Part shown: positions 1 through 64,000 of the stretch, one piece after another | How positions within the stretch are numbered: position 1 is the stretch's first letter | Layout: each line of letters opens with the position of its first letter | Source: Octopus vulgaris | Lineage: Eukaryota | Assembly (NCBI GenBank): GCA_951406725.2 | Contig: OX597822.1 | Coordinates: 28,830,001-28,894,000, forward strand | Direction: 5' to 3' | DNA: 64,000 bases | Notes under the pieces: model-generated | The model's input: only the letters and a program-made list of their open reading frames with translations | Told to the model about the DNA's origin: nothing | Databases searched by the model: none | Translations under genes and position numbers: made by a program

Positions 1-362
1 CAGCAAACACACAAACACAGAGAGATACAGGGATGGTTCCAAAAGTAGGGTTCAAGGGCAACAGCAGCGACAATGGGAGAGGGAACGGAGATGAGGGGAG
101 AATCATAGTACCACGAAGAAAGATATAATGCACTGGCGCGCACACACATACACGCGCACAGACAAATAAAGACGCCAAGGCATACGCGTATAAGGATACA
201 CATCATAGAAGAACAGTATGGACTAAGCGGAGCAAGAGCACACACGAAGACGGAAGGTGTCGCTGAAGAGGTCAATGGACATTATTTAGGATAAGAACAG
301 TAATAAACGAGTGGAGAACGAATATATAGTGCGCGTGTTTATTTGGCAAAAACATCCCGAAA

Positions 363-382
363 TATACATACATATATATATG

Positions 383-424
<42 letters not shown>

Positions 425-450
425 CATACATACATACATACATACATACA

Positions 451-482
<32 letters not shown>

Positions 483-484
483 CA
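363..484. repeat. Compound (TA)n/(TACA)n microsatellite
   Basis: Directly visible; source of the low-complexity ORFs at 272-644. Confidence 0.95.
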
Positions 485-1250
485 GGGGCCTCGTTTGCCT
501 AAAAATGTGAGGGGGACAAACCAAATTTGTTGGTTCTTAAAGGAACATGTTAGTGTTGCTTATGTTGCCTTTCCCAGACCCTATCACAAGAGTAAAATTT
601 TACGTCAATTAAATTTTATATTTTCAAATGGAGTTCAGTTATAAAAAAAAATAAACTTAAAAAGGGTTTATTATATCAAATAACAAAAACTAAAACAGGC
701 ATTTAAATAAAAAATTTTGAAGTAAATTTATTGTCTTTTAGAATATACCAAATGTATTATATCTTGCATCATTGCTGTCAATAGATAATTTATCAACTTC
801 TTCACAACTAATTAGAATATGATTTTCAACCTTTGCTGTGTCATGGTTGATCGCAGCCAAGTTTTGAGTCTCCGCAGAACGCTAAAATATTTTTCGGCTT
901 CACAAGAACTGGTTGGAAACACTAAAAGTAGCTCGAGAAATTGCTCAACATTTGGAAACATGCGACCGACTCCTGATAGTATTTCACCGAATATTCTACG
1001 ATGATCCTCGAGTGATGATCCACTATGATGATTTCTATAAAAAAAAAAAGTCATTTCAAAATAATCATTCACGTGACGAACACAAATGACCTCCTGCTCC
1101 TTACCCTGAATATCTTATGTACCATCAATAATTATTCCAAACTGCTTAAATTCTTTGTTAATTTTCTTTATTATGCCTTTCAAAACCATATGACTCATTG
1201 TTTTTAAAATATCATTTTGGATTGCAGCACTGGTGTAGCTGTGTTTTTGT
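483..1250 (-). mobile_element. hAT-superfamily DNA transposon remnant (C-terminal dimerisation domain)
   Basis: ORF 812-1072 contains FPNVEQFLELLLVFPTSSCEAEKYFSVLRRLKTWLRSTMTQQRL, the hATC motif of ZMYM1/Tip100-like transposases. A CAGGGG terminus-like start lies at 483. Confidence 0.8.
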
Positions 1251-3300
1251 TCACTGTAGTTTGGATATCGTTCAAAGTGGTATTTGCTTTACCTTGAGTT
1301 AGGCTTAACGATAACAAGTTACCTCACACGATTTCCAACGAATCATCCACATCCGACTTCGATTGGAAAATGCTCCGCTTTCCAGCATGCGTTTTCATAT
1401 TCCTCCAGAAGGTTTACATAACAGTCAATCTTTCGAGCCTGAGCGGCGTCCATCTTATATTCGTGAGAAACTGTAAACTTGACTAGATTCACCACTTTAT
1501 TTCTTTCACACCACATTATAATATCCGGTTTTTTCGTAACTGGGATAGGAAAGAATCCTTGGCACCCTGGTAAATCTGTAGCCACCTCCCAATAGCTGTT
1601 CCACTTTTCATCGCTCACAGTAAGTTACTTCTTCTTGAAACGGATCTGCTGACTTGAGCGCACAAAAGTAATGAAATCTCTGGTTGATTCTTTCAATAAT
1701 TTTTTTCTTTCCACTGCTGATAAGAGCAATTTGGTTCCAATTTGGTTCTTTATAGCATTGAAGATAACCTTAAGGACCAGGTTGTGTCTCCATGTATATC
1801 AGTTCAATGCCAGGGAACAGTTGGAAAGAATATGTTTCAGTGTTACGACTTCTCCGCATTTGCATATTTCATTTTCTGAGACGTTCCATCTTACTAGATT
1901 TGGAGGCGATGGCAAGATATCATAGGATGAACGAATCAGAAAACTTAGCCATATCTCATTCTAACTTATTTTTTTCTCAACGACATGTTCCTCCCATTTC
2001 TTCAGCTGTCGTTGAGCGCACTGAATCAAACGAAGCTCTCTTCTCTCTGTTTCCCTTGTTTTGACGCTGTTGCTAACAACAGATCTACGTTCGCTCCGTA
2101 TCATACTTGCAAACGGTCTGAACTGATCTGTACCAAATCCAAGTCCTTTCGATAAATTTGTGTTGCACCCACCATATCTCGGTGAAGACAGAATGTCATC
2201 AGTCTCTGCTTTCCACTTCCTGGTTGTTTTACATCTGGTGGATTACGCCTGATTTCTTTATCCTTCGACTCTCTCAGCATAAACATTGTTCGTACCCTAG
2301 TTTATAAATTTCGACTATTGACGTCAGTAGTATCTGCAACGAGCCCTTTTACGATAGAGAACTGAACTGTTCAATATCCGAGGTAGGCCTAGCCACTTTC
2401 TAATGAACAATACACTTTTCTTTAATGATTTGAACTCATGACAGTGCCACCTCGTACATTAAAAATGGCCACGAAAGGCGCAGTTACAAGCCGAGCCGTA
2501 AGCACCATATTTTATATTTACCTGGTAGCTTTGAATAATCAACTGCTATTAATCTATCTTCGGCTTGTTTCATAATTTTCCTCCCACGATTCCAATCTGG
2601 CAATGTTCCAGCGTATACACGCCCCAAGCTCTTAACAGTTTCTTCCTTGACAGTTGGAATGCTATCTTCAGCTATTTTAAATTTAACTTCTTTTTACACT
2701 CCTTTAATAAATGTCAGACTACGCGACTATTTTACTCTAAGTCGCATCCTTGATCACTTCATAAGCTCGTCTAGCCTCAAGAGGGCACTCTGTATGATTT
2801 GCTTGTCTGTCGATAGAAGTAACACATCATCCATGAAGGCCTTCTTAGGTGATTGTACATGGGCGATTTGTTCTGAAAAGCCCACTGCTTTGAAAATCAT
2901 AATAAACTACGTGACAGATATTGTGCAGCCAGCAGCAATGCTAATCTCCAATCGGTGCCAATCTGTTGTAAAATTTCCAACTCTAAACCTCATCTCGAAA
3001 CTATCATAATACATCCTCGTTAATCTTGTTACTTTCTCTGGGATGTAGAAGTGGTCCTTGGCTCCCAACAGTAATTCGTGTGGCAGAGCCATATGCATTA
3101 GCGAGATCAAGCCATACCACGTTAAGACTTGTCTTGTTCTATTTGGCATCCTGGACCACTTCCAAATCGAAAAAACAACGCTCAATGCACCATGGGATTT
3201 CCAGGGATCCCAGGGATTCGAACCTTTTGAACAGATTCATCAGTATATCTATTACTCTGTAGATATGTCACTGTCCTCCTCTACAGAATTCCCATAAAGA
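1250..3300 (-). mobile_element. Degenerate Hero-like non-LTR retrotransposon (RT plus restriction-like endonuclease)
   Basis: Minus strand has RT motifs WLDLANAYGS (about 3120, frameshifted) and KAFMDDV (about 2830), and the RLE signature KPDIIMW...FTVSHE...A.ARK...Y..L...FPIEVGC at 1343-1618. Many frameshifts. Confidence 0.75.
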
Positions 3301-3329
3301 TCTTGCCTTCCACATTCAATAAGGATATC

Positions 3330-3750
3330 GGCCTAAACTGTTTTATAGTCTTTGCAATGGCTTCCTTCGGCAGGTATATGCACTAACGTAGCTAGAGTGT
3401 GTGTCATCCGCGGTGGCCTTTCCGTTTGCTGCCCTCGTACCCCACAAAAACACACACTGCCTACGGCAGACCCAAACTGCCGCCCCTTTAAAAGTGCTGC
3501 CAGGGCGGGCCACTCCTACCACTCCTTCCCCCTCCCCCAGCTACACTAGTGGGTATATGCCTTCTGCTTTATACCAATCTTCTACTAGAGTTTCCAGTGG
3601 CTAGCCTTTTCCACCGTAGTTTGGATATTGTTCATGGTAGTATTTGCTTGACTTCGAGTTAGGCCTAACGATAACAAGTTACCTCACACTGTATCCAACG
3701 AATCCTCTACATCCGACTTCAATTGGAAAATGATCCGCTTTCTTTCTTCC
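3330..3750 (-). mobile_element. Second 3'-terminal fragment of the same Hero-like family
   Basis: 3610-3745 aligns by eye to 1251-1385 and continues through TVEKASHW into a putative 3' UTR. Confidence 0.65.
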
Positions 3751-4205
3751 ACATCACACTGTGTACTGGGATCAATGAAATTGACTGGACCCCCAGCACC
3801 ACCACCACCCCAAACAAAATTTCAGGCCTTGTGCCTCTAGTAGAAAGGATTATAACTGGTGAAAATCATCACCCACCATCACTTTTGACTCACTGTGCTC
3901 GCCTCCAGGGCATAATGGCCTTTTTATGTCCTTGGGTTTGATCGCCCTATTCTACACACACAAACACACACACACACACACATACACACACATATATATA
4001 CAATTTAAGTTTTTTGTTTTTGGACTACGTCCATGCTGGAGTATCGCATTGGTAAATTACGGGTCGTCAACAAACCAGCAAGCGTTGGTCGGTGGGCAAA
4101 TTTCTTACCACACATCTACATTGCGCATGTGTATGTGTCTGTCTGTGTGTGTGTGCGCGCGCGCGCGCGCGTGTGTGTGTGTGTGCTATATATATATATA
4201 TATAT

Positions 4206-5451
4206 TAGGTCGTCAAGTATGAAATTTGTAGAAAAGAAAAATGTTTGCTAATGTTTTATAAATACAAGGAATAGTGTTATTCATCAAAGTATGCACCCAT
4301 ATTGTCAATACACTTTTGTCATTTCAGCAGTAGCTTGTCCAGCCCGGAACCGTAAAAGCCTGGCAATCTAGAGTCAATAAAATCTTGGAAGGCCTGTTTT
4401 ACAGCATCATCGGAATTTAAAATTTTTTCCTATCAAAAGGTTATCCAAATTCTGGAAGAAGTGGTAGTCAGTGGTGGCAAGATCAGGTGAGTATGGTGGA
4501 TGATGGAGAACTTCCGACTCCAACTCCTGTAGTTTTGCCAATGTCATTTTTGTGATCTGTGGTCTGGCGTTGTCTTACAATAAAATAGGAGCGGATCTCT
4601 TGACTAATCTAGGCAGTTTTTTTTTTAAGTTTCTGCATCATTTGGTTCAGTTGGCTGCTCTATACTTCGGTCGTGATTGATAAGCCAGGTTTAATGAAAT
4701 CATAATGGATCACATTTGCGCCAGACTACCAAACACACACCATCAAATTTTTGTATGAATTTTGCTTTTTGGACTGTGTTTTGGTGGCTCGTCTTTGTCC
4801 AAACATTGTACTGAACGTTTACGGTTGTTGTATTGGATCCATTTCTCCTCACATGTTACATTTCGACTCAAAAATGATTCATTTTAGTTATGAGAAGGTA
4901 GCATAATGCCGACTTCCAAATGTTGCTGTATTTGATTTTCATTGAGTTCATGTGGAACCCACTTATCCAACTTTTTTTCACTTTACCGATTTGTTTGCCT
5001 GCTAACACCAAACAACAACGATAATTCACGAGCACTTTGAGATAGATCTCACTTGACAGTGGCTTTCGGTTCGTCATTATCCACCTTTGTTTCTGGTCGA
5101 CCGCGTTGCACATTTGTGAGATCAAAGTTACAAGAACGAAATTGTGCAAACCACTTTGATACTGTCTTCTGTGTAATAGCATTAGAATGAAATACTCCAT
5201 TAATATTCCGACCTATCTGTGATGCTGTATTTCAAAACTGTACGAATTTCCAACTTATCCATCCCTAAACAAAAATAGCAAAAAACGGTTTTATAAATAC
5301 CTTATAAAGCGCAAAATGAGTTAGAATATAAAAATAGATGTGTCAGTTTCTAACAAAAAATGAAGATTGTCAAAATATAATAAAAGCGCAAAATGAACTG
5401 TTGTCAAAATTTACCATATACCTTACTACAAATTTCATACTTGACGACCTA
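4206..5451 (-). mobile_element. Full-length, inactivated mariner element
   Basis: Perfect 26-bp TIRs (TAGGTCGTCAAGTATGAAATTTGTAG at 4206-4231, reverse complement at 5426-5451) inside (TA)n. Minus strand has TCEEKW and HPPYSPDLA.TDYHFF motifs with stops. Confidence 0.9.
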
Positions 5452-5504
5452 TATATATATATATACATATTCTTTTATTCTTTTACTTATATATGTATAT
5501 ATAT

Positions 5505-5850
5505 GTATATATCTGAAAATCCCAGTTTAACCAGATTCTCCTTTGAGCATTTACTAACAAAACCTAGTGCTCCAATTATTATTGGTAGGAATATGAATTC
5601 ATAGTCTGGATATAGAAGCTGGAGGTTTCGAAATTGTTGTCCATAGGTCTCCTCTATTTCTTTGATTTTCAAAGAGATATTTATATCTGCAGGGCAGCTG
5701 ACCTCTATGATGGTACATAATACCTTTGCCCCTCTGTCCCAAACAAGAATATCCTGCCTATTATGTTTACATTTGACAGAAGTTTTGATGGGAATATTCC
5801 ACCAGTATTCCTTGAGTTGGTGTTTATGAATGCATTCTATAGAGGAATTA
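5505..5850 (-). mobile_element. R4/NeSL-type non-LTR fragment (RLE domain)
   Basis: ORF 5487-5876 reads HNRQDILVWD...IIEVSCPADINI..K..E...Y...PIIIGALG, a PD-(D/E)xK-type RLE signature. Confidence 0.75.
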
Positions 5851-5869
5851 TGTATGTGTGTATGTATGT

Positions 5870-6280
5870 ATGTCATTATTCACTTTATTTCAAGATTTCT
5901 TGCAAATAGAAAATGAACCGGTTTCTAAATTAGATCCAAGGTTCCTTCATTGGAATTTCATCATCAACAACAGGGTATTTTTGTTTGTATGTATGTATGT
6001 ATGTATGTATGTATGTATGTAGGTAGGTAGGTAGGTAGGTAGGTAGGTAGGTGTGTATGTATGTATGTATGTATACATTTGCAGATTTTTATGTTTTATG
6101 TATGTATTCTCATGCATAGTGTTACATATCTAGACATGCTCATATATACTTAAATGATAAACTTCTGGAAAGTTTTACAGATTTTTACAGTTCCAGTGCT
6201 GGATTGGATCTGTAACCTTCGAATTAGCTTTCTCCTTTCTGGTTTTGAGAAGCCTAATTTCTCAAGATTGGTATTTAGGC
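5870..6280 (-). mobile_element. 3' end of a related R4-like element embedded in (TATG)n
   Basis: Minus strand 6150-6280 encodes NLEKLGFSKPERRKLIRRLQIQSSTGTVKICKTFQKFII*, matching the ENLVKLGFS end of the adjacent fragment. The same terminal UTR recurs at about 30085-30146, also next to TATG repeats. Confidence 0.6.
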
Positions 6281-6354
6281 ATGTATGTATGTATGTATGT
6301 ATGTATGTATGTATGTATGTATGTATGGATATCTACGCAAATATTATCAAATAT

Positions 6355-6935
6355 TCTTTTCTACTCTAGGCGCAAGGCCCGAAATTTTAGGGGTGGGGCC
6401 AGTACGCAACTGGTACTTAATTTATCGACCCCGAAAGGATGAAAGGCAAAGTCGACCTCGGCGGAATTTGAACTCAGAACGTAAAGACAGACAAAATACC
6501 TATTTCTTTACTACCCACAAGGGGCTAAACACAGAGGAGACAAACAAGGACAGACAAACGGATTAAGTCGATTATATCGACCCCAGTGCGTAACTGGTAC
6601 TTAATTAATCGACCCCGAAAGGATGAAAGGCAAAGTCGACCTCGGCGGAATTTGAACACAGAACGTAAAAACAGACGAAATACCGCTAAGCACTTCGCCC
6701 GGCCTGCTAACGCTTCTTATTTCTTTATTACTCACAAGGGGACAAACAAGGACAAATAAAGGGATTAAGTCGATTACATCGACCCCCAGTGCATAACTGG
6801 TACTTATTTAATCGACCCCGAAAGGATGAAAGGCTAAGTCGACCTCGGCGGAATTTGAACTGAGGACATAAAGACACGAAATACCGCTAAGCATTTAACC
6901 TGGCCTGCTAACGTTTCTGCCAGCTCGCAGCCTTC
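6355..6935 (-). mobile_element. Head-to-tail trimer of a tRNA-derived SINE
   Basis: Three copies of the body GAGTTCAAATTCCGCCGAGGTCGACTTTGCCTTTCATCCTTTCGGGGTCGAT (B-box GAGTTCAAATTCC), with an A-box-like GAGCTGGCAGAAACGTTAGC head at about 6905-6930. Confidence 0.85.
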
Positions 6936-6939
6936 ACTA

Positions 6940-8160
6940 TTATCAAATATTGAGACCGGAAAGCTTTAGAAACCATTGCCAACCAAGCAAGAAATGCGAA
7001 AGCCATTGTCCAAAACTCATACTTCAGCGTCAATAAATAAGTTAAGGGCAGCATTTGAGCAATCGTGCGCAAGTACATTGATGACCTGGCAATTAAAGCT
7101 GCTGCTTCGAGAGACAGCGTGTAGGACCTTTTTGATATCACAGGGAAGTGAGTGCTAAATGGTGAAGAAACGGTTCCACTTTTCTCTGTCATTAACAGAG
7201 CAATTATTTCTCGATTATTTGCCACCCAGATAACATGGTTGCTGATAATGACCTGCTGCGGAAGAGTTAGGCAGAATATATTGAAGAACTGCTCAGGAGA
7301 TCAGTACCAGCAAACCCTCCAGACATACCAGTGACTGGAGAGAACTTACCCATAAGCTGTAAAACACCAAACTAGACTGAAATCCGAAAAGCTGTATCTT
7401 ATCTAACTATCAACAGAGCAGACTACATCTACATCTTCGTCAGACTACATCTACGTCAGACTATCTCGAAGAGGAATTCTTCGCCGATAAGAGAGAAGGC
7501 TATCTTTTGTGAATCTCCCAGTGAAAATGTCAGTGAATACCAAAACCATTGTGGAATAATACTGTGGTCAAACCCTGAGAAAGTTTTCAAACAGGGTGTT
7601 CCTATAATGGAAGATTGACAAAAAAGACTTCACAATGAACCCGGAAACTGCCGAGGATGTTTTATTTTTCTTGCTAGAAATTGATTGAGCAATGAACATT
7701 TCAACAGTAGAAACAGACTAGATCAGAATTCAGAGAGCCATATGGAACCGGTTTAACTTAAGGACCTTGATTACGCAAATATCTTTGTATCGCTTCAGTC
7801 TGTATCAGATGTAAGAGAAGGCGAACACTATCGGTAACATTTTTACACAAGTTAGACTGAACGTTCACAGCGGCAAGAAAACTTTTGATACACAATGCTA
7901 CCGCGGAAAAATCAGTACATCATAAGGATGACCTTCTTGAGTAAATTGCCAGCTTTGCATATCTGGGTAGCATCATTGACCATCTAGGTGAAACTGGAGG
8001 TAAAGCTAAGTTTGAAAGAGCGTGAGTCGCATTGCTCTAGTGGAATAATATCTGGAAGTCGAGACCCATCTCCCAAGAACACTAAGATCCGCATCTATTA
8101 TTCAAAGTTATTCCTATTGTATGGAACTGAGACGTGAAGGTATACAAGGGCCTGACTGAT
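6940..8160 (+). mobile_element. Degenerate RTE-clade LINE fragment
   Basis: Frameshifted RT motifs LKDLDYA (about 7760), FAYLGSII (about 7955) and WNNIWKS...TKIRIY...LLYGTET. Confidence 0.7.
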
Positions 8161-8269
8161 ACATATATATTGAGAGTGGGGAAGAGAGAGATTTTAGATT
8201 TATTTAAAATTTTATTTAAAAACATACTTAGAAATAAATTCTATAAATGTATGCGCATAATATCCTATT

Positions 8270-8289
8270 AAATGTTTCTTCTTTTACAG
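8270..8289 (+). other. Putative 3' splice acceptor of the GPCR-1 coding exon
   Basis: Polypyrimidine tract TGTTTCTTCTTTTACAG about 370 nt upstream of the ATG; equivalent acceptors precede the other + strand paralogues. Confidence 0.55.
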
Positions 8290-8659
8290 ATACGTGTAGA
8301 ATTTTCGGATATTCGTGCCACCAACAAGTAGTGAGATAAAGCTAATTTATAATCTTCAACTGTAAGCCTAGAACTTAACCATTAAATTTGATATATTCCT
8401 ACATCCAAAATTGCATTGAAGGCTTTCTGCTTTTTACAACAGAGGTACATTTAAATTTTATGTTCTCGAAACATTTAGCATTACTGCTACAATATAGATT
8501 TTTTAATGATTAGTATATTTATAATTTTTTATGATTAGTATAATATTTAATGCGATTTCAAAAGAACTGCTAAATATAAAATAACGTAAATTAATTTCTA
8601 ATTTTAAAAATTAGGACATTTAGTATCTATTCTTAGATATTCTTATTAAATGATTTGAA

Positions 8660-10654
8660 ATGGAAAGTTTTTTTCAATTCTTAATGGTTTCTCTTATACC
8701 ATTCCAAAATCTTGCATCAGCACAATCATCAGCGAACAACAGCAACGAAGACAGTCCACCATGTTTTCCAGCCTTGTGTTCTAAAACCCCCCAACAAGAA
8801 CGCTGTTCGTGTCGCCCGGACTGCTATCTCTACAATGAATGTTGTTCTGACATGAGTAATAACACCACTTCTGAACACAAACAACCCTATCCATCAACAT
8901 ATTACAGTTGTAGAAATGCTAATAGCTCTTATTATTATCAGTTTGACCGCTGTCCTCCCAACCATGATATTACGGAGTTTGTAAGCAACTGTGAAAATCC
9001 TAACTCAGAGGATCAACTGCAAAACATACCTGCTTTTGGCAAAACAAGTAAAAAATTATATAGGAACTTATATTGTGCTTTGTGTCATGGAGAAGAATTC
9101 ATTTTATGGAATCTCAGGTTTGACTGCCCTGAAAGTGGAAATGTAAACCTTGAAAAGCTATCAGATTTTGTCGAAGATCATAACTGCAGGAAACAGTTAG
9201 AAATTCCCTCGAAGGATTTAGATCAATATCTCTTTTCTTGCAATCCATATATTTCCAGCTGTCCTGAACATAACAATTATACGAAGCTCGAAGTTGCATG
9301 CGAATATGAGCCCATGGCGTTAGTAAAAAGTGACTCAAAATTATTCAGAAACAGTCATTGTGCTGCATGTCATGGACTTAAAGAAATTTATGATTGGTGT
9401 AAAGAGAACAGAGGTACAAATGAAATGAAACAAATGCCTTCATTAAGTATCCTTTTCGATTATCGCACCAATGTGTTTGTAATATATGATAAGAAATCCA
9501 GCAACCGAAATGTTGGGAAATTGCCCTCTTGCCTAAAAAACTCCGTCTTTGATATAAATACACGGCAATGTCGACAAGTTGTCTATAATTCTCCATTAAA
9601 CTGTACGGCAACAAGATTAAGCAAATCTGAGTATTACATCACTAGTGATGGTCTTCTCTACTTAAATAATACCCAACGTTTTCTGAACCAATCAGAATTC
9701 ATTCAAGATTCTGACGGTATAATAAGTATCTGTATAAAGAATGGTGGCAATGGTGTATCAAAATATTCCATTGCTGAGGGCTATATCACTTTAGTAGGAC
9801 TAGTAATCTCTATTCCAGCTCTAGCAGTTACTATTATAGTCTATCTCTGTATACCTGATCTTCGTACCTTACCAGGTAAATTACTCATTAGTCTTTTATC
9901 AGCACTGTTTGCAGCTGAGCTTCTCTTTCTTATTTCATCACAAGTCACTAAATCCACAGTGCTGTGTAAATCTTTAGCTATTATGATGCATTATTTGTTT
10001 CTAGCGACTTTCTTCTGGATGAATGTCATGTCATTTGATGCTTGGTACACTTTCTCAGGATTTAAACAACTTCGGAGTTCAGGAAAAAATACTAAGAGAC
10101 TTGTATTGTATTCTTTGTATGGCTGGATCTGTCCACTTGTAATAGTAACAGTATCACTGATATTTGAGTACACACCTGGAAATCATATTTCTCCGGAATA
10201 TGGAAATGGTATTTGCTGGATTACAAACGGAAATGGTCTGATGTGGCTATTTGCAACCCCTGTATTGCTCCTTTTATGTCTTAATATATTGGCTTTTATC
10301 CTCACCTCTAGAGGGCTATATATGGCCAGGAAACTTTCATCGAAATATTTACGTAAGCGTAATAAATTGGAATTCCTCATTTACATAAAACTCTGCTTCG
10401 TCATGGGACTAACATGGATATTCGCATTCTTCTATGCATTTACAAGAATTGATGAATTTTCTTTATTATTTTGTATTTTAAACTCATTTACTGGACTGTT
10501 TATTTGCCTCTCGTTCCTCTTCACGAAGATCGTCTGCCGTAGACTACTGAAAAAAGTGAATAAGTTTCAAAAACGCTCTCCCACCAAATCTATGGCTTTA
10601 TCTTCAACTTCCTCTAAAACACTAATGACGGACACATTTAGTCAGATTCCTTAA
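8660..10654 (+). CDS. Secretin-class (class B, Methuselah-like) GPCR 1 with Cys-rich ectodomain, 664 aa, intron-free CDS
   Basis: Hydrophobic signal peptide; somatomedin-B-like CSCRPDCYLYNECCSD; two (Y/F)RNxxCAxC repeats; seven hydrophobic segments with class-B motifs HYLFLATFFWMNVMSFD, YSLYGWICP, GICWI and MGLTW. No GPS motif. Confidence 0.92.
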   Translation: MESFFQFLMVSLIPFQNLASAQSSANNSNEDSPPCFPALCSKTPQQERCSCRPDCYLYNECCSDMSNNTTSEHKQPYPSTYYSCRNANSSYYYQFDRCPPNHDITEFVSNCENPNSEDQLQNIPAFGKTSKKLYRNLYCALCHGEEFILWNLRFDCPESGNVNLEKLSDFVEDHNCRKQLEIPSKDLDQYLFSCNPYISSCPEHNNYTKLEVACEYEPMALVKSDSKLFRNSHCAACHGLKEIYDWCKENRGTNEMKQMPSLSILFDYRTNVFVIYDKKSSNRNVGKLPSCLKNSVFDINTRQCRQVVYNSPLNCTATRLSKSEYYITSDGLLYLNNTQRFLNQSEFIQDSDGIISICIKNGGNGVSKYSIAEGYITLVGLVISIPALAVTIIVYLCIPDLRTLPGKLLISLLSALFAAELLFLISSQVTKSTVLCKSLAIMMHYLFLATFFWMNVMSFDAWYTFSGFKQLRSSGKNTKRLVLYSLYGWICPLVIVTVSLIFEYTPGNHISPEYGNGICWITNGNGLMWLFATPVLLLLCLNILAFILTSRGLYMARKLSSKYLRKRNKLEFLIYIKLCFVMGLTWIFAFFYAFTRIDEFSLLFCILNSFTGLFICLSFLFTKIVCRRLLKKVNKFQKRSPTKSMALSSTSSKTLMTDTFSQIP

Positions 10655-10847
10655 GATAGAGCATATATTGTATCTCTCTCTGAAAGAAACTGATTACATA
10701 TTTCAATATCAAGATTCCTAATTTTCTGTTGCCTTTACAAATAATATCATATATGTGTGTTTGTGTGTGTGTGCGTGTCAACATGTATGCATACATACAT
10801 ATCTATGAATGTGTGTATGTACATATATATATTGACACACACATATA

Positions 10848-11915
10848 TCAGGTCGCCCTATAGGTTCTGTCCGATTTTACCTTTTTTAAAATTGAATGAA
10901 ATTTAATAGCATTTTAGAATGTGTAATGGAATTAAAAATTATTTTTATGCATTTGTGTACATTTAAAGTAATTAAATATTATTTTATAGAATAATAGAAT
11001 TAAAATTTCTTTGATTAAAGCCCTTTCTAACTTGAAAGTATCCAAAGAGTATTTGAGGCACGTAATGCTTTATGAGTACAAAAAAGGAAGCTCTACAACC
11101 GAAGCGATTCAAAACATACACTCAGTTTATGGGAAAGAATGCTTGAATGAAAGAACATACAGAAGATGGTTTGCAAATTTCAGAAGTGGAGATTTCAGCC
11201 TTGAAAAGGAAGATCGAACAGGACGTCCAGTTGAGTTTGATGATAAGCTCCTTGAGGCATTACTTGAAGAAAATCCTGCATTATCAGTTGAAGAATTGGC
11301 AATGAAACTTAGTTCAAACCATCGTCAACAACTTGGAAAGGTTCCTAAACTTGGAAAATGGGTGTCTCATGAATTGTCCGAAAGCAAGCGCAAATCCCGA
11401 GTAGACATCTACTCTTCTCTCCATTCTCGCGAACTCATTTCACCCTTTTTGGATAGACTTGTGTCTGGTGACGAAAAATGGATCTTCTGTCGAAATGTTA
11501 AACGTCGTGAACAGTGAATTAGTAAAAGAGAAAAAGCTCAACCACAACTGAGAAGGAAACTTCATGGAAAAAAGGTTCTTCTCTCTATCTAGTGGGATTG
11601 CAAAGGAGTAATTCACTATGAATTGTTACCACCTCATGCAACAATCAATGCTATCATTTGTTTCGTAGTTTACAGAATCATTTGCGGGACATAACTTTCG
11701 CAAGCCAGGAGGGGGTCGAAATTGACATTTCAGAGTTCTTCGCTTTGAAACCAAAAGAGTTTTACATCGATGGGATTAAAAAGCTTGTAAATAGATGGAA
11801 GGAAGTCATAGATAATCGGGGAAAGTACATTGCTGATTAAATTTCAATTAAATATAACATTTTATCACTTGCTTTCTTTATTCAAAATTCGGACAGAACT
11901 TATGGGATGACCTGA
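10848..11915 (+). mobile_element. Mariner element with internal deletion
   Basis: Imperfect TIRs TCAGGTCGCCCTATAGGTTCTGTCCGA / TCGGACAGAACTTATGGGATGACCTGA flanked by TA. ORF 11011-11517 has an HTH region, WVSHEL and GDEKW; FRSLQNHL follows at 11658. Confidence 0.9.
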
Positions 11916-11947
11916 TATCTACTTATCTACTCATGCATATATATGTA

Positions 11948-11966
11948 TATGTGTGTGCGCGCGTGT

Positions 11967-12052
<86 letters not shown>
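11948..12052. repeat. (GT)n microsatellite
   Basis: Directly visible. Confidence 0.95.
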
Positions 12053-12055
<3 letters not shown>

Positions 12056-12630
12056 AGTCGAGGTTTCTTGAATCACTTCACGTTACAATTATTCCGATGA
12101 TTCAAGCAAAAGCGCAACGTAACAATATATGGGCAAAAAAACGCTTGTAAACACACCGAAATGTAAATATTCATTGGGATTTGATTAGCTGGCAAAAATC
12201 ATTACACTCAGTCTTAATATGTACGATATATAATTATATATTTATCTCCTTACAATATCATCAAATGAGAATTTCCGTTTAGATAAATAAAATTATGGCC
12301 TTCTTCAGGGTGTGGAAAATCCTGAGATTTTGTCATATAATGGAAAAATGGTTATTTCAAGTTGCTAATGAATACTTTTGCTTACATATTACCATGTTGT
12401 TTTCCTATGTCAATCGTTGGAATAGTCGGCAATATGAAAGTCATTGTTACAATCCCAAAATGTTTACATTTGCACAAAACATATATACTCTAGGCATTAC
12501 ATACTTTTTGCTTCGTATACATATGAGCGTGTGTGAGTGTAAGTGTATTTAATTATACATAGTATATAAAATATATATGAATGTATATACACATTATATA
12601 TAATTTATATAAATATGTATGTACATACAT

Positions 12631-12666
<36 letters not shown>

Positions 12667-12976
12667 TTGTATGTATCTATACGTGTCTGCGCGTGCGTGT
12701 ATGTGTGCGTGCGTGCGTTCGAGTTAGTGGCTTTATTCATGTTTTCTTCAAAATAAAATATATTTCTAAATGCACGTGTATCTATTTTGTTATTTCTTTT
12801 CCCAATTTTAATTTGCTATGTTTTAAATGTAACCCACTTGTGACTCCTCGCCCTTGAGGAATTCGGTAACAGCAGTATTGTTGCACACATGAATCCCCTA
12901 CAAAAATTGCCTGTCTATGGGCGCCATCCGTCTCCTTATTGAATCATGAGTTCTTATTATTAGATAGAATTATGGA

Positions 12977-13127
<151 letters not shown>

Positions 13128-13300
13128 AGGTCGTCAGCGACCGAACTGGTAACATCACCGAACTTACTTGGTGAGGAATGACATTTCTAACACTCCGTGG
13201 AGTGAAAACAACCTACCAAAGGGTAGACTAACTCAGAGAAATCAACGTTGAATAAGTACTTACTGTGTACATATGCTCGAGTATGCTATATGTATTTGTA

Positions 13301-13830
13301 TTGGGTTGTCCGGAAAGTTCGTACCGAATTATAGTAGCTTACCTTTCGACTCATTTTACAACATGGTTGAGTCCATAAAATAGGATTTAACTACACCTCC
13401 ATTTAGAGCACAGTTTAAGCTGTTTTCGTGGAAGAAGGTTTATGTTCCTATAACCTGTGTTAATTCTGTAACCCTTTAAAATGGAAGATAAGAAAGTTCA
13501 TTTTCAGCACTTGATGCTTTGGGAACCAGACAAAAATTGCTGCAGCTCGACTGGGATATGTTACCCCACCCTCCATATTCACCAGATATTGCTCCATCGG
13601 ATTTCCACTTATTCAGGTCTCTGCAGAATAGTCTTAATGGTAAAAATTACAATTCCTTGGATGACGTAAAAAGATACCTTGATGAATTCTTTGCCATGAA
13701 GCCACCTCAATTCTGGGAAGAGGGTATAAGTTAAATGAAAGATGGAGACGCATTGTGCAACAAAATTGTTCATATTTGGTTAATTAAAAATGTAATGGCA
13801 AATATTTATAGAACTTACCGGACAACCCAA
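13301..13830 (+). mobile_element. 530-bp non-autonomous mariner deletion derivative
   Basis: TIRs TTGGGTTGTCCGGAAAGTTC / GAACTTACCGGACAACCCAA with TA duplication. N-terminus MEDKKVHFQHLMLW is fused to C-terminal HPPYSPDIAPSDFHLFRSLQN. Confidence 0.9.
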
Positions 13831-14211
13831 TATAATTAATGGCAGGCTCTCATTTATTTAAATGAAGCATAGAAGAAATAAGTAATATTCACTTGCACAA
13901 CTTCGATGACTAAAACAGCAGGCCTAGGAAAGGGCGACAACTGATGCATATATCAACGTTTTCTTTTTTTGGTGGAGATTTTTTTTTTCGTGCAAGTATT
14001 CTAGGCAAAAATTTGCGCTGTTAACTCTCTGGGGATAAGGGTTTCGTCAAGCAAGACCAACTTATACATCAAGGTGGGAAATGAAAACTCATCAGTGAGT
14101 AGTGAAAAGAAAGAATTATGAACTACTGTTTTATGTGTAGAAACCACGGTCTCTCTCTCTCGTTCTCTTTCCTTCTCTCTCTTTCTCTCCCTTTCTCTCT
14201 CTTTATTTCCA

Positions 14212-14260
<49 letters not shown>

Positions 14261-14508
14261 ACAGCAAGTTGTGGGGAGCCCTTCATTTCTAACTTGCCAC
14301 AAAAGTTTACCTTTGACGAAACAGATATCATTCGGGAGAAATAAGCGTAGTTCTTTAATTGGATAAGCAGTATGCTAAGAGAGCAAATTTTGAACGATTA
14401 AGAGAGATTAACAAGAGAATTGTGAAAGAGTGTGCGTGTGTGTGTGTGTGTGTGGTGTGTGTGTGTGTGTCTGTGTCTGTGTCTGTGTCTCTGTGTGTGT
14501 GTCTGTGT

Positions 14509-14559
<51 letters not shown>

Positions 14560-15039
14560 TGAGTGTACGTATATATATATATATATATATATCTCTTATT
14601 ATAAAAGGCAGATTTTATCTGCCTCCCTTTGGGAGTTATACAAATCTACAATATAGGATTTCTTCAATTACAATTTACCTAGCAGTTTTAAGAGTACAAT
14701 GCATCGCGTCATGCCAGGTCCAGTTTTTAAAATTTAAACTCCAGTTAAGCAAAATTTACAGAAAACTCACATTCTGGTGTGTGTGTCAAATGCTTTTCTT
14801 AGTCTGGTTTACAGCACACACAAACGCACACACACAGTGGGCAACGAATAAAACGAAAGTAATTCACTTACTGTAGTGAGTGATTCTTTCACTCTGCCTC
14901 CCACTTCCTCTTTCAACACATTGACAAGCAAATATATAAATAAAATTGTAAGCTAACGTGCGTGTGTGTGAGTGTGTGTGTGTGTGTGTGTGCGTGTGTG
15001 TGTGTGTGTGTGAGGGTGAACATAAGACCAAAGCAGAGA

Positions 15040-15270
15040 ATGTATTCTTTTATTCTTCTGCTTTTTCCAGCCATTGGTCTGTGGCCATGCTGGGGCAATG
15101 CCTTGAAGAATTGTAGTTTAATGAATCAACTCCAGTTTTATTTTTGTAAGCATTGTGCTTATTCTATCTGTTTCCTTTGTCAAACCACTAGGTGACAGGG
15201 GTGTAAACAAACCAACATTCGTTGTCAAGCAGTGGTGGAGGACAATCACAAGCACAGACACGCACACACA
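15040..15270 (-). mobile_element. 3' part of a second SINE family (duplicated at about 17215-17440)
   Basis: Reverse complement matches the SINE-like tails at about 41690-41850 and 50100-50320. Confidence 0.6.
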
Positions 15271-15295
15271 CACATACATGCATACACATATACAC

Positions 15296-15326
<31 letters not shown>

Positions 15327-15344
15327 TATGTGTGTATATATATA

Positions 15345-15603
15345 TTGCAGCGTGGAAGGTGTTTGTAAGCCATTTAAGAAACACACAAAAACCGTTACAT
15401 TCACTTCAACATTTAAATTTAATTTGCCAAAATATTTTCGTCGCTTTCAGACCGCGACCTGTTCACTGACAAAAATATCGTGCTAACAGGTCGCGGTCTC
15501 AAAGTGACGAAAATATTTTGACAAATTAAATTTAAATGTTGAAGTGAATCTAACGCTTTTTGTGTGTTTCTTAAATGGCTTATAAACACCTTCAACGCTG
15601 CAA
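15345..15603. repeat. Long palindrome, arms about 115-120 bp (second copy 17532-17790)
   Basis: TTGCAGCGTGGAAGGTGTTT...CGCGACCTGTT / AACAGGTCGCG...AAACACCTTCAACGCTGCAA. Confidence 0.9.
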
Positions 15604-15766
15604 CTGTTTTCGTTCCAGCACACGATCTCAGATCAAGTCACTTGCTATGCAAGTACATCTCTGTAACTATATATATATTATATATATATATATATATGTA
15701 TATTGGTAAAAACAGTAAGATAACAAAAGAAAGAAAGAGACCTCAATATTAAGTAAATAGAGGAAA

Positions 15767-16161
15767 TCTTTATATATAAAAGTGAGGTTGTGTGTCTGTC
15801 TCCTACGATTTAGATTCCTAACTACTCCCACATTTTGCGGTGCAGTTTAACTAAAAGCGGGTATCTTATAGTCGTGATTCATATCGAGACCGTCTGGGTA
15901 TTAGCGCGCGTCTACGATGAGTCTACGATTTAAAAAAAAATTTACCATCAATTTTTCCCATTTTTAATCCATTTTTGACATATATAAGGGAAGTAACTCT
16001 CTAAAATTTATTATTAAATCTCAGAACGTAAAAAGCTACAGTAACACCCCTCCCCCTTTGTGGTTAGCCATATTGAGATGGCTATTATACTTTACATCTC
16101 TAAAAATGCTTATATAATTATTTCCCTTACAAACCCGAGCAACGCCGGGCGATACTGCTAG
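15767..16161 (+). mobile_element. Internal short Helitron (about 395 bp) supplying the 3' end of the composite (second copy about 17957-18351)
   Basis: A|TCTTTATATATAAAAG 5' end; CCCG-N8-CGGG hairpin followed by CTAG at the 3' end. Confidence 0.75.
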
Positions 16162-16669
16162 TCTTATTATAAAAGGCAGATTTTATCTGCCTCCCTTTGG
16201 GAGTTATACAAATCTACAATATAGGATTTCTTCAATTACAATTTACCTAGCATTTTTAGAGTACAATGCATCGCGTCATGCCAGGTCCAGTTTTTAAAAT
16301 TTAAACTCCAATTAAGCAAAATTTACAGAAAACTCACATTCTGGTGTGTGTGTCAAATGCTTTTCTTAGTCTGGTTTACACCACACGCAAACGCACACAC
16401 ACAGTGGGCAACGAATAAAATGAAAGTAATTGACTTACTGTAGTGAGTGATTCTTTCACTCTGCCTCCCACTTCCTCTTTCAACACATAGACACGCAAAT
16501 ATATAAATAAAATTGTAAGCTAACGTGCGTGTGTGTGAGTGGGTGTGTGTGGGTGTGCGCGTGTGTGTGTGTGAGGGTGCGTGTGTGTGTGTGTGTGTGT
16601 GCGTGTGCGTGAGTGTGTGACAGGAAAGTTTTTTACGACGAATATATAACACCTATATCCAAGTAGCAG

Positions 16670-17150
16670 AAAGATAAGACAGTAAGGTGTGATTTGAGGG
16701 AGATTTGGCTGCTATTTCTACCATGTCTAGCTGCCATGTAGGGGTCTCCCTCATAGGCTCATACATACATATATACATAGATAAGACAGTAAGGTGTGAT
16801 TTGGGGGAAATTTGGCTGCTATTTCTACCAGGTCTAGCTGCCATGTAGGGGTCTCCCTCATAGGCTCATACATACATATATACATAGATAAGACAGTAAG
16901 GTGTGATTTGGGGGAAATTTGGCTGCTATTTCTACCAGGTCTAGCTGCCATGTAGGGGTCTCCCTCATAGGCTCATACATACATATATACATAGATAAGA
17001 CAGTAAGGTGTGATTTGGGGGAAATTTGGCTGCTATTTCTACCAGGTCTAGCTACCATGTAGAGGTCCCCCTCATTGGCTCATATATATATACATACATA
17101 AGACAGTAAGGTGTGATTTGAGGGAGATTTGGCTGCTGTTTCTACCAGGT
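16670..17150. repeat. 107-bp minisatellite, about 4.5 copies
   Basis: Unit GATAAGACAGTAAGGTGTGATTTGGGGGAAATTTGGCTGCTATTTCTACCAGGTCTAGC... recurs every 107 nt (ORF offsets 16751 and 16858). A similar sequence occurs singly at about 33340-33385. Confidence 0.92.
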
Positions 17151-17470
17151 CTGTTAGGCCTTCTCATGTAAACTCAAGCTTTCTCATGCCTTGAACATAA
17201 GACCAAAGCAGAGAATGTATTCTTTTATTCTTCTGCTTTTTCCAGCCATTGGTCTGTGACCATGCTGGGGCAATGCCTTGAAGAATTGTAGTTTAATGAA
17301 TCAACTCCAGTTTTATTTTTGTAAGCATTGTACTTATTCTATCTGTTTCCTTTGTCAAACCACTAGGTGACAGGGATGTAAACAAACCAACATTCGTTGT
17401 CAAGCAGTGGTGGAGGACAATCACAAGCACAGACACGCACACACACACATACATGCATACACATATACAC

Positions 17471-17516
<46 letters not shown>

Positions 17517-18356
17517 GTGTGTATATATATATTGCAGCCTGGAAGGTGTTTCTAAGCCATTTAAGAAACACACAAAAACCGTTACATTCACTTCAACATT
17601 TAAATTTAATTTGCCAAAATATTTTCGTCGCTTTGAGACCGCGACCTGTTCACTGACAAAAATATCGTGCTAACAGGTCGCGGTCTCAAAGCGACGAAAA
17701 TATTTTGACAAATTAAATTTAAATGTTGAAGTGAATCTAACGGTTTTTTTGTGTTTCTTAAATGGCTTATAAACACCTTCAACGCTGCAACTGTTTTCGT
17801 TCCAGCACACGATCTCAGATCAAGTCACTTGCTATGCAAGTACATCTCTGTAACTATATATATATTTATATATATATATATATATATGTATATTGGTAAA
17901 AACAGTAAGATAACAAAAGAAAGAAAGAGACCTCAATATTATGTAAATAGAGGAAATCTTTATATATAAAAGTGAGGTTGTGTGTCTGTCTCCTACGATT
18001 TAGATTCCTAACTACTCCCACATTTTGCGGTGCAGTTTAACCAAAACCGGGTATCTTATAGTCGTGATTCATATCGAGACCGTCTGGGTATTAGCGCGCG
18101 TCTACGATGAGTCTACGATTAAAAAAAAAATTTACCATCAATTTTTCCCATTTTTAATCCATTTTTGACATATATAAGGGAAGTAACTCTCTAAAATTTA
18201 TTATTAAATCTCAGAACGTAAAAAGCTACATTAACACCCCTCCCCCTTTGTGGTTAGCCATATTGAGATGGCTATTATACTTTACATCTCTAAAAATGCT
18301 TATATAATTATTTCCCTTACAAATCCGAGCAACGCCGGGCGATACTGCTAGTATAT

Positions 18357-18384
<28 letters not shown>

Positions 18385-18388
<4 letters not shown>

Positions 18389-18720
18389 GGCCTAATGGTT
18401 AAGGAGTTTACTTCAGAAATGATGAAGTCCCATTTTGCATACCACAAAGAAGGTTATTGCACAAATATAATTTACTATAGCCTCGGGTCAGCCTACCCAG
18501 TGAGGAAAACTGGGTAGAGGGAATTTGTATGGAGACCCGTCGGATGAATAGAACCTGCTACTTAAAGATCTAATTTTATCATACCGAGCCGCTTGGATTC
18601 CACCGAAGGATTACATAAAGAGTACGTGTCTCTGTGGAATATTCAGTCACTTACATGCTAATTCAATAAATTGTCATCGAGCAACCAAACACTAATGATC
18701 GGCAATTCTGATCGAGATCC
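18385..18720 (+). mobile_element. Old tRNA-derived SINE
   Basis: TGGCCTAATGGTTAAGG A-box head between (TA)n tracts; body degenerate. Confidence 0.5.
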
Positions 18721-18810
18721 ATATATACATACATATACACACATACACATATGCACACACACACATATACATATATATATGTGTGTGTGTATGTGGGTTT
18801 TATGTATGTA

Positions 18811-18879
<69 letters not shown>

Positions 18880-18932
18880 GTTTATATATTTGTTGTGCAA
18901 GATGTTTTATGTGAAGTCGTGTGTTGAAACAG

Positions 18933-19188
18933 ATATTGTTATATTTCAGAATGGTCTTTTGCCAGTTTAGCCAATAAAAACACACGCACTATATATTTGG
19001 TGTTATTTTGCTTCAGTGTTATTTATTTTTTACATTAATCTTAATCTTATTCTTATTTCGGCCATAAGATTAAGATTAAGATTAATGTAAAAAATAAATA
19101 ACACTGAAGCAAAATAACACCAAATATATAGTGCGTGTGTTTTTATTGGCTAAACTGGCAAAATGACCATTCCGAAATATAACAATAT
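18933..19188. repeat. Long palindrome, arms about 115 bp
   Basis: ATATTGTTATATTTCAGAATGGTC...TTAATCTTAATCTTA / TAAGATTAAGATTAA...GACCATTCCGAAATATAACAATAT. A related single arm occurs at about 320-363. Confidence 0.9.
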
Positions 19189-19215
19189 ATATATGTGTGT
19201 ATATATATGTGTGTA

Positions 19216-19250
<35 letters not shown>

Positions 19251-19253
19251 GTA

Positions 19254-19326
<73 letters not shown>

Positions 19327-19824
19327 ATACAAAATGGGACAAAACATCCAGATAGACGATACAAAGAAAACAAGGACGGGTCATTCGAAGTTTTCTTTCC
19401 TCAGTCGAGTACCAGATTATCTTCGCAATTTCGGTTGATTATACTCGAGATTTGCTCCAATCTGGCTAGCCCCAGGGAAAAAAATAAGCAAAGAGCATTA
19501 GATTTCTTGGAAGAAAGCAGCGAAATCATTCAAAAATAAGGACGGGAAAAAACGGACAATATTACACGAATACAATAAAAATAATAACAGGACATAACAA
19601 CAGGTGTCTTTCGACTAAGGACGAATTAAGTTAAGCTGGAGTGTGTAGAAATGAAGCCTTACGGCAGGGATACAAGATTTCACAGGCACATGGAGCAACA
19701 TCGATGTTGCACGGACAACGGCCAGACTAAGACAGAAAGATCGTATAAATATATATATATATATTTACATGGATACACATATACATTATCTACATATATA
19801 CGTACACACATACATATGTGTTTG

Positions 19825-19894
<70 letters not shown>

Positions 19895-20544
19895 AGCAAA
19901 TGCACCTGTCGTTTGGATGGTGTAATTTATTATAATGGTGTACTCTTGTGGACAATTTAAATTGAATTAGCCAACATTTAGAAGTCGTTTCAAGTTGATA
20001 AACGTCAAATGTATAATTGCCATTTTCGTTAGCAGTTTATAATATGGTATTATGAAACTTAGGGAATGAATGAATTTTTCAGAATACAAATTTCGTAGTT
20101 AGTAATAAATGAAAGTCCATGAAATGAGGTCGCAATTGCTGTAGGAATTAGGGATCCTATATCTTACTTGAAGCGTTTTGTATCATGTATTTATTTTTCT
20201 CGTATTGCCTGACACAACCGCATTGAAGATTTTTTTCAATGCAAGTCATGTAAGATAAAGAAAAGCAAACATTTATAGGAAACAGGCAAATAGAATAATG
20301 GCATGTACAAAAATAAATGTCAGAGCATGCTTATGAGCGAAGGGGTCATTGGAGGTAATGTACTGTTAACAGCACTCAGAGAAATGAAGCAAAATAGCAA
20401 TGAAATTCTTGCAGGAAGTCCGATTGCTAACGGCTATAGTTTGGCGTAGATGTGAAGAATGCTGTAGAAGAATAACTACTGTAAGGCTGCTTTGTAGACG
20501 ACATTTTTTTTTTTTTTTGCTTTTCCTTCAAGAGTATAGATGAA

Positions 20545-21095
20545 TAAGTTGTCTGGAACAACCGACGTAGAATTGTCCATGTGAAAAGGACGATGTCCAA
20601 AGGTCCAGTCCGACAACTTTCATCGACTGACCTTGTGCTTTGTTAGTTGTCATGGCGAAGCTGAGTTTCAGAGGGAACTGAAGTCTCGGCATAAGATAGG
20701 GTCAGTCTGTTGGTGTTAGCGGAATTTTCGGAATGAAAATGGTATCATTTTTTGCTGTGTCCCGTGATAATTTGGGTTTCAATGACGTGGAACATCATTT
20801 GTACGACCACAAGACGAGTTCCATTAAATAGTGTGGGTGTGTTTAGATTGCGCAGGAGGATGACAGGGCAACCGACTTTTCAGTGAAGTTCACGGGGAGA
20901 AAGTTCTGGAGGATCTTGGGAGTTGAGAAATTCTATTGGAAAGTGTGTAACCTGATCGAGGTCGGTAACGTTGTCAAGTGATCTGTAACAACGTTCTTGA
21001 GAAGGTAGCTGACTGAGTAAGTCATAGTTAAGAGTGTTGACAGCTGCATTTGTAGGCGCAAGAGCAGCACTGTAGCGAAGCCAATCTGTTTTTAT
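20545..21095 (-). mobile_element. Helitron PIF1-family helicase C-terminal fragment (pseudogenised)
   Basis: Manual translation gives LAPTNAAVNTLN...FPIEFLNS...*KVGCPVILLRNLN...NGTRLVV...[19 protein letters not shown]...[10 protein letters not shown]. Confidence 0.85.
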
Positions 21096-21098
21096 GTA

Positions 21099-22230
21099 TT
21101 AGGTTGGCAACTAAGTTCCCGCCGTTTTTTTTTATTTAAATTTTTAAGAGGTTTAATAAAAAGTAGCAACTAATTAATCAATAATGTATTCACCCTTGTT
21201 GTTTACAACTTCTTCCCAACGTTCAACAAGATTTTCAATACCTCGTTGGTAGAAATATTGATCCAACTAAGCTCTCAATTCTGCATCAGTATTGAACGAA
21301 ACTCCGTGCATAGCATTTAAAGAGATGGAAAGAGGTGGAAATCCGTTGGTGCCAAATCAGGGGAGTACGGCGAGTGTGGCAGAACTTCCCAGCCATGCGT
21401 TTGAATGGCTTCTTTGGTCATATTGGCAATATGAAGGCGGGCATCGTCTTGCAGCAGAACTCCATGCTGCCGATTAAGTCTTTTCTCTTGAATAGCCGTG
21501 TTCCGTTCAAGCAATTCGTAATGGATAATCCCTTCCTAGTCCCACCATACGCACAACATCGTTTTACGCGGATGAAGATCTTGTTTCACGCGCGGTGTCG
21601 CTTGTTTACTGGAGCTAAGCCATTTCTTACGCTGCTTCATATTGATGTACAGGCACCATTTTTCGTCGCCAGTAACGATTCGGTAAAGAAATCGTAGCTT
21701 ATGTTCATGAGTTGAGCGGTGACGAGCAAGCAAACCAGCGGAGATTGTATCTCGTTGGTTTTTGTTGTTGTCACTTAAAGCTTACTGAACCTATGCTCCA
21801 TACTTCTGAACATTTCCCATCGAGTGAAGATGCTTCTCTATAGCAGTGTGGAGTAGTCCACTTTCTCTGCCAGTTCCCTTATCGTTTGACGAGAATTTTC
21901 GTGCAAAAGTTGGTTTAATCGCTCTTCATTGAACTCAACTGCACGGCCAGAACGAGGTGCGTCTTTGGGTCAAAATTTCCATTTTGAACTTGGCATACCA
22001 ATCACGAGCGGTTCTTTCAGCTATGGCACCCTCTCCATACACAGCACAAATGTCGCGAGCAGCTTTTGCGGCCTTAGAACCTTGATCGAAAGCAAAAAGG
22101 AGGTGTTGAAAATGCTCGTTTTCCTTAACTTTACATACCATTTTAATGATCTGAAAATAAACAAAAATTAACTAAAATTAACTAGAAAAAGAACAAAATG
22201 GATTCCAAAATGATACAAAAATAGAATTCT
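21099..22230 (-). mobile_element. Degenerate mariner element, one TIR retained
   Basis: TA|TTAGGTTGGCAACTAAGTTCCC terminus; ORFs contain ENEHFQHLL, VTGDEKW and HSPYSPDLAPTDFHLF. Confidence 0.88.
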
Positions 22231-22234
22231 CGAA

Positions 22235-22725
22235 ATTCTGTGCCTCCTAAAATTTACAAACATGGTGGACAGAAGCTTTTTAAGAAACTGCATGACCTTT
22301 TCATAAACATCTGGAAGGTAGGCCATGTACCACAGGATTCAAGAATGCCTCAATTCAGCACCTGTGTAAGAAAAAAGACAACAGAAGTGCCTGTGATAAT
22401 CATAGTAAAATATCGCTTCTGTCTATTGCTGATAAGATTTTTTGCTCGACTCATTCTTGACATGAACATCAAACACGTTGTAAATGACATCTACCCAGAA
22501 TCAAAGTGCGGATTTCGCTCTGGTCGTGGCACTATCGACATGATCTTTTCCCTCCAACAAGTCATGGAGAAGGCACGTGAGAAAAATTAAGAGTTGTTCT
22601 TGATAGTCATTGACCTTACTAAGACCTTCGACACTGTTAACCGGCAAACACTGTGGAAAGTTCTGAAAAAGCTTGGTATACCTGACAAGATGTTGAATGT
22701 TATCATCTCCTTTCATCCAAATGAA
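22235..22725 (+). mobile_element. RTE (BovB-like) LINE RT fragment
   Basis: PESKCGFRSGRGTIDMIFSLQQVMEKARE...IDLTKTFDTVNRQTLWKVLKKLGIP. Confidence 0.85.
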
Positions 22726-23594
22726 CTGAGATAACGTTGACTTTAGTGTTCTGTCCAGCAATCTGAAGAAAATTTTGTTTTGAACTCATAACCTGACTTG
22801 GCTAATTGTATGGTTTATATATTCACCCAACTAGTTTGCCCGTCCTAAATCATTTTGTCAAGAAACATGCTTAGAGTGAAACACAGGAAAAACAAATGGG
22901 ATATCTGTAACGTTTGGGTAGGGAAGGCTACTGTTTTTCGATCAACGTCAGCAATGAGAACTGTGTGGAATATACACTGGGGGAGAATCAAAGCTGATTA
23001 AAGCACGCAATACAAAAGGTAAATTAATCTTACTAAGTACCATTATTCAACACAGTTCGCTAATTCTTATATCTTTTCAGCTCACTTCCTCGAATAATCT
23101 TTATAGATAATCTTTTGAAATCTATCCCATGTTTTACTCGTGAAAGCTGCTATTAGTGTGGCCTCTGCTATTAATTGTTATCCTCTGTTGTGTTTGTTTG
23201 GTCTCTATATATTTAATAATGCATTGATTTTATCAACAGTGATTTATTTATGGTACATTATATTTTGTTTCATACATTGTGCACTATACACATGCATATA
23301 AACATACATACATATATAGAGTGGGGTAGCGATGCGGAAAAGCACAATTAGCCTTGACGTATACATATATACATATACATGTGTGTGTGCGCGCGCGCGT
23401 GTGTGTGTGTGTGTGTGTGTGTGTTTATGTACAGCTACACTCATATACCTACTGGTTTTCAGAGAAATAAGCACATACACATACACTCTCACATACATAC
23501 ATACATACATACATACATACATACAAACATACATACATACATACATACATACATCAGTTTACGAACAACTCTGATCGCGAATATATCGTGTTTT

Positions 23595-23791
<197 letters not shown>

Positions 23792-23869
23792 ATGAATATG
23801 AGAAAGACTGGAGATAAAGTACGATTTATTCGTAGGCAGAGTTGTTCGAAAACCAAGGTTCTACTGTAT

Positions 23870-24160
23870 ATATTTACATGGAGCATAAAAAATATAGAAT
23901 ACTACAAAGAGAATACATAATATACTTGACAGCTGTTTCAGGACCACCAGTGGTGCTCCTTTTCACCAAACTGGCCTCAAATTTACCTTCCCCGTTTTGA
24001 CTGTTTTCTGGTTGCATACCCAGTCTTTTAGCACATTTCATCTGAAAATTATGAATATTACGATTATTACACAAATCCAAATTTCCTGAAACAGCTGTCG
24101 GGTTAAGAAATTATGTATTCTCTTCTTAGTATCTTCTATTTTTTATTCCCTATAGAATAT
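23870..24160. repeat. Imperfect inverted repeat with GAAACAGCTGTC cores
   Basis: GACAGCTGTTTCAGGA (23928-23943) versus TCCTGAAACAGCTGTC (24084-24099); the outer flanks are also complementary. Confidence 0.7.
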
Positions 24161-24303
24161 ATTTGTATGTATGTATGCATAAATGTATGTGTGTGTGTGT
24201 ATGTGTGTGTGTATGTGTGTGTGTGCACACCTGTATGTGTGTATGTATATGTGTTTATCTCTCTGAATGCAGGTAGTTATATGTGCCTGTGTGAAGTTAC
24301 ATA

Positions 24304-24355
<52 letters not shown>

Positions 24356-24609
24356 ACAAACGAAAGAAAAGGCGCTCAAGACATTTACTAGGAGTTACAT
24401 GTAATAATATTCAAACCAGTTTGTTTCGGTTCTATGCAACTTAAAGTTTCGCGAGCTCCTAACAAGAACTTGTTTCGTTCATGCTTGGATTACCGAAAGA
24501 GACACAGGCAACCCAACATGGCTATTGGAAGGTGGGCTATTTAGTCAAGGTGTGTCACATGTTGTCAGAATAAGATCACCGATTCAGCGACAGCAGCTCC
24601 GTTAGAAAA

Positions 24610-25365
24610 GGGAGTGGGAATGGAAGACCCGGAAGATGATGAGTACGAGTACCTTAGGATCCTGGAGCTGGACAATATCTTGCACAGAGAAATGAAAGAC
24701 AAGGTCATCACTCCATATCTGGAGCGCCTCAAATTTCTCTTGAAACCAAAACTCAGCTCAAGGAACCTTGTGACTACCATCAAAATATGGACTGTTGCTG
24801 TAGTTCACTATAGTGCACCCAGCCTGAAATGTACACAAGTGGAGATTAACCAACTTGATTGCACTACCTGAAAGACGATGAAAATGCAGGATGCCCTCCG
24901 CACCAAAGTGAACGTGCACAGCCTCTATACCAAGAGGTGTAAAGGTGAACGTGGGCTGATTAGCGTACGGAAGTGTATCAACAGTGAAAGAAGAAACATG
25001 GCAGAATATTTGGTAAACAGCAAACAAGACCTGCTACAGTATGCTACTAATACAGAAGGATCTACCAAAAATGGACTTGAGAGTTCTCATGAATTCTGAT
25101 TACCAATAGCCAACGAGAGAGAAGCTCTACTCCGCATGGAATTACAAGGTTGGTTCCACCGAGAAACTAACAACTTAAAAGACCAGGAAGCATCATGGAG
25201 GTGACTCAGCAAGGGTGACCTTATAAAGAAGACTGAAAACCTAATCATCGCTGCCCAGGATCAGGCATTGAATACCAACTCAGTGAAAAGTGAGATATAC
25301 CACACAAGTACAACGAACCTCTGCAGTATGTGTGCGAAGAAGGCTGAAAGCGTTAGTCACATTTT
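24610..25365 (+). mobile_element. R4/Dong-clade non-LTR fragment (RT C-terminus to zinc knuckle)
   Basis: YEYLRILE...LSSRNLVTTIKIWTV...GERGLISV...IIAAQDQALNT...CSMC...ESVSHI. Confidence 0.8.
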
Positions 25366-26520
25366 AGTGCTTGTAAAAGTCTTCCCTCTTTCTAGCCTCC
25401 ACTTTTCGCAATTTCCAATGTAGCACTTTCGCTACCTGATCGTGGTTTTGAGCAGGTCTAAGGCATTCGTTTGTGATATGGACAGCAGTTTCACCCACTC
25501 TGTTGCAGATGCAGCACAGCGGACACACTGGCTCATTCCGAAAGCTGACCATTCAGTTCCTGGCCAGAGCAGTATAGTGCTCTCGGTCTCTTATTTTAGG
25601 GTTCCTACTATTATTATTATTTAGTCTTTTTATCCCAGGTTTTGTTGGAGTTCCTGGAGTCTTGCCTGAGTAGCAGGCTGGCTGCCTGCAGCCTACAGTA
25701 CCATGCTATCAGTTCTTTTCAACTATCTAATACTTTCCCGATTATTCTGGTCGTGCCAAAGATGCAAACCTTTTGTAACCGCTCTACTGGGTACTCGCTT
25801 CTCTTTTATATTCCTCTTGATGCCTTCTGATACCGTCCCCCAAAGACCTAACAATAATTGACACTTCTTCACCTACTTCGTTTTCCATAACCGAGCTATT
25901 CCACAGCGGACACACTGGCTCATTCCGAAAGCTGACCATTCAGTTCCTGGCCAGAGCAGTATAGTGCTCTCGGTCTCTTATTTTAGGGTTCCTACTATTA
26001 TTATTATTTAGTCTTTTTATCCCAGGTTTTGTTGGAGTTCCTGGAGTCTTGCCTGAGTAGCAGGCTGGCTGCCTGCAGCCTACAGTACCATGCTATCAGT
26101 TCTTTTCAACTATCTAATACTTTCCCGATTATTCTGGTCGTGCCAAAGATGCAAACCTTTTGTAACCGCTCTACTGGGTACTCGCTTCTCTTTTATATTC
26201 CTCTTGATGCCTTCTGATACCGTCCCCCAAAGACCCAACAATAATTGACACTTCTTCACCTTCTTCGTTTTCCATAACCGAGCTATTCCGTACTTAAGAG
26301 GAATGTATATCTTTTTTTTGTTTGCCTTCCATCTTGACTATTCATGGGTCAAAGAGGTATGCAACATCAATTATATAGCACATGTGATGCACCTTGCCAC
26401 CCAATGTTTTTTCCACAGTTCTATTGTCCTGCATACATCAATTTCGTATATAAGTTTTACAGGTAAACAATGTACTTTTCTGGAAAATGGGAAAAATTGT
26501 GAAAACTGAGTGGTGAAAAT
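25365..26520 (-). mobile_element. R4/Dong-like fragments containing a 387-bp near-perfect tandem duplication (25515-25901, 25902-26288)
   Basis: CPLCCICNRVGETAVHITNEC...HDQVAKVLHW; identical ORFs at 25642 and 26029, offset 387. Confidence 0.75.
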
Positions 26521-26859
26521 CTAGACGTGACGGTAAAAATTAGATTCCATTTTTGGATAGGACATATGAAAAAACAAATCAATTAAAAACGGCCTGACTA
26601 CAAAATACCTATTGGATTGTGTAATAGAAGAGCCCATGGTGCTGTGCAGCGGGATTGAATCCGAAACCACTTGGTGGCGAAACGATATACATAGGATGGA
26701 GAAGTGGAAGAACCCATGCAGAGCCATGCTAGATGTTTGTAATACTCTGTTGCGTTCCTTTATGTTTGTATTTAAATCAGTATTGAATACTTGTGCAGAA
26801 CGAAATAGAGTACCAAGGTTTGTTCCATTGATGATAATTTCTCTCTATAATAATCTCTT

Positions 26860-27705
26860 TTACTATAAGTACAAGGTCTGAAATATTTTGGGGAAAGGAA
26901 CTAGCTGATTATATCAACCCCAGTGTTTCACAGGTACTTAATTTATCGACCCCAAAATGATGAAAGGCAAAGTCGACATCAGCGGAATTTGAACTTAGAA
27001 CGCAGCAATGGGCGAAATACCGCTAAGCATTTCGTTCAGCGCGCTAACAATTCTGCCACCTCGCCGCCTTATTTCCTTCTACAATAATGCCTCAAATTTA
27101 GGAAAAGGGATTAAGTTGACCCCAGTGCATATGTGGTACTTGTTTAATTGACCCGAAAGGATGAAAGGCACAGTCGACACACTATCAATTAACCCTGGCG
27201 GAATTTGAACTCAGAATGTAGCAACAGACGAGATCCCTATTTCTATTTCTTTACTACCCACAAGGGGCTAAACACAGAGAGGACAAACAAGGACAGACAA
27301 ACGGATTAAGTCGATTACATCGACCCCAGTGCGTATCTGGTACTTAATTTACCGACCCCGAAAGGATGAAAAGCAAAGTCGACCTCGGCGGAATTTGAAC
27401 TCAGAACGTAACAGCAGACGAAATACGGCTATGCATCTCGCCCGGCGTGCTAACGTTTCAGCCAGCTCGCCGCCTTCAATAATATCCATTTCTTTACTAC
27501 CCACAAGGGGATAAACACAGAAGGGACAAACGGATTAAGTCGATTACATCGACCTCAGTGCATAACTGGTACTTGTTTAATCGACCCCGAAAGGATGAAA
27601 GGCAAAGTCGACCTCGGCGGAATTTGAACTCAGAACGTAGCGGCAGACGAGATACCGCTAAGCACTTTGCCCGGCGTGCTAACGTTTCTACCAGCTCGCT
27701 GCCTT
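26860..27705 (-). mobile_element. Tandem array of about four copies of the tRNA-derived SINE
   Basis: Same body as 6355-6935, at about 26940-27070, 27130-27240, 27240-27477 and 27485-27705. Confidence 0.85.
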
Positions 27706-28364
27706 ATTTCCCTCTATACAAATGGAAACATTTCATTTTAAGTTCGAAGTACTAATGTCTTTTGGGAAGATATAAATGCCATATTTTATCATTTCTGTTA
27801 TATAGATAGCAAGCTTTGATTACAGTTAAAAGAAAAACAAATCCATAGAGTTCAAGTGGCTATTAGTAAAGAGTGAGATGTAGTAAATAAGGAAAACTCT
27901 GCAACCCAGTTTCGATTCCCAATAGAAAGCGTTTTATTTCACTCACTTCATTAATGCCCTTAGAAAATGACTTACATGTTTACCTAAGTCTATCAATTTG
28001 GGGACTGCGTTATGTTAAACAGAGAACAAAACAAAACAAGAAAAAATCAATATCAATATCAATCGTTAAACCTTGCATTAACATCTGTCACCCTGCTTCA
28101 ATAATTACTTTTGCATCAATCGATCAGTGTGTTTATCTTCATTCATGTATCCTGTTGTCCACCCATTGTCACGAACATAATGATTTCCGATAGGGCTTAA
28201 GTAATATAGATGTATCTTTGTATGTATGCTTGTATGCATACATGTATGTGTATATATATATATACACATATATATACACATATATATACATGCATGAGTG
28301 TGCATGCGTATATGTATGTTTGTATAAATGTATCTGTATATATATGTATACATATATATGTATG

Positions 28365-28401
<37 letters not shown>

Positions 28402-29214
28402 ATGCTTGTACGTATGTATTTATGCATGTATGCTTCAATGAATGCTTGTATGCATATATGTGTGTTTGTGTGTTTGTGTGTGTATGCATGTGTGTGTGTA
28501 TCTGTGTGTGCACGCGCGCTTATATGTATGTCCTAGGTTTGACTATAGCATCCGGTATTGGAACTCTGGTTCACGAGTTTCAGGATTTTGAGGAATGTAA
28601 GAGCACCTCTTAGCCACTATTTTTCCCGGCTCTAATCTGACTCAGAGTAGTAGCACCCATCAAGGGTCATAGCTACGGGTTGACTAGCACATGTGATAAT
28701 TCATCTGAGCATGAGGACGCAGAAATACCCTTGGCTGGTTGGCTGGTATCAGGTTACACAGTAGAACCACTAGAAGTGAGGGACCTATTGCTGTTATCAC
28801 AGCATCCTTCCAGGAGAGGGAAATTCTGATGTAAAACCTGCGGTTTCACGTGATTACAGTCAAACCTAGGACCCTACTATAGTGTGTAGTCGACATGATG
28901 ACTGAAAAAGTGATTCTCGTGTTATACAATCATTTATAAATATAATCTAACGACAGATGTCTCTTTATGGTGACCTCACCTGTCATCCCATCTACTGGAA
29001 GTCCTTTGGAAATAGAAGAGTGGCGATGAATGCAGATCTAACCAGCTGTTAGCGCACAGTAAGTGAGAACTCTCTTTGACATCAAATGCAGATATGCAAC
29101 GGGATTGGACAGTCATTTGAGAGGTCATGAATGGGAAATCAGAATGGCTATTGACAATGAGAAAACACAAGGAGACGGAAATCATTTGTGAAGATGGAGC
29201 AATAAATATGTGCC

Positions 29215-30070
29215 GGGTGCTGTGAATTTATTGTCATCTAAATTATGCAAAAATGAAAATAACACTGACATCTCATTTTTAACACATATATTTACCAAAA
29301 TTACATAAAAATATCTTGAAATACTAAGGAGTAAATTTATTCAATAAAATCGCCACTCGCTCCAACCACGGCTTCTAGACGACTTCGGAATCTCCTGCAA
29401 CTCTTCCGGGTGGTCTCCTTGTTTAAGTTGGGGAATGCTGCCGTAATCTTTGCCTTCAGTTCATGTTTTCGTGTTACAAGGAGTTTTGTTGGTATTTCCC
29501 CCTCAACTGTGCCCTACACATAATAAACAAGGGGTTGCAGTTAAGTGTCCAGATGTTTGTGGAGATGTGATCGCAGAAATTGTCTGGCAGCCACGACTGG
29601 GTTCTCTTGCTGTGTGGCATGGTGCAGAGTACTGTTGCCAGACATAGGGTCTTCCAGCAGCCACCTTCTTGTCCCAGAGCAGCACTACCTCCTCATGACA
29701 CGTAGTGTAGGCCTCCGTGCTGAGTGTGAGACCGTGTGGGAAGATGAATGGTGGCATAACGTTGCCATCACTAGTGATCACTCCATGACTGGATGTTTAA
29801 TTTTTATCACTTTCGGTACATGTTTTGGGAACACAGCAAGCCAACGGTTGTTCTGTGTGTTCACCATCTGTTCATAATGGAGCTTCTGGCGCGAATACCA
29901 AGCAGTACAACATGTCATTTCTGACAGAGTGAACTGATCATGGTGCTGTTTTTGTCACCGACGTTACCCAGCTGACCCTACTATAGTGTGTAGTCGACAA
30001 AATCAAAAGCAAACTATGTGAGAGAAATTTAAAATATAAAATGGCAACAATTTACCCATTGCACCTTGTA
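29215..30070 (-). mobile_element. Tc1/mariner-superfamily remnant, probably maT/DD37D-like
   Basis: ITSDGNVMPPFIFPHGL...YVWQQYSAPCHTA (degenerate QQDSAPCH); weak terminal inverted similarity. A piece recurs at about 28870-28895. Confidence 0.7.
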
Positions 30071-30654
30071 TGTATGCATGTATGTATGTCATTATTCAGT
30101 TTATTTCAAGATTTCTTGCCAATAGAGAAAGAACTGGTTTCTAACATTTCGCAGAATTTTCTAGATTTACTGGACACAAATTGTATTCTATTACCAGATA
30201 CAATTACGTCTGGGGTGCCAAATTTTGCGAACAATTCGTGTAAAAAACATATTACCGTTTCGGAGGTTGGCACTTAACAATTTCCAGCCATTTTGTAAAA
30301 CTGTCGACTACTATTAAATAGTAATAACCATTTAACGGACCCACAAAATCGATATGCAGTCTGGACCATGGACTTTTTACTTCTGGCCAAGGATCCCACT
30401 TTTGAGTAGGCAATTTCGCTTCCAGAGCGTTTATTATGTGTTTAATTCATTATATGTTTAATTTTCCCTTCAGTTCTTGGGGCTGCTATTACTGTGTCCT
30501 CGAATGGTTCGCCATTTTTGGATATTAACTTGGATAGGCCGTCAGTATGTCCTAGCCTTTTCGAAGGTAAATATTCCATTGCGTAGTCGTAGATTAGTTG
30601 TATGGTGCCCCATCGCTGCAACCTGTTTGCTGTATGTACTGGGTTATAGTGCTA

Positions 30655-30668
30655 GTAATAATAATAAC

Positions 30669-30743
<75 letters not shown>

Positions 30744-30752
30744 CAATAATAA
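30655..30752. repeat. (AAT)n microsatellite
   Basis: Directly visible. Confidence 0.95.
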
Positions 30753-30759
30753 ACAATGA

Positions 30760-31960
30760 TTTCTTTTATTTGCCACCAGGGCGAAGGATGAAGAGCACAA
30801 TACAAAGACAGACATAAAGTGTGGGGGTTAACATACATTAGAATGATAAGAAATGAAGAAAGAAAAGTATACACGGTATACAATAAAAGAAGGGAACTAT
30901 ACAAACTATACGACAGTGAGAGAGAGGAGGGAAGAGGATGATGATATGGTCCTCATGATACAGGAGGACTTCTAGGGATAATCGAGGAACCCCACCGTCC
31001 AAGAACTCCGTAAATACAAAGGATAAGTGCCCTCTCCAATTTCTTTACTTCGACTCACAGGTCTACACTTAGAGCGGTATCATCCATTCTAGTCATTTTC
31101 GCAACTTTCACTCGAGGACAGCACCTCTCTCTTCACCCACACTTTCCTTTCCAAGTGAAACTTGAAAACGTCGATGAGGGCTCTACAAAAGGGGAATGTC
31201 TTTTTCTTCATTCCTTTCAACCACGTCCACCAGACGACCTCTTTCACCACAGCCACTAGGCAAAGGAAAACTGCCTTGCCTGCCCGATTAAAGGAGGGTA
31301 GTGGGGCAGCCATCACTACTGACTCAGCCGACAGACGGATCCGTTCCACATGTGACAGCAGCTGTTCGACATAACTCCACAAGTCAGCAATGCCCGGTCA
31401 GTGAACGAATGCATGCAGAACGACTTCGTCACTTTGCGCGCACCTCGCACGAGGTCGTCTGACAGCACATCCATGCCTGTAGAGTTTATCTCGAACCAGT
31501 GGTGCCTCCACCCCACCCCGGTAGCACTGCTAGGCCAAAGACATCTGGAAATTATCCATAATAGTCCTTGACCGAAAGTTCTCCGGAACAAACTAGCTAG
31601 TTCATTTTCATCGACGCCTAGGTTTTTTCTGAGAACGTCGTCGCACTTCTCTGCTACTAATTCTTTATATATATAGCTAAAGTGGAACATGCACCGATCC
31701 TATTACTCGACTGGTAGAAGACAGTGAGCGCCTGATTCTAGGTGCCAGGTGCCCAGTCTCGGTCTATCTTTCGCCCAGGACTGCGGCTCCGTCAAAGAGA
31801 TGAGCTGCAGAAAGGAGTGTCTCATGTACGGATCCCACACACGTTCACTGTCCAGAAATCGTTGCAGGGGGCGCAACTTGAATCTGTATCAGCACATAAA
31901 AAGCCATGGCATGCCTAAGCCGCCACACAGAGGGAACTGATAATCAAGTAGTAACTGGGG
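30760..31960 (-). mobile_element. Tx1/L1-clade LINE 3' fragment ending in (ATT)n
   Basis: WSYVEQLL...LSAESVV...FLCLVAVVKEVVWW...FKFHLERKV, an ORF2 C-terminus after the zinc finger; the UTR ends GGCAAATAAAAGAAA next to the microsatellite. Confidence 0.7.
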
Positions 31961-32262
31961 CAAGGCACGGCGGTCAGGTGTTAAATTATATAGATGTGTA
32001 GTAGATTAAATCAAGGTAATTATTTTAATCAACGTTGAAATGATGACAATCGCAGTCGGCAGTAACAAAAAAGTACATGGTGTTTTGTCCAATATACAAT
32101 TGTTCTTGTTATAATATTGCATAACATAATAATATTTTTTTAAAAAAGATGCGGTGACAGACGTCTGTACATATACAGGTAATTCCTTCCTTAATTGAGG
32201 ACGTGGGGAAACGAAATCGTCAATGCCTTATAAAAGAGGAAGCTGTACGTGAAATTTCTCCT

Positions 32263-32321
<59 letters not shown>

Positions 32322-32341
32322 CTCTCTCTCTCTCTCTCTCA

Positions 32342-32375
<34 letters not shown>

Positions 32376-34025
32376 CTCTGTTATTGGAGGCACTGAATGT
32401 CTGACAACACATGATCATTTTGCTTTATAAAATCATAATTCCTCAATTACCTGCGAACATTTCATATTCATTAGCAGTATCCTAAAATATTCTTCTAGTG
32501 TCAGACATTATATATCATCTACATTATTCATATTAATAGATAAACATCTGCTTGTCATTGAATTCGTATTATTACAAACCTCTGTAAACACGGCTTACTC
32601 AATCAAAGCCGAACATAACAAACGATAAATTATGAATCTGAGAAATGAAATTTTTTATTTACATTGCTAAAATATCTTTGGCAAATTACCGCCCATTTAT
32701 CAATAACAATTTGGTTGATATTTCCTTCTTAATTAATATATCATCTAATGATAATGATTTCTTTTGTTAGGCTTGTGAGCTTTCAATTAACTACGAAGGT
32801 GTTTACTATAAGTGAAACAAGAAAACAAAAATAACAAAAGAAAATCAAAGCATAGAGTAGTTAAATTCGATTTCACCCAGTTATCGAACAGATTTTCGTC
32901 CGGCTGCTAAAACGAATGCGTAGAAGAAAATGAAAGCAACTTTGCCATTCTAACCAATTTGAAACGGGTGGTTAAATATCTTTGTATTCACAAGTAAGAA
33001 ATTTATGTTTTCCTTTAATGTTAAACATTTTAGCTCATTATGTTAATTTATGATTGAATCTAAAGTATAAACAGAGAATGAAATTCACCTTTTCAAATGT
33101 ATAAGCATCCTCCAACTATATTGTTGCAGAATTTAATTTTCTTCCTTTTGTGTTTCTGATTTTGAATCCCAGTGGTAACTATTTCTGGTGCTGCCTCTAT
33201 CGATCATTGTTTATGATTTTATTGTTAACCACAGATCAAATTTAATCGAGCAAACCTATTATCAATATCATTCCAATCTTTTTGATTATTATCTTGGACT
33301 ACATTTTCCACTGTATCCTTCCGTTTTAAGATTTAATTTGGGATTTAATTTGAGAGAGATTTGGTTTCTATTTCTAATAGACCGTAGAATGTTCTATCGT
33401 TAGATAAGGTTGTCACAGTCTCGGAAGTGAGATGAGTGAATGTAAATGCTGTAAAACTTAATTCAAAGCAATAATCTTTTAGAATTTTCTTCTATTGTGG
33501 CTTCAATCGACCGGACAGTGTATACGGGAGTGTACGCCAGATTTTTACGACTAGAGGCATGCAAGGTAGATCTGGTGTTGAAGCTGACCTTTGGCTTATT
33601 TTACCTTTGCAGCACAGTATGAGCAGAGACTGAGCTCCAAAGTGACTAGAAACTATGAGTGAATGGGCAGAGACTTTATAGACATTGGTGTTTTTAATTA
33701 CCCTAGACGACCTTGGTTTCAGATAGAAATGCAATTATACCGTTGGTGCAGTGCCGAATGCTTATCCGTTATACGTATGACAGTAAAATCTACTTGATGG
33801 ATTTTTACTCTAGAGAGCGGACAGCAGCAGAACTAGCAACAACACCAAAAACTAGAATTAGACACTGCTATTCCAGAACACTCATCCCAGTATCAAGGAT
33901 AACCGTAAACCTCGCCTCGTCCTCAATGCTAGAAGCCGACGACCTCAGGCCCTTCTCAACCAGGTGCAACAAGTAACACTATTCATTCTCTTGAGGCAAT
34001 AAGAACATGTCTAATGAAAAGATGG

Positions 34026-34150
34026 AAAACTGTCAGGGACAAGTGAACAAAACAATTAACTCGCTAAAAAATAAAACAACCTGACAAAACTGTCGGGGAC
34101 AAGTGAACAAAACAATTAACTCGCTAAAAAATAAAACAACCTGACAAAAC
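34026..34150. repeat. 60-bp tandem duplication
   Basis: AAAACTGTC(A/G)GGGACAAGTGAACAAAACAATTAACTCGCTAAAAAATAAAACAACCTGAC occurs twice. Confidence 0.9.
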
Positions 34151-34574
34151 CGAGCAAAACTTGTGAAGTGGAGACAATCATCGGGGATCTTGGAAGTTCC
34201 CGGTGCTTTGTATCGCCAACAACTGTTTTAACGTCTTGCTGGGAACAGAAATGATGAGGTCCATATTAAGGAAATCGGTTTCGACTTTGTGGAACATACA
34301 AGTGATCGCTAATAGAAACCTGACCCCTTCCTTAACTATTCCAATATCTTAATTGCTCGCGAGAAATTTGGAGAGGGAGTGATTATTTTGCGTATCTGAT
34401 TATGGAATAGATGGGAGCTTAACGTGACCAGAGTTCTGATGCAGTCTGAGCTAGAATTTCTACCGTGTGAGGGTGAGGTGAGCTATTAGTTACTTGTGCG
34501 TGTTTTGTTTTTATAAATCTTTCCCTTATACTGTATGTTTGTAAGTTGGTATTTAATTATTGATGTATCCTGAT

Positions 34575-35881
34575 TGCGGTGAGCTGGCAGAACTGTTAGC
34601 ATGCTGGGCAAAATGCTTAGCGGCGTTTCGTCCGTCTTTAAGTTCTGAGTTCAATTTCCACCGAGGTCGACTTTACCTTTCATCCTTTCGAGGGCGATGA
34701 ATGAAATAAGTACCAGTTGAACATCGGGGTCGATGTAATCAACTAACCCCTCCCTCAGCAATTCTAGGCCTTGTGCCTATTGAAGAAAAAAAGGATTATT
34801 GATATACCTTTATTCACTTAGGCTTCCCCTACCCTGTGTGTGTTTTCAGTCATAACTCTTTTCCTTATGCTGTGTGTTTGTAAATATTCATTTATTTTGT
34901 GTAATTTTTAAAACCTAGACACACCTCAACATATTGCTTAATATCTTGACCCTCCCCACAAAAGCGACGAGCTGGCATAAACGTTAGCGGCATTTCGTCC
35001 GTCTGAGTTCAAATGCCACCGAGGTTGATTTTGCTTTTCATTCTTTCAGGAACGATAAAATAAGTACCAGTTGAGCACTGGGGTCGATGTAATCGACTTA
35101 CACACTCACCCGAAATTGCTAGCCCTGTGCCAAAATTTGAAACCAAAATCTTGACCCGCCCATCCTTTTTGTATAAATTTGTATATCCTTACCCATTTTT
35201 GTAAAATTTGTGACAGGTTTTTGCATGTACGAATGAACGCTTGTGGCAATAAAACTATGAAATATTCTGCAAGACTGTTTAGAGCGTCGGAAAAAATAGC
35301 GCAACGTACTTTTCCAACAATATACGCTCTGAGTTCAAATTCCACCGAAGTCAACCGTACCTTTCGTTCATGACGGTTCGATAAAATATCGTATCAATCA
35401 ATGCTATGGACTAACCCCGTCCCTAAAAATTGCTGTCCTTTCGCCTAAATTCTAAACAGCTAAAATTTTTACACATTCAGACAAAATACTTACTGGCATA
35501 TCTAGTGGTTCTACGTTTTGAAAAGAAATATCGTCTAGAATGCCTTTGCCTTTCATCCTTTCACGATCGATTTACAAGTACTGGAGTCGATGTAATCGAT
35601 TAACACCTTCTCTGAAATTGCTGGCCTTGTGCCAAAGATCTGAAATCATTGTTATTAGTATTATTTAAGCGGCTAGCTGATAGAATAGTTGGCACACCGG
35701 GCAAAATGCTTAGCGGTATTTCGTCTGCCGCCACATTTTGAGCTCAAATTTCACCGAGGTCTACTTTACCCTTCATCCTTTCGGGGTTGCTAAATGAAGT
35801 ACCAGTGAAACACTGGAGTCAATGTAATCGACTAGTTCCCTCTCCCAAAATTTGAGGCCTTGTACCTATAGTAGAAAGGAA

Positions 35882-35882
<1 letters not shown>
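34575..35882 (+). mobile_element. Cluster of about five tRNA-derived SINE copies
   Basis: GAGCTGGCAGAA...GAGTTCAA...GAGGTCGACTTT.CCTTTCATCCTTTC at about 34575, 34965, 35330, 35540 and 35670. Confidence 0.85.
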
Positions 35883-35941
<59 letters not shown>

Positions 35942-35945
<4 letters not shown>

Positions 35946-36260
35946 TAATTAATTATATTTTTATAGCGTGCTTTCACTTCACTACCGAGCACAGCTCTGT
36001 GTGCCTTAGGTATGTGCTGTGATTTGTTGTGATGCTCTGATGGTTATTGTATGGAAAGTGTTCTGCGTAGGATGTGTGCAGTGCCTAATAGTGCAATTTT
36101 CTGTATGTTATATGTGTTTGTAAGTCCTGGTGTTTTTGTTATGTATTTGTCTGAATATTTTTTTTATCATGCCTAATGCACCTACTATGATAGGAATTGT
36201 TTCTGTTTTTAGATTCCACATTCTGGTTACCTCTATTTCCAGGTCTTTGTATTTTGAAAT
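35942..36260 (-). mobile_element. 5'-truncated Dong-like (R4 clade) element inserted in (TAA)n
   Basis: SKYKDLEIEVTRMWNLKTETIPIIVGALGMIKK (RLE C-terminus) plus 3' UTR, with (TTA)n arrays on both sides. TAA-repeat targeting is established for Dong. Confidence 0.8.
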
Positions 36261-36338
<78 letters not shown>

Positions 36339-36339
36339 T

Positions 36340-37600
36340 AAGACTTCGCACGATATCCAATATTGTGATGTTGTTGATTGAAGATATTGTGTCCCAGAAG
36401 ATTTTGCCTTCTCCTTTTCGTCCATTAACTTTCTCGGTGTATGTTGGTACTAAGCACCCGTTACCTCGTATCTATACTTCCAGCATAGTAGCCAGTGAAG
36501 GTTTTGGGCTGCCTTGTCGTGTCTATGCTTGTACTCTTTCAGCGCATGTCTTTCACGAGCACTAACAATGTAAGTTACGCTTTCGACCCTCTTCTCACAC
36601 ATTCTGCATAAATTCGTTGCACTTATGTGGTATATACCGCTTTTCACTGAGTTTGTATTCAATGCCTGATCCTCGGCAGCGGTGATTAGGTTTTCAGTCT
36701 TGTCTTCTAGATTACCTTTGCTGAGCCACCTCTATGACGCTTCCTGATCTTTTAAGTTGTTAGTTTCACGGTGGAACTGACCTTGTAATTTCATGTGGAG
36801 TAGAGCTCCTTTTTTCTCGTTGGCTATTTGTAATCAGAATTCACGAGCACTCTCAAGTCCATTTTTGGTAGTTCCTTCTGTATTAGCTGCATACTGTAAC
36901 ATGTCTTGTTTGTTGTTTACTAAATATTCTGCCATGTTTCTTCTTTCACTGTTGATACACTTCCGTACGCTAATCAGCCCACGTTCACCTTTACACCTCT
37001 TAGTATAGAGGCTGTGCACGTTCACTTTGGTGCGGAGGGCATCCTGCATTTTCATCGTCTTTCAGGTAGTGCAATCAAGTTGGTTAATCTCCACTTGTGT
37101 ACATTTCAGGCTGGGTGCACTATAGCGAACTACAGCAACAGTCCATATGTTGATGGTAGTCACAAGGTTCCTTGAGTTGAGTTTTGATTTCAAGAGAAAT
37201 TTGAGGCGCTCCAGATATGGAGTGATGACCTTGTCTTTCATTTCTCTGTGCAAGATATTGTCCAACTCCAGGATCCCAAGGTACTTGTACGCATCATCAT
37301 TCGGGTCTTCCATTCTCTATCCGTTTGACAATTCTATTCCCCTACAATTGGCTCTTTTCCCCCCGTTTCAAAGTGAGCACCGCTCACTTCGAAATACCGA
37401 ATTCCATCCCAATATCCTTGCTGCACATCTGTACAGTCTCAACCAGCCTCTCCATTTCAGGCTGTTTTTTGCGAACAGTTTTAAATCATCCATGAAGAGA
37501 GGGTGGTTGAAACGAGGTCTATTCTTTCTCAGCTCATAGTGTGCCTTGACTTTGCGTCACACTACAGAAAGTGGGATCAAGGCTATAACAAATAACAAAA
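36340..37600 (-). mobile_element. R4/Dong-clade fragment; longer inverted homologue of 24610-25365
   Basis: LFMDDLKLF (about 37490), YKYLGILE, MKMQDALRTKVNVHSLYTKRCKGERGLISV, CRMC...ESVTYIVS...RHDKAAQNLHW. Confidence 0.85.
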
Positions 37601-37701
37601 GTGAACTATTCATATACGGCAACATTGCTATAAAATCACTGAACGATTCGTTATATATGTCTGGATTTTAAGCGCTGTAGGAGTGTACGTCTAGAAGGCA
37701 T

Positions 37702-38405
<704 letters not shown>

Positions 38406-38789
38406 TCCATCCGGTTGCGCTCAAATTTGATATTAGATACCGACGGTATCAGGGCGTGTATAAGTCTTGAAAAAATTACAAAAAGTTCAAGTGAGAATGC
38501 GATCGATAAAGCCGTGGGAAATTGTTTTTCTTTGGAATAGAAAAAAGTCTATCTCTTTTCTTCTTTTGCTGGTGTCTCAAATTTAGGTTAAATCAGTGTT
38601 TCTCAAAGGGGAGGCCTATGAGACGGTCGGACAAGTTGTTTTGAGAAAATTTGGTTTAAATGTTTGACAACTCAGCACCGTCCATTGGACGGGGGGGGGG
38701 CGTTTTGCTCGTATACAAATAAATATGATAAATGCTCATGCACCTCTGTATGAGTACAAATGTATAAAAATGCACCTCACATAGGGAGA

Positions 38790-39660
38790 ACCGTATGTTT
38801 ACAGTGGGTAGACAGCTGATTCATTTAACATTCGTTGTCGTAACCATGTCGCCAGCTTTAAGAGAATCAATAAGAGACGTTCAACATCTTTGGCTGATTC
38901 TGTATGGCGACTGAAGGAGGATAAAATTAAGTACAACATAACTTGGTCTATAGTAAGGCACGCGAAACCATACAGCATCATTTCCAGATGCCGTCTCTGC
39001 TCCGAAGAATCCCTGTCTATTCTGTGGACCAATGAGAAGATCATTAATAGAATTTCTGAAAGTCTCTCAAGATGCCTACACGCATATAAATGTACTTTCG
39101 CTCAATGCAGTGGGAATGAATTTGAGTAACTGTTAACATAACTTACTTTAAGGTACGGCTAAATTAAGCTTAGTTTTAACCTCCCCATTCTTATAAACAC
39201 CAAGCAGCTATTTAACTAGCTTTCTTATCGTGAGTCCACCAAACCATACGTGTGTGTGTGCTTATATGTCTGCGGATGCTTGTATGAACGAATGTACACG
39301 CGCCATGCAGCTTGCGCAAGGGCGTTTATACATCCATATTTGTTAACGATTATTTTTAATATTTTCCTCGCTGTATTGCGTGTTCGTTTCATTTTTTGCA
39401 TCTGTGATTTTATTTTTGATCTTCTATGTAAATGAAGATATTTCCTTCGTTTTGCTGCTTTTCTTTCTACGAAATGAGAAGATACATTGTGGGACTGTTA
39501 TTTTAACGAGTTGTGTCTATTTATCACCCGACGAAATACATCTGCACCGCTGGGTAACAGTTGTTAAGTGTCTCACCCGTGAGGGAGCGATGCTAAATGT
39601 TTCGAAATAATTAAAATTAATAATAAATTTTCATATATTCTACCTTCCGCCTTTCATTTA
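38790..39660 (+). mobile_element. Penelope-like element 3' fragment (GIY-YIG endonuclease)
   Basis: YSG*TADSFNIRCRNHVASF...STSLADSVWRLK...ITWSI...RCRLCSEE...INRISE...CLH, the PLE GIY-YIG C-terminal pattern. Confidence 0.75.
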
Positions 39661-39673
39661 CCATATATATGCA

Positions 39674-39707
<34 letters not shown>

Positions 39708-39739
39708 CCTACCTACCCATCTATCTATCTATCTATCTA

Positions 39740-40070
39740 GGACAGTGAAAAAGGATAGTGTAGGTTGTCCACAATTCCATATAGTCAGCTACACAGACCA
39801 CACTTGTACACTTGACTTAGATAAGACACATAGGCAGAGTCCCGGTTACTGGAAGCTGAACGCGTCGTTCACGGCACGCCAGGCTTACAGGGACCGGATT
39901 AGCACATTAGTTAAGAGAGCATTGACGGGTGCCATCGTCAACAACAGATGGTGGTAAACTCTAAATGCGAGCTCTGAGGAACGAAAGAGTTGGAGCCGCC
40001 CGAGAGGCTCGAGTGGCGAAGGCGCAACGAGGCAACAGAGCCACCATTAGGTCAATTACAGATGAACATT
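39740..40070 (+). mobile_element. Tx1/L1 ORF2 fragment following (TATC)n
   Basis: SYTDH...PGYWKLNASF, the end of the APE domain. Confidence 0.7.
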
Positions 40071-40625
40071 ACCCAGCCCTAGCTAAAGCAACATTATAAT
40101 AAGTTGCATGTGATTCGGAAATTTTATTGTTAGCGGATAATCTAGAAATTCTTGTAGAAATACTCTTAACTAATCACCTATTATTGAGAAAGGATGGTTG
40201 AATGCTACATTTATGTATTTAATATGATCACTTGGCTTATGAAATGGTTCAAATAATCTAGTATCAAGACATAAGGTAGCGTCAAAAAATTTATTCTACG
40301 ATAATCCTTTCCCATAGTAATGTTTCATCCTAATTTTTTTTTAATCTAAAGAGATTTTCTATGCCTTTGTAGTAGTACTTTACTACTCCTGTCCAGAAAA
40401 AATAATGCGTCATTCCTATATAGACCCTGTTACTTCCGGAAAGAAATACTGGATTACTGAAAGGATATAGGTAGGTCTGTTACCTATGGCCATTCAGGTA
40501 ACAGACCTATTAGGGAGGTCTGTTACCTGTACAGAGTCAGATGACCCCATTGCTATATCAAAAGCATTCTCCCTATCTAATCTACTCTATATGCATATAT
40601 ATACATACCTATATATATATGTGTT

Positions 40626-40667
<42 letters not shown>

Positions 40668-40674
40668 TATAAAC

Positions 40675-40706
<32 letters not shown>

Positions 40707-41414
40707 ATATATACATATATATATATGTATTATGTACATATACATATATATGTATGTATGTATGTGTATATACATATATATATATGTATATATGTCTGTA
40801 TGTCTGTATATATACATACATATATATATATATACATACATACATACATACATACATACATACATACATACATACATGTGTATATCTTTATATATCTTAA
40901 ACAAATAAGATTTCTGACGTAAGCACGAGGCCCTACATATATTTAATAAGGAAGGTGTCAATTGAATTATTGAATTAAAGATTTAACAGAACTAGTAATT
41001 TACTAGTACTTTAGTCTATTGTCCTCGGAAAAGGAAATGTGAAGGTGGCGTATGTTTTTCTATTGCGCAAAATCCAGATTTCCTCTGGGACGTTACGCTT
41101 AAGAAGATCGAGGTGTCTACAGCGTTACGCACCGTCAAATGTTTCTTATGCAGGTAGGTTCATTTACACGCTTCTTACTCCTATCTTCTCGCTTTTCTGT
41201 ACTAAACTTCACTTTCTGTCGTCTTATTACATAATCCCACCTGCGCCGAATTGGCTTTCTATCTCACTGAATGATGTGAGGCAGACTGGATAAGATCGAC
41301 TATAAACCACATTTACCTCTGAATCGTTAAACAACACAATCAGACAGCGATACGTTCGTCGAGCTGTCGTTCTCATTTATAAAATCATAACTTAAACTCG
41401 TTACCCTTTCCTAT

Positions 41415-41592
41415 ATGCGCAGAATCGGCTGTGCAGTTAAGACATTCGCTTTGAACCCATAAAGATCGTGGTCCAGTGCCGGGCAAGCATCTCCCACTGT
41501 GACTCCAGGTCAAAGATTGCCGTGTGATTGAAATTGGTAAGAGGAAACTGTGTGAAAGCACAAGATGTATACTGTATAATATATGAATATGC

Positions 41593-41673
<81 letters not shown>

Positions 41674-41850
41674 CGTACGTGCGTGTGTGATTGCTCCTCA
41701 ACGATTTCACAACTTGTGTTGATTTGTTTACATACAAATTGGCGACTCGTCAAAAAAGAACAATATAACTAGTTACACACAGAGAAAACCGTTCAAGGGT
41801 GTACGCCAGAGTGACTGAATTGCAATGATTAATGCAAGTAAATGAATTTA
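41415..41850 (+). mobile_element. Degenerate SINE with internal (GT)n, upstream of GPCR-2
   Basis: Degenerate tRNA-like head, GGAAACTGTGTGAAAGC before the (GT)n, and a tail similar to 50100-50320. Confidence 0.5.
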
Positions 41851-41954
41851 AAAACACTAATGAAATGTCTTTAAAAAAATATTACACTCACCAAATTGTA
41901 ATACACATTTGCTTAAGCAAATTCATTACTAATTACTGAGGGTAAAATATCGTC

Positions 41955-41970
41955 ATTTCTTCTATTGCAG
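41955..41970 (+). other. Putative splice acceptor of GPCR-2
   Basis: ATTTCTTCTATTGCAG|G, 218 nt before the ATG. Confidence 0.6.
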
Positions 41971-42188
41971 GTACAACTTCAAAAGCTAGTGCATATATAC
42001 ATATACAAAGTCAACATACCGTTGTTCTATGATCCGAATTTTGGTTACATTCAAACACTTAAAACTGACTTATTATGCCTTCAATGTATTGGAAGCATTT
42101 TCAATTTTGACCTATTCATCAACAAATAGATATCAAATATATCTCTTGAATTTCTTCAGTCTTGCTGCTTCAACATCTTCAGTTTCAA

Positions 42189-44126
42189 ATGGAAATCGTC
42201 TTCAATCATAACTTTTCTATTTTATTTTTTATCCTTGCATTTATGAATCACGTCGTTCTAACTTCAAACTCTAACTTAAAATGTTTCAATACTACGGATT
42301 GTGAATTTTGCTCATTTGCAAAGCAATGTCATATGTACAACAGATGCTGTTGTAATGAAGATCAACGGAAAACTGTTGAGTCCGAATATTTCGATCCATC
42401 AATATATTATAGTTGCAGCCTTGTTCAGGACAAAACATATTATATCTTTGACCGCTGTCCATCAAATCACAGTGATATAAGTCATGTGACCAGATGTGAA
42501 TATCCTAAAAACAATGATAGTCCAGACAATATTCCTGTGTTCGGTGAAACAAGTAAAAGACTCTATATGAACCGATATTGTGCTTTGTGTCACACAGAGA
42601 AATATATATTATGGGATATTGTTTATGACTGTGATAATACAGTAAATATAAATCGTGCCGATTTAATGAATATGATTGAAAATGGTAAATGTTCCAAACG
42701 CAAAGCTCCTCCGGATAATTTAAAACCTTATCTGATGCCTTGCATTTCCAGTGTTAGTAAATGCTCGCCTCAAATATTAAATGAAACATTGGAACATCAA
42801 TGTCCAACTTTAGAAAAGCCACGATGTACATCGTCTAATGATTATACCGATCGAAACATCTTATGTTGCAGTGTATCAACCAGTACATCATCGAGTCGAA
42901 AGGGATTTCCATTAACTATCATTTTTAATTATAATATCAAATATTTAACTATTAAAGAAAAAATAGACGGAACTGAAATTGAAACGAAATTGCCATTTTG
43001 TCCAAAATACACCAATTACGATAAAAACACAATGCGTTGTCGCAAGAATTTTTATCACCCCATCTTAAATTGTACAGCGACCAGATTGAAGGACTCTGAA
43101 TATCATATCACTAGTGATGGTCTTCTCTATTTAAATATTACCCAACTTTGGCTCAATCAATCAGAATTCAGTATTGATGAAGATGGTTTAAGTATCTGTG
43201 TAAAGAATGATAACGATGAAATATCAAAATATTCCGAAATTGAAACCTATATCACATTAGTGGGACTAGCAATCTCTGTCCCAGCTCTGGCAATCACTAT
43301 TATAGTCTATCTCTGTATACCTGATCTCCGTACCTTACCAGGTAAACTACTCATTAGTCTTTCATCGGCACTGTTTGTAGCTGAGCTTCTGTTTCTTATC
43401 TCATCACAAGTCACTACATCCACAGTGCTGTGTAAATCTTCAGCTGTTGTAATGCATTATGCGTTTTTAGCGACATTCTTCTGGACGAATGTCATGTCAT
43501 TTGATGCCTGGAACACTTTCTCAAGGCTTACACAACTTCGGAGTTCAGAAAATGATACCAAGAAACTTGTATTATATTCCTTATATGCTTGGATCTGTCC
43601 ACTTCTAATAGTAACAGTGTCACTGATATTTGAGTACACACCTGGAAATCGTGGATTTTCTCCAGAATATGGAATTGGTATTTGCTGGATTACAAACGTG
43701 AACAGTTTATTGTGGTTCTTAGCAATCCCTGTTATCATTATTTTATGTTTGAATATTATAGCGTACAGTATCACTATCAGAGAGTTGTATTTGGTCAGCA
43801 AACTTTCTTCAAAATATTTATCAAAACGAAACAAGAAGGTGTTCTTCATTTACATAAAATTAAGCTTCATCATGGGTTTAACATGGATGCTCGGATTCCT
43901 TTATACGTTTACGAAGATTGACGAATTTTCTCTACTATTTTGCATCTTAAACTCTTTCGTTGGTTTACTCATTTCTTTGTCATTTCTCTTAACAAAGATC
44001 GTCTGCCGCAGTTTTCAACATATGTTTATTAAAATACGAAAATATGTCGATTTCTCAAACGCCGATGTTTCGACGATTACTGAAACAATGTCGACCTACA
44101 CCGAACATGATACATCACTAAAATAA
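42189..44126 (+). CDS. Methuselah-like class B GPCR 2, 645 aa from the first ATG
   Basis: The ORF track starts at a TTG (42162); the first ATG is 42189 (MEIVFNHNFSILFFILAF, signal-like). Cys-rich ectodomain with LYMNRYCALC; 7TM as in GPCR-1. Confidence 0.92.
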   Translation: MEIVFNHNFSILFFILAFMNHVVLTSNSNLKCFNTTDCEFCSFAKQCHMYNRCCCNEDQRKTVESEYFDPSIYYSCSLVQDKTYYIFDRCPSNHSDISHVTRCEYPKNNDSPDNIPVFGETSKRLYMNRYCALCHTEKYILWDIVYDCDNTVNINRADLMNMIENGKCSKRKAPPDNLKPYLMPCISSVSKCSPQILNETLEHQCPTLEKPRCTSSNDYTDRNILCCSVSTSTSSSRKGFPLTIIFNYNIKYLTIKEKIDGTEIETKLPFCPKYTNYDKNTMRCRKNFYHPILNCTATRLKDSEYHITSDGLLYLNITQLWLNQSEFSIDEDGLSICVKNDNDEISKYSEIETYITLVGLAISVPALAITIIVYLCIPDLRTLPGKLLISLSSALFVAELLFLISSQVTTSTVLCKSSAVVMHYAFLATFFWTNVMSFDAWNTFSRLTQLRSSENDTKKLVLYSLYAWICPLLIVTVSLIFEYTPGNRGFSPEYGIGICWITNVNSLLWFLAIPVIIILCLNIIAYSITIRELYLVSKLSSKYLSKRNKKVFFIYIKLSFIMGLTWMLGFLYTFTKIDEFSLLFCILNSFVGLLISLSFLLTKIVCRSFQHMFIKIRKYVDFSNADVSTITETMSTYTEHDTSLK

Positions 44127-44299
44127 TAGAAATTTCTCCGGAAATTTTCTAGACAACAGATATTCTACCACAGTACACAACCTTTAGTAACGCTGCATTC
44201 TATAAACTACACTGTAAGGCCTGTAACATCACAACACATGCTGCATTTTGTATCAGACTACTTTACTTTTATGATAATGATATAAACGTTAAGAATTAT

Positions 44300-44305
44300 A
44301 ATAAA
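44300..44305 (+). terminator. AATAAA polyadenylation signal of GPCR-2 (conserved at 46888-46893 and 52774-52779)
   Basis: Same relative position, about 170-185 nt after the stop, in three homologous 3' UTRs. Confidence 0.6.
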
Positions 44306-44521
44306 ATGCAGATTGTGAGGGCGTCACAGATATCCTTCAACAGGCTTTCATATTAGAAACTGAAAAACAGTTGCATCAATCTCAGCTTCTCATCTACTCC
44401 AGCGGGCATTTTGTGATTATATTTATTGTCAACGAGCTTTTAACCGTAAAGAAATAATATTATCAAATTGTCGTGAGCATTTCCTTGCATCGTTTCATTA
44501 TTGAATACTATTAGTAAATAT

Positions 44522-44541
44522 CTTTATTTCTTCTTTTCCAG
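44522..44541 (+). other. Putative splice acceptor of GPCR-3 (identical one ending at 50432 for GPCR-4)
   Basis: CTTTATTTCTTCTTTTCCAG|G. Confidence 0.62.
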
Positions 44542-44715
44542 GTATTACTACGAAAACTCTATAACCCAAAACAACTTACCTTTAAGCTATAGCTCATTCT
44601 TGTTTGCTTATATTCAAAGACATAAATACATTGGAAGCATTTTCGATTTTGATCTATTCAAATTACTCCATTGTAGTAAAATTCATCAACAAATTGATAT
44701 CAGTATAAATCCTGG

Positions 44716-46704
44716 ATGTCTTCAAGATTGCTGATTCAACATTTTCAGTTCCGAATGGAAATCATCTTAAAATATTACTTTTCTACTTTATTTCTTATCA
44801 CTATATTTATGAATAATATCATTCCAACATCAAATTCTGTCCTAAATTGTTTACGTACGACGGATTGTGAATTTTGCTCTCTTGCACAACACTGTCATAT
44901 ATATAATAGATGCTGCTGTAATGAAGATCAACAGAAAACTGTTGAGTCCGAATATTTCGATCCATCAATATATTATAGTTGCAGCCTTGTTCAGAACAAA
45001 ACATATTATATCTTTGATCACTGTCCATCAAATCACAGTGATATAAGTCATGTGAACGGATGTGAATATCCTACAAACAACGATAGCCCGGACAATATGC
45101 CTGTGTTCGGTGAAACAAGTAAAAGACTCTACAGGAACCGATATTGTGCTCTGTGCCACTCGGAAAAATATATATTATGGGAGATAGTTTATGACTGCGA
45201 TAATACAGCAAATAAAAACCCTGCCAATATAATGAATATTATTGAAAATGGTAAATGTCCCAAACGGAACGCTCCACCTGATAATTTAGAACCTTATCTA
45301 GTCCCTTGCATACCCAGTGTTACTAAATGCTCGCTGCATATATTAAATAAATCATTAGGACATCACTGTCAGCTTTCTAAATATACACATAATATTACAG
45401 AGATAAAGTGTACATTGTCAATGAAATATATTAAACTCAACATCAAATGTTGCAATAATTCTTTGAGTTCTGCTAAACTACGGTCTTCGTTAACTATCAT
45501 TTTTAATTATAATGCCAAATATTTAATCATTAAAGAAGTGAAAGACGGTACTGTAATTGAAACGAAATTGCCATTCTGTCCAAAATACACCAATTACGAT
45601 AAAAACACAATGCGTTGTCGCAAGAATTTTTATCACCCCATCTTAAATTGTACAGCGACCAGATTGAAGGACTCTGAATATCATATCACTAGTGATGGTC
45701 TTCTCTATTTAAATATTACCCAACTTTGGCTCAATCAATCAGAATTCAGTATTGATGAAGATGGTTTAAGTATCTGTGTAAAGAATGATAACAATGGAAT
45801 ATCAAAATATTCCGAAATTGAGATCTATATCACATTAGTGGGACTAGCAATCTCTGTCCCAGCTCTAGCAATCACTATTATAGTCTATCTCTGTATACCT
45901 GATCTCCGTACCTTACCAGGTAAACTACTCATTAGTCTTTTATCAGCACTGTTTGTAGCTGAGCTTCTCTTTCTTATCTCATCACAAATTACTACATCTA
46001 CAGTGCTGTGTAAATCTTTAGCTGTTGTAATGCATTATGCATTTTTAGCGACTTTCTTCTGGACGAATGTCATGTCATTTGATGCCTGGAACACTTTCTC
46101 AAGGCTTACACAACTTCGGAGTTCAGAAAATGATACCAAGAAACTTGTATTATATTCCTTATATGCTTGGGTCTGTCCACTTCTAATAGTAACAGTGTCA
46201 CTGATATTCGAGTACACCCCTGGAAATCATGGACTTTCTCCAGAATATGGAATTGGTATTTGCTGGATTACAAACGTGAACAGTTTGCTTTGGTTCTTGG
46301 CAATCCCCGTTATCATTATTTTATGCATTAATATTATAGCGTACAGCTTTACTATTAGAGAGTTGTACCTGACCAGCAAATGTTCTTCAAAATATTTATC
46401 AAAACGAAACAAAAAAGTGTTCTTTATTTACGTAAAATTAAGCTTCATCATGGGTTTAACATGGATGCTCGGATTCCTTTATACGTTTACGAAGATTGAC
46501 GAATTTTCTCTACTATTTTGCATTTTAAACTCTTTTGTCGGTTTACTCATTTCTTTGTCATTTCTCTTAACAAAGATCGTCTGCCGAACTTTTCAACGTA
46601 TGTCTCTTGAAATACGAAAATATGTCGATTTCTCAAACTCTGATATTTCAATGATTCCTAAAACAATCTCGACAAATAACCTACATGAAACATCACTACA
46701 ATAA
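44716..46704 (+). CDS. Methuselah-like class B GPCR 3, 662 aa (alternative start 44755, MEIILK)
   Basis: Intact ORF paralogous to GPCR-2 and GPCR-4, with the same ectodomain Cys pattern and 7TM motifs. Confidence 0.92.
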   Translation: MSSRLLIQHFQFRMEIILKYYFSTLFLITIFMNNIIPTSNSVLNCLRTTDCEFCSLAQHCHIYNRCCCNEDQQKTVESEYFDPSIYYSCSLVQNKTYYIFDHCPSNHSDISHVNGCEYPTNNDSPDNMPVFGETSKRLYRNRYCALCHSEKYILWEIVYDCDNTANKNPANIMNIIENGKCPKRNAPPDNLEPYLVPCIPSVTKCSLHILNKSLGHHCQLSKYTHNITEIKCTLSMKYIKLNIKCCNNSLSSAKLRSSLTIIFNYNAKYLIIKEVKDGTVIETKLPFCPKYTNYDKNTMRCRKNFYHPILNCTATRLKDSEYHITSDGLLYLNITQLWLNQSEFSIDEDGLSICVKNDNNGISKYSEIEIYITLVGLAISVPALAITIIVYLCIPDLRTLPGKLLISLLSALFVAELLFLISSQITTSTVLCKSLAVVMHYAFLATFFWTNVMSFDAWNTFSRLTQLRSSENDTKKLVLYSLYAWVCPLLIVTVSLIFEYTPGNHGLSPEYGIGICWITNVNSLLWFLAIPVIIILCINIIAYSFTIRELYLTSKCSSKYLSKRNKKVFFIYVKLSFIMGLTWMLGFLYTFTKIDEFSLLFCILNSFVGLLISLSFLLTKIVCRTFQRMSLEIRKYVDFSNSDISMIPKTISTNNLHETSLQ

Positions 46705-47829
46705 TTGATATTTCTCCGGAAATATTCTAAACAACATACATTCTACCACAATATATAACCTGTAGTACCGCTGCATTCTTTAAACTATATTGTAAAAGAC
46801 TCTAACGTTGCACCACTTGCTGCATTGTATATCACACTTCTTTACGTTTATAATGAGACAATGATATGCATAAACGTTAAGATTTATAATAAAGTAAAAA
46901 CTGTGATGACGTTACTCATAGCCTTCAACGGGCTTTCATATTAGAAATTCAAACAGTGTTTCCTCTGGCTACACAATTTGACCAATCTCAGTTTCTCACC
47001 TTCTCCGGCGGTACTTTTTACGATTATATCTAGGATCAATGGTTTTTAAACCGACTTAAGTATTTTGATTTTCTCTCAAGGACTAATAAATATTTCCACA
47101 ACTGGATAATACTAAATTCCTATAACTTTTCGGATGCTTTTCTCTCACTCTCACCATACATCTCAATCGGAATAGAATTCACCAATTTCCCTAACAGATT
47201 CATTCTCAAACCGTGGTCTGTCGTCATGAAACCATTCTCTTCACATCACATGAAATACATATAGGAAGAAACAATGAGACTGGAAGTCGTCTGCATCGGC
47301 AAGACTTTTGTTATCTAGAGAAAGTGACAGAACGAGTAGAGTGAATTTGCCGTACCTAATGGAATATCCAACATTTTTGCAAGAATCTTTCTCGAGGTAA
47401 ATTTGAAAGGAAATAAATGAAGGCTGCGAAGTTGTTCCTCTATGTCTGAGAGGGTTGGTTTCCATGTCTTTGTTCCGGGCATAAGTTGTTTTAGTTGCTC
47501 TTGTATTATGTTTAACTATTTTGATTTCAAACTACATATTTACAAAACATATTTCAAGCATTCACATTAAATACTTGTTCTCTCTGAAACATTCTGTGAG
47601 CAATACATTTTCCCTTCTCTCACAGACGCTATAGAAATCGAAATTTGATACACATGGAAATGTTATTCTGTTCCCAAAGTTTCTTGTGTTGCAGATTGTA
47701 GCTTTTCAGATATGTACCCCAAGATCGTGTTACTTGTAATAAATATATAGAGGAACAGTATATATATATGACATGAATGTTCACATCACGTCTTATATTA
47801 TATAACTAGTTGTATTTATTTAGATGATA

Positions 47830-48957
47830 TCTGATATATATAAATCACAGCATATGTGTGTATAATGACTAACGCATACATTTCCACAATTCTCAACCGA
47901 TTTTCACCAAACTTTACACACACGTTGCTTATGTCACAAGGATGGTCATGCACTAAACATTTTTCCCGGAGCTTCCGCGTAAATAGACCTAAATGGACAT
48001 AGTTTTTGTATGTAGGATCTTCCATACATTTTAATCTTTTTATGAAGTGAAAGGATTTTGTCTATTTATTTCGACTGTACTCCTGCCACGTTGATTAAAT
48101 TGACTAGGAATACTGTAGCGATGAATATCCAATATCAAGCAATCTTAATCTCCATAGTTAAACTGCATTAAACTTTGGCAGGCTTACTTTTACTTATTCT
48201 GAGTTACTTGAAAGATGATGTCTCCTTCCCTCCCTTCTATTTGTTGAGACCTTTGTTTACCTACCAATGCGTTGTTTCACTTTAAGGGTGCCTATTTGCC
48301 CATCCATTATGATATTTCGACTATTGTCCGTTGTTTCAAATATGCTTTAGCATTGTCATTTTAGCCTCTTTTAAACAATTACTTATGATTCGTCCCCAAA
48401 TAATCAACCTTTAAATAAGAGTTTTGCTTACACTAGCGAAAGCTATACGTATCTTTCAGAAAAATCCGTACCAATTTAACTCTATACAGCATTCGCTGTT
48501 ATATTATGCGCATGCTATACGGGAAAACAGAATAAAGGGGCTTTTGTCAACTTATCTCTCCGAAAAAATAGCTACTTTGCTGTTGAAAAAAGTAAATTCG
48601 CAGAGGGGAAGTTTCACCGTTTTCTTTCAATTCCCTTACACCATTTATGTGGCTGTTTATGACAACAAATTTCGCTTTCGTGTAAAACAACTATATTTGG
48701 TTGTCAATATTCGTAATCTACTCCCATAACACTTCAGTAGCTCTGCTTTGCATAGCTCTCAAACTTTCATGTTCTATGATCATTAAAGTGCAACGACCTC
48801 CACAATAACCAGACTGCAATTCGATTTTCCGTTCCTAGGTTAATCGGAAACATAGATTGCCGTACTACTCATAAACATTCTCGCTAGTTCAATTATCTAA
48901 TGAAAAAAATACCACCATAGCAGCTTAAACCATCCAAGGGACGGGTGTGTTTGCTAG
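47830..48957 (+). mobile_element. Non-autonomous Helitron, 1128 bp
   Basis: A|TCTGATATATATAAA...GGGACGGGTGTGTTTGCTAG|T. The paralogous spacer shows the empty site ATGATA|TATGTT at 49899/49900 with no target-site duplication. Confidence 0.8.
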
Positions 48958-49249
48958 TATGTTATATTATTCCATTTTCGTGCCTTCTTTCAAGGCACCA
49001 CTAGTTACAATAAATGGCTTGTTATATTTTGTTTACTGGTGACATTGAAAGATGCATCACATTACCTATCTGATTATACGTGAATAGTAACATTTAATGT
49101 CCTGTTATAATAAAACTTTCTAAAGCATGACATATATCCCACTATGAGTGCTATGAGTGTGTGTGGGTAGCTGCAGGTGTCTCTGTTTGTATCTGTTCCA
49201 ACACAGTTTCATAATTGCTGTTGGTTGGTTTTCGTCCAGTAAGTGGGCC

Positions 49250-49389
49250 TGTTTTTAGCTGAGCTTCTCTTTCTTATTTCATCGCAAGTCACTACATCCA
49301 CAGTGCTGTGTAAATCTTTAGCTATTATGATGCATTATTCGTTCTTAGCTACTTTCTTCTGAATGAATGTCATGTCACTTAATGCCTGG
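49250..49389 (+). pseudogene. Collapsed GPCR paralogue (TM2-TM3 remnant with stop) fused to its 3' UTR
   Basis: FLAELLFLISSQVTTSTVLCKSLAIMMHYSFLATFF*MNVMSLNAW, followed by GGCTTTCATATTAG...CTCATCTACTCCAGCGGG, homologous to 44343-44406. Confidence 0.88.
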
Positions 49390-50606
49390 CTTTCATATTA
49401 GGAATTGAAACACAGTTCCCTCAATCTCAGTTTCTCATCTACTCCAGCGGGCCTTTTCTACATATATCTTTTGTCAACGATTTTTAAAAGGAAATAAAAG
49501 AAGGCAACGGAGATGTTCCTCTGTGTCTGAGAGGGATTCTGTGTCTTTGTTCGAGACATTAATAGTTTCAAGTGATCTTGTATTATATTTAACTACGATG
49601 TTTTCAAACTACATATTTACAAAACAAATTTCAGACGTTCGCATTAATCATTTCTTCTCTCTGAAACATTTCGTGTAGAGGCGGTGAACAATACATTTTC
49701 ATTTATTACACAAAAACTGTAGAAAACGAATTTGGTTCTCATGGAAATTTGTTCTGTGCCCTCTGTGTTTTGTGCTGTTTTCCAAATATGACACTCAAGG
49801 TTGCTTTATTTGAAATATATAGAGAAACAGTGCGTATATCACATGACTGCTCACATCACATCATATATTATATAACTGGTTATAACTACTTAAATGATAT
49901 ATGTTGTATTATTCAATTTAACTGCCTTCTTTCAATACACCACTAGATACGATAAATGGCTTGTTATATTTTGTGTACTGGTGAAATTGCACGATGCGTC
50001 ACATTACAAATCTGATTATATTACGTCAATAGTAACATTTCTTCTCTTATAAGAAAATTTTCTCAAGCACACTATGTCTCAGTATGGGTGTTTGGGTGGC
50101 TGCAGGTGCCCGTGTTTCTTTTGTCCCAACACAGTTTCACATTTGCTGTTAGTTTCTTTTCGTCCTCGCGACTTAGAGTTTCATCAGTAAGATGCCGATA
50201 GGAAAAGTACCAAATATAGAAACATTACTGTGATCAATTTGTTCCATTAAACCTTTCAGGGCCGTGTCCCAGTAGAGTTGCACTCTGATGGCTGAAACAA
50301 ATAAAAGTATTACAAAATAATAAGAGTTCAAAATGTAAAGAAATAATATTATCAAATTGTCATAAGCATTTCCTTGCATCGTTTCATTATATTGAATACT
50401 ATTAGTAAATATCTTTATTTCTTCTTTTCCAGGTATTACTACGAAAACTCTATAACCCAAAACAACTTACCTTTAAGCTATAGCTCATTCTTGTTTGCTT
50501 ATATTCAAAGACATAAATACATTGGAAGCATTTTCGATTTTGATCTATTCAAATTACTCCATTGTAGTAAAATTCATCAACAAATTGATATCAGTATAAA
50601 TCCTGG

Positions 50607-52604
50607 ATGTCTTCAAGATTGCTGATTCAACATTTTCAGTTCCGAATGGAAATCATCTTAAAATATTACTTTTCTACTTTATTTCTTATCACTATATTTA
50701 TGAATAATATCATTCCAACATCAAATTCTGTCCTAAATTGTTTACGTACGACGGATTGTGAATTTTGCTCTCTTGCACAACACTGTCATATATATAATAG
50801 ATGCTGCTGTAATGAAGATCAACAGAAAACTGTTGAGTCCGAATATTTCGATCCATCAATATATTATAGTTGCAGCCTTGTTCAGGACAAAACATATTAT
50901 ATCTTTGATCACTGTCCATCAAATCACAGTGATATAAGTCATGTGAACGGATGTGAATATCCTACAAACAACAATAGCCCGGACAATATGCCTGTGTTCG
51001 GTGAAACAAGTAAAAGACTCTACAGGAACCGATATTGTGCTCTGTGCCACTCGGAAAAATATATATTATGGGAGATAGTTTATGACTGCGATAATACAGT
51101 AAATAAAAACCCTGCCAATATAATGAATATTATTGAAAATGGTAAATGTCCCAAGCAGAACGCTCCTCCTGATAATTTAAAGCCGTATCTGGTTCCTTGC
51201 ATTCCAAGTGTTCGTAAATGCTCGCCTCTTATATTAAATGAAACATTGGAACATCACTGTCAAAATTTAGCAAGTAAGAACCTTAGAGGAAAGGCCCAAT
51301 GTACATTAGATAATATCTATACTGATCAAGGCATTATATGTTGCAATAATACTAACAACAATGATTTTGGTTTTACAAGCTTACCTTCCTTAACTATCAT
51401 TTTTAATTATAATGCCAAATATTTAATCATTAAAGAAGTGAAAGACGGTACTGTAATTGAAACGAAATTGCCATTCTGTCCAAAATATACCAATTACGAT
51501 AAAAACACAATGCGTTGTCGCAAGAATTTTTATCACCCCATCTTAAATTGTACAGCGACCAGATTGAAGGACTCTGAACATCATATCACTAGTGATGGTT
51601 TTCTCTATTTAAATATTACCCAACTTTGGCTCAATCAATCAGAATTCAGTATTGATGAAGATGGTTTAAGTATCTGTGTAAAGAATGATAACAATGGAAT
51701 ATCAAAATATTCCGAAATTGAGAGCTATATCACATTAGTAGGACTAGCAATCTCTGTCCCAGCTCTAGCAATCACTATTATAGTCTATCTCTGTATACCT
51801 GATCTCCGTACCTTACCAGGTAAATTGCTCATTAGTCTTTCATCAGCACTGTTTGTAGCTGAGCTTCTCTTTCTTATCTCATCACAAATTACTACATCTA
51901 CAGTGCTGTGTAAATCTTTAGCTGTTGTCATGCATTATGCATTTTTAGCGACTTTCTTCTGGATGAATGTCATGTCTTTTGATGCCTGGCACACTTTCTC
52001 AAGGCTTACACAATTCCGGAGATCAGAAAATGATACCAAGAAACTTGTATTATATTGCTTATATGCTTGGATCTGTCCACTTCTAATAGTTACAGTGTCA
52101 CTAATATTCGAGTACACACCTGGAAATCATGGACTTTCTCCAGAATATGGAATTGGTAATTGCTGGATTACAAATGTAAACAGTTTACTCTGGTTCATGG
52201 CAATCCCTGTTATCATTATATTATGCCTCAATATTATAGCGTATAGCATCACTATTAGAGAATTATATTTGGCCTGCAAACTTTCTTCAAAATATTTATC
52301 AAAACGAAACAAGAAGGTGTTCTTCATTTACATAAAATTAAGCTTCATCATGGGTTTAACGTGGATATTCGGATTCCTTTATACGTTTACGAAGATTGAC
52401 GAATTTTCTCTACTATTTTGCATCTTAAACTCTTTCGTCGGTTTACTCATTTCTTTGTCATTTCTCTTAACAAAGATCGTCTGCCGCAGTTTTCAACATA
52501 TGTTTCTTAAAATACGAAAATATATCGATTCCTCAAACGCTGATCTCTCGACGATTACTGAAACAATCTCGACCAATATTCAACATGAAACGTCACTAAA
52601 TTAA
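50607..52604 (+). CDS. Methuselah-like class B GPCR 4, 665 aa (alternative start 50646)
   Basis: Intact ORF; 5' flank and first approximately 185 aa are almost identical to GPCR-3. Confidence 0.92.
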   Translation: MSSRLLIQHFQFRMEIILKYYFSTLFLITIFMNNIIPTSNSVLNCLRTTDCEFCSLAQHCHIYNRCCCNEDQQKTVESEYFDPSIYYSCSLVQDKTYYIFDHCPSNHSDISHVNGCEYPTNNNSPDNMPVFGETSKRLYRNRYCALCHSEKYILWEIVYDCDNTVNKNPANIMNIIENGKCPKQNAPPDNLKPYLVPCIPSVRKCSPLILNETLEHHCQNLASKNLRGKAQCTLDNIYTDQGIICCNNTNNNDFGFTSLPSLTIIFNYNAKYLIIKEVKDGTVIETKLPFCPKYTNYDKNTMRCRKNFYHPILNCTATRLKDSEHHITSDGFLYLNITQLWLNQSEFSIDEDGLSICVKNDNNGISKYSEIESYITLVGLAISVPALAITIIVYLCIPDLRTLPGKLLISLSSALFVAELLFLISSQITTSTVLCKSLAVVMHYAFLATFFWMNVMSFDAWHTFSRLTQFRRSENDTKKLVLYCLYAWICPLLIVTVSLIFEYTPGNHGLSPEYGIGNCWITNVNSLLWFMAIPVIIILCLNIIAYSITIRELYLACKLSSKYLSKRNKKVFFIYIKLSFIMGLTWIFGFLYTFTKIDEFSLLFCILNSFVGLLISLSFLLTKIVCRSFQHMFLKIRKYIDSSNADLSTITETISTNIQHETSLN

Positions 52605-54035
52605 TTGGAATTTCTCCAGGAATACTCTAAACATCAGACATTCTATCACAGTACACAACCTATTGTAATACTAGATTCTATAAACTACTCCGTAAAAGTC
52701 TCAGACACCACTTACTGCATTGTATTTCAGAATTCTTTACGTTTATGATAATGATATAAACGTTAAGAATTATAATAAAATGCAGATTGTGATGACATTT
52801 CTGATATCCTTCAACGAGCTTTCGCATTAGAAACTGAAGCAGCATTCCTCTCACTACACAATTTCACCAATCTCAGATTGTCACCCTCTCCACCAAGCTT
52901 TTTTAGGATGTATCTATTGTCAACGATTTTTAAATCGACTTCAGTACTTTGATCTTCTCTTAGGGGTTAATAACATTTCTACAATTAGATAATGCTGAAT
53001 ATCTATAATTTTTCAAATACTTTTCATGTTCTGGATAAATACATCTTCGACCACTTTTATCATAGATCTCGTTCAGAAAAATTCATCTATGTGGCTGACA
53101 CGTACATTCTCAAGCATTGGCTTGTTGTCATGAAACCATTCTTTTCACATCACATGTAATACTTATAGCAGAATCCAGTGAGACTAAATGTCGTCTGCAT
53201 CGCCAAGAATTTTTGTTATCTAGGAAACATGACAGAACGAGTAGTGAACTTGACGTACATAATGGAATGTCCAATATTCTCGTATGAGTCCTCAAGGTAA
53301 ATTTGAACTGAAATGAAATAAAAGACAGCTGAACTGCTGGAGTCAACTGCCTCGTTGTTGTCAAACTACAATGTTTGCAAGACAAATTTCGAACATGTGT
53401 ATTGACAAAATTTTTCTTGTTTGGAAAATGAGAATGAGAAAAGTAAAATAGCCGATGCGTGATGAATATCCAACTTTTCTGTAAACATTCTGCTTAAAAT
53501 AAATTTGACAGGAGGGAAGTAAAAAAAAAACAATAGGGTTTTACATCCTCTATTTAAGAAACTGGTTTCATTTGGGAACGAACTAACTTAGAATATCTTC
53601 TGTCTTGTATTGAACCATGATTTTTCAAACTATAACTAAACTAAACCTATTTCAAACGTTCCCATTGTGCATATGTTACGTTTAGATGCATGATAAATTA
53701 CGTGATGGGAATTTGTACAATTCATGACTGCTTCGATATCATGAGCAATCATATTCCATTCGTTAATTACTACTACTATTCTAAATAATTATATGTATTA
53801 TGTCTCAATATCATGCGGCTCACTTTCGCATGACTACTTACTTTTCTTTCCTTCCAACATCAAAGAACTTTGCACCTTACTTGACGTGTTATATCACACT
53901 ACTATTTCTAATTCTTCAGCGCCTACATTGAATGCTTAAATTTCATGGCAGACTGTATTATATAAATATTATATTTTATGGAATTATACTTCATGCAATT
54001 AGTTACGCTACATTATCATTATTAATGCGTATCCT

Positions 54036-54852
54036 TAGACGACGAGCTGGAAGAAGCGTTAGCACTCCGGGTAAAATGCTTAGCGGCATTTCGTCCGACT
54101 ATGCATTCTGAGTTCAAATTCCGCAGAGATCGACTTTGTCTTTTCATCCTTTCGGGGTTGATAAAATAAGTAGCAGCTGAGTACTGGGGTCGATATAATC
54201 GACTAATCCCCTCCTCTCAAATTTCTCCTACAAATATCAGGCCCTGTGCCTATAGTAGAAGGGATTATTAATGTGTATCCTAAGGCGACGAGTTGGAAGA
54301 ATCATTAGCACTCCGAGCAAAATGCTTAGCGGCATTTCGTCCGTTTATACGTTCTGAGTTCATATTCCGCCGAGGTCGACTTTGCCTTTCGTCTTTTTGG
54401 GGCTGATAAAATAAGTGACAGTTGAGCACTGAGGTTGATATAATCGACATACCCCCTCTCCCGAACTTGTTTGCCTTGTCCAAAAATTTGAAGTCAATAT
54501 TACATGTATTGTTAAATATGTCTGCTTTTATTATTAGAGTTGTTTTATATGTTCGGTCCCATTAACTGCAAGTTTTATTACATTACATGACGAGGTTGCT
54601 TACCTTTCATGTCATGCTCATTTGTAGTTTTATGCAGGGTGTCTCAATAAACTTTTCTACCATAGACACGGGACCTGAAATTTGGAGTTAAGTAGAGCTA
54701 GTTGATTACATCGAACCCAGCAGTTAACTGGTACTTATTTATAGACTCCGTAAGCATGAAAGACAAAGTCGACCTCAACGGAATTTGAACTCGAAAAAAA
54801 TGCTTCTAAACATTTTGTCCGGCGTACTAACGATTCTGCCAGATCACCTTAA
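54036..54852. mobile_element. Three tRNA-derived SINE copies (54036-54270 +, 54282-54500 +, 54650-54852 -)
   Basis: Same head and body as the family at 6355. Confidence 0.85.
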
Positions 54853-54914
54853 GGTGTTTCATAATAATGGGAACATTTTATACACAAATAACTGGGACTG
54901 GAACACGCAAATCT

Positions 54915-56130
54915 AGCAGGCTGAATCAAAGTTTTTTTGGGTTTTTTTTTAAATCTTTGATTAATGCTTCAAACAAATTGCATACAGAAAGCGTTTATTC
55001 ATCAAAATATATCCCATCATATTCTATCGTTATCGTTGTGCTAGAAGCTCAATTCCATGCTTATACCATTTGGCTGGTTTGGAGGCAAAAAAACTCCCCG
55101 CATACGTTTTCAACCTTACCTACATTGTAAAACATCCGACTGTGCAGGAAATGGGTCATAGTTCGGAGAAGGTGGTAATCAGATGGTGCAAGATGAGGCA
55201 GCACAAGTTTCTCAAGTTTGTGCTTAGACCCATTGGCAGTGTGTGCCGAGATATTGTCATGCTGTAGGGGTGAGCGTCTTCGATTGACTAATGCCAGTAG
55301 AAGGCATTCAAAGCTTCTTATACTCGCTGCAGTTGTTGAGCATAAAAATTAATGTTCACAGCATGACTATCTGAGACAAGCTCAAAATGCAACAACCCCT
55401 TCAAAGTCCACCAGACACATAACATGACCTTCTATTCAAACCACCTTTATTTGACAACAGGTTCTGAAGCCTGGCTTGAAGGCTGCCACGTATTTCTGTT
55501 ATTAAGATTGTGAAAATAGAACCATTTTTCGTCCCCAGATACAATTCGACGCAAAAAACGGACATTTAAAGGATTCTCCAACAGTTGTTTGCAAATGTTC
55601 TCACGTCGTTGAACTTGCTCATTGGTAAGTTCATGGGGAACTTCTCCACAACTTCTCGAGCTTATGGAGTTGTCAGTTGATTGTGCCTTACGAAGGATCA
55701 GGTTCTACCAACGATGTTCGAGCTTGTGCTTGTCTGTTGGTAAACCATTTCAAGCAAGGTCACATTTTCCATATCAGAAGACTCCCTGACTTGTGTTTGT
55801 CTTTGAGGCTAGTGTCACCTTCCTTGAAATTTTATTCCCACACGTTCTTTGACAGTTCATTAATTTCTGTTGAATCTACCCTTGCACTCAGTCCCTTTCT
55901 CCACAGACAGCGTAAAATGGCTCAAATTGCAATTTTTTCACCACTCATTATCAAAGGTGTAAAATAAAGAATAAACAATTACTGTTTATATGCTATATAT
56001 TAAAAACAAGAATAAACTATTCAGCAACGATTGGATAACAAGTTGTATCAAATTAATGATGTAACATGACGATATAAGTTGGCAAAAATCAAAAGAGAAA
56101 ATCAGAAAAAAACTTTTGACTCAATCTGGT
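54915..56130 (-). mobile_element. Old mariner element
   Basis: Minus strand has IVSGDEKWF (about 55530) and HDNISAH...LAPSDYHLLRTM (about 55160-55260); degenerate TIR-like ends. Confidence 0.75.
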
Positions 56131-56851
56131 AATATAAATAAATTATAAATATTACAAATAAAGTATGTTCCATCAGTATGAGATGCCCTGAATTACGTAA
56201 TTATTTGTATTGTATAACATTTCCTTACAGGTTTTCTTACATTTCACTATTGTTAATATTACACATCTTGTTATATTTAATAACGAATTATTCTGTTTTA
56301 TTAAATATCAGTGATATGCGTTATACAATTTGTTATATTTCATGAATTACCGTTATGAATTACTTGCTATGTTGTATTATACAGCTGCCTACAATAACTT
56401 TATAGCCACGGGAATAAAATGCAACATCATTTAACTTGTGAAAACCTCATGAAAAATTAACCAGAATTAATAAAATTTTATTTCAATAACTTATAAGCTT
56501 GGTAGAGAACACTCCTGCTTTCAAGCATCCATTTGATTAAGTTGTTAATGACAGACTTATCTGCACTTACCCACCCTTCAGTCAACACTATTTCTTTCAG
56601 TTCTGTCATTGATGTAATATTTGATGGTCTTGCTCACAACCTTCTATCGAAAGGTTTCTATATATGTTTTATTGGATTGAGATCAGAACTTGAACCACAT
56701 ATTTCAATGATTTGATTCCATCAATTCTTTACCGATTCTCGTATGATATAGGGCTCCGTCTTCTTGAAAGCGTAATCTCCTTACCAATTCCTACATTGGA
56801 ACACTAAGGTAATAAACCATTTTTAAGTATTTTACAGTCACCTCATTTTCT

Positions 56852-56887
<36 letters not shown>

Positions 56888-57757
56888 AATGTTAGAAAAT
56901 GGATAAAACATTTAATAAAAATTTATCTGCAAAAATCAAACATAGTCCCTTACACCTGTTTCAATTAAGCTTAATAGATTAAATAATAATTAATAAAATC
57001 ATTATATTAGGCAAAATCTCTTCAGTGGGATAGAAAAAAATATACCATTAAGTTTTTAATTGTTGTATTTTAGAATATGTTGCAGTTAGATTCTGTTGTA
57101 TTTTAGAATAATATTCGGCAGACTGAGTATTATTTTATGGCTAATATTGGTATATGCCCGGATTAGGAGGTTATAGGTTGTTTTAGTGGCTAATGGATAT
57201 GTGAATATAATTAGGGTAATAATGGGTAAAAGAATAGAGGTTGAATAGTAAATTACAGTGAAGACGAGTATCATATGAATAATGAGATAAAATAAATACT
57301 CAGGTAAGTTGTTTATAAATCTGAGGGAAACTTCTATAAAAATAACACATAAACATATATTAACACCGGTCAAACAGCATTCGTCATTTAATTCAGTGCA
57401 TATACATAGATAAATAGATAAGTAAATATAATAATATGATTGTATATCATTCATTATTTAGTTATTAATAATTTGTAAATATGGTTATTAATTAAATGTA
57501 GTTATGTGAATAATAATGGGATTTATGTATGTGTTACAAAGTTTGACTGTTCAAAATATTGTTTATAATAAAGTCTAATATGGTACATAGAGCAATAATG
57601 CTTATTCCAATACTTATTTATTTTTTAGAAAGCTGCCCATGGGGGTATATAATAGGTTAGTTGCTATGTGTGATTAATGCAAAGATACTAGGTATATTTT
57701 TAGTGAGGGAGTAATATGATAATATTAAAAATAATTAAATTAAATAGTATACAAGAA

Positions 57758-57765
<8 letters not shown>

Positions 57766-57851
<86 letters not shown>

Positions 57852-57871
57852 TAATAATAATAATAATAATG

Positions 57872-57902
<31 letters not shown>

Positions 57903-57914
57903 TAATAATAATGA
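57766..57914. repeat. (AAT)n microsatellite
   Basis: Directly visible. Confidence 0.95.
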
Positions 57915-57984
57915 TAGGGAGTATAACTCCAAACTTACAGGGAAAATTCAATTTAGTATTAAATCAAATTTCACAATATAAATA

Positions 57985-58215
57985 TATAATATATAAATTA
58001 GAGAAAATAACCACTATTATGCAATTCAAACAATGATAGACATAAACAAACCAAATCATAAATAAAAAATAAAGTATATTTTTATAAAACATATAACTAG
58101 ATCACAAAAAGTATACTTTTTGTGGTCTAGTTATGTTTTATAAAAATATTTTTTATTTATGAATTGGTTTATGTCTATCATTGTTTGAATTGCATAATAG
58201 TGGGTTTTTTCTCTA

Positions 58216-58230
<15 letters not shown>
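57985..58230. repeat. Long palindrome centred on AAAAAGTATACTTTTT (about 58114)
   Basis: ATAAATTAGAGAAAA..CCACTATTATGCAATTCAAACAATGATAGACATAAAC / GTTTATGTCTATCATTGTTTGAATTGCATAATAGTGG...TTTTCTCTAATTTAT. Confidence 0.88.
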
Positions 58231-58279
<49 letters not shown>

Positions 58280-58594
58280 GATGGAAAATTGAATATATAC
58301 AGATTATATATAAATATAATATGAATGCATATCATGTGTTAATTTGCAGTTAAAGATTTATCAGTATAGTTAATGAAATGGTTATGTGGAAAGTGAAAGA
58401 TACAAATATTATCAAGTGTAGCTATTCAATGCTGTAATAGTGGATAACTGATATAAAAGTTAGCAAATGTATATGGTAAGATATTGGTAGAAAAATATTT
58501 ATTGTGTGTACAATATGCTAAACAGTAGAATTAATTATTATAATATTATGTTAAGACTTGTGTGTAATAGGATTATAATAGAATTAGATATTAA

Positions 58595-59124
58595 TCATAA
58601 TTAAATCTCAGAATGAGATTGAAACAGTAATCGCTCGATAATGTAAAGTATAGAAGCCATCTTATTATGGCTAACCACATTGGGGAGGGGGTGTTACTGT
58701 TGCTTTATAGCCCCAAGAGATCGTCGTCTCTAGCTGGCTTTAGACACAATATCAGTGCCCTTGGAGTATTTGCAAAGGGAGGCCATCCCTTCCTCGGAAG
58801 CCTGAGTGATACGCTCGAACTAGTTTCGGGATTTTTGTCCCTTGTCAACGGGCGGTAACCACCAGGTCGCGATGAAAGTGAAGGCTGCTTTGCAAATATT
58901 TAATTTTTTCTAGTGGCGTCTGCCACTGATGTCGAAAAACTAACAGTAAGCATAATTAAATCTCAGAATGAGATTGAAACAGTAATCGCTCGATAATGTA
59001 AAGTATAGAAGCCATCTTATCATGGCTAACCACATTGGGGAGTGGGTGTTACTGTAGCTTTATAGCCCCAAGAGATCGTCGTCTCTAGCTGGCTTTAGAC
59101 ACAATATCAGTGCCCTTGGAGTAT
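58595..59124. repeat. About 175-bp direct repeat (58596-58769 and 58952-59123)
   Basis: CATAATTAAATCTCAGAATGAGATTGAAAC...GTGCCCTTGGAGTAT occurs twice, about 356 nt apart. Confidence 0.88.
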
Positions 59125-59870
59125 ATTAATGTTGGTAGTTTATTAGTTAGGTAAAAGTTAGGGGGTTGTTATTAATATTGGAGTAAGTGATTATAGGGGT
59201 ATGTACAAGCAATCTAATGGGAGAGATAAAAAAAATTGATTCTAGAGAGGGGGATGATAAAATGATTATATAATTAAATAATGAATTAAATAAATGAATG
59301 CTTAAATTTGAAAGATATTTATATTTCCAAGTGAATATATGGAACGCTTTTCTCATTTAAAAGAATATAATAGGGTATTCCTGGATGAAAGAATAAATAG
59401 TACTTTAGTTATATAAATATAAACTATTTTTAGTGTTGACTTTGTAAAACAGTGCAGAGATAATTGTATCACATTTAAGGTAAGTTACAATAATATTAGT
59501 GGAGCTAGGGGTTAGCGGGGGTGTACAAATATTATAGTGAGAAAGACAACAAATCTATATATTATTTGAATTTGGAAAATGCATATTGTCCCATGTGAAC
59601 ACAGGGTGTACTTTTCTCGTCTCCTAGGTTAAGTAGGGTATTCCTAGACAAAAGAATATGGAATGCCTCCCTTATACAAATAAGATATTTTTTATTATTG
59701 ACCTTGTAAGCTGATGCGGAAACTTTTATATTCCATTTAAGACCAACTTCAATATTGTTATCTTTTAATTGCCAAATAAATTCACTTAAACCAGTAGAAT
59801 TAGATTTCTATCTATTCCTAAAAGTGTGTAAGTGGTTCATGACGCGTTTCTCTATTGTATTTTCTTCCGA

Positions 59871-59903
<33 letters not shown>

Positions 59904-60479
59904 GTTAGGTGTTAAATAACCACCTAATGGATATTAAATATCCAAAGAATTTACCGGGTTTTTTTACCTATATAAATAACAATGTTATGAACTATCGCTC
60001 TTAACAAATAGGTAAATGAATAAGATAAACATACAGCTTGTCAATGTATAAATATAAATTAGAAATGCAAAGCAAAATAATAAAGTGAACAACTAAATAA
60101 TTTAATCATTAAATGATAAATTCAATTCAATTGTTTTATTTTATACAAACAAATGGCACATTTCATAAATTACAACTTTTTCGAGAATAAATACTGTTTA
60201 AATATAATGAGGCTTCATCAGATAGACATATCTTCTTGTTTTTGTTCTTGTTGTTTTTCAATTGCGATGAACAAACCGGTGTAATTTCAGGAACAAGGCA
60301 AATGAGTTGTTAAAGTTGAGCAAATAACATTAGAAAACTGTTGTTTGGTACCTGAAATTCATGACTAATACTAACATTCGAAACAAAATTAACTTTTCGT
60401 AAAATATTAATAAGAAATGGCACCATTTATATGTGAGGCAAGTATGTATAAAAAATATTTTACTCAAATTTCCAATAAA

Positions 60480-60970
60480 TCATTTTAATGTTATAAGCTG
60501 GAAAAATCGTTAAATTAGTGTTATAAACGTTTTGCAGTATTTCTTCCGACTCTTTATGTCCTGAGTTCAAATGTACACAAGGCCAGCTTTTCACTTCATT
60601 CGTCCGAGGCCGAGAAAATAAAATCCCAATCAAGTACTGGGGTCGATGTAATCCACCAATTACCTCCACTCAAAACTACTGGACTCGCGCCTAAATCAGA
60701 AGCACTATTAATTGGCCAAATATTACATTCACTTGCTTACACTCCTCCCTCCTCCCTCTTCTTCACTTGACTTCCATCAACCATGATGACAGACGTACAC
60801 CAATCCTGCAATAATCCTTTCCACTCTAGATGTAAGGCCTGAAATCTTGGGGAAGAAGGTAAGTCTTGGGGAAGAAGGTAACTTTTGGCACAAGCCCAGC
60901 AAGTTCGGGGAGGGCTTAAGTTGATTAGATCGACCCCCGTACGAAACTGGTACTTATTTTATCGACCCTG
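60480..60970. mobile_element. Two decayed SINE copies (+ then -)
   Basis: CTGAGTTCAAAT...AAGTACTGGGGTCGATGTAATC, and the reverse-orientation ATCGACCCC...CTGGTACTTATTTTATCGACCC. Confidence 0.7.
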
Positions 60971-61029
60971 AATTCTTTACATTAATATTACAGGCGGGTT
61001 GATCACTGTGATTCAGAGAAGTAGAAACA

Positions 61030-61410
61030 GTGGAAGCGCAATGGCCCAATGGTTAGGGCAGCGGACTCACGGTCGGAGGATCGCGGTTTCGATTCCCAGA
61101 CCGGGCGTTGTGTGTGTTTATTGAGCGAAAACACCTAAATCTCCACAAGGCTCCGGCAGGGGTGGTGGCGACCCCTGTTGTACTCTTTCGCTCCAACTTT
61201 CACTCTTTCTTCCTGTTTCTTGTCTCCGACCTCCTACGCAATCGCTGAGCCTGGATGCGCATTCATCCACCCGTCGATGCTCTCGGTGTCGGGAGTTGAC
61301 CTGCTTTCTCTTCTGCGGGTCTTACGAATAGAAAAGGACCACGTTTCTGACTTCTCTCATCTTGCGAGCTCTGGGACGAAGAACGTTCGCTCAACAGCAA
61401 CAGCAGCAGA
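61030..61410 (+). mobile_element. Well-preserved tRNA-derived SINE of a third family (possibly one of the described octopus OK/OR families)
   Basis: A-box TGGCCCAATGG and B-box GGTTTCGATTCC in a tRNA-like head, a GC-rich body of about 300 nt, and a (CAA/CAG)n tail. Confidence 0.75.
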
Positions 61411-61442
61411 AACAAATTTCTCAAACTCGTCATATTCAAAAT

Positions 61443-61532
<90 letters not shown>

Positions 61533-62382
61533 ATCGTCGATCGAATTAAGATTTGTATTTTCGAGTTCATGCTTTAAAAGATCAAACGCTTCAATAGCAA
61601 AGATGTCGATAGGCAAAAAGGATTTGTCAGAAAAATGAATGAGCTTTCTTAAAAACAATCAAAAATCCATTTTGCATGGTGTGCAAACAATTGTCGTGAA
61701 TGCTTTAAAAAAAAGGACATCGAAGATGATGTAAACAGCTGAATAATAGATGCAATCAATAATAATCCAATTAATTGCTGTCACTGATCTTTGATATCAC
61801 AAATGTAATTTAATCGTGTTTCTAGCGTGTTATTTCTGCGATCATAGACGAAGTTAATCTTAACGGTTTATTTACAATTTACTCATCCAGTCTGTGGCAG
61901 TGTCTTAATTGACAATTTCAGCAGTGTTCATCCATATTCATTCAATTTCTTAAATATGCCGGCTTTTTGATGAATCTTTGCTTTGTTTTCTCATATTATG
62001 AGTGATGGGGGTATGTTACCAAAAGTCAATTATCCGAGGGAGGTCGTTCACTGAATCTGTTGTGGAATCTCAATTCAGAATGGAATGTAATGGAAAACGG
62101 ATGAAACTTAAAGCATAAAATCTGAAAGCTAAAACTTTTTTTTAAAATCTCCTTGCCAATTAGAACGTTGTCACAGATTCAGCAAACAATAGCACTTCTT
62201 ATGTCAGGTAACTGGCTTCTTGTACACAATCTTCAGTCTTTTTTTATTTCTGAGGAGACCAAACAATCGTCTCATCGAACGCCAAACATAACAAGAGTCA
62301 ATTCGCATAACAGACCCCTTTTCAAGCTAAGAGCGCCGAGTAAATAATAAATATAAACCAAATGTATGTTAACAAATGCTGT

Positions 62383-64000
62383 TTATTGGATATTTTTTTC
62401 AGATGCTGATGGTGATGTACAGTAAAAAGTAGAAATGTTCGAGAAATTCCCAAACTGCAGGCATTTTTTAGCTATTATTCTTGTGGAAAGAAAAGAAAAA
62501 CAAACAAATAATCCCAAAAATGAATTACAGATACAGAAAAGGAGAGAAAATTCACTGATTTTTGTGAATGTATACAGGAATCCCAAGATCCATGTTAAAC
62601 CCATAACAAGACTGAGCTTGAAGAAAATTTGGAAGTGAATATTATGGTAACTTATTAAATATTTTGCAGAACGCTTCATTTCTAAACGGAGGCCTCTTGA
62701 AATAAAAATAAAAGCTAAAATATTAAGTATTAACAGTATTATCACTGGAATTCCAAACACCAATAATAAACACTTTCCATTTGTAATCCAGCATACACCC
62801 TTGCCATATGCTGGCGAAATTGCTTTGTTTTCTGGTATATACTCAAGTAGGAGTGACATAGTTACAATTATAAGTGGACTGATCCATGCATATATAGAAT
62901 ACGGTAAAAGTTTTTTATTACCCTGATTAGAAATATGAAATTGCATGAATCCTGAGAAAGTGCAGCAGGCATCAAACGATATGACATTCATCCAGAAGAA
63001 CGATGCTAAGAAAGAATAATGCATCAAAACAGCTGTTAAAATACATTGAATAGTATACGGAGGTACATATCTAGAAATAAGAAACAAAACCTCTGCCAAA
63101 AACAGCGATGACAGAAGACTGATTACGAATTTACCTGGTAAAGTACGTAGTTCAGGTATACAGAGATAAGTTACAATTGTTATTAGTAGAGCAGGAACAG
63201 AAATAGTAAGACCTATAAATGTAATATAACTCTCAGATGTAGCATATTTTGATATTGCACCGAAGTCCTTATCTATGCAGATACTTATGCCTTGAGTGTC
63301 CTGGCTGAATTCTGTTCTGTTCAGTAGTCGTTGAGTTTTATTCAAATAAAGCAGACCTTCATCATTGAGGTAATATTCATCATCATTTAGTCTCACTGCA
63401 ATACAATTCATGAGTGAATAGAAGAAAACTGAACGACACTGGTTTTGATAAACATCAAATAATAAATCACTGTTACAGAGAATTGTTTCATGCCTTCCTG
63501 CGCTTCTATTCGTGTCGCCACTCTCTTGAATAGCATTTATGTATTGTAATATATTACTGCTGTGGTCGAATATTATAGTCAATGGATAGGTTCTTTCAAC
63601 CGTTTTGCGACCTGAATTAAAATATGTAGTGTTTAAGGCACTGCATAAAGCACAGTGTCGGTACTTATTTGAAGATGCCAGTGACATAGAATTTGTTTCA
63701 CATAACTCCGATCTATTTTCATGTCGCTCTTTTATAGAACAATTCGAAATATCGTATAAGCATTCATGTAGATTATTAATAAATGTAATATCTGGGACAT
63801 CAAATGAATAAAAGGTACATGTACCATTTGAAAGATACCTTGAAAGTTGCTGATATGTAATATCATTCACATCGCATTCATAAATCGATTTGCCCAAGAT
63901 GTATTCTTGATCGTTGCACAAAGCACAGAATAAGTTCTTGTACAATCTTTTGTCTACTTTCCCGAAAGCTGGTACTTTCAAGATATAATCTTCATCAACA
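62383..64000 (-). CDS. Methuselah-like class B GPCR 5, 5' end beyond the window
   Basis: Frame stays open to the window edge (VDEDYILKVPAFGKVDKRLYKNLFCALC aligns with GPCR-1 QNIPAFGKTSKKLYRNLYCALC); full 7TM with HYSFLASFFWMNVISFD, CWIT and MGLTW. Convergent with GPCR-4. Confidence 0.9.
   Translation of the reverse strand, partial: VDEDYILKVPAFGKVDKRLYKNLFCALCNDQEYILGKSIYECDVNDITYQQLSRYLSNGTCTFYSFDVPDITFINNLHECLYDISNCSIKERHENRSELCETNSMSLASSNKYRHCALCSALNTTYFNSGRKTVERTYPLTIIFDHSSNILQYINAIQESGDTNRSAGRHETILCNSDLLFDVYQNQCRSVFFYSLMNCIAVRLNDDEYYLNDEGLLYLNKTQRLLNRTEFSQDTQGISICIDKDFGAISKYATSESYITFIGLTISVPALLITIVTYLCIPELRTLPGKFVISLLSSLFLAEVLFLISRYVPPYTIQCILTAVLMHYSFLASFFWMNVISFDACCTFSGFMQFHISNQGNKKLLPYSIYAWISPLIIVTMSLLLEYIPENKAISPAYGKGVCWITNGKCLLLVFGIPVIILLILNILAFIFISRGLRLEMKRSAKYLISYHNIHFQIFFKLSLVMGLTWILGFLYTFTKISEFSLLFCICNSFLGLFVCFSFLSTRIIAKKCLQFGNFSNISTFYCTSPSASEKNIQ

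Follow-up and report, generated by a model that had tools for sequence, protein, structure and literature searches.

How can a receptor gene obtain a 5' end after losing nearly all of its own upstream DNA? This question is raised by GPCR-3, one of five receptor genes in the window, i.e., the 64,000 nucleotides of Octopus vulgaris DNA analysed here (contig OX597822.1, positions 28,830,001 to 28,894,000). Four intronless 7tm_2 ORFs were found on the + strand, and a further receptor on the minus strand:

8270..10654, + strand: GPCR-1, with acceptor AG at 8288-8289, a 370-nt ATG-rich 5' stretch and a 664-aa intronless ORF (8660-10654); orthologue Ocbimv22034332m
41971..44305, + strand: GPCR-2 cassette, with a 218-nt 5' stretch, ORF 42189-44126 (645 aa) and AATAAA at 44300-44305; orthologue Ocbimv22034333m
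44542..46893, + strand: GPCR-3 cassette, with a 174-nt ATG-free 5' stretch, ORF 44716-46704 and AATAAA at 46888-46893
50335..52779, + strand: GPCR-4, with acceptor 50432, ORF 50607-52604 and AATAAA at 52774-52779; orthologue Ocbimv22034334m
62383..63999, - strand: GPCR-5, convergent, 5' end beyond the window; orthologue Ocbimv22034335m

A Pfam search found the Secretin-family 7TM domain (PF00002) in all five proteins (E 6.5e-33 to 2.6e-22). Neither a GPS/GAIN domain nor the Pfam Methuselah ectodomain was detected in any of them at E up to 0.05, which places them outside the adhesion GPCRs and insect Methuselah proper. The four orthologues named above are 86-90% identical to their counterparts and lie on O. 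bimaculoides Scaffold69694 in identical order and orientation. By their 7TM domain and by orthology and synteny with group-4 genes, the window receptors are octopus Methuselah-like GPCRs. This octopus-specific expansion is group 4 of Ritschard et al. 2019 (PMC6408891), in whose supplement CDD cd15039 is annotated for three of the genes Ocbimv22034332m-335m. The group-4 list of that paper includes neither GPCR-3 nor a relic receptor copy, both present in the window; in its main text the strings “nested”, “UTR” and “splic” have 0 occurrences, and leader sharing is not discussed there. In a quick tree, GPCR-3 clusters with GPCR-2 and GPCR-4 (SH-aLRT 100%).

Splice sites were scored with a generic matrix. 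Polypyrimidine-AG motifs end at 8289, 41970, 44541 and 50432, with the first in-frame ATG 174-370 nt downstream. The initial annotation had seen such an acceptor upstream of every + strand CDS, and indeed the four rank 5, 3, 2 and 1 of 3,300 + strand AG sites, which counts as about two independent events as the acceptors of GPCR-2, -3 and -4 are homologous. None of 50 control windows of 500 nt matched the four scores, and the top score among 3,779 minus-strand AGs (7.38) was lower than each of them. The AATAAA reported downstream of GPCR-2, -3 and -4 was located at 44300, 46888 and 52774, 170-184 nt past the stop codons, with a rough chance probability of 0.016 for presence plus retention. As judged by sequence motif, the whole ORF of the four + strand receptors lies in one exon behind an acceptor. 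GPCR-2, -3 and -4 form tandem acceptor-ORF-poly(A) cassettes; GPCR-1, for which no AATAAA was found within 1 kb downstream, does not.

The GPCR-3 cassette follows GPCR-2 almost immediately. The upstream homology between GPCR-3 and GPCR-4 begins at 44446 and 50335, respectively, and the homology of the GPCR-2 3' flank stops at 44443, so that the two abut as had been described:

44440..44460, + strand: deletion junction, GPCR-2 3' flank fused to the last 96 nt of GPCR-3 upstream DNA
44446..44541, + strand: remaining GPCR-3 own upstream DNA (96 nt), ending in the acceptor motif

A microhomology of about 10 nt, AAAG(G)AAATAA, is the likely cause of this deletion. From the GPCR-2 AATAAA to the GPCR-3 acceptor only 236 nt are left. 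The acceptor motif at 44541 is among the strongest of the window.

Sequences that might serve as leaders were found upstream of GPCR-2 and between GPCR-3 and GPCR-4, where repeated units, a relic and an insertion alternate:

41001..41153, + strand: candidate GPCR-2 promoter/leader, CpG-rich, ending CAG/GTAGGT; the site doubles as a moderate acceptor
41691..41970, + strand: 3' part of a putative 5' UTR intron of GPCR-2 with its acceptor; homologous to 50121-50432 upstream of GPCR-4
47240..47396, + strand: block, a candidate for the leader exon of the following unit, ending AG/GTAAAT; homologue 53145-53296
47402..47834, + strand: segment E, copy E' at 49483-49897; acceptor-like sites 47625 and 47694, TATATAA at 47799
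47835..48957, + strand: high-copy insertion between A and T, with what we take to be Helitron-like ends (hairpin followed by CTAG at the 3' end)
48958..49237, + strand: segment D, copy D' at 49898-50165
49246..49488, + strand: relic receptor copy, a transmembrane fragment of 141 nt that contains an in-frame stop and has no acceptor of its own, then GPCR-2-type 3' flank
49483..49495, + strand: junction, segment F and block missing
49869..50105, + strand: candidate private GPCR-4 leader, a rival to the block, with TATATAA at 49869, segment D' and weak donor CAG/GTGCCC at 50105
53145..53296, + strand: second block copy, ending AG/GTAAAT; no + strand receptor cassette downstream in the window

The candidate donor CAG/GTAGGT at 41153, already pointed out in the initial annotation, ranks 7 of 3,725 GT sites (43 of 3,300 as an acceptor), and the CpG count of 41001-41500 ranks 8 of 255 windows. 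RNA contigs over the window are short and shallow, leave site 41153 uncovered and show no splice junction for any window gene. Homology between 41001..41153 and the 47240 block was not significant (95 of 500 shuffles equally good). The score of 41691-41970 against 50121-50432 was reached by 0 of 200 shuffles; in this acceptor stretch of GPCR-2 and GPCR-4 the last 25 nt agree at 21 positions, and 134 of 201 agree further upstream. The copies of segment E are identical at 320 of 404 positions and those of D at 222 of 263 (84%). Removal of the insertion, in whose bins the summed depth of the DNA run was 768-17,198 versus about 40, renders E-D collinear with E'-D'. The relic flank and the GPCR-2 flank have an 18-19-nt gap and a left breakpoint in common.

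The block had been taken for a conserved leader exon. Its homology, AG/GTAAAT ends and absence at 49488 were confirmed, but not a special conservation: the copies agree at 124 of 152 positions (82%) versus 403 of 516 (78%) in the preceding flank (Fisher p=0.43), and nothing sets their donors apart (ranks 40 and 55; the window has 0.6-0.9 sites of this kind per kb). The block at 47240-47396 holds 3 ATGs, one of which, on splicing to 50433, would start an out-of-frame uORF of 76 codons. Likewise, GPCR-3 and GPCR-4 had both been thought to lack a leader of their own. This fits GPCR-3 with its 96 nt. For GPCR-4 leaderlessness does not follow, since 944 nt of own upstream DNA are retained and an intact block lies 3.0 kb upstream with no intact receptor cassette in between. 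GPCR-4 could have a private leader either in the relic's block (47396) or in its own proximal segment (50105), whose weak donor is kept in both segment copies (counterpart 49176). Block, E and D' are all missing between the GPCR-2 AATAAA and the GPCR-3 acceptor. Among the window genes a shared leader is needed by GPCR-3 only.

Because nearly all of its upstream DNA is lost, GPCR-3 likely borrows the untranslated first exon of a neighbour. We see about even chances that GPCR-3 is an alternative last exon on the non-coding leader of an upstream neighbour, an arrangement that would have originated by tandem duplication and deletion, with unequal crossing-over, gene conversion and the microhomology deletion contributing. 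The splicing and expression steps are all ones that we infer, next to the motifs, homologies, deletions and ORF conservation read from the DNA. A leader transcript would either be spliced to the GPCR-2 acceptor 41970 and end at AATAAA 44300, or skip the GPCR-2 cassette, join 44541 and end at 46888. The GPCR-2/GPCR-3 split would depend on how 3' end cleavage competes with splicing, with one receptor per mRNA. Of the earlier idea that whole-ORF terminal exons are spliced to shared leaders, the cassette layout and the upstream loss of GPCR-3 stand, whereas the leader exons it named are candidates and not established; the leader exon may sit far upstream of them.

The GPCR-3 ORF looks constrained. 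Past residue 260, lineage-specific synonymous/non-synonymous changes amount to 14/13 in GPCR-3, 17/14 in GPCR-2 and 17/13 in GPCR-4. The O. sinensis orthologue is 97.9% identical (10 substitutions plus a 3-residue gap over all 628 residues), with 99% in the variable ectodomain and 100% in the C-tail, which differ 33-36% from GPCR-4. Divergence from the orthologue is lower in GPCR-1 (8/664) and GPCR-5 (6/538). A neutral model for GPCR-3 was rejected at an omega of 0.3 (p=0.002) and not rejected at 0.45 (p=0.11). As the deletion is undated, the constraint may predate it. GPCR-3 and GPCR-4 show 0 differences over 44499-44994 (496 nt) with flanks 78% alike, likely a result of gene conversion.

This conversion is also part of a reading to which we concede a modest chance, namely that GPCR-2 and GPCR-4 have private leaders, that GPCR-3 recently lost its promoter and is silent or nearly so, and that its ORF persists since the loss is young and GPCR-4 has converted it. 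The relic copy, the orphan block and the high-copy insertion speak for such continuing decay in the cluster. This reading also has in its favour the difference-free tract and the GPCR-4 residue found in window GPCR-3 at 9 of the 10 positions differing from the O. sinensis orthologue. The O. sinensis model begins at the third Met and lacks the hydrophobic leader peptide, and the search turned up no GPCR-3 orthologue in O. bimaculoides, where the GPCR-2 and GPCR-4 orthologues are adjacent (spacer 2,794 nt); the tight GPCR-2/GPCR-3 layout is therefore not conserved there. However, the unconverted parts of GPCR-3 are 99-100% identical to O. sinensis, cross-gene models are known for other family members, and the 53 nt by the junction differ from the GPCR-4 copy (2 substitutions and an indel), a very noisy hint that the deletion predates the latest conversion. 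These 53 nt, the junction microhomology and the left breakpoint and gap common with the relic flank, a coherent history, also make it very unlikely that assembly or polishing of near-identical paralogues produced the tight join or the identical 5' parts, as the 496 identical nt might suggest. Both distinct 3' flanks are present in one DNA run at about 40-46x, which shows GPCR-3 and GPCR-4 to be separate loci.

It is unlikely that GPCR-3 manages without a shared leader, by a new start in the GPCR-2 3' region or coding exon or by unspliced read-through past the GPCR-2 poly(A) signal. Weak donors at 44213 (1.7) and 44314 (1.4) in the GPCR-2 3' region would be in keeping with this, and the ATG-free 174 nt past the acceptor would allow translation from an unspliced proximal start. 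However, a weak scan of 44127-44541 found no TATA- or Inr-like match, 44251-44750 was not enriched in CpG (rank 189 of 255 windows) in an equally weak test, and animals translate the second ORF of a read-through RNA poorly. Nematode operons show a short distance from poly(A) signal to acceptor, and the 236 nt found here, with no good donor nearby, resemble this layout. An operon of GPCR-2 and GPCR-3 with spliced-leader trans-splicing onto the unpaired acceptor 44541 is nevertheless extremely improbable: cis-splicing accounts for the layout, our literature search found no report of such trans-splicing in molluscs or cephalopods, and the taxa listed in PMC12460157 (nematodes, tunicates, rotifers, flatworms, ctenophores, chaetognaths) do not include molluscs.

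For the preferred alternative last exon, the adenovirus major late unit gives the closest mechanistic picture: one non-coding leader is joined to alternative acceptors, each with a whole ORF, and several poly(A) sites are used. That unit is viral, with one proven promoter and temporal regulation, whereas leader and regulation in the window are putative. In protocadherins and UGT1A, variable 5' exons are spliced onto a common set of coding 3' exons. Such an arrangement is excluded here, each ORF being complete with its stop. Drosophila Gr39a also places variable 5' exons onto shared coding 3' exons, and Gr39a, Gr28b, Gr23a, Or46a and Or69a use tandemly duplicated large exons alternatively (PMC2204066). 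Tandem large alternative exons in a receptor cluster would be a trait in common, but every window unit ends in a stop of its own, three are followed by a separate AATAAA, and the common part would be non-coding 5' sequence only. Comparable sharing of 5' UTRs has been described before, at mammalian loci for olfactory receptors, which are likewise tandem single-coding-exon GPCRs, with 5' UTRs that are spliced there and putatively so in the window. Shared 5' UTR exons were listed for 7 of 874 human and 7 of 1,483 mouse loci, and OR51E2 uses a 5' exon of its upstream neighbour, the pseudogene OR51C1P, in some transcripts (PMC7055050); GPCR-4 might similarly use the relic's block. These loci often have upstream ORFs, and their junctions have RNA/EST support (PMC7055050), whereas sharing in the window is predicted from sequence. 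Unlike these loci, GPCR-3 apparently has no own upstream DNA beyond 96 nt.

Public annotation suggests splicing over a whole paralogous ORF in two other sub-clusters of the family. In O. bimaculoides, Ocbimv22021290m (P0050; 18935-43078, minus strand, 24 kb) encloses the same-strand paralogue Ocbimv22021291m (28498-30513; PMC6408891 supplement 2), spans being listed there and not exons, so that the side of the P0050 ORF is inferred. Among 22 rows of this supplement, one of four models of at least 9 kb nests a paralogue; 17 models, including the GPCR-1, -2 and -4 orthologues, are shorter than 2.2 kb and carry no leader information. RefSeq labels P0005 “isoform X1” (XP_052826744-746) and P0050 “LOC106872517 isoform X2” (XP_052826747); the two are 80% identical, differ at the N- and C-termini and correlate at 0.99 over 12 tissues. 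In O. sinensis, X1 (P0045, XP_036362739) and X2 (P0010, -740 to -742) are 69% identical and orthologous to two neighbouring same-strand O. bimaculoides genes; with “LOC115216264 isoform X3” (-743) the accessions are consecutive. Judged from accession order, the X1 and X2 receptors probably belong to one locus in each species. Each merger occurs in one species only, the orthologues of the other having no isoform label, and false chimeric models arise from reads mis-mapped between paralogues (PMC7055050).

Overall, the locus would exemplify leader sharing of an opportunistic kind, not a demonstrated system of receptor choice. It is quite unlikely, in our view, that throughout the cluster a small number of promoters, each with its non-coding leader, feed runs of whole-receptor last exons, among which sucker, skin and nerve-cord cells would choose through a regulated balance of splicing and polyadenylation, mirroring the clustered protocadherins with the variable part at the 3' end. 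In that reading, the AG/GT at the GPCR-2, -3 and -4 acceptors could even recreate a donor after splicing, by which the leader would ratchet on to the following cassette, but such donors have weak scores (ranks 214-329 of 3,725). Expression data for the orthologues come as bulk tissue proportions. If leader sharing is true, cluster gene counts and single-cell assignments would be mis-drawn, and a new receptor copy could do without a promoter, given acceptor, ORF and poly(A) signal behind an existing leader. This would help to explain the tandem expansion of the octopus-specific family and the common tissue profiles of neighbours and, if the choice were cell-specific, would give cephalopod arms a new way of diversifying their receptors.

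Six-frame translation of the window yielded five long intronless ORFs, and a secretin-family 7TM domain was found in all five. The Pfam search gave no match to a GPS/GAIN or Pfam Methuselah ectodomain in any of them. The nearest homologues were Octopus Methuselah-like receptors; PF28443 is present on homologues, and the Pfam search of the window proteins reported none. The O. bimaculoides orthologues of GPCR-1, -2, -4 and -5 (86-90% identity) belong to group 4 of Ritschard et al. (PMC6408891). In the consulted portions of that source they keep the window's order and orientation on Scaffold69694, and those of GPCR-1/2/4 are CDS-length models expressed in sucker and skin only, among 12 tissues. 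GPCR-3 has an orthologue in O. sinensis (97.9% identical), and the O. bimaculoides set yielded no counterpart; a quick tree groups it with GPCR-2 and GPCR-4. GPCR-2 and GPCR-4 are neighbours in O. bimaculoides with a spacer of 2,794 nt, and GPCR-2 to GPCR-3 in the window measures 682 nt. The features of the window were:

8660-10654, plus strand, GPCR-1 ORF
42189-44126, plus strand, GPCR-2 ORF
44716-46704, plus strand, GPCR-3 ORF
50607-52604, plus strand, GPCR-4 ORF
62383-63999, minus strand, GPCR-5 ORF
47240-47396, block, a candidate leader exon; second copy 53145-53296
47402-47834, segment E; copy E' 49483-49897
47835-48957, Helitron-like insertion of 1.1 kb between E and D, high-copy, non-coding
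48958-49237, segment D; copy D' 49898-50165
49246-49488, relic, a decayed receptor copy
6399-6944, 26848-27706, 34556-35886, 54018-54848 and 60496-60972, SINE-like repeat family, many copies
10990-11517, mariner-like transposase remnant, identified by eye in translation
55970-59900, strongly AT-rich region (24-30% GC); local duplications plus inverted segments at ~58040-58170 and 58580-59120

GPCR-1 carries a Cys-rich N-terminal motif at 8760-8850 (with equivalents), resembling a somatomedin-B domain, which is altered in GPCR-2/3/4. Chimeric public models were frequent in the receptor cluster (P0003, P0029, P0030, P0039, P0040). P0003 is GPCR-2 fused to part of GPCR-3; P0040 joins the GPCR-1 and GPCR-2 orthologues via a retroelement-like piece that occurs at 22468-22707 as well.

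The initial annotation had described the plus-strand receptors as cassettes of acceptor, whole ORF and poly(A) signal, and this layout was confirmed. Scored with a generic splice matrix, the acceptors at 50432, 44541, 41970 and 8289 ranked 1, 2, 3 and 5 among 3,300 plus-strand AGs. None of 50 control windows matched the four scores, and the top minus-strand AG scored below all of them. As the acceptors of GPCR-2/3/4 are homologous to one another, the four count as about two independent events, with a chance of ~0.03 each. An AATAAA lies 170-184 nt past the stop in GPCR-2, GPCR-3 and GPCR-4. Acceptor ranks and AATAAA placement together indicate that each receptor is most likely a last exon requiring a non-coding exon upstream, and a whole-ORF last exon behind a non-coding exon is a common GPCR gene layout. 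A branch-point motif was found at one of the four acceptors, which is uninformative. The acceptors 41970, 44541 and 50432 all read CAG/GTA, the GPCR-1 acceptor differs; splicing at CAG/GTA could re-create a weak donor, resembling recursive splicing.

By self-alignment, the repeated unit consists of 3' flank, segment F, block, E, D, G, acceptor and ORF. From GPCR-3 to GPCR-4 the order is full block, E, the 1.1-kb insertion, D, relic, 3' flank, E', D', G and GPCR-4. The insertion lies directly after a TATATAA (47799), ahead of D, and could have knocked out a promoter of the relic copy. The relic carries a stop and lacks an acceptor; its flank and the GPCR-2 flank have an 18-19-nt gap and the left breakpoint in common. 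A block-less spacer probably predates the GPCR-3/GPCR-4 duplication, and a later second deletion via a 10-nt microhomology would have taken E-D-G, before GPCR-3 only. GPCR-3 is left with 96 nt of its own upstream DNA, its acceptor lying 236 nt past the AATAAA of GPCR-2. At 44499-44994, a tract that takes in the first 450 nt past both acceptors, GPCR-3 and GPCR-4 are identical, against 78% likeness in the flanks, a pattern suggestive of gene conversion. The 100% identity of their acceptors was rejected as a sign of selection, since conversion accounts for it. The short ectodomain stretch 45244-45521 / 51135-51421 is strongly divergent among paralogues (56-64%), with homogenised adjoining parts; it is a likely ligand-specificity region and the best site for paralogue-specific probes.

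The block had been proposed as a conserved candidate leader; special conservation did not hold: its copies agree at 124/152 positions versus 403/516 in the preceding flank (p=0.43), and segments E and D at 320/404 and 222/263. Block conservation as proof of function was rejected, and no cassette follows the second copy. The block donors (AG/GTAAAT) rank 40 and 55, and sites of such strength occur 0.6-0.9 times per kb; the donor at 41153 is stronger (rank 7) and lies in a CpG-rich stretch (rank 8/255). No significant homology was found between the block and the DNA upstream of GPCR-1 or GPCR-2, the 41153 candidate leader included; the top local matches before GPCR-2 were collinear (~40964-41063), without the donor letters. 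Ahead of the donor, both block copies carry an ATG-GAA start whose phase agrees between them, with a 3-nt indel separating the copies (47359-47396). If the block were spliced to GPCR-4 (47359-47396 plus 50433-50625), an out-of-frame uORF of 76 codons would result, which overlaps the first in-frame ATG. A coding first exon was rejected: homologue N-termini were unmatched outside the ORFs among the matches listed, and the block-spliced frame was out of frame.

GPCR-4 had also been described as apparently lacking a leader of its own; it retains 944 nt of upstream DNA, which include a TATATAA plus a weak donor that occurs in both D copies. As GPCR-4 has upstream DNA of its own and no intact cassette lies between block and GPCR-4, the block or a proximal leader would be private to GPCR-4. 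GPCR-3 alone would need a borrowed leader. The block starts ~350 nt after the AATAAA of GPCR-3, and the O. bimaculoides gene model 289m starts 659 nt beyond the point where the neighbouring upstream model ends, a weak parallel in the block's favour. The true leader of GPCR-2/3/4 may sit far upstream of the 41153 and block candidates, as the long paralogue models (9-24 kb) imply. Strong plus-strand donor motifs at 4486, 34477 and 38368, upstream of GPCR-1 or GPCR-2, could be distal leaders; several lie within transposon-like sequence.

The most likely reading, to which we give an even chance, is that leader-derived transcripts use GPCR-2 or GPCR-3 as alternative last exon, all RNA steps of which we infer. 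A transcript from an upstream leader would use the acceptor and poly(A) site of GPCR-2, or skip GPCR-2 and use those of GPCR-3, with one receptor per mRNA as outcome. Recent silencing of GPCR-3 is unlikely. Its lineage-specific changes past residue 260 (14 synonymous, 13 non-synonymous) are similar to those of GPCR-2 and GPCR-4, and its parts distinct from GPCR-4 are 99-100% identical to O. sinensis. Pointing the other way, 10 substitutions and one gap separate it from its orthologue across all 628 residues, a little more than for GPCR-1 or GPCR-5; at 9/10 substituted positions it carries the GPCR-4 residue. Neutrality was rejected (p=0.002) or not rejected (p=0.11), according to the assumed omega. 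As a 550-residue constraint test excluded converted patches post hoc, conclusions rest on the all-residue figures. The constraint might be older than the deletion.

Sequencing reads of four runs were compared as contigs with 41700-54000, a range that begins downstream of 41153. Among the 15 of 33 joints listed, none lay at 41971, 44542, 47396 or 50433, and there were 338 loose ends besides. Window-specific contigs of the three presumed-RNA runs were too short and shallow (164-550 nt, depth 2-5) to reveal junctions or argue against them; since they also covered spacers and the DNA past the poly(A) signals, DNA or nascent RNA may be their source. One 164-nt contig passes the 50432 acceptor unspliced, with 28 nt upstream only, below the 31-nt bridging rule. 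Expression of GPCR-3 from a new proximal start or by read-through is rather improbable. An assembly artefact is very unlikely: the DNA run covered the distinct 3' flanks of GPCR-3 and GPCR-4 both at ~40-46x, so these are two loci. In the same run (~76% read), ~44298-44987 had no cover and 50331-50741 little, holes that carry no weight. Trans-splicing is hardly conceivable.

Paralogue annotation outside the window bears on exon sharing by GPCR-2 and GPCR-3. The NCBI pipeline merges models with a common splice site; the isoform entries therefore suggest that different whole receptors are spliced to one non-coding exon, the 5' position of that exon and the same-locus status of the receptors being presumed. 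In RefSeq, P0050 is 'LOC106872517 isoform X2', its accession adjoining three 'isoform X1' records of P0005. P0005 is its downstream neighbour, 80% identical with differing ends, and the tissue profiles of the two show a correlation of 0.99. The O. sinensis records X1 (P0045), X2 (P0010) and LOC115216264 X3 stand on consecutive accessions; X1 shares 69% identity with X2, and their orthologues are the adjoining same-strand genes 321m and 322m. For P0019 ('isoform X2') an X1 partner was looked for and not found. Each merger was seen in one species, and paralogue mis-mapping can generate such merged models, according to the consulted part of PMC7055050. In supplement 2 of PMC6408891, the P0050 model Ocbimv22021290m (24,144 nt, minus strand) encloses the same-strand CDS-only paralogue 291m; nesting occurred in one of four models of at least 9 kb among 22 rows. 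A term search of the main text, as available, found no mention of nesting, UTRs or splicing.

Cell-specific receptor choice seems quite unlikely. Clustered protocadherins have coding 3' exons in common. Coding 3' exons are likewise shared in Drosophila Gr39a, unlike the non-coding 5' sharing proposed here (PMC2204066, consulted in part). Certain olfactory receptor loci are tandem single-exon GPCRs with common 5' UTR exons, reported for 7 human and 7 mouse loci, pseudogene exon use included, in the part of PMC7055050 consulted. The octopus arrangement is undescribed in the literature searched, a body outside which most subscription papers fall. New would be an obligate leader borrower and repeated leader sharing across a cephalopod receptor cluster.

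Follow-up and report, generated by a model that had tools for sequence, protein, structure and literature searches.

A putative recognition surface sheltered from gene conversion in tandem Methuselah-like receptor genes of the octopus

Why should tandemly arranged receptor genes share long stretches of near-identical sequence and differ sharply in one short, cysteine-rich segment of the ectodomain? This question is raised by an array of five GPCR genes (GPCR-1 to GPCR-5) in the 64,000-nt stretch of Octopus vulgaris DNA analysed here (the window). GPCR-1 (8660..10654, forward strand) encodes 664 aa. GPCR-2 (42189..44126, forward), a single coding exon, encodes a Mth-like 7tm_2 receptor of 645 aa whose ortholog is P0012 (UniRef A0A0L8GFC5); GPCR-3 (44755..46704, forward, 649 aa) has the O. 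sinensis ortholog P0003, and GPCR-4 (50646..52604, forward, 652 aa) has orthologs in O. sinensis (P0014) and O. bimaculoides (P0009 and P0002). GPCR-5 (62383..63999, reverse) is cut at the window end.

GPCR-2, -3 and -4 are octopus Methuselah-like class B receptors from a published tandem expansion. Octopus group 4 of Ritschard et al. 2019 (PMC6408891), on Scaffold69694, comprises the same genes: GPCR-1, -2 and -4 have their orthologs in A0A0L8GFD1, GFC5 and GFJ7, which lie in the same order and orientation as here and are followed by a minus-strand gene, and this orthology and synteny place our array in that expansion. Between GFC5 and GFJ7 the published list has no gene of the GPCR-3 type, and the accessible part of the paper mentions neither an ectodomain patch nor a tip, nor gene conversion inside the coding sequences. 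The orthologs are annotated there as cd15039 7tmB3_Methuselah-like (table S3), and all expression listed for them in O. bimaculoides is in sucker and skin (table S2), given as proportions, with depth not stated in the listed rows and from a tissue set without haemocytes. The 44-row tree that we used came from a quick tree search, not a careful one.

All five proteins match the secretin-type 7tm_2 domain PF00002 in a Pfam search (E 3e-22 to 7e-33, above the curated cut-off). GPS and GAIN domains gave no match at E 0.1, so the GAIN/GPS region before TM1 that marks adhesion GPCRs was not found. As in Drosophila Mth/Mthl receptors (PMC4768249; PMC3655951; Mthl10-Gbp preprint 10.1101/2020.12.08.415554), a 7tm_2 body is joined to a cysteine-rich ectodomain; unlike them, the octopus receptors have no match to Methuselah_N (PF06652) at E 0.1, and their ectodomain carries DUF8401/PF28443. 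The ectodomain cysteines number 24 in each of GPCR-1, -2, -3 and -4 versus ten in Methuselah_N, which sets these genes apart from the arthropod subclade with a Mth ectodomain. The absence of Methuselah_N is no bar to the wider Mth/Mthl family, because non-arthropod members are reported to be without it (PMC4768249). When the ectodomain was compared with the 1fjr fold, only the membrane-proximal 55 residues matched, and weakly (Z 3.6, rmsd 3.2, 55 aligned), in a tie with unrelated entries, as did a second comparison (Z 4.2, rmsd 2.4, 54 aligned). Foldseek found no match at E 0.001 and no fold search reached a Z of 5; these missing matches do not show that the fold is new. The source names of the orthologs read 'Mth-like'.

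The divergent segment, or patch, spans 42768..42911 in GPCR-2 (48 aa), 45334..45489 in GPCR-3 (52 aa) and 51225..51389 in GPCR-4 (55 aa), all on the forward strand, and ends in a 13-residue tip loop (42873-42911, 45451-45489 and 51351-51389, respectively). The original prediction had described segments of 50-55 aa that diverge in sequence and length and keep a C...C...CC pattern; the three peptides that it quoted are all present with the pattern intact, and its third locus is exact, while the first two start positions missed by 2-4 nt and the minimum length is 48 aa rather than 50. Identity among the three patches is 35-46%. Around the patch GPCR-3 and GPCR-4 are indeed nearly identical, with 6 differences in the first 193 aa and 109/112 identical residues in the remaining ectodomain, compared with 18/52 (35%) in the patch itself. 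That the receptors are otherwise near-identical holds for this ectodomain but less so beyond it: the patch is not the sole divergent part, since GPCR-3 and -4 are 93% identical in the 7TM region (232/249) and 67% in the C-tail (29/43). Upstream of the patch, GPCR-2 shares just 78% of its residues with GPCR-3/4.

In an alignment with 107 relatives the patch falls on the second of the RNxxCAxC repeats in GPCR-1, as had been proposed; there the ancestral repeat is intact (about 9260-9400), with a fast tip at 9404-9442. The same correspondence had been claimed for GPCR-5, which has the CAxC without the RN, and whose patch region is divergent too relative to its closest relative, P0022. The patch is a remodelled second cysteine-rich repeat in which the count of 24 cysteines was preserved. 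In the predicted model of GPCR-4 the patch has a pLDDT below 50; in that of GPCR-1 repeat 2 is folded and the tip is a loop, with lower pLDDT (block mean 66).

The sameness outside the patch, which had been taken for a constant signalling chassis, reflects concerted evolution by gene conversion rather than constancy. Informative sites follow orthology versus species in a ratio of 22:2 in aa 19-270 and 3:11 in aa 271-620 (Fisher P 2e-5, the 270/271 boundary having been picked after the sites were seen), and in the patch 10/10 follow orthology. Region trees are concordant with these patterns, two O. bimaculoides paralogs being joined at 97% for aa 271-620. Differences among GPCR-2, -3 and -4 are clustered beyond chance: the longest identical runs are 496 nt between GPCR-3 and GPCR-4 and 216 nt between GPCR-2 and GPCR-3, each reached in 0/2000 shuffles, and 92 nt between GPCR-2 and GPCR-4, reached in 10/2000. 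The first of these, a recent conversion tract (44499..44994, forward strand; about 50390-50885 in GPCR-4), starts 256 nt before the ATG and reaches into the part encoding the N-terminal domain; the second, also a conversion tract (42999..43214, forward; about 45577-45792 in GPCR-3), lies just 3' of the patch. A short tract of 26 identical nt at the patch start of GPCR-2 and GPCR-4 (42774..42799, forward; 51231-51256 in GPCR-4) is likely a conversion as well, because the O. bimaculoides ortholog differs there at 4 residues; its direction is one that we infer. The 3' flanks of the copies are 17-22% diverged, a background of about 20%. Together these patterns show that aa 271-620 were converted repeatedly in all three genes and the N-terminus in GPCR-3/4, and they support the view that the island formed by the patch, which lies in the ectodomain and keeps its cysteines, resists conversion. 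Trees and dN/dS values computed on these octopus genes are distorted by conversion.

Across species the patch types are stable. The GPCR-3 patch is identical to that of P0003 at 52/52 residues and the GPCR-4 patch to that of P0014 at 55/55, or 107/107 in O. sinensis, and GPCR-3 changed elsewhere while its patch residues stayed unchanged. With the O. bimaculoides orthologs, the GPCR-2 patch shares 36/48 residues and the GPCR-4 patch 41/55 (P0009), about 75% for both types; patch identity is thus 75-100% to orthologs versus 35-46% to paralogs. GPCR-1 differs from its ortholog P0011 at 64/656 positions across the whole protein and at 9/13 in the tip. Contigs from independent sequencing runs span the GPCR-2 patch at equal length, and those of runs X16 and X9 span the GPCR-3 patch at unchanged length. 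The alignment of these runs to the window was available for 40 of 348 difference rows and 32 of 553 pieces. There was 1 differing letter in 357 nt across the GPCR-2 patch in run X8 (which has no coverage at 45464-45471) and 7 in 610 nt across patches in run X9 (which has none over the GPCR-2 patch). In the GPCR-2 region of run X17, 22 of 270 nt differ; at least 19 of these are non-synonymous if the contig encodes P0012, an assumption with which the 7 letters shown agree, and this does not differ significantly from neutral (P 0.11). Each patch type is therefore an old paralog signature, fixed across species, which appears to predate the split of O. vulgaris and O. bimaculoides, and the CDR-like hypervariable repertoire of the original prediction is not borne out. 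We considered whether GPCR-3 might be a young copy of GPCR-4 with an explosively changed patch; this was ruled out by the equidistance of its patch from all others (35-38%) and by contigs from a distant organism that cover this patch at GPCR-3 length (records 6 and 7 of X16).

Between paralogs, the expected dN/dS above 1 in the patch did not materialise: counting gave 0.57-0.74, likelihood estimates were never significantly above 1, and omega with free dS, for whole or anchored patches, was 0.18-0.78. The indel-free shoulder of GPCR-3/4 (aa 166-193) has a dS-like value of 1.0 (95% set 0.4-2) and an omega of 0.07, compared with a dS-like value of 0.25 (0.1-0.5) in the tail, and is a divergence peak under purifying selection. 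This is the old unconverted tract, with raised dS, that the prediction itself had named as the contrary outcome. Overall, shoulder values are 0.8-1.0 (lower bounds 0.25-0.4) versus 0-0.1 where tracts were converted and 0.2-0.25 for the tails, so that synonymous divergence peaks at and beside the island, with wide intervals. The counting-method patch dS (0.68-0.98) is not trusted alone, because patch codons with the same residue carry 0.14-0.28 synonymous differences per codon, comparable to other unconverted parts, and likelihood estimates saturate. Omega values of 1.7-5.4, obtained with patch dS fixed at 0.27, were dropped as proof of positive selection, since the shoulder indicates that local dS may exceed 0.27. 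The published test of group 4 reports a homogeneous omega of 0.306 and no selected sites (PMC6408891).

The last 13 residues of the patch behave differently from the rest, being the fastest 13-aa window of the protein. In ten cross-species pairs of the cluster 54/130 tip residues changed, versus 137/830 in signal, linker, stalk and tail (P 9e-10) and a neutral expectation of 23-24% at the published genome-wide octopus dS of 0.123 (PMC10925132). The tip exceeds this expectation in 9/10 pairs, in the six pairs left out of the choice of window (30/78, P 0.003) and in five strict one-to-one pairs (23/65, P 0.024). The test sets protein counts, not codons, against a genome-wide dS; two of the ten pairs have doubtful orthology, two tips have indels, and the counts could be too high if unsampled paralogs have acted as conversion donors. 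For the cluster as a whole, we estimate that the tip changes roughly twice as fast as a neutral sequence would. It is also the hottest spot of a young O. sinensis triplet, in which 10/13 tip columns vary versus 78/668 overall (0/5000 shuffles) and three loops within about 90 aa vary together. Tip lengths are equal in most pairs and one ortholog pair has 0/13 changes, so the tip cannot be drifting freely in all genes. In GPCR-2 and GPCR-4 themselves, the tips changed at 9/26 residues relative to orthologs, which is not significant (P 0.14), and the whole patches at 26/103, the neutral rate (P 0.40). Among distant relatives tip column entropy is highest, as expected of a linker.

We propose, with a probability of roughly 55%, that the patch is a conversion-sheltered specificity surface in the ectodomain of a Mth-like GPCR, comparable to those of TLR1/TLR6 or the protocadherins. 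The duplication is old, as the divergence of the 3' flanks shows, and in the ancestor of GPCR-2/3/4, as the alignment shows, the repeat-2 hairpin and RN..C were lost and one cysteine was gained. Repeated conversion across aa 271-620 in all three genes, and across the N-terminus of GPCR-3/4, has made the stalk and 7TM alike in each species. The patches, by contrast, would have remained distinct in the individual genes from a time before O. vulgaris and O. bimaculoides separated, probably through selection against conversions that would wipe out a surface for ligand contact. Tip change would be episodic, nearly frozen between sister species. Patch and tip may touch a peptide or protein ligand at the sucker and skin epithelium, with the common 7TM relaying one signal, and the patch likely helps to set each receptor's recognition. 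In flies, peptide ligands and epithelial signalling are reported for Mth/Mthl, and adaptive amino-acid change for mth (PMC4768249; PMC3655951; 10.1101/2020.12.08.415554).

Similar islands are described elsewhere. In mammals, the tandem receptors TLR1 and TLR6 (Kruithof et al. 2007, PMC2077338) are kept alike within each species by conversion, from the membrane-proximal ectodomain through the membrane span to the signalling domain, while their N-terminal part follows orthology, like the octopus patch; these proteins are unrelated, however, and the octopus island is only about 50 aa, with indels and remodelled cysteines, its role in specificity being one that we infer. Conversion-spared specificity segments with raised dS are likewise reported in EC2-EC3 of clustered protocadherins (PMC4978886) and at the exon 5 divergence peak of red/green opsins (PMC3924837), where, unlike here, specificity was demonstrated experimentally.

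A tentative alternative, possible but with clearly lower odds, is that repeat 2 degenerated into a relaxed loop, a cysteine-pinned spacer without a specificity role, whose accumulated indels (48/52/55 aa) block conversion by mismatch alone. Loss of the conserved RN..CAxC core, neutral divergence of whole patches from orthologs, a patch omega not above 1, low model confidence and, in two runs, 1-nt indels around 45464-45471 that compensate each other all agree with it, and indels and divergence are reported to end conversion (PMC3924837). It leaves unexplained, however, the compensated cysteine count and the above-neutral tip in paralogs with an intact repeat, mostly free of indels; the 0/107 patch changes versus O. 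sinensis, while GPCR-3 changed elsewhere, also speak against it, with low power. An arms race, in which a parasite, virus or prey toxin binds an exposed skin or sucker loop that changes to escape, and conversion is disfavoured because it would turn all copies into targets, seems quite unlikely: episodic fast change in a single short window of many paralogs and epithelial expression of orthologs would fit, but patch types are static across sister species where an ongoing race should leave polymorphism, and no interacting agent is known.

The strong form of the original prediction, a polymorphic or somatically diversified immune or self-recognition repertoire, is very improbable. The cysteine-bounded variable segment on a constant body, the co-varying loops of the O. 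sinensis triplet and a GPCR-3 type present in two versions in run X16 recall such a system, but only three germline types occur here, each conserved across species, tblastn found no donor cassettes or rearranging segments within the 64-kb window, and the expression listed is in sucker and skin, from a set of O. bimaculoides tissues that did not include haemocytes. An assembly artefact, with haplotypes laid in tandem or flanks collapsed, is hardly credible and already largely refuted; long perfect runs between GPCR-3 and GPCR-4 and chimeric public gene models at the locus (P0001) might suggest it, but O. sinensis and O. bimaculoides have separate orthologs in the same order, the patches are covered by contigs of independent origin and the 3' flanks have diverged.

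Neither the genes nor the evolutionary pattern is new in itself; our literature search, with most subscription journals outside its coverage, found no paper that deals with this patch or with gene conversion among octopus Mthl genes. Under the specificity-surface reading, the candidate determinant is narrowed to about 50 residues, the hottest 13 of them in the tip, in an orphan receptor cluster linked to sucker and skin where the whole-gene test saw no selected sites. GPCR-3 and GPCR-4 are close to a natural swap experiment, being 97% identical on either side of the patch within the ectodomain, and therefore ligand screening and chimeras would be direct tests. A bolder extension, which we consider unlikely, makes the cluster a contact-sensing repertoire: repeat-2 hairpin, tip and next hairpin would together make up a CDR-like face for binding, which positive selection would retune whenever a gene is duplicated, conversion would keep the signalling body uniform, and GPCR-2/3/4 would be a sub-family with the face rebuilt by a new disulfide pattern. 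If true, octopuses would gain a GPCR arm of taste-by-touch for peptides of prey, microbes or conspecifics. The array also holds the relic of a further copy (49246..49398, forward strand), a TM2-TM3 fragment that contains an in-frame stop and is joined to sequence resembling the 3' flanks.

The window carries five 7tm_2 receptors, each with a single coding exon: GPCR-1 (8660-10654), GPCR-2 (42189-44126), GPCR-3 (44755-46704) and GPCR-4 (50646-52604) on the forward strand, and GPCR-5 (62383-63999), cut by the window end, on the reverse strand. Database proteins labelled Octopus vulgaris are identical to pieces of GPCR-1, -2 and -4, and the O. bimaculoides orthologs of these three (A0A0L8GFD1, GFC5 and GFJ7) are conserved in order and orientation. 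Ritschard et al. 2019 (PMC6408891) list the orthologs among the 14 Scaffold69694 genes of an octopus-specific Methuselah-like 'group 4', to which the window receptors belong, and report for this group an omega of 0.306 with zero selected sites. Table S2 of that paper, whose values are proportions without depth, gives sucker and skin as 0.83 and 0.17 for A0A0L8GFD1, 0.22 and 0.78 for GFC5, and 0.46 and 0.54 for GFJ7, with zero in its ten other tissues. Domain content and published annotation would place the window receptors in the 7TM-defined Mth/Mthl family; in class membership tests they were neither adhesion GPCRs nor positive for the Mth ectodomain. The ectodomains belong to DUF8401 (PF28443), a family for which a search at E 0.001 gave 365 representatives. 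Fold searches with the ectodomain returned no clear match, and its membrane-proximal part gave a weak, tied match to the fly Methuselah ectodomain. Public models of this cluster (P0001, P0008, P0010, P0013, P0016 and P0017) are often chimeric or truncated, and the full-length window proteins are absent from the protein collection searched.

The original observation of a divergent patch in the ectodomains of GPCR-2, -3 and -4 was borne out with small corrections: it spans 48, 52 and 55 aa, at 35-46% identity. On either side of it the GPCR-3 and GPCR-4 ectodomains are 97% identical, and beyond the ectodomain identity is 93% in the 7TM and 67% in the tail. Alignment with 107 relatives defines a family-wide module, C-x12-C-hairpin-RNxxCAxC-x8-C, followed by a tip loop of 12-20 aa and a conserved L[ST]I[IL]F strand. 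The second repeat of GPCR-1 is predicted to be folded (pLDDT ~90), its helix-hairpin-helix elements arranged as in the first repeat, with the tip modelled as a lower-confidence loop (block mean 66). GPCR-2, -3 and -4 have lost the hairpin and RN..C of this repeat, and a new cysteine adjoins the last one; each of the four full receptors (GPCR-1 to -4) has 24 ectodomain cysteines. The GPCR-4 model is confident everywhere except in the patch, where pLDDT is under 50; this is no proof of disorder, because the remodelled form is common to just 6 of the 107 rows.

The constant chassis of GPCR-2, -3 and -4 is a product of gene conversion. In a quartet made up of GPCR-2, GPCR-4 and the O. bimaculoides ortholog of each, the informative sites favour orthology over species by 22:2 at aa 19-270, and species over orthology by 11:3 at aa 271-620 (Fisher P 2e-5, for a boundary picked after seeing the sites); region-wise trees are in accord. 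Identical runs of 496 nt and 216 nt between paralogs were matched in 0 of 2000 shuffles, and the paralog 3' flanks carry 17-22 differences per 100 nt. A 26-nt tract common to GPCR-2 and GPCR-4 extends into the patch start, explaining 4 of the 12 differences between the GPCR-2 patch and its O. bimaculoides ortholog P0012 (A0A0L8GFC5).

The patch types persist across species. Those of GPCR-3 and GPCR-4 equal their O. sinensis orthologs P0003 and P0014 at 52/52 and 55/55 residues, and those of GPCR-2 and GPCR-4 match the O. bimaculoides orthologs P0012 and P0009 at 36/48 and 41/55, without an indel. We compared contigs from 4 of 24 listed public runs (four organisms) over 42650-45600. Contigs spanning the GPCR-2 patch differ at 1/357 nt (run X8), 22/270 (X17) and 37/365 (X16); the GPCR-3 patch is spanned by an X9 contig (7/610 nt) and by two X16 contigs of GPCR-3 length (63/440 and 29/263). 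The three patch types are therefore old and fixed, all predating the deeper species split, which PMC10925132 dates, for O. bimaculoides and O. sinensis, at 13-34 million years. A polymorphic, CDR-like repertoire, as originally proposed, is accordingly very improbable: the receptors fail the hypervariability test. Two X16 records (6 and 7; 45153-45592) are distinct GPCR-3-type sequences, either alleles or an extra copy, and X16 and X17 show compensating 1-nt indels near 45464-45471. In P0003 the hairpin that directly follows the patch lacks 3 aa and shows three changes, and two N-terminal sites have residues like those of GPCR-2; the conversion history of P0003 differs from that of the window's GPCR-3.

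The dN/dS check likewise went against a diversifying patch among the paralogs. Patch omega was 0.57-0.74 by counting and 0.18-0.78 by likelihood, whole or cysteine-anchored, never significantly above 1; the indel-free shoulder gave omega 0.07-0.18, with a dS-like value of 0.8-1.0 (the 95% sets begin at 0.25-0.4 and reach 2) versus 0.2-0.25 in the tail. The region is therefore an old unconverted tract. GPCR-2 aa 1-35 (42189-42293) and the three C-tails diverge near the neutral rate (omega 0.5-1.3); the GPCR-3 tail, the most distinct (53-67% to those of GPCR-2 and -4), could change desensitisation or trafficking.

The last 13 aa of the patch, the tip, form the fastest-changing 13-aa window. In ten cluster pairs (O. 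bimaculoides versus O. sinensis or the window), 54/130 tip positions changed (per pair 9, 4, 5, 9, 4, 4, 0, 6, 6 and 7 of 13; bootstrap over pairs 0.29-0.53), above the 23-24% expected under neutrality; the corresponding figures are 9% for the 7TM, 13% for the core of repeat 2, and 137/830 for signal, linker, stalk and tail together. These are protein counts rather than codon tests, excluding rows that lack the region (partial or chimeric models). The window was picked on four pairs; the six others gave 30/78 (P 0.003) and five strict one-to-one pairs 23/65 (P 0.024), while the GPCR-2 and GPCR-4 tips taken alone (9/26) were not significant. The implied omega is 1.7 (dS 0.15) to 2.6 (dS 0.10). 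A second young triplet of the cluster, from O. sinensis (P0168, P0189, P0190), varies at 10/13 tip columns versus 78/668 columns overall (0/5000 shuffles) and, to a smaller degree, in the hairpin of repeat 2 and in the one following the tip. Between the closest species 4/91 tip positions changed, three in a single pair.

We propose, with a probability of roughly 0.55, that patch and tip form part of a sheltered ligand-contact surface. The genes duplicated, repeat 2 was remodelled, the membrane-proximal half was converted and three patch types persisted; the tip is estimated to have accelerated in episodes across the cluster. Conversions across the patch would be selected against, and the uniform 7TM would give the receptors one shared output in sucker and skin. 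A relaxed loop, protected from conversion by its indels, is a less probable account; the whole GPCR-2 and GPCR-4 patches differ from their orthologs at 26/103 residues, the neutral rate (23-24% expected, given the dS of 0.123 published in PMC10925132). An arms race with a binder, of which a fast tip might also be the mark, seems unlikely. As a ligand-contact surface, the patch would behave like TLR1/TLR6 (PMC2077338), protocadherin EC2-3 (PMC4978886) and opsin exon 5 (PMC3924837). Because these are class B receptors, and because fly Mthl10 is described as a sensor of growth-blocking peptides at epithelial wounds (10.1101/2020.12.08.415554), analogy suggests a peptide or protein ligand. Our literature search found patch, tip and conversion in these genes without earlier description, a point on which supplements may bear. 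Patch and tip offer a useful, testable candidate specificity loop, a fresh example of an already known pattern.

Several features of the surrounding DNA were also recorded. A pyrimidine-rich AG lies ~215 nt 5' of each ATG of GPCR-2, -3 and -4 (41970, 44541 and 50432), likely the splice acceptor behind a first exon without coding sequence, and in GPCR-3 and GPCR-4 the conversion tract extends across it. A broken piece of another receptor copy, covering TM2-TM3 (49246-49398), is fused to 3'-flank-like sequence and surrounded by duplicated non-coding blocks (47402-47839 / 49483-49909 and 48958-49237 / 49900-50165); it was likely left behind when GPCR-3 and GPCR-4 underwent unequal crossing-over. 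In the 31 kb that separate GPCR-1 from GPCR-2, some stretches have recently been duplicated locally or repeated in tandem, at 96-99% identity (14594-18352, 25515-26289 and 16672-17152), and a Mariner/Mos1-type transposase fragment (HTH_48, E 4e-20) lies 340 nt behind GPCR-1 at 10990-11517 on the forward strand.
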